Shown: positions 1-64,000, numbered from the stretch's first letter. The stretch is DNA of 64,000 bases from Octopus vulgaris (GCA_951406725.2 OX597814.1:206150001-206214000); one strand, 5' to 3'. Numbers and translations: made by a program. Notes: generated by a model not told the origin, from the letters alone.

Positions 1-28867: not shown

Positions 28868-29755
28868 GGAGACAGAAAAAACAAGGAGAGAAAAAATGTG
28901 TGTAGTGGCTAACGATCTATATATATATAGGGGGAAAATAAGAAAAATCAACGAAAATGCACATTGTAAATAAAAGAAGAAAAGGCTTTTTATGAAAGGT
29001 AACGACAGATATATACATGTATATTTTATTTTCCCATGGTGGGTTCACCATCATAGGCTGCTTATGCCATTCCATCCGCAAATTCGAACCTACTAGCTGG
29101 CACTTTACATATGAACTTTCACCTCTGTAACACCACTTTATTTCTATGTAAACATAATGTGAATTTCTATGCAAACATAATGCGAACTAATGCCTAAATT
29201 CGCCCTTCCTAATACCTCCTCCCAAGAACGACTATACTCATCTATCCACCATTGGATGGAATAACATGGATCCTGGATTACACCAAGGGAAGTTCGTAGC
29301 TTATTTCCCCTTTCTGTACCTAATTCATTTCAATAAGTTGTCCTTCTCTCACAGTCTCATGTTTGCTCCTATTGTTTTTCTGATCTTTTCTATAATGACA
29401 AATACACTGCACCTATTGTTAATTGTTAATTATATGTATTAGCCCTCCTAACCACTTAGACCCTCTGAAGCAGCCTAGAGGCACACTCATCATCCAAAAC
29501 TTATCTGCCCATCCCTACAGAACACTGAAGAGATGGAGATGGCATGTAGGATTTCGTTGCTTCTTAGCAGAAACGGCCGTAAGGAACTGATCTTTTGCTC
29601 TTTCCTGTAATATTAATACATGAGTGTGTAACACATGGTTACTACATGTGTATGTTTTCTTCTAATACTTTCTAATGCTTTCGAATAAACAGACACACTG
29701 GAATGTCTACCGGATGATGCTTGCCGTTTGGTATCCACTCCATTTTCTTATTTGC

Positions 29756-29834
<79 letters not shown>

Positions 29835-29998
29835 ATAGGCGCAGGAGGGGCTGTTTCGTAAGAACCTTGCTTACCAACCACATAGTTCTGGATTCAGTCC
29901 TACTACGTAGCACCTTGGGCAAGTGTCTCCCACTGTAGCCTCGGATCGACCAAAGCCCTGAGAGTGGATTTGGTAGATGGAAACTGAAAGAATCCTGT

Positions 29999-30056
<58 letters not shown>

Positions 30057-30279
30057 TTTGTTGTTTGCGTCAGTGTTTGTCCCCCGTCCCCCTTCACTTG
30101 GCAACCGTTGTTGGTGTATTTATGTCCCCGACACTTAGCAGTTCGGCAAAAACATTGGGATAGAATAAGTACCAGGAGTGCAAAGAATAAGTCCTGTATC
30201 GATTTATTCGATTAAAACTGGTGATCCAGCATTGCCGCAATCAGATCAGTGAAACAAGTAAAAGAGTAAAATAGTAAAA

Positions 30280-30323
<44 letters not shown>

Positions 30324-30769
30324 GGGACGCACACACACACATACACACGCGCGCGGGCGCGCAAAAACACACGTGGACACACACACACACATACACACGC
30401 GCGCGGGCGCGCAAAAACACACGTGGACACACACACATATTTTCCTAGTTATTAGTGTCTTCCACTATAGCCTCGGGCTGACCAACGCCTTGTGAGTGGA
30501 TTTGGTAGAGCGAAACTGAAAGAAGCCTGTCGTTTATGTGTGTGTGTGTTTGCGCGTGTGTGCCTGTGTGTCGGGAGTTATACCCCCACCATCGCTTGAC
30601 AACCGACGTTGGTGTGTTTATGTCTCCGTAACCTAGCGGTTCTGTAAAAGATATCAATAGAATAAGTACCAGGCATACAAAGAATAAGTTTTGGAGTTTT
30701 CGACTAAAGGCTGTGCTGCAGCTTGGCCGCAGTCATCTCAAACATATAAAAGAATAAAAGAATATATAC

Positions 30770-30822
<53 letters not shown>

Positions 30823-30993
30823 TGCATATGTTTGTATGTGTGTGTGTATGTGTGTGTGTGTGTGTGAGTTACTGCAATTAAAACAATGGCTGGTTTTTGG
30901 TGTGACCTGAAATAAAGATAAGATTGTGCATTGTTTGTTGTTACATATATCTATCTATGTATATATACATACACATACATACATATATGTGTG

Positions 30994-31042
<49 letters not shown>

Positions 31043-31045
31043 ATA

Positions 31046-31185
<140 letters not shown>

Positions 31186-31929
31186 GAGAGTACTGCATGA
31201 GTACCTGCATCGTTGAAAATAGAAGTCAAAAATACGTCTCTGCTATGGCACTTTAGTAGTAGGTATCTGCCAGACCCTGAATGAGGAGAAACAGGCACTT
31301 TTGTGTGCTAATTTCGAAACCCTGGTGTCAGATTGACCAGAATTACTCGTGCTGATGTAGCAGAGCTAAGACCATTATATTGTTCACAGGATTTTTTTCC
31401 TGCCATTGCGTATATTAGATTTGTGACTGTTCCGTGGCCGAGAAGTATTTTTGACCTCTATTTTTAGCGATGCACTTATTTATGTACCACCCTCGCGTAT
31501 ATATACATGTAAGTACATATTTTATATTGTATGTATATATTCTATTAGTTTGCCTGTACAGCTGATATTCGCTTACTACTACTGATGGCATTTTAGTAGT
31601 ACAATCGCTCTATATTTACTTATAGATAGTTTCACGTATTTCTTTTGTTTAAATAGTTTTTTAGGGATGGTGGGGAAAATTTTAGTATTAGTTCGTCGAC
31701 TGATTGTGACTGAGGCGAAACAGGCACCATTTTGGTACTAATTTGAAAACCATGGCATCAGATTGACCAGCTTTACTTGTGCTCACCTAGCAGAGGTAAG
31801 ACGATTTTACTGTTCACTGGAATGTTTTCCTACCATGCCTGTATTAGATTTGTGACAGATCCGTGGCAGAAAAATATTTTTGACTTCTGTTTTTAGCGAT
31901 GCAGCTACTCATGTAGTACCCTCGTTTAT

Positions 31930-32007
<78 letters not shown>

Positions 32008-32724
32008 GAGTTATGGAGTAAACCCTGTGTTTTTATTCGGACACCCGTCAAACCTGGTCGCCTACCGTGAAATATAAAAACAACTTCTTCAGCTTATCTT
32101 ACTTCGATACGAGAAAAATCCACAAACTTCCGTCTCAATAAAGCGCTGTCTCTAAAAGATTTTTTTGTAATATTGACTACGGATTGCTTGAAGATAACTT
32201 TATTCTTAGACCTCGGTCACTGGATCTTAGATTTATATACAATTGCGGCCAAAATGTTCAGAACGGCATTGTTTTTGTCAAAAAAGTAGGTATAAGTTTT
32301 TATCAAAGTTGTTTTAATTTCTATAATTTTCACACACAATAAACACGATATTAATTGTTATTGTCTGAGATTTTGGTGTAATTTGAGAGGATAATACAAA
32401 AGTTATGGATGATTTAGTGATTTAGTGCAAAACCCATAGCGGCCAAAATGATCCACTATAGCCAAATTTAAATTAACACTGCTCCAGAACTTTTCCCACG
32501 GTGGAACAATGGTTCTTCTCTGACAGCAGTTTTACGTTTTCCAGATTCCTTTAGCTAGGCCGAAATAATGTTTTCACTACTTGACCCTTTCTAACCTCTT
32601 CTACTTCAAGAAAAGCTAGAATAGAGATAACAAGACCGCCAACTAAATCTATTGTTCTCAGTGATATATCTATCCGAGGTGGAAAACCACACCGCCATCT
32701 CTTCGGCCATCGGAAAAATTGCCG

Positions 32725-32785
32725 GATAACTGAAGAGATGGAGGCGTGGTTTTCCACCTCGGCATCCGAAACTCGGAGTTTTATC
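32725..32785 (+). ncRNA. Type I hammerhead ribozyme (duplicate of 28042-28102)
   Basis: Identical core and helices. Confidence 0.75.
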
Positions 32786-33183
32786 AGGGCAACCGAAAAA
32801 TTGTCACATATTACATTTACAGATAAATTCCTCTATCTACATAATATCGAGGTATCTTTCTTTCTTTTGTTGTATTACCTTTTTTATCAATATATATATA
32901 GGCAAGAGTTACAGAATGGCGCAGACAAGATCAGGGTTACAGCTAGGATCTAATCTACTCCATTCAGTAACTCTTGAATCCGTACACGGACAGCTGGCAA
33001 CCCTGTTCACCTACCGTGAAATATAAAAGGAACTTTTTCTGTTTATCGTACTTCGATACAAAAGAAATCCACAACCTTCTGTCTCAATAAACCACTACAG
33101 TCCCTACAAATTGTTGTTTTATATTTACTACGGATTGCATGAAGAATACTTTCTTCTTACACCTCAATCCCTGGATCATACAG

Positions 33184-33262
<79 letters not shown>

Positions 33263-33482
33263 TGACTCGTTATGGATTATAGCAGTGATTGGAACTGTTT
33301 TTTAATGAATTCTTGGGAATCTCTTAAGTGTATCATTTTTAATATTTGCGTGTGATTAGGACAAATATCCGTCAAATGTAAATAATATATATGTATACAC
33401 ACACACACACACACGCACACACATATAGTAGAAATATGTTACAAAAAGAAAATATAAAATATAAAATACACGTGGAAATGTA

Positions 33483-33660
33483 AGGGGAAAATAAGAAAAA
33501 TCAACGAAAATGCACATTCTAAATAAAAATAGAAAAGGATTTTTATGAAAGGTAACGACAGATATATACATGTATATATCTGTCGTTACCTTTCATAAAA
33601 AAGCCTTTTCTTCTTTTATTTACAATGTGCATTTTCGTTGATTTTTCTTATTTTCCCCTA
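33483..33660. repeat. Spacerless palindrome centred at 33570/33571
   Basis: 33541-33600 is a perfect 60-bp palindrome. Imperfect arms extend ~90 bp each side. Confidence 0.92.
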
Positions 33661-33720
33661 TATATATATAGATCGTTAGCCACTACACACATTTTTTCTC
33701 TCCTTGTTTTTTCTGTCTCC

Positions 33721-33756
33721 CTTTCAGTAGAAGAGCGTAAGCTCGAAACGTAAAAG
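33721..33756 (+). ncRNA. Minimal hammerhead-like motif with variant core (inverted copy of 28832-28867)
   Basis: ctttcagtagaagagcgtaagctcgaaacgtaaaag. Confidence 0.5.
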
Positions 33757-33849
33757 ACTTTTTCTATTCCTGAGCGTTATACTAATAACCTGTTTATTTT
33801 GTACACCACCTGCCTTCGTCTTTTGTTTTTCGTAAACTCTCCCTATATA

Positions 33850-33889
<40 letters not shown>

Positions 33890-33906
33890 CATATATATAT
33901 GTATAT

Positions 33907-33963
<57 letters not shown>

Positions 33964-33985
33964 TATATAGGGAGAGTTTACGAAA

Positions 33986-34024
<39 letters not shown>

Positions 34025-34029
<5 letters not shown>

Positions 34030-34680
34030 AATATGTTACATTACTCAATAGTCAAGATAAAACTCTGAGTTTCAGATGCCGAAGTGGAAATCCACAACAC
34101 CATCTCTTCGGTTATCTGGCTATTTGAAAACGCTATGAAAAAATACCGTTAAATAAAGGGAAATTACTGTGTTATAACTCTGCTTGCCTGCCTACTTATA
34201 CATCGCTCGCATTTTTCGTCATAAAAATTATATAAAAATACATAAAAATATATAAAAATATATAAAAATATATAAAATCTTCTTGGGACATAAGATAGAA
34301 AGCATGTTCTATCTGTTTTTTTTAGGGGACCAAAAACGTAACAGAAATTTAGTCACATGTAGGCATGATCCGAAAAGTTCTGTCCTTGTATTTAGACATG
34401 TAGTAGGGTCTAAGCTGCTTTTCCAGATAAGCCATCTCTCCATGTCGCATAGACCACACCTTCCGCTGCCGTTGGTATAGGGCTTACATCAGGCCAAAAT
34501 CTTCCATTGTATGTTATAATCGACACCTTTATCTCTTAAAGACCAAATATGATTAGATAATTGTGTCGCTTTTCTTTTGTTCCAGTGCCTAAAGCTCAAA
34601 GTGTGGTTATTGAACCTGGCCTTGAAATTACCCTCTGTAAGGCCCACGTATTTCTTCGTCGAAACGGTGTTTTTAGTGGT

Positions 34681-34681
<1 letters not shown>
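34025..34681 (-). mobile_element. Penelope-like element 3' end: GIY-YIG endonuclease C-terminal half plus hammerhead (34056-34116)
   Basis: Minus frame [24 protein letters not shown]...LSNHIWSL...IQWKILA*CKPY...CGLCDMER...LNTRTELFGSCLH, with one stop. Confidence 0.88.
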
Positions 34682-34766
<85 letters not shown>

Positions 34767-34774
34767 GATATATG

Positions 34775-34809
<35 letters not shown>

Positions 34810-34814
34810 ATAAC

Positions 34815-34874
<60 letters not shown>

Positions 34875-35485
34875 AGAGAGAATGTAGTATATAAGATCCA
34901 GATATCTACTCCATTCAGTAAGCATTTGATCCTTATTGGGACACCCGGCAACACTGGTCGCCTACCGTGAAATATAAAATACGAGAAAAATCGGCGATCT
35001 TCTGTTTCAATAAACATCTATTGACCCTGAAATTTGCTTTTTTTATATTTACTACTGATTGTTTGAACCTAACTTTCTTCCTATGCCACGATAACTGGAT
35101 CTTACATTAATATATATATATATATATATATATAAATATATATATGATGGAAGAAAAATGCAAAGGAGGACAATAAAACATTCGGACAGAGAGACGATAC
35201 AAAGGCGGACAGGAGAAACAACAATCAGAAGGACAGGGGGGGAAAAGACGGGGCATCCGTGGCCTTCTTCCTCAGTCAAGTTACCAGATGTCCTTACTGT
35301 TTCGGGCAGTTACACTTGAGACAATTCGATCTGGTAAAGAAATATATATGTATATATAAATATAAAAATGGAACAAAAATGCAACAGAGGACAATAAAAC
35401 ATTCGAACAGACAAACGATGAAAAGGCGGACAGGAGAAATGACAATTAAAAAAAAACAGGCAAAAAAAGACGGGTTATTCTTGGC

Positions 35486-35525
<40 letters not shown>

Positions 35526-35676
35526 CTCTGTGTGTGTGTGTGTAATTAAGGCAGCCATCGTTTTTCAATTTTACCTATGGAAATTACAACTAACGACACA
35601 AAATATATCCTTAGGATCGGGAGCCAAATTACCTGATCACTAAGCCAAGCGCCTTCACACACACACACACACTGCC

Positions 35677-35715
<39 letters not shown>

Positions 35716-36086
35716 ATTATCCATCATAGAACTTCAATTCACCCACGCACACTCACACTCTATCTACCTCTCTTTCTATTTAGTTTCTCTTCTTTCCTTT
35801 TACTGCTTAATACCCGCCCACGCTACCATTCTGTTATTGAACGTTGATATGTTCGCAACTTTTTTCTCTGGATGTCTACCATATTAGAATTTTAACCCAC
35901 ATGGATCTACGCAGGGTTGCACCCAAGGACTCATGCTCTTGTTTCTACAACTTCCGAAAGTTAAACTATGAATTATATACTTCTTTCTTCTTCTTTCTTT
36001 CCGTCTCCTTATTCTTTAATTCTCTGCCTCTCTGTCGTCATCTCATTAATACATACCATTCTCATTTTTCGTATTTTTCCCTATTT

Positions 36087-36142
36087 GTCTCTGACGACGA
36101 AATATCCCATACTCGGGGATATCCCAGAAACAGCTGTAAGAC
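36087..36142 (+). ncRNA. Type I hammerhead ribozyme
   Basis: gucu-CUGACGA-(auauccc/gggauau)-GAAA-cagcuGUA-agac. Helix III is palindromic; the base of helix II is mismatched. Confidence 0.7.
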
Positions 36143-36498
36143 TTTGAATTTCTTCCTGTAATAATATTGTATACGACTTGAGATGTTTGCCTTGCCTTAA
36201 TGCTTGTTGTCCTTTTTAGCAATTATACATCTGCTGTTTCGGAACTCAGCAATGGCTCCATAACTGCCGTCTCGGCTATAACCATGGAGACCAAATAATC
36301 CGTTACAGCATTTACCTAGCCTACCTAATCGTTTAGATCAAGATTACCTGTGAACTACCCCTCCCCCCATACTTTGTGTGTGTGTATATATATTATATGT
36401 GTGTGTGTGCGTGTGTATCTATGTATATGTTAATGTAGATGGCATACTTGTTCGCTTTTTAAAGGTTGATCTAAGATAAAGATATTTTCTTCGTTCAA

Positions 36499-36608
<110 letters not shown>

Positions 36609-36770
36609 ACACACACATGGATGTATTACTGGCAGTCTATCTTCTCATTTCGAGCACTCAACCCTGATGAAGAGTCTTTTCTCTGTATTTACTTGTCTTG
36701 TTTTCCATTTTTCTCGTTGTTTACGTATTTCATGTTATTTGCACCGTTGGTGACGTCCTGTATCTATATA

Positions 36771-36850
<80 letters not shown>

Positions 36851-36899
36851 TGTATTATTTGTTACACACACACACACACACACATGCATGCACACATAT

Positions 36900-37365
36900 A
36901 TATGGCGATGTGGCTGTTGTTGTTGTCGTCGATGCCGTCGGGGGAACTGCCCATGGCTGTCGCTGGTGTTGTCAATGTTGGTAACAGTGGAGATGGTGGT
37001 GGCATTGCTGGTTCTGTTCCTCTATCTACGGCTGCTGCTACTGGTTCTACCGGTCGTTTTGCCAGGGTTTGCTAGTACTTCAACTTCGTAGAAGGCCCCT
37101 TTGGTTTTGCAGTGGCCTTCCATGTTGCATCTTTTGCGGTCCTTGCAGGAACATCCTTCCTCGTCCCGTGGCCTAGGGCCGCTAACTAGAATGCTCTTAA
37201 TATTGGCCGACATGTAAAAGAGGCTCTAACTTTGAGCCTGTTAAAAATGTAACCGTACCTATGGGAGCTAGTGAAAAGCTTATCTATTAATTTAAGGAAT
37301 ATTCTACCTACGGGGGTTTTTGTGTTAAGAGAGATGGTGGGAGGCAAACCAAATGGTACTTCTGC
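36900..37365 (-). mobile_element. Penelope-like element fragment (RT-EN linker and first GIY-YIG motif)
   Basis: KTPVGRIFLKLIDKLF...IFNRLKVRASFTC / NIKSIL...CSCKDRKRCNMEGHCKTKGAFYEVEV. Confidence 0.8.
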
Positions 37366-37594
37366 GGTACTTCCTTCATCAAAATTTAAATTAAGAAATA
37401 TTACAACTAAAATAGGAACTTGCAAAGCACAAAATACAATATGACCTCTGCTCCGCTGGCCACAACATTTGTCTTTCTAGTAAATAAATAATAAAATAGA
37501 TTTACATTCATTTTTAAGTAAATACTCTTTATTTCAAATATTTACAAAATAACGAAACTAAAATGAATCTTCAATATTTTATGACTTTTATCTA

Positions 37595-37613
37595 TCTTGT
37601 TTTTCTCTTACAG
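37595..37613 (+). promoter_or_regulatory. Splice acceptor of a 5'-UTR intron
   Basis: tcttgtttttctcttacAG ends 10 nt before the ATG. The paralog has the same spacing. Confidence 0.7.
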
Positions 37614-37623
37614 AAAACGAAAT

Positions 37624-39833
37624 ATGGCTGCCATGCAGATGACGATAACAACAAGCAGTTCACTTTTCCTTGTGATTACTTTTATTGTCGTTCTAATATC
37701 ACTAAACATAGAAGCGAAGGAACTTGGAAATAACTGTGAAATTAAGATTTCTCCCAATGTCCATAAGATTTTATCTCGTTTAATAAGATCAGACAAAAAG
37801 GTTTTCAATTTCGATGTCCATTTATCCGATAAAAAACTTGATGACCTTCTGAAACCCGTACGACTGGATTATTTCGCAAACGCGAGACAATTTACCTGGA
37901 TTCCAGAGGAACCAGATGGTTTAATAGCGTATAAGAATTTCTATTATGATTTTTCAATTTACTCTTTGAATTTATTAGGAGCTTACATTGCTACTCCAAG
38001 AGTTGATGTCGATATAAATTGTGGGAAAGAAAATATTCAGAGATATGATTTAATACATTTGATTTTCCAGGAATTGAAGAAAATCGCAGTGATCGATACA
38101 TTAAAAATGGGAGAATCTGGTTACATGTGTTTTATTGTAAATTTGTCTCAAGACATGAAGAAGAACAGCCCTGAGTCATTGAAAGCTAACAGAAGATTGG
38201 GTATAAATCGAGAGTTGGTGAAGAACTATTGCTGTAAACTCTATAAAAATGAAAGCTATGTTTATCACTCAAAATCAATTTGTTCGGGAAATATCATGGA
38301 AAATAGTATGTTTCTCAATTATGCAAATATCGTCGGAGCAATTGTGTGGATATTTTTTCCGTTAATCGTTAGTCTTCTTTCACAAGCTAAATTGCCTTCA
38401 TTTCCGCATCAAAACACATTGCCATACAAATCAGAATGGATCAACAAAAACCATAATACTTACAGTTTCTCTCATTTTCTGTCTTGGTTATTTTGTTTCC
38501 ATAATTCCTCTTTCTTTGCCTCAAGACTAAGAAGATTCCTTTCTATTCTATTTTCTCTTTCAGTAATTTTCCTGGATCTTTTGATGCATTACTTCTTTTT
38601 ATATGAAACAGTAGAAATTCTTTACCGAGATGGTATACCATTGGGCTATCGCGCCCTAACATTAGGAATCCCAGAAAGTTATGAGAATACTGATGGCTTT
38701 TTTGGTGGTCCCTTTGTATGGTTAATCTGTTACGTATCTTTCAACTTTATCCTCTTCGTTCTTCCCAGTCGTTTAAGTGAGACTATCGCTTATAATACAT
38801 TACATCGAAGTTCCACTTGCACATTTCTCATTCAAAATATCAGATTATTAGAGAAGTATGGCAGTTTAAATGTTTCTGCACAACAGGATTATGATCTACT
38901 CTATGCAATAATGAAAGCTAATATTTCTACTGCTTTAAACCCAAATTTCTGGTATTTAATAATCCATACTTGGTTTAACCGTATCAAGAAAATTTGGTTA
39001 TATTACTACAGGAGAAATATTTTCTGGAAATTCATTACACTTTGGCTCTTTGTTTCCATTACAATTTTATTTGCTGTATTTTCTGTCTGTGAATTATTTC
39101 TGTGCCTCGTTTATTATGGAATACCAATTGTTTATTTGATTTCAAGTTTACCTTTCAGCTATTCCAATGTTTATATTTTCCCACTCTATAGGAATAATAA
39201 TCATATTTTTGAGATTGTTGCAGTACTTTTTACTATTCTATCGTTTCCATTTTATATATTGTGGGCTCTTTATTCAATCTATATATTTCTTTCAAGTTTC
39301 CAAATTCTTTGCAATTACATATTTACGATAGCTGTTACGGTTCTTGCTAAACCTGATAATGTCGGGGACGTATGGTTTGTTGCCATGTTTTTCGTGTATA
39401 CCGTTGCAATTGCGAAAGCCATTATCAAGCAGAATCAATTAGTTATAGTTCAGTCTATAAAACTCACCAAAACCGTTTGTCCAAGATTTGTTCAGGTAAA
39501 ATATGGAGAGGAATTCATAAATGCCAATTTGTTCAAGACAATTGTTAACCGTCATTTTCCATTGAGATACGAGATTGGTAAATCCATTATAAAACTGTTT
39601 CTAATCGTATCTTTTTCTTTGCTTGCAACAATATAATAAGTCGAGAAGACTTGGACTTATCAGCGTTCACAAGGTTTACTTTGATATTGATGACGTCTAT
39701 GATACCTAAATTTTTGGCAATAATTAATTCTAAATTGAGTTTTTTTACATCCATGACACATACAATTATCGAAACAATAAGTACATTTGAAGATGGCAAT
39801 GCATCACATTCCAGTTTATCAATTTCTTATTAA
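37624..39833 (+). CDS. Uncharacterised multi-pass membrane protein, paralog A (~736 aa if the 1-nt frameshift at ~39612-39616 is repaired)
   Basis: ORF from ATG 37624 is colinear with the 735-aa ORF at 51202. The C-terminus continues in the 39651-39833 frame. Signal peptide, Cys ectodomain, many TM segments, and AATAAA directly after the stop. Confidence 0.85.
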
Positions 39834-40224
39834 ATAAAAATGCTTTGAAATTTTCAGAAGGTATTTTCTGTTCTCTAAATACGTTGTATAATTCGAATAA
39901 AAGAAATCTGTATTGACGTATATAGAAATCACAGAATCACGTACACTTACAATATCCCATTATATACATACATGCATGCATACATACATACATACATACA
40001 TAAATACAGACAGATAGACAGACAAAGAGACAAGCAAACATGTAGGCAGACATGTACACACATATACATAAATGTAAATTAAATGTGTATGTATATATGT
40101 GTATGTGTGTGTATGAGTGTGTGTCCGTGTAATTTGCGACGTTGCATGTGTGTGCGGATGTAACTCCTAAACACGCGCACGCACATGTATAGGAGTTAAA
40201 TGTTTTTATCTGAGGCCGTATATT

Positions 40225-40622
40225 CGTTTCTACTCTAGGTACAAGGACTGAAATTTTGTTGCACAGGGCACGTCGATTAGATCGACCTCAGTACGCAACT
40301 GGTACTTAATTAATCGACCCCGAAAGGATGAAAGGTAAAGTCGACCTCGGCGGAGTTTGAACTCAGAACATAAAGACAGACGAAATACCTATTTCTTTAC
40401 TACCCACAAGGGGCTAAACACAGAGGGGACAAACAAGGACAGACAAACGGAATATGTCGATCATATCGGACCGCAGTGCGTAAGTGGTACTTATTTAATG
40501 GACCCCGAAAGGATGAACGGCAAAGTCGACCTCGGCGGGATTTGAACTAAGAACGTAGCAGCAGACAAAATACCGCAAGGCATTTCGCCCGGTGTGCTAA
40601 CATTTCTGCCAGCTCGCCGCCT
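40225..40622 (-). mobile_element. Dimeric tRNA-derived SINE
   Basis: Two ~185-bp units with gaccccgaaaggatgaa..gtcgacctcggcgg..tttgaact. tRNA head at the right end only. Confidence 0.8.
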
Positions 40623-41014
40623 TTTCTGAAGCCGTATATTGAAAGAAAGACGATTGCAGTGTGAAGAGAATTTAGATATAGCAAAACACAAAAACTGTTT
40701 AACTTCACTTAAATCATAATTATTAACGACAGAAGCAGTATTAGTACCAAAAAACAATCTTTATATCCAACTTAACCTGAATGATTTGTTAGAACACCCA
40801 ATACTGAGTTATTTACCTTGAGAGGACTTCTCATATTGACACATGGGGCGCACATATTCACGTCGTTCGCAAAAGAGAATCGTCTGATACGTTCGGGTAG
40901 ATGTAAACATTGCCTTCTGGTACTAATAATACTTTTGTCGTTAATAATTATTCTTTCACAAGCCTACTGACTATTTGCGACATCAGTGCCTAAGACGTCA
41001 CTGAAATACAACAT

Positions 41015-42081
41015 ATCGGTTGGTATGCGGCTACCGGACGAACTAAACAGCTTGGACAGAAAGGCAAGGAAGTTGTTAACGAGATATGGGATACTCCACC
41101 CAGAAAGTGGAACAGACAGACTTAATGTAGTAAGAAAAAGAAGGGGACGTAAGAAGGCTAGGCTTGTGTAGGATGAAAGATTGCAAAGATAAAGCACTAT
41201 ACAAGAAATCGAAAATGAATGAAACTGAAAATAGGTGGATAAAGAAAAGAATGCATGGGCAATTTCATAGAGATATTGAAAATAAGACAGACAGAGAAAA
41301 AAGATGGCTATGGATGACTAAAAGTGATTTAAAACCGAGAACAGAGACTCTAATCTGTGCTGCCTAAGAGCAAGCATTAAGAACCAATTACATCAAATAC
41401 AGAATAGACAACACTGCAGAAAGTGATAAGTACAGAGTTTGTAGACAAAATGGTGAAACCGTATGGCGTATTACCAGTCAAAGTGCGCCAGTAACCGAGA
41501 AAGGATATAAGAGAATTCACGAAAATAGAGCAAAGATTGTCCATTGGACACTTTGCAACAAGTATAAACTCGACAAAGTAAAACAGTGGTATAAACATAA
41601 ACCCGAAATCATCATCGAAAATGATAATGCAAAGATCCAGTGGGATTTTATGATTGAGTGCGACAATGAGATAGAGGATAGGAAACCAGAAATAGTCTTA
41701 ATTGAGAAAGAAAGGAAACGATGCTGGATCATAAATATAGCGTGCCCAGCTGACAAGAAGTAATGCGATAAAAAAGAAAGAAAAGTCGATAGATGTAACA
41801 GGTTAGCTTGGGAGGTTAAGCTGTTGTGGTCGATGAAAAAGGTGGTAGTAGTACCAATAATTGTTGGAGCCCTGGGAAAAGTGAGTAAAAATCTTGAGAA
41901 ATATATGAAACAAATCGGGCTGCAATAAGGGCGGAGCACTTGTAGAAAACAGCACTGCTTGGAACCGATCGAATATTCCGGATGGTGCTCAAAAAATAAG
42001 GGGTGTTACCTTAGTTCAGTGGTAGTGGACAGCTGACACCGTAGTACATCTCCAGCATTAGAAGCTGTGCAAAGACAACAA

Positions 42082-42082
<1 letters not shown>
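41015..42082 (+). mobile_element. Decayed R4-like LINE 3' part
   Basis: LDRKARKLLTRYG, MHGQFHR, ETLICAA and REL remnants with stops. Followed by (AAT)n. Confidence 0.8.
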
Positions 42083-42116
<34 letters not shown>

Positions 42117-42346
42117 TAATGGTGATGATGATGATGATGATGATGATGACGATGACGATGACGATGGTGGTGGTGGTGGTGGTGGTGATGGTGGTGGTGA
42201 TGATGATGATGATGATGATGAGAAGAAGAAGAAGAAGAAGAAGAAGAAGAAGGAGAAGGAGAAGAAGAAGAAGAAGAAGAAGAAGAAGAAGAAGAAGAAG
42301 AAGAAGAAGAAGAAGAAGAAGAAGAAGAAGAAGAAGAAGAAGAAGA
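42083..42346 (+). repeat. Compound (AAT)(GAT)(GGT)(AAG) microsatellite
   Basis: Direct reading. Confidence 0.95.
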
Positions 42347-44580
42347 ATAGGCCAAACATTGTATGGATAGACTTCAGTTGAAAATCATGCCTCCTCTTTG
42401 ATATGATTGTCTCAATCGACATAAACGTATCTGTCAAGACCTACCAACAACTCAGCAAGTATAAGGATCTTGAAACAGAAACTGGCAAAATGTGGAACCT
42501 CAAGATATTATCACAAACGACACATGAACTTGTCGAAAGCCTAGGTAGATTATAAAAATGCTTTTGATATTCTACAACATAGATGGATTAAGAAATGACT
42601 GGAAATGTATAAAATAGCACCGACTCTGCAAAACCTCTTGTCTGTAAGTATGAGATCATAGAGAATAACACTGACTTTGAACAGTGACAATGAATTTCTC
42701 AATGCTGGAGTTGTAAGAATTTCATGTGGCATTTTCCAGGGTTACTCACTATCACCACTCCTCTTGTGTCTAGCCTTAATACCTCTCTCTAAATTGCTCA
42801 ATGATGTACAATATGGATATAAAATGTTTGATAAAAATATAAATCATCTCTTTTACATGGTTGATTTAAAGTTCTTTTGAAAAACTTACTAACAACTACA
42901 AGGTTTACTAGCAATTGTTAAACAATTCAGTGATGACGTCAGGATTCAATTTGGCTTCGATAGATGTGCAAAAGCTACTTTTATGAAAGGCAAAATGACA
43001 GAAACATCCAACGTTAATCTTCACCAGCAGAATATCATAAAGGAGTTAGAGTCAGCGGAGAGCTAAAAATACTTAGGGATATTTGAAGGTGATGGAATAA
43101 AACATTCAATGATGAGGGAAAGGAACAGAAGAGAATGTTATCGCAGGGTAAAAGCAATACTCAAGACAGAGCTAAATGCAAGAAACAGGATCAAAGCGAT
43201 CAATACTTTAGCCATACCGGTCGGGACTTATAGTTTCAATATCATTAACTGGTCAATCACTGAAATCTGTAATCTTGACAGAAAAATCTGAAAATTGTTG
43301 ACAATGCATAGAATGCACCACACTAAGGAAGATATAGAGCAACTTTAGCTGCCAAGAAAAGAAAGATGCCGTGGACTTTTACAGCTGGAATTAGCAATGA
43401 AAATTGCCACAATTGGCCTCAACACCTACCTGGAAAACTCTGATGACTGGATGTTAAAACTTGTCTTAAAGCATGAAAACAAGAAAGCATCATACTGAGT
43501 AACAAAACAGGCAAAGGATTGTCGAAGTGAATTCCTAGTACAACAAATCCCAGAAACAAGCACAGAAAAAGCTAAGCGTATGAAGACCCGCGCTAAAACT
43601 GCTTTCTTAGATATTCTTACGGATAAATGGCCTCTCAGTGGTAAATACCAAAAGGGAGCTAATAATGCCAATATTGACAAAGCCATTACTCATGAATGGT
43701 TAGTGTCTTCTGGCTTAAAATCAGAAACAGAAGGCTTTATCATAGCAGCCCAAGATCAATGTCTACCTGAAAGGAACTACCAGGCCAACATATTAAAGAA
43801 TAGAAGTAGCCCAACATGTCGTGTATGTAAACAACAAAATGAAACCATTGATCTATGTCCAGTCTTCTTGCGCCTACAGAGTATCTCAACAGGCATAATA
43901 GAGCAGCACAGTATATTCACTGGGTAATTTTCAAAACCTGGACCTGCCCCATGATAAAAACTGATGGGAACACAAACCACCTCCAACACTTGAAAATGAC
44001 CACATCTCACTCCTCAGGAAAGTCACCGTTCAAACTGACAGAAAGATAGATGCGAATAGGCCAGACATCATATTGAAAGACGTCAGACAAAAAATCATGT
44101 TCGGCAATAAACTCACGCGTAGTCACAGTAGTTCGGTATGGCGCTGGAATCATGTTCCAATCGACATATAGGTATGTCATGGCTTACCAGCAACTCAGCA
44201 GGTATAAAGATCTTGAAACAGAAATTGGCAAAATGTGGAACCTCAAGACTAAAACAATACCTGTTGACATAGGTGTCCTAGAAATGATAGCATAATGGGC
44301 TGATTCCTACATAGCTCTGATATCAGGAAACCCCAAAATAGCAGAAATTCAAATAATAGTGCCCATGGGAACAGCCCATATCCTACATAAGGTACTGTCT
44401 ATGTAATCTCAAATTTTAAACAAACTCATAATTTTCTTATGTTTTCTTAAACATTCTCTAGAACAATACTTTGTGCAAAACCAAATATGTGACACCCTAA
44501 GCATAATACTTCAAACTTGTTGTCTCTTGAAATCTCTGGATGAGACTTGGAGTCAACTTGTACAAAGACAAAGCAAAAAT
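42347..44580 (+). mobile_element. Decayed R4/Dong-like LINE, same family as 57528-60831 (extra REL fragment at 42347-42505)
   Basis: CGIFQGYSLSPLL, YMVDLK, ECYRRV and GFIIAAQDQ, with many stops and indels. 3' UTR is homologous to 60610-60831. Confidence 0.88.
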
Positions 44581-44939
44581 ATCTATAAACATCTCAAAGT
44601 TTTAGTAATCATAGAAAGTAATAGAAAAGGCGTACAGATTTTGGGGGAGAGCTGTTAAATTGCCATCCTGTCGTATTTCGTAAATTTATATATCTTAGTT
44701 ATGCTAGGTCCTCCCCAAAATTTAGATTTCTATACATAAATTCGTCCCCACGCTAGAATTTTGGCTAGCTTAGCTGCCTGCTGCCCCTTCGTCTCCTCTC
44801 TCTCGCCTTTACCTTTCCACAGATCATAACCCAACTTTGTTTTCTGTAGTATTTCACTCAAAGGAATATCAGTGGGGGGACACTGTTCTTCTGGAAGATT
44901 CTTCTCCTGATTTTCACCTCTTCGATGAAATAAAGATGT

Positions 44940-46320
<1,381 letters not shown>

Positions 46321-46802
46321 AATAATGATAATACCAATAGGGAGCAAACAAATTTGTAGCCTTAATTCCTGGAATCCTAAAGTAAGTGAATCACAAATGA
46401 CCATACACATAGTGACCTCATATATATTACGTAAATTCCTCTCGATGTTATTGCAGTAATATTCATTCGGCTGTATTATGAAATTTATAAAAGTAAATTT
46501 TAGGTATATTTATTTATAACACACGGACATCAATTTGTTTACAACTGCAAATTCGGCTTTAGGTGAGGTTATATTTTCGCATAATTATGTCAGCAAATAT
46601 TACACGATTTACTAGAAATAATTATGCGATTATCAGAAATAGCAACATCAGTCAACACTTTAATCATTTTAATTACATCAGCAATCATGGGAATGCATCA
46701 ATTAGGAAATTACGAAAACTGGAACTTATATAGGATACAAGATAAAAATTTGGGTTAAATGGATACAAAATATTTCTAAATACAAAAAATTAATAATAAT
46801 CC

Positions 46803-46978
46803 TTTCTACTGGAAGTACAAGGCTTCAAATTAGTACCAGTGCGTAACTGGTACTAATTTTATCATGCCCGAAAGGCAAAGTCAACCTCGGTGGAATGTGA
46901 ACTCAGAACGTAACAGTAAATGAAATAACGCTAAGCATTTTGCCCGGCGTGCTAACGATTCTGCTAGCTCGCCGCCTT
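46803..46978 (-). mobile_element. Deleted SINE copy
   Basis: Same head and core as the 40225 family. Confidence 0.7.
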
Positions 46979-47276
46979 AATAATACAGGTAATTATTAAT
47001 AATAATGATAATAATAATAATAATAATTAGTTAACGATAAGCATCCTTGTCCCAAAACATTCTGATTACTGCTTCATTTCACATTCTGATTCCTGCTTCT
47101 CACATATACCAAAGTCAGTGTCCAATGTAACTTTTCATCTTATAAAAGCTTATGTCGATCCCGGTTCAACTGCGCAGAGTGTTACATTTTATAAATCTAC
47201 TAATCTGAATGTTTCAAGGTAAAATTACCTTTTCGCACTATCCATTGCTTTCACTCTCCGCTTCATTAGCACCCTG

Positions 47277-47339
<63 letters not shown>

Positions 47340-47494
47340 TTGAAACAAAATCACCTTTTATCAATTAAAAATGAACAGTTAAATTACACCAACTCGAAAA
47401 ATACATATAATATATGTAATTTTCTAGATGATGTAATTTAATTGTTAATTTTTTATTTTGAATTGATAAAAGGTGTTTTGTTTTCTAATTTATA

Positions 47495-47530
<36 letters not shown>

Positions 47531-47717
47531 TTTGTGAAATTTGATTTAGTATTTCTAAATTGAGTTTTTCCCTGTAAGTTAGGAATAATATTCCCTCAAA
47601 TTATTGTTATTATTATTATTATTATTATTATTGTTATTATTATTATTATATATACATATAAGTGTATATGTGTATATATATAACATATATATATATGTAT
47701 GTGTGTATGTATGTATG

Positions 47718-47752
<35 letters not shown>

Positions 47753-48104
47753 ATATATATATATGCATGCATGTATGTATATATGTATGTATGTATGTAT
47801 ATAAAGGAATACAAAAAGTGGGACAAGGACGCAAAACATCGAGACAGATGATACGAAAAAGAGACAAGAATAAAAGGACGGGTCATCTCAAGTGACATAC
47901 CAGGCGTAAGAAAATACCATAATTAATAATTAAGAATGCTACAAGTATCACCAGCACGCTAGAAATGGCAGTCAGAAGACAACTATAACCACAAAACAAT
48001 TATTTCGTTATTGGGACGGCGACTCATTACCCCGTTTTCAATTAATATTTGTCAGAGAAATTTTTTGGTTGTAGTCGTATTGCTCTTGGCACTCTTAATT
48101 ATTC

Positions 48105-48678
48105 TTTTCTACTCTAGGCACAAAGACCGAAAGTTGGGGGAGGCGGCCAGTGGATTAGATTGACCCCACCATGCAACTGGTACTTAATTCATAGACCCTG
48201 AAAGAATGAAATGTGAAGTCGACCTCGGAGGAATTTGAACTCAGAACGTAACGCAGACGAAATACCTATTTCTTTACTACCCACAAGGGGCTAAACATAG
48301 AGGAGACAAACAAGGACAGACAGACGGATTAAGTCGATTACATCGACCTCCAGTGCGTAACTGGTACTTATTTAATCGACCCCGAAAGGACGGAAGGCAA
48401 AGTCGACCTCGGCGGAATTTGAACTCAGAACATAACGGCAGAAGAAATACCTATTTCTTTACTACCCACAAGGGGCTAAACACAATGAGAACAAACAAGG
48501 TCAAACGGATTAATTCGATTATATCGACCTCCAGTGCGTAACTGGTACTTATTTAATCGACCCCCGAAAGGATGAAAGGCAAAGTCGACCTCGGCGGAAT
48601 TTGAACTCAGAAACGTAACGGCGGACGAAATACCGCTAAGCATTTCGTCCGGCGTGCTAACGTTTCTGCCAGCTCGCA
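48105..48678 (-). mobile_element. Trimeric tRNA-derived SINE
   Basis: Three ~182-bp units with cores at ~48195, 48378 and 48559. A single head at the right end. Confidence 0.82.
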
Positions 48679-48849
48679 GCCTAAGCACCCTAAATTATTA
48701 ATGTATATGTGCGTGTGCGCGCACCGTTCATTTTTGATATCATTTACCCCTGACATTGAATTTTGTCAACATTTAATCATTTAAACATCGTTCTCTGCTT
48801 CGTAATTTTAAACCCTGTTAAAATCGCTTTTTTTTTCTATACATTTTTC

Positions 48850-49166
48850 TATATTCTATATTTTTTCTATATATTTTTTATGTATTTTTATATAATTTTT
48901 ATGACGAAAAATGCGAGCGATGTATAAGTACGCAGGCAAGCAGAGTTATAACACAGTAATTTCCCTTTGTATAACGGTATTTTTTCATAGCGTTTTCAAA
49001 TAGCCAGATAACCGAAGAGATGGTGTTGTGGATTTCCACTTCGGCATCTGAAACTCAGAGTTTTATCTTGACTATTGAGTAATGTAACATATTATTGTAT
49101 AGATAAATTTCCTCTATTTACATAATATTGAGGTTTCTTTCTTTCTTTTGTTATCTTACCGTTTTA

Positions 49167-49170
<4 letters not shown>
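48850..49170 (+). mobile_element. Penelope-like 3' end with hammerhead at 49007-49067 (U4C)
   Basis: Near-identical inverted match to 34025-34270. gauaa-CCGAAGA-gaug..cauc(u)-GAAA-cucagaGUU-uuauc. Confidence 0.75.
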
Positions 49171-49222
<52 letters not shown>

Positions 49223-49227
49223 TATAT

Positions 49228-49380
49228 TCGACGGGCTTCTTTCTGTTTCCGTCTACCAAATCCACTCAGAAGACTTTGGTCGGCCCGAGGCTATAGTAGA
49301 AGATACTTGCCCATGGTGCCACGAAGTGGGACTGAATCTGGAACCATGTTGTTGGGAAGCAAGCTTCTTAACACACAGCC
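49228..49380 (-). mobile_element. SINE 5' half
   Basis: Reverse-complement homolog of 23969-24131. Confidence 0.7.
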
Positions 49381-49395
49381 AGACACACACAGCCA

Positions 49396-49444
<49 letters not shown>

Positions 49445-49765
49445 TCACACGCACACACATACTTACATATATGATAGTAGCCGACTCGATTTCAAGTAGA
49501 GCCATATCTTGACTTAATTATGTCCTAGAATATCATCAATGAGCGGCACGAATGTGATCTTTGAGGCCTGCCAAAGACTTGCATGCTTTTTAACAATTAG
49601 CGCAAGAAAACTTGGTAATTGTATAGTTTACAGCTCCATGAACTTTACTGTGCCTCTTCAAGCCACTTTTCAATCTGCATACTTTATGACAGAGGATGCA
49701 TTCGAAATCTTTTGTCCATCTATAATCAATGCGCGGTTGTGCCATGTGGGATTTCATGTGGCTCT

Positions 49766-50460
49766 TTAACCCAGCCTTACTAAGGCAAATCTTTCCACAT
49801 TCATCCCATGTATGATGACCACGTTCATCAATGTTTGTTGAATATCATTCCTGTCACTTTGTTTCATCTTTCTTTTGATCTTGCCATGCTCCATTCTCTT
49901 TCTTTCAAATTCATTTTTGCCTTCATACGAAATTTTTTTCCATTTTTCTTGGCAATGCGCTAAATCTTCACAGTTGTCAATTGGAACGTTTATCTTATTC
50001 AATCCTGACTTCAGACAATCTCTGTACCACGTCTTTGGTTTGTGGGACGGACGCTTACCTGTCACCAATTCTCCGTAAAAAAGCTGTTTAGGCATTCTGT
50101 TGGTTGTCATTCTCACTAAGTGTCCATTCCATCTCAATCTGTACTGCAATAGCAAAGCTTCAATACCGAAGCATTTCCCTCTTGCAAGCCTCTTCATCGT
50201 CACTCACAAACATTTTCCAGATGATCCTCAAAATCCTTCTCAGACATTGTTGATGAAAACGTTCCATAAGTTTTAAGTGCTTACGATACACAGTCCAGGT
50301 TTCGCAAGCATTCAACAAAGAGGTTAAGATACATGTATTGTATACCTTAATCTTTGTCGCATGTCTAGACCATAGGCGGTCTTCTAATTTGCCGAAAGCA
50401 AAACTGAGTTTCTGAATGCGTAGTGACACTTCATCATCAAGATTCGCTGATGTGTTTAAT
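49766..50460 (-). mobile_element. RTE-clade LINE relic (RT C-terminus)
   Basis: TKIKVYNTCILTSLLNACETWT...FHQQCLRRIL and LRWNGHLVRM...MPKQLFYGEL..GKR. Confidence 0.88.
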
Positions 50461-50804
50461 GTATATCATAATGTTTTACCCCATTCGTGACAGAGATAGG
50501 CTCCGACATAAATACACGTTATGTTATTTTTGCATTATTTCAAATGGAATACCCACAAATCTTATTGATTGAAATCCCAATAACTGAACTATTATTAATT
50601 TATATTATTATATATTTTGTATATTTCTATATAAATATATATATATAAATATATTATAATCATGACGCCACTGCACGATATGGTGATGTTGAATACACGG
50701 TATATATTCTCCAGATTAAAATGCATATAATGTTAAAGGGTGTGTACCTGGTCGATTTGGAAATTCGTTTTCCCACTTTATTCAAATATATACTTACACA
50801 CACA

Positions 50805-50889
<85 letters not shown>

Positions 50890-50945
50890 ATATATATCGT
50901 TAGCCACTGCACACATTTTTTTCTCTCCTTGTTTTTTCTATGTCC

Positions 50946-50981
50946 CTTCCTGTAGAAGAGCGTAGGCTCGAAACGTACAAA
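50946..50981 (+). ncRNA. Minimal hammerhead-like motif with variant core
   Basis: CUGUAGA-a-gagc guag gcuc-GAAA-cGUA. Confidence 0.5.
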
Positions 50982-51169
50982 TCTTTTTCTATTCCTGACC
51001 GTTATACTAATACATGTGTTTGCTTTGTACACCACCTGTCCGGACATTAATATTTATATTTAATACTAAAAAAAAAAGCAAAAAGTTTACTTTCAGGTTT
51101 ATAATGAATATTTTCTGTTTGAAATATCTATGGAATAATGAACCTAAAACGAATCTTCATTATCTTATG

Positions 51170-51191
51170 TTCTTTTCTGTTATTATTACAG
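51170..51191 (+). promoter_or_regulatory. Splice acceptor of a 5'-UTR intron
   Basis: ttcttttctgttattattacAG ends 10 nt before ATG 51202. Confidence 0.7.
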
Positions 51192-51201
51192 ATAATTAAA
51201 T

Positions 51202-53409
51202 ATGGCTGCCATGCAGACGACAACAACAGCAACCAGTTCTCTTATTGTTTCAATCATTCTTATTATCACACTGACATCACTAAACATCGAAGCGAAGGAA
51301 CTCGACAATGATTGCCAAATTAAAATCCCTCCCAATGTCAGTGAGATTTTATCTCGTTTAGTAAAATTGGAAAAAAATGTTTTCAATTTTGAATTCCATT
51401 TATCAAACAAGACACTTGATGACCTTCTTAATCCTGTACCATTGGATTATTTTGCAAACGCGAGACACTTTACCTGGATCCCAGATGAACCAGACGGTTT
51501 AATAGCATATAAAAATTTCTACTATGATTTTTCAATTTACTCTTTGAATTTGTTAGATGTCTATATTGCTTATCCAAGAATTAATATCGATATAAAATGT
51601 AGAAAACAAAATATTCACAGACGCGATATAATATATTTGATTTTCAAGGAATTGAAGAAACTCGTATTTATCGATAAATTGCAAATGGGAGAATCTGGAT
51701 ACATGTGTTTTTTTGTAAATTTGTCTCAAGACATGAAGAAGAACAGCCCTCACGCATATGAAGCTTGCAGAAGAATTGGTATAAATCGGGAGATAGTGAA
51801 GAACTATTGCTGTAAACTCTATAAAAACGAAAGTAATCTTTATCACCCCAAATCTATTTGTTTAGGAAATAATATTGAAAATAGTATGTTTATCAATTAT
51901 GAAAATATTGTTGGAACAGTTTTGTGGATATTTTTCCCATTGCTTATTAGTTTTGTTTCAAAAGCCAAATTACCTTCATATTACTATCGAAACACAATGC
52001 CATACGAATCAGAATGGATCAATGGAAAACATAGTATTTACAGTTTCTCTCATTTTCTGTCTTGCTTATTTTGTTTCCATTATTCTTCTTTCTTTGCCTC
52101 AAGACTAAGAAGATTCTTTTGCATTATGTTTTTTCCTTTAGTAATTCTCCTGGATCTTTTGATGTATTACTTCTTTTTATATGAAACAACAAAAATATTT
52201 ATACAAGACCGCATACCATTAGGTTTTCGCGCCCTAATATTAGGAATTCCAGAAAGTTATGAAAATACAGGTGGCTTCCTCGGGGGTCCCTTTTTGTGGT
52301 TCATCGGCTATATATTTTTTAGTTTTATTCTCTTCGTTCTTCCCAGTCGTTTAAGTGAGACTATCGCTTATAATACATTACATCAAAGATCCACTTGCAC
52401 GTTTCTCATTCAAAATAAGAGATTATTAGAGAAGTATGGCAGCTTAAATATTTCTACAGAACAGGATTATGATCTACTCTATGCAATAATGAAAGCTAAT
52501 ATTTCTACTGCTTTAAACCCAAATTTCTGGCATTTAATAGTTTATACTTGGATTAACCGTATCAAGAAAATTTGGTTATATTACTACAACAGAAATATTT
52601 TCTGGAAATTCCTATTGCTTTGGTTTTTTATTGCGATCACAATTTTATTTGCTATATTTTCTGTCTGTGAATTATTTATGTGCCTCGTTTATTACGGAAT
52701 CCCAATTGTTTACTGGATTTTAACTTTACCATTAAGTTATTCCAAAGTTTATATCTTCCCACTCTATCTGAGTCCCAATTATATTTTCAAGATAGTTGCT
52801 GTACCTTTAACATTTCTATCGTTGCCATTTTATATATCATGGGCGATTTGTTCAATCTACGTATTTCTTGTAAGTTTTCAAATCTTAAGCAACTACATAT
52901 TCACCATAGCTACTGTAGTACTTGCTAAACCCGATTGTGTAGGTTACATATGGTTTCTTGCCATGTTTTTCGTTTATGGCATTGCAATTGTGAACGCCTT
53001 TCTAAAGCAGTATCAGTCAATAATATTTCAGTCTATAAAATTCACTAAAATGTTCCGTCCAAATTTAGTCCAGGAAAAATACGGAGAGGAATTCATAAAT
53101 GCTAAATTGCTCAAGACAATTGTTAACCATCATTTTCCTTTGAGATACGAGATTGGTAAATCCATTGTGAAACTGTTTCTAATCGTATCTTTCTTCTTTG
53201 CTTGCAACAATATAATAAATCGAAATGATCTCGACTTATCAGTTTTCACAAAGATTACTTTGATATTGATGACTTCTATGATACCTAAATTATTGTCAAT
53301 AATTAATATTAAATTTGATTTTGCCATTTCTCTCTCAGACAAACTTATTGATACAATTAATATATTCGAAGAAGAGAATGCGCCACAGACCAGTGTGTTA
53401 ATTTACTAA
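51202..53409 (+). CDS. Uncharacterised multi-pass membrane protein, paralog B (735 aa, single coding exon)
   Basis: Intact 2208-nt ORF in AT-rich DNA. Signal peptide (~1-31), ~200-aa ectodomain with 6 Cys shared with paralog A, ~9-11 hydrophobic segments, AATAAA at ~53422. Confidence 0.92.
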   Translation: MAAMQTTTTATSSLIVSIILIITLTSLNIEAKELDNDCQIKIPPNVSEILSRLVKLEKNVFNFEFHLSNKTLDDLLNPVPLDYFANARHFTWIPDEPDGLIAYKNFYYDFSIYSLNLLDVYIAYPRINIDIKCRKQNIHRRDIIYLIFKELKKLVFIDKLQMGESGYMCFFVNLSQDMKKNSPHAYEACRRIGINREIVKNYCCKLYKNESNLYHPKSICLGNNIENSMFINYENIVGTVLWIFFPLLISFVSKAKLPSYYYRNTMPYESEWINGKHSIYSFSHFLSCLFCFHYSSFFASRLRRFFCIMFFPLVILLDLLMYYFFLYETTKIFIQDRIPLGFRALILGIPESYENTGGFLGGPFLWFIGYIFFSFILFVLPSRLSETIAYNTLHQRSTCTFLIQNKRLLEKYGSLNISTEQDYDLLYAIMKANISTALNPNFWHLIVYTWINRIKKIWLYYYNRNIFWKFLLLWFFIAITILFAIFSVCELFMCLVYYGIPIVYWILTLPLSYSKVYIFPLYLSPNYIFKIVAVPLTFLSLPFYISWAICSIYVFLVSFQILSNYIFTIATVVLAKPDCVGYIWFLAMFFVYGIAIVNAFLKQYQSIIFQSIKFTKMFRPNLVQEKYGEEFINAKLLKTIVNHHFPLRYEIGKSIVKLFLIVSFFFACNNIINRNDLDLSVFTKITLILMTSMIPKLLSIINIKFDFAISLSDKLIDTINIFEEENAPQTSVLIY

Positions 53410-53559
53410 TATTTGTGGTAAAATAAAACTGTTTAAACCTTTTGAGTAATTTGTTCGAATTATTTAATCACATTGTATAATTTTAATAATAGTGATCTGC
53501 ACTAGTCTATACGAAAAACGGATATAAATACCTATAAAGAATCACACAGGCTCGTCCAT

Positions 53560-54360
53560 ATCGCTGAATCCCTATTTGCGGATAAATTTGCACCTAATGG
53601 TACACAAGGGAAATCACGTGCAGATCGTGGTCGTTCGCTTTGTAGAAGAATCAAGGCTTTTAGACTGACCAACAACCTTGGGAAAACGGAGGTTCTAGCC
53701 CAAGCAGCCCCGAACACTATTTTATCCTAGCCAAGCATCACCATTGGGGGAGTTCAGCTGAAGTGTGTGGAGAATTACGAGTACCTTGGCAGTTTAATCT
53801 CCCCCGATGGATCACTTGACATAGAAATCTCACCCAAAATCCACAAGGCCAGCCAGGTATTTAGCAGACTGAAACTGAAAGTACTCCAGCAGAAAGGCAT
53901 CAGACTGTCAACAAAGTTTAAGGTCTACGAGGTTGTAGTTGTCTCTAAACTGCTCTTTCGGTGAGAAGCATAGAACCCATGCCGCCGGCACGTCAAACAG
54001 CCAGGACATTTTCGCACAAGGGCACTACGCAGGACCATAGGCATTCGCTGATAGGTCAGGATGGCAAACCACGAAGTGCTGCAAGGAACTCGCTCATGAA
54101 GCTTTGAGTCAATACTACTGAAGGCACAGCGACGCTGCACTGGCCATGTTATCAGATTAATTGCTTCGGTTGAGATTAAATAATATAAATTGTCCTATTG
54201 TAAAAAGAATAAATGTATATGGCGAGCTCACGTACAGTTCACACAAACAAAGAAGGCCTTAACTGAAGTATAAGGACACTCTGAAAAGCAAGCACAAACG
54301 GAGCAGCATTAGTCCATAGACAACATAGCGTGGAATCTCTCACTTCACGAGCAGCAGCTG
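53560..54360 (+). mobile_element. RTE-clade LINE relic
   Basis: VENYEYLGSLISPDGSLDIEI...KASQVFSRL...TKFKVY, with stops. Confidence 0.8.
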
Positions 54361-54453
54361 TCTTCAAGGTATACATATATACATACATACATACACACAC
54401 ACATACATACATACACACACACACATATATATATGCATACATACATACATACA

Positions 54454-54514
<61 letters not shown>

Positions 54515-54519
<5 letters not shown>

Positions 54520-54700
54520 CTTGATCACCTTGACCGACCAGTCCGTCAGGCGTCCATTTGACACTGCTGGTCACAGCACGCTGTCCACTCCTCTCTGGAT
54601 CGCGCCTTTCTCATCCACATGATCCCAATCGTCCTCCTGAAATCGTAACTCCACCGTCGTGGAGGTCTTCCGGGTGGTCTTTTCCGTTCACGCGTGTACC
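54515..54700 (-). mobile_element. RTE-like LINE extreme 3' end with (caaggtgat)n tail
   Basis: Minus frame WYTRERKRPPGRPPRRW...W, then a short tandem tail. Confidence 0.75.
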
Positions 54701-54782
54701 ATACAACAAGCACACACATATTTTATATATATATATATATATATATGCAAATTCGCATATATGTTATTTTGAAATGTATATG

Positions 54783-54838
<56 letters not shown>

Positions 54839-54967
54839 ATATGTGTGTGCGTGTGGAACAAAAAAGTGAGTAGATTTGAAGATATGAACATGAGTGGAAG
54901 TGAGGCCTCCATCGGGTGTTATTTTTGTTCAGGAAGAAAAACCCGACGCGTCGGACAGGTGGAAAGA

Positions 54968-56190
<1,223 letters not shown>

Positions 56191-56221
56191 ATGATGATGA
56201 TGATGATAATCATTTCTGTCG

Positions 56222-57090
56222 AGATATGGGATACACCACCCAAAAAGTGATACAGACAGACTGTATGTACCAAGAAAAAGAGGGAGAAGAGGACTGATTG
56301 GATATAAACACAGCACTAGAGAAAATAAGAAAACAACATAGCATGGTAGGTAAAAAATGCCACAGAACCGCTATTATAAGAAGTAAGAAGGTCAGACTTG
56401 TGTAGGATGGAAGATTGCAAAGATAAATTATTGTACAAGCACTTGAGAATGAATGTAACTGAAAATAGGTGGATAAAGAAAAGAATGAATGAAAAATTTC
56501 ATAGAGATGTTGAAGATAAGACAGACAGAGAAAAACGATGGCTATGGATGACTAAATGTGATTTAAAACCAGAAACGGAGGTCCTAATCTGTGCTGCCTA
56601 AGATCAAGCATTAAGAACCAATTATATCAAATATACAGAATAGACAACACATCAGAAAGTGATAAGTACAGAGTTTGTAGACAAAATGGTGAAACCGTAT
56701 GGCATATTACCAGTCAGTGTACGCCACTAGCCCGGAAAGAATATAAGGGACATCATGACAATGTGGCAAGTATTGTCCATGGAGAGAAATGGAGAGAAAA
56801 ATGACTTCATGTCCAATACCCTGCAAGGCTTGACAGAGAGAAGTAAGCCTAAGTAAAATCCAACAATGGCTCAAAAGCTCTGTACTAAAAGCCGAAACGG
56901 TAGGACTGATTCTCGCTGCAGAAGACCAATGCCTAACTACAAACGATTATAAAACAAAATACTGAAAACAGGCCTCAACCAAATGCTGAATGTGCAATCA
57001 ACACAGATACGGTTGACCACATCATCTCGGACTGCCCAATACTTGCCATGTCTGAATATATATACAGACATGACAAAGTAAACCCACAAA
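56222..57090 (+). mobile_element. R4-like LINE fragments (56222-56780 resembles 41080-41550)
   Basis: NRWIKKRM..FHRD...ETEVLICAA and TVDHIISDCP..RHD. Confidence 0.75.
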
Positions 57091-57445
57091 AGTTACGGGT
57101 ACCTGAACAACAAGAAAGAGCCCTTCTTTTGTTTACAGGTCCACGCTCAGAATTGGTCCTTTCACACTGGTCATAATTCCACCTTTCACCCACCTTTCAA
57201 CAAATATATCACAAGGCAATACTTCGTTCTCCACCCTCAGTTTCCTTTTCAAGTGAAACTTGAAAAAGTTTATGTGGGCTTGGCTAATATGGGCTTAAAG
57301 TTAATGTGGGATTAGACCTTTCAAACGGATCCACCATACTACCTCTTTAGTTACAGCCACTAGACAAATAAAACTTGCTTTCCTCTCCTGGTCAAGAGAG
57401 GGAGGGGGGTAATCTTCACAATGGATTCAGCTGATAGCCGGATCC

Positions 57446-57527
<82 letters not shown>

Positions 57528-57529
<2 letters not shown>

Positions 57530-60500
57530 GCATCAAATAATGAGCATCAAATAGATAAAGAAAGTCACACAAATATTGACCCAACAGAACTACATGAGCT
57601 AAAAAATCAAATCATGATTGAATGGCTGAAAATTAAAGAAACCAGCATGGATGAGCGTGATACACTTCCTAAAATCCGCAACTCTAACCAAAACATGAAA
57701 ATAATTGGTAAAATCCGGCTTGCACTTAAGGATATAATTTCAGTTAATGATGTTGATATCACAAACCTCAACCACCTATACTATGCATCCGCGAAAATCT
57801 CAACGATCCTATGTGGTGTAAAGATTAGAAAACGGCAACAGTCCCACAAAAAGCCTTCTTGGCAAGAGCGTCTGCAACAACAAATTAAAATATTTAGATC
57901 TGACATTGAATATTTGAAAAACCTTAAGGCTCACAAGACTACCAAACCTACAAAAACCCAAAAATTACTGAAAAAATACAATATGAAAACTATACTTGAT
58001 ATTGATGCCACCATAGAAACCATCAAACAAAAGGTATCTGCCAAAGCTGCCCGCATAGCGAGGTATGAAAAGCGTGTTAGATTTTTCAAGGACAACAACA
58101 TGTTCAAAAATAACACCAAGAATTTTTACAGGAAGATAGGAAAAACAGCGTTTACTGCAGGGTCTGTACCATCAAAAGAAGAAGTGCAGAGATTTTGGAA
58201 TAAAATCTGGGCAGAAGAAAAAACACACAACGAAAAGGCCCCTGGATTGACAGAATATCTACAGAACTGGACCCCTTAGAAGAGCAAAAGTGGGAGGGTG
58301 TCAAGGTAGAAGATATAAGATCTGCTCTCAGGAGGTCAAGCAAATGGAAGTCTCCAGGAAAGGATAAAATTCCTAACTTCTGGCTGAATGCCTTCCCAGA
58401 GAGCCATGAACTGCTAACAGAACTGTACAATGATGTTTTGCAACACCCTAGTAGGATGCCTCCTTGGCTAGTTAATGGGTTAACATTCCTGCTTCCAAAA
58501 AGTGAAGAAACAAATGAACCAAAAAACTATAGACCCATAACCTGCTTAACAACTATGTACAAAACACTAACATCTGTCCTGACGGAATATACCTATAGTT
58601 TTTTAACAGACAGCAGCATATTCCCTAATGAACAGAAAGGATGTAAACGTGGATCCTACGGCTGTAAAGACCAACTACTCATCAATAAGATGATCTTAGA
58701 AGATTGTCACAAACGACACAAAAACTTATCAATAGCCTGGATAGACTATAAAAAGGCTTTTGATAGCCTACCACATAGCTGGATTAGGAAATGCCTTGAA
58801 ATGTATAAGATAGCACCAACTCTGCGAAACTTCTTGACTGTAAGTATGAGATCATGGAGAACCACACTAACTCTGAACAGTGACAGTGAATCCCTAAATG
58901 CTGGTGATGTAAAAATTTCGTGTGGCATTTTCCAGGGTGACTCACTGTCACCACTCCTCTTTTGTTTATCCTTAATACCTCTCTCAAAGCTGCTCAATGA
59001 CGCGCAGTACGGGTATAAAATGTTTGATAAAAATATAAATCATCTCGTTTACATGGATGATTTAAAGCTTTTTGCAAAAAATGATCAACAACTCAAGGGC
59101 TTACTAGCGATAGTCAAACAATTCAGTGACGACATCAGAATGCAATTCGGCCTCGATAAATGTGCAAAGGCTACCTTTATCAAAGGAAAAATGACAGAAA
59201 CATCTAACGTTAACCTTGACCAACAGAATGTCATAAAAGAACTAGACCCAGCGGAGAGCTACAAGTACCTAGGGGTAATTGAAGGGAACGGAATAAGGCA
59301 TTCAGAGATGAAGGAAAGGATCAGGAGAGAATGCTATCGAAGAGTGAGAGCAATACTCAAGACAGAGCTGAATGCAAGAAACAGGATCGAAGCAATCAAT
59401 GCATTAGCTATACCAGTCGTGACTTACAGTTTCAATATTGTTAACTGGTCAATTACTGAAATATGTCAGCTCGACAGAAAAATAAGGAAACTGTTGACAA
59501 TGCATAGAATGCACCACCCTAAGGCAGATACAGAACGACTCTATCTGCCAAGAAAAGAGGGAGGCCGTGGTCTTTTGCAACTGGCAATAACAATGAAGAT
59601 TGCTACAATTGGCCTAGACACCTACCTGAAAAACTCTGAGGACTGGATGTTAAAACTTGTCTCAAAACATGAAAACAAGAAAGCATCATACTCAGTCACA
59701 AAACAGGCAAAGGAATATCTAAGTGAATTCCGAATACAACCAATTTCGGAATTAGAGATAGACATACAAGAAACAAGCACAGAAAAAGCTAGGCGCATGA
59801 AAACCCGTGCCAAAACTGCGGCCTTAGATATTCTGAATAATAAATGGCAAGAAAAACCTCTCTATGGCAAATACCCAAAGAGAGCGAATAATGCAGATAT
59901 CGACAAAGCCCTGACCCATCAATGGCTAATGGCCTCTGGCTTAAAATCTGAAACAGAGGGGTTTATCATAGCAGCTCAAGATCAATGCCTACCAACAAGA
60001 AACTACCAGGCCAACATATTAAAGATCAGAAGCAGTCCAACGTGTCGTGTATGCAAGCAACAAAATGAAACCATTGACCATGTGGTCTCCAAGTGCAGTC
60101 TTCTAGCGCCTACAGAGTATCTCAACAGGCACGATAGAGCTGCACAATATATTCACTGGGTAATCTGTAAAAACCTGGATTTGCCCCATGAAAAAAACTG
60201 GTGGGAACACAAACCACCCCCAGTGCTTGAAAATGACCACATCTCACTCCTCTGGAACTTCACCATTCAAACTGACAGGAAGATAGATGCAAATAGGCCA
60301 GACATCATATTGAAAGACTTCAAACAAAGAACATGCCTCCTCATTGATATGACTGTCCCAATCGATATAAACGTATCTGTCAGGACCTACCAAAAACTGA
60401 GCAAATATAAAGATCTTGAAATAGAAATCAGCAAAATGTGGAACCTGAAGACTAAAACAATACCTGTTGTCATAGGTGCCCTGGGAATGATAGCAAAAGG

Positions 60501-60831
60501 GGCTGATAGCTACCTAACTCAGATACCAGGAAACCCAAAAATGGCAGAAGTTCAAAAGATAGTGCTCATGGGAACTGCTCATATCCTACGCAAAATACTC
60601 TCTGTGTAACCTCAAGGTTTAAAACAACCATAATTTTCGGTTTAAAAAAAAAAAAAAAAAAAAAAAAAACATTTTTTTTTTAGACATTCATTAGTACAAC
60701 ATCCCCACCCCCCAAATATATGGCACACTAGGCATAACAACAACATGAACTTTCAACCCTGTTGTCTCTTGAGGTCTCTGGGTGAGACTTGGAGCCAACT
60801 TGTACAAATATAAAGCAAAAGTCAAACATAG
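57528..60831 (+). mobile_element. Young, 5'-truncated R4/Dong-like LINE with RT + CCHC + REL ORF (57614-60609, one frameshift at C run 58239-58242)
   Basis: WKSPGKD, NYRPITCL, DYKKAFDS, GIFQGDSLSP, YMDD, CRVC..H..C, RHD, RPDI and KYKDL. (AAT)n on both sides. Confidence 0.95.
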
Positions 60832-61641
60832 AATAATAATAATAATAACACAGAGCTGCGCTCGGTGGTGACATGAAGGACAATATTAAAGGATGTGTTA
60901 TAGCACAAAGAAAAATTACAAAATCATGTGAAAATCATGTGGGTGTAATATCAATCAAGGGGAGATACTACCACATTAAAGGATATAACAGAGGATATAT
61001 GTTTGAAAGAGAAATGAATAATAAATAAATAAATAAATAGAATCCTCAATAGCGAGGAAGTCCACTAAGAGTAATCCCGGATTACTTTGCCATTTCTAAG
61101 GCATGGGTAAGTGCCCTCTTCCAGTTGCTTTCCTCTTGCTTAGAAAATCCTATTCAGAGTAGATCCATTCAGTCTCACCAGTCTTGCCACTGTCGACCAC
61201 CTTTGGATAGACTCACTGGAAGGCAGTGCCTCCATCTCTACCCAATAAGACCGAACCTGAGCCAACGTCTCTCTAAAAGAAACGGAGAAACTTTCAAAAT
61301 ACAAAGATCTGGAAATACACACAAATTAAATTAAGATATCTTTCTCTTTACTTTGGCTTTCTTTCTTCCTCCTATCTTTAATTTATCCTAGGTACTCTCC
61401 CAGCTACCCCCTGCTCTAAGCCTATTATAATGAAATATCAACTACGCTCCACTCCAGCCTCTCTAAGAACCAGCCCAGCAGACTCCTATCTCAACCAGAT
61501 CAATGACCTCAGATATCATATTACACCCTTTCACAAACTATCTTCTTAACCTCAACGGCCAGCTTTATTATTCTTTCTCCCATTTCATAGTTGGCCTCTG
61601 CTTTATTCTTGACATTTTCTGTTGTCTGTAAAATTACGTTT

Positions 61642-61725
61642 CATCTGATGATTACGGGTTTTTTTGTAAGTGAGTAATGTTCTCATTCTTCTATTAAAAA
61701 AATGCGTAAGAAACAGCTGTAATAG
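61642..61725 (+). ncRNA. Type I hammerhead ribozyme with canonical core
   Basis: CUGAUGA (61645-51), helix II uuacg/cguaa, GAAA (61710-13), palindromic acagcugu and a GUA site. Helix I is weak. Confidence 0.7.
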
Positions 61726-61745
61726 TCTGTTATTATTCATTTGAT

Positions 61746-62113
61746 GGTTAGGGCAGCGGACTCGCGGTCGTAGGGTCGCGGTTTCGATTCCCAGACCGGG
61801 CGTTGTGAGTGTTTATTGAGCGAAAACACCTAAAGCTCCACGAGGCTCCGGCAGGGATGGTGGTGATCCCTGCTGTACTCTTTCACCACAACTCTCTCTC
61901 ACTCTTACTTCCTGTTTCTGTTGTACCTGTATTTCAAAGGGCCGTCCTTGTCACTCTCTGTGTCACGCTGAATATCCCCGAGAACTGCGTTAATGGGTAC
62001 GCGTGTCTGTGGAGTGCTCAGCCACTTACACGTTAATTTCACGAGCAGGCTGTTCCGTTGATTCGGATCAACCGGAACCCTCGTCGTCGTAACCGACGGA
62101 GTGCTTCCATTCC
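61746..62113 (+). mobile_element. tRNA-derived SINE
   Basis: B box ggtttcgattcc, (ttcca)n tail, and 11-bp TSD attcatttgat at 61735-61745 and 62114-62124. Confidence 0.88.
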
Positions 62114-62176
62114 ATTCATTTGATTATAATACAAGGGGACTATAACACACCAAGGGGACTTGTTGGACAGCCTAGA

Positions 62177-62328
62177 TTTCATCTGCCGCTACATTCTGAG
62201 TTCAAATTCCACTGTGGTCGACTTTGCCTTTCATTCTTTCGGCGTCGATAAATTAAGTACCAGTTAAGTACTGGGGTCTATGTAATCACTTGTTCCTTCC
62301 CCAAAAATTTCAAGCCTATAGTAGAAAA
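62177..62328 (+). mobile_element. 5'-truncated SINE (40225 family)
   Basis: gagttcaaattcc...gcctttcattctttcggcgtcgataaattaagtaccag. Confidence 0.7.
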
Positions 62329-63255
62329 TGATTTCCCAATCTCGTATCTCAAAGAAAAATCATGGCTAAAAATTGCTTTGAACAAATTGACACGTATGAC
62401 TTCCTCTCTTTAATATGCCTGGACAAAGTTTGGACAAATATTTTTGGCTAAATTTATGGATTAAACTATTATAGTGTCATACTGTTTCTGAACAACTTTT
62501 GTAATCGGCAATACCATAGACAAAAAACATGGCAACACACCGTATATCGCCTGCAATACCAGGTTTAGCAAGCATTGCGAAAGATGCATTGAATGTATAA
62601 ATGCACATGACTTCAAAACTTATTAGAAATATAAAGATTGAAGCATATCCTCGAAATATATAAAACGGCAATGATACAAAAGTTGAAAATACAGTGATAA
62701 TCTTTAAAATATAATTGAAAAAATATGACCGCTGAAATAACTTGGTGTCAAACATAAAATCAGGTAAAGAATTAAGGTTCTGTAATAAAAGAGGCACAGA
62801 AATAATACAGCAGAAAAAACTGTAACGATAATAAAAAACAAAGTAGTAAAGTGAATTGGTTTGACATATTTTCTCGTAGTAATATAACCAAATTTTCTTT
62901 AATCCACTTATGAATTGTTAAGTGCCAGAAATTTTGAAATAAAGCAGTAGAAATATTAGCTTTCATTATTGCATAGAGTAGAAATCCTGTTGTGTAGAAA
63001 CATTTAAACTGCCATACTTCTCGAATAATCTCTTATTTTGAATGAGAAATGTGAAAGTGGATCTTTGATGTAATGTATTATAAGCGATACTCTCACTTAA
63101 ACGACTGGGAAGAACGAAGAGGATAAAGTTGAAAAATATGTAGAAGTGAACCACAAAAAGGGATACCTTTTCATAACTTTCTGGGATTCCTAATATTAAG
63201 GTGCAATAACCCAATGGTATGCGGTCTTGTACAAATATTTTTGTCGTTTCATATA
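62329..63255 (-). pseudogene. Decayed paralog C of the multi-pass membrane protein family
   Basis: Frameshifted peptides YETTKIFVQDRIPLG, FVLPSRLSESIAYNTLHQRS, MKANISTAL, LAKP...AMFFVYGIA and LRYEIGKS. Both ends abut SINEs. Confidence 0.9.
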
Positions 63256-63256
63256 T

Positions 63257-63657
63257 ATTTCTTTATTTCCCACAAGGGGCTAAACATAAAGGGGACAAAC
63301 AAGGACAGACAAACGAATTAAGTCGATTACATCGGCCCCAGTGCATAACTGGTACTTTGTTTATCGACCCCGAAAGGATGAAGGGCAAAGTCGACCTCGG
63401 CGGAATTTGAACTCAGAACGTAACGACAGAAGAAATACCTATTTCTTTACTACCCACAAGGAGCTAAACACAGAGGACAAACAAGGACAGACAAACGGAT
63501 TAAGTCGATTATATCGACTCAAGTGTGTTACTGGTACTCATTTAATCAACCCCGAGAGGATGAAAGGCAAAGTCGACCTCGGCGGAATTTGAACTCAGAA
63601 CGTAGCCTCAGACGAAATACCTCTAAGAATTTCGCCTGGCGCGCTAACGTTTTTGCT
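63257..63657 (-). mobile_element. Multimeric SINE (two cores)
   Basis: Same units as 48105-48678. Confidence 0.8.
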
Positions 63658-63948
63658 GATGTTGAGAAAATCTCATCTAGTTTCTTCAGACTCTCGCCTT
63701 CGGTTTTCTACAATCCTCCTTGCTTTATACTTGTTTCTGGATAGATTACGTCTTTACTTTGGTGGCATATTTTTTCCAATATTGTAAACAAAATATTATG
63801 AACATAGAAAGAAACTATACATTAATCCCTATTTTTGTAAGCAGTTGTATCCGTAAAAAGTTTATTTCAAGAGAGCAGAAATTGAAAGAAGATAAGCGAA
63901 AAGAACAGAGAAAGAAAGCGAAAGATGTATGTACGTCTATCCGAAATG

Positions 63949-63950
<2 letters not shown>

Positions 63951-64000
<50 letters not shown>
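63951..64000. repeat. (GT)n microsatellite
   Basis: Direct reading. Confidence 0.95.

Follow-up and report, generated by a model that had tools for sequence, protein, structure and literature searches.

The window and its gene copies

The window, by which we mean the whole stretch of DNA analysed here (64,000 nt), is AT-rich, microsatellite-rich animal DNA whose long non-repeat ORFs are pieces of LINEs and two related membrane-protein ORFs. It contains one intact gene (paralog B), one frameshifted gene (paralog A), one fragment (copy C) and two remnants of an intron end (Table 1). The initial annotation of this DNA had described two full-length paralogs, starting at 37624 and 51202, and a decayed third copy. 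Both starts agree with our ORF scan and alignment, and the term full-length is accurate for B, which is a single ORF of 735 aa, but not for A, which as assembled is frameshifted and stops at 670 aa. The third copy is indeed decayed: C is confined to the residues given in Table 1, is interrupted by 14 gap openings and stops, and lacks a 5' half within the next 8 kb. The attribution of a signal peptide and an ectodomain to each copy thus applies to A and B but not to C, which has neither. The region holding B and C has an inverted duplicate of 97-99% identity about 0.9 Mb away. In the remnant at 20071..20293, a TAA microsatellite occupies the expected place of the acceptor and coding exon.

Table 1. 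Positions of family-related features in the window, counted from its first nucleotide
Feature	Position	Strand	Remarks
Remnant 1	20071..20293	-	95% copy of the intron end upstream of paralog A
Remnant 2, same kind as remnant 1	21558..21780	-	copy of the intron end upstream of paralog A
Paralog A, coding exon	37614..39636	+	splice-acceptor-like site ends 37613; ATG 37624; 670 aa as assembled
Paralog A, out-of-frame tail	39612..39833	+	62% identity to B 664-734
Paralog B, coding exon	51192..53409	+	acceptor-like site ends 51191; ATG 51202; intact 735-aa ORF 51202-53409
B residues 1-31, likely signal peptide (hydrophobic 9-27)	51202..51294	+	hydropathy only
B residues 32-232, predicted alpha/beta ectodomain	51295..51897	+	six conserved Cys, N-glycosylation sequons
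B residues 233-701, helical membrane domain	51898..53304	+	ten hydrophobic segments
Copy C, decayed fragment	62329..63256	-	matches B residues 326-654; a 182-bp tandem repeat cuts its 5' side

Over 664 aa, paralogs A and B share 73.6% identity. The frame of A ends at 39636 because a run of T near 39611 has one base fewer than in L009 and L010, two intact, 97%-identical duplicates of A; the C-terminal ~70 aa are thereby put in a different frame and the last hydrophobic segment is missing. Contigs from all four of the public runs carry the extra T at ~39611, where it makes up all of the depth in run X16, most of it in X15 and X17 and part of it in X18. Since the paralogs share the stretch containing the T run, the missing base could be either an assembly error or a private null allele, both of which are possible.

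A pyrimidine tract followed by CAG lies directly upstream of the coding sequence at every one of the 30 loci inspected, and the ATG is 10 bases past the CAG in 28 of them. Because this acceptor-like tract adjoins the coding sequence in all 30, the family's coding region is one exon behind a likely 5' UTR intron, in line with the single coding exon initially proposed. Transcript evidence was sought in three public runs guessed to be RNA, none of which is recorded as such; of the 12 bins of ORF B, their contigs covered 12, 12 and 10. One 240-base contig aligns only from 51190, at the predicted acceptor; 119 of its letters misfit the sequence upstream. Unique upstream sequence (49452-50809, 7 bins) had zero depth in 7, 6 and 5 bins in the three runs, and the same bins were covered 7 of 7 by a large run. 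The contig that aligns from the acceptor of B onwards, together with the upstream gap in depth, weakly hints at a spliced transcript of paralog B.

Protein architecture, relatives and comparison with known folds

Both A and B begin with a hydrophobic stretch followed by NIEA, and hydropathy was the basis on which a signal peptide was judged. The six common cysteines and the sequons NLS and NES reported by the initial annotation are present in both proteins: cysteines 38, 133, 169, 203, 204 and 220 of the ectodomain are 89-100% conserved in an alignment of 120 sequences, and A and B have NLS173 and NES209 in common. The cysteine pair that it described as vicinal is adjacent in sequence, but C203 and C204 probably do not form a vicinal disulfide, because C204 is lost together with C220 (both present in 99 sequences, neither in 9, single losses in 1 and 0). 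The N-terminal domain carries a mean of 4.6 sequons per protein and every other loop 0.5 or fewer, a distribution that fits an extracellular position for this domain. The estimate of roughly 9-11 hydrophobic segments is also sound, as ten are seen in both the octopus and the 120-sequence alignments. Nearly invariant positions are R301, R304, GGP361-363, P381, FW442-443, R453, E490, P501, Y592, Y604, P646 and P695. At positions 557 and 564, a polar residue stands in 77% and 87% of the deep family, respectively; with 560, likewise largely polar there, they share one face of a long helix and rank with the most variable sites of the octopus paralogs.

AlphaFold2 run on the 120-sequence alignment (B residues 32-735) gave a pLDDT of 88.1 and a pTM of 0.86, and each of the five models exceeded 85; an earlier model built from octopus-only sequences had a pLDDT of 46 and was set aside. 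The predicted structure is a six-cysteine alpha/beta ectodomain atop a helical domain, which holds the ten hydrophobic segments. Nine membrane crossings would be as likely as ten, because segments 6 and 7 form a single helix of 49 residues in the model. The loop at 261-267 is modelled with low confidence, and three paralogs on contig C5 bear tandem-repeat insertions of about 80-220 aa there, which fits a flexible cytosolic loop. The predicted cytosolic tail is short, at about 35 aa.

The family had been called an orphan, a description that holds insofar as it has no name and belongs to no known family, but not in the sense that it lacks relatives. Word-index searches returned 19-29 proteins, nearly all from Octopus sinensis, O. 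bimaculoides, O. vulgaris and Argonauta, with only two members outside octopods; all were uncharacterised, except that two had an automatic "STRA6" label and a fused model bore gelsolin-like text. On these matches, an Octopus genome is the most likely source of the window. A profile search retrieved 131 clusters at 50% identity, 113 of them with E<=1e-10 and most 600-1000 aa in length. Nine of the 30 clusters looked up had an organism attached (Mytilus, three; Owenia, two; Ostrea, Haliotis, Lingula and Tubulanus, one each), so that the named relatives are bivalve, gastropod, annelid, brachiopod and nemertean proteins, all of them uncharacterised or unnamed products in four phyla. Several divergent subfamilies occur in filter-feeding bivalves, and the octopod sequences form one branch of a quick tree (n=105). 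Judged from these matches, the family is at least lophotrochozoan in range rather than octopus-restricted, and older than the initial annotation supposed. A distant member, P0215, aligns with the family profile over 641 columns (hhalign 99.3%) and carries a precomputed match to Pfam PF28478, under which the octopus members are not listed; because of that alignment, PF28478 may describe part of the family. We take P0215 to resemble a multi-copy family of stony corals. Searches of the literature by gene ids, accessions, PF28478 and topics, judged by title and the start of the abstract, found no description of the family. PMC9068888 reports that squid has gene arrays without known relatives, and those in its Supplementary Table 4 may include relatives of this family.

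The statement that the proteins show no known-family signature agrees with searches of Pfam, of solved chains by sequence and of solved folds. No Pfam family was found for A or B, and there was no significant match in sets of 38 and 59 members, the latter being 58 of the 120 sequences of the deep alignment plus P0215, in a copy of Pfam that lacks PF28478. Three of the 38 had one weak match each (E 0.02-0.09), and five of the 59 had unrelated matches below cut-off. Solved chains gave no match by sequence, the 120-sequence profile returning nothing but lipase noise, with E values of 2.4 and above. There was therefore no confident full-length match to a characterised family in the Pfam copy or the solved chains. 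The ESM Atlas yielded no usable match for B or the relative P0008, a result that shows neither absence nor novelty. The AlphaFold and Foldseek comparison that had been suggested for B, run as a monomer, produced the confident model described above and no convincing solved match: with the whole 704-residue model, Foldseek found nothing at E<=0.001 in the PDB and viral libraries (best row TRPV6, E 0.65, TM-score 0.12, rmsd 19), and a wide fold aligner placed none of 48,161 chains, and none of 337 in a second set, at Z>=8. The best rows among the 48,161 chains were three-helix matches of 70-90 residues. SIDT2 was at the top (Z 7.9, rmsd 2.3, 73 residues), but this match is one three-helix bundle at 8-11% identity, tied with designed bundles and unrelated proteins, and the fold search provides no evidence for homology to the SID-1 family (SIDT1, SIDT2). 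Proteins of the SID-1 family also have an ectodomain on a multi-pass domain.

Several known receptor and channel classes were compared with the family. Bundles of 7TM type reached Z 6.2-6.5 with rmsd 6.6-7.7 over ~150 residues, in the range of common helical arrangements, and the 7tm Pfam domain is absent from the 38 and 59 members scanned. TRP channels gave local three-helix matches only. Membership of the Cys-loop receptors, to which the nicotinic-receptor-derived chemotactile receptors of cephalopods belong, is contradicted by the ten hydrophobic segments versus four, by the absence of the C-x13-C loop (the conserved cysteines are never 14 apart) and by the absence of a match to the Pfam ligand-binding domain of those receptors. 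Insect OR/GR channels have seven helices and a cytosolic N-terminus; the likely signal peptide, the sequon-rich, Cys-bonded N-terminal domain and the ten hydrophobic segments led us to reject this assignment. No pore or G-protein motif was recognised. The automatic UniRef name "Receptor for retinol uptake STRA6" on P0008 and P0009 has no Pfam or solved-chain support, and the STRA6 fold is not among the fold matches listed for the whole 704-residue model. STRA6, which is like the family in size and number of membrane helices, is not known to have a large Cys-rich N-terminal ectodomain. Judged from a comparison of the whole model with solved structures, in which the ectodomain was barely probed, we regard the membrane-protein fold as probably new. 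The novelty would lie in the family and its fold, not in a function.

Copy number, gene conversion and selection

Searches of the animal's own genome, with B and with the C-terminal portion of B as queries, gave 56 merged loci in six clusters, counts that are lower bounds. The cluster around the window has 31 loci over 743 kb, the one on C5 has 12 over 239 kb, and the other four, elsewhere on contig C1, have 4, 4, 3 and 2. The family is thus larger than the initial annotation envisaged. When the distant member P0026 served as query in a strict first look at the genome, no further locus emerged beyond the known clusters. Among the first 30 loci fetched, 24 had open frames of at least 725 aa, one of which (L018) is out of register with the family start codon, leaving 23 intact; a second batch of 17 contained 3. 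In total, 26 of the 47 loci examined are intact and 21 are broken, most of the broken copies by a single frameshift, and some of these are perhaps assembly errors. The clustered, birth-and-death character first ascribed to the family is therefore well founded. Similarity between older paralogs reaches only ~150 bp past the 5' end of the ORF and ~100 bp past its 3' end, and four query loci compared with 30 loci and their 1.5 kb flanks had no shared element ends. Both observations point to gene duplication and not to transposon cargo, a possibility that the initial annotation had raised.

Recombination among the paralogs is strong (PHI-like statistic 0.203 versus 0.261 +/- 0.005, with 0 of 1000 permutations as low), and gene conversion has made them mosaic. 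The octopus family is under purifying selection, with dN/dS of about 0.45-0.5: the pairwise value across the 24 long ORFs (L018 included) is 0.45, that of the ectodomain 0.43, and the estimate under a one-ratio model 0.515. The fit improved (2 x lnL gain 61) with a grid mixture that permits classes above 1 and places ~10% of sites near 2. Fifteen of the 735 sites have a posterior above 0.9, including 557, 560 and 564 and, where TM1 begins, 231. Since gene conversion can mimic positive selection, the signal at these sites is suggestive only. The ectodomain holds three of the fifteen and is not more variable than the rest.

Possible functions

Taken together, the sequence comparisons indicate a real, undescribed membrane-protein family, at least lophotrochozoan, with a large recent expansion in octopus. 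A confident model of ~700 residues with no solved match, representatives in at least four phyla and ~56 octopus loci make it a defined target. The reading that we tentatively favour is a ligand-detecting, probably chemosensory, repertoire of cell-surface receptors. The genomic behaviour of the family resembles that of chemoreceptor families. According to PMC11526382, tandem clusters, intronless coding and birth-and-death evolution are typical of chemoreceptor families, including the octopus chemotactile receptors; the review also states, which weighs against this reading, that birth-and-death is expected of all multigene families. The chemotactile receptors are also octopus-expanded, tandem and intronless with positively selected sites (PMC11526382), and they likewise place an extracellular domain on a membrane domain. 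They differ in that no sequence similarity to our family was found, in having four membrane helices and a beta-sandwich ectodomain where the family has ten hydrophobic segments and an alpha/beta one, and in number, up to 26 being reported in O. bimaculoides against about 56 loci here. If the proteins are sensory, they would add one more receptor class to cephalopod and mollusc chemosensation.

In such a receptor, the predicted disulfide-bonded, glycosylated alpha/beta ectodomain would sit on the helical membrane domain, and ligand could bind at the junction of the two and along the polar helix face formed by 557, 560 and 564. The chemistry of this face differs among paralogs, which could give each copy its own specificity, and the core formed by E490, R301/R304, GGP and the prolines might relay the signal by ion flow or to a cytosolic partner. 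A bolder and rather unlikely version is that of an ancient ligand-gated receptor-channel family of unsolved fold, forming a second octopus chemosensory repertoire, larger than the chemotactile receptors, whose selectivity for ligand or ion would lie at the polar intramembrane helix face. The comparison of the paralogs speaks against a receptor insofar as the ectodomain is not the diversified part, unlike in a classic ectodomain-binding repertoire.

A polar, variable intramembrane face would suit a transporter equally well. In an uptake transporter or receptor, capture of a carrier or solute would fall to the ectodomain and its movement to the membrane domain, and paralogs would differ in substrate. 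We consider this a credible though fairly unlikely alternative. The ten hydrophobic segments, helices of up to 49 residues, the conserved intramembrane Glu and the automatic STRA6 label on two homologs are compatible with it, but neither the Pfam scans of 38 and 59 members nor the solved chains (E 2.4 at best) lend it a match, and transporters less usually show dozens of recent copies with many pseudogenes. Receptors for immune or self/non-self recognition, diversified by duplication and gene conversion, would account for the mosaic paralogs, the many broken copies and the divergent bivalve subfamilies; since no member scanned (38 and 59) has a known immune domain, the diversification is not in the ectodomain and the cytosolic tail is only about 35 aa, we think this explanation unlikely. 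Whether transporter or immune receptor, the proteins would still be a new membrane-protein family.

It is improbable that the proteins are membrane-embedded enzymes, modifying for example lipids or glycans, with an accessory luminal domain. The invariant polar or aromatic residues in or near the membrane (E490, Y592, Y604, R453) and the His or Gln at position 684 in 74% of the deep family could be read in this way, but 684 is Lys or Arg in all 24 ORFs of the octopus clade, no catalytic or metal-binding set is recognisable, and the pattern of expansion is unexpected for a core enzyme. That the copies are transposon cargo or neutrally amplified sequence, as their position among LINEs, short repeats and microsatellites and the recent segmental duplicates of 97-99% identity might suggest, is largely refuted by the limits of similarity around the ORFs and the lack of shared element ends described above, by a dN/dS of about 0.5 and by the full-length relatives in four phyla. 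The one-exon ORFs and the variable positions 231, 557, 560 and 564 should make expression and ligand screens straightforward.

A LINE beside the family genes

The LINE bearing reverse-transcriptase domains (listed below) has its coding part split over two overlapping ORFs, and it begins within an (AAT)n tract and ends in poly(A). It is missing from L032, the locus of an inverted duplicate that matches this region of the window at 97-99% identity. Because L032 holds no copy of the element, the LINE is likely to be younger than the duplication. Being inserted into TAA repeats, it is reminiscent of R4/Dong elements. The two LINE 3′ fragments derive from a LINE related to this element, and AAT repeats adjoin each of them.

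Features of the window and of contig C5 of the same genome (G000)
Feature	Position	Strand	Details
LINE	57530-60669	+	RVT_1 and zf-RVT domains (Pfam)
LINE 3′ fragments, two in tandem	17707-18267; 18492-19622	+	
Tandem duplication, ~4.7 kb	24308-28613; 29028-33258		91-94% identity
AT-rich satellite alternating with AAT tracts, ~4.7 kb	3113-7815		
Degenerate AAT microsatellite, 9.6 kb	7823-17424		
182-184-bp repeat	48100-48682; 40221-40622; 63256-63656		
L033, L034, L035	G000:C5:16.36-16.49 Mb		Intact paralogs; 938, 914, 794 aa respectively

Repeats and duplications

The satellite, with units of 12, 24, 36, 49 and 73 bp, lies before the AAT microsatellite. The 182-184-bp repeat was very abundant in all sequencing runs examined, including those guessed to be RNA, and one of its arrays cuts off the decayed family fragment, copy C. 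No family ORF was found in the tandem duplication. At loci L015 and L029 an expanded (CTAT)n microsatellite lies upstream of the acceptor, at the same intron position where both intron remnants in the window become TAA repeats.

Variant family members and a fused gene model

The three paralogs on C5 carry in-frame 24-aa tandem repeats within the loop behind the first membrane helix; the loop behind the third helix appears shorter too. In the public gene model P0019, a partial family protein is fused with gelsolin-like domains, and this fusion likely reflects annotation across adjacent genes.
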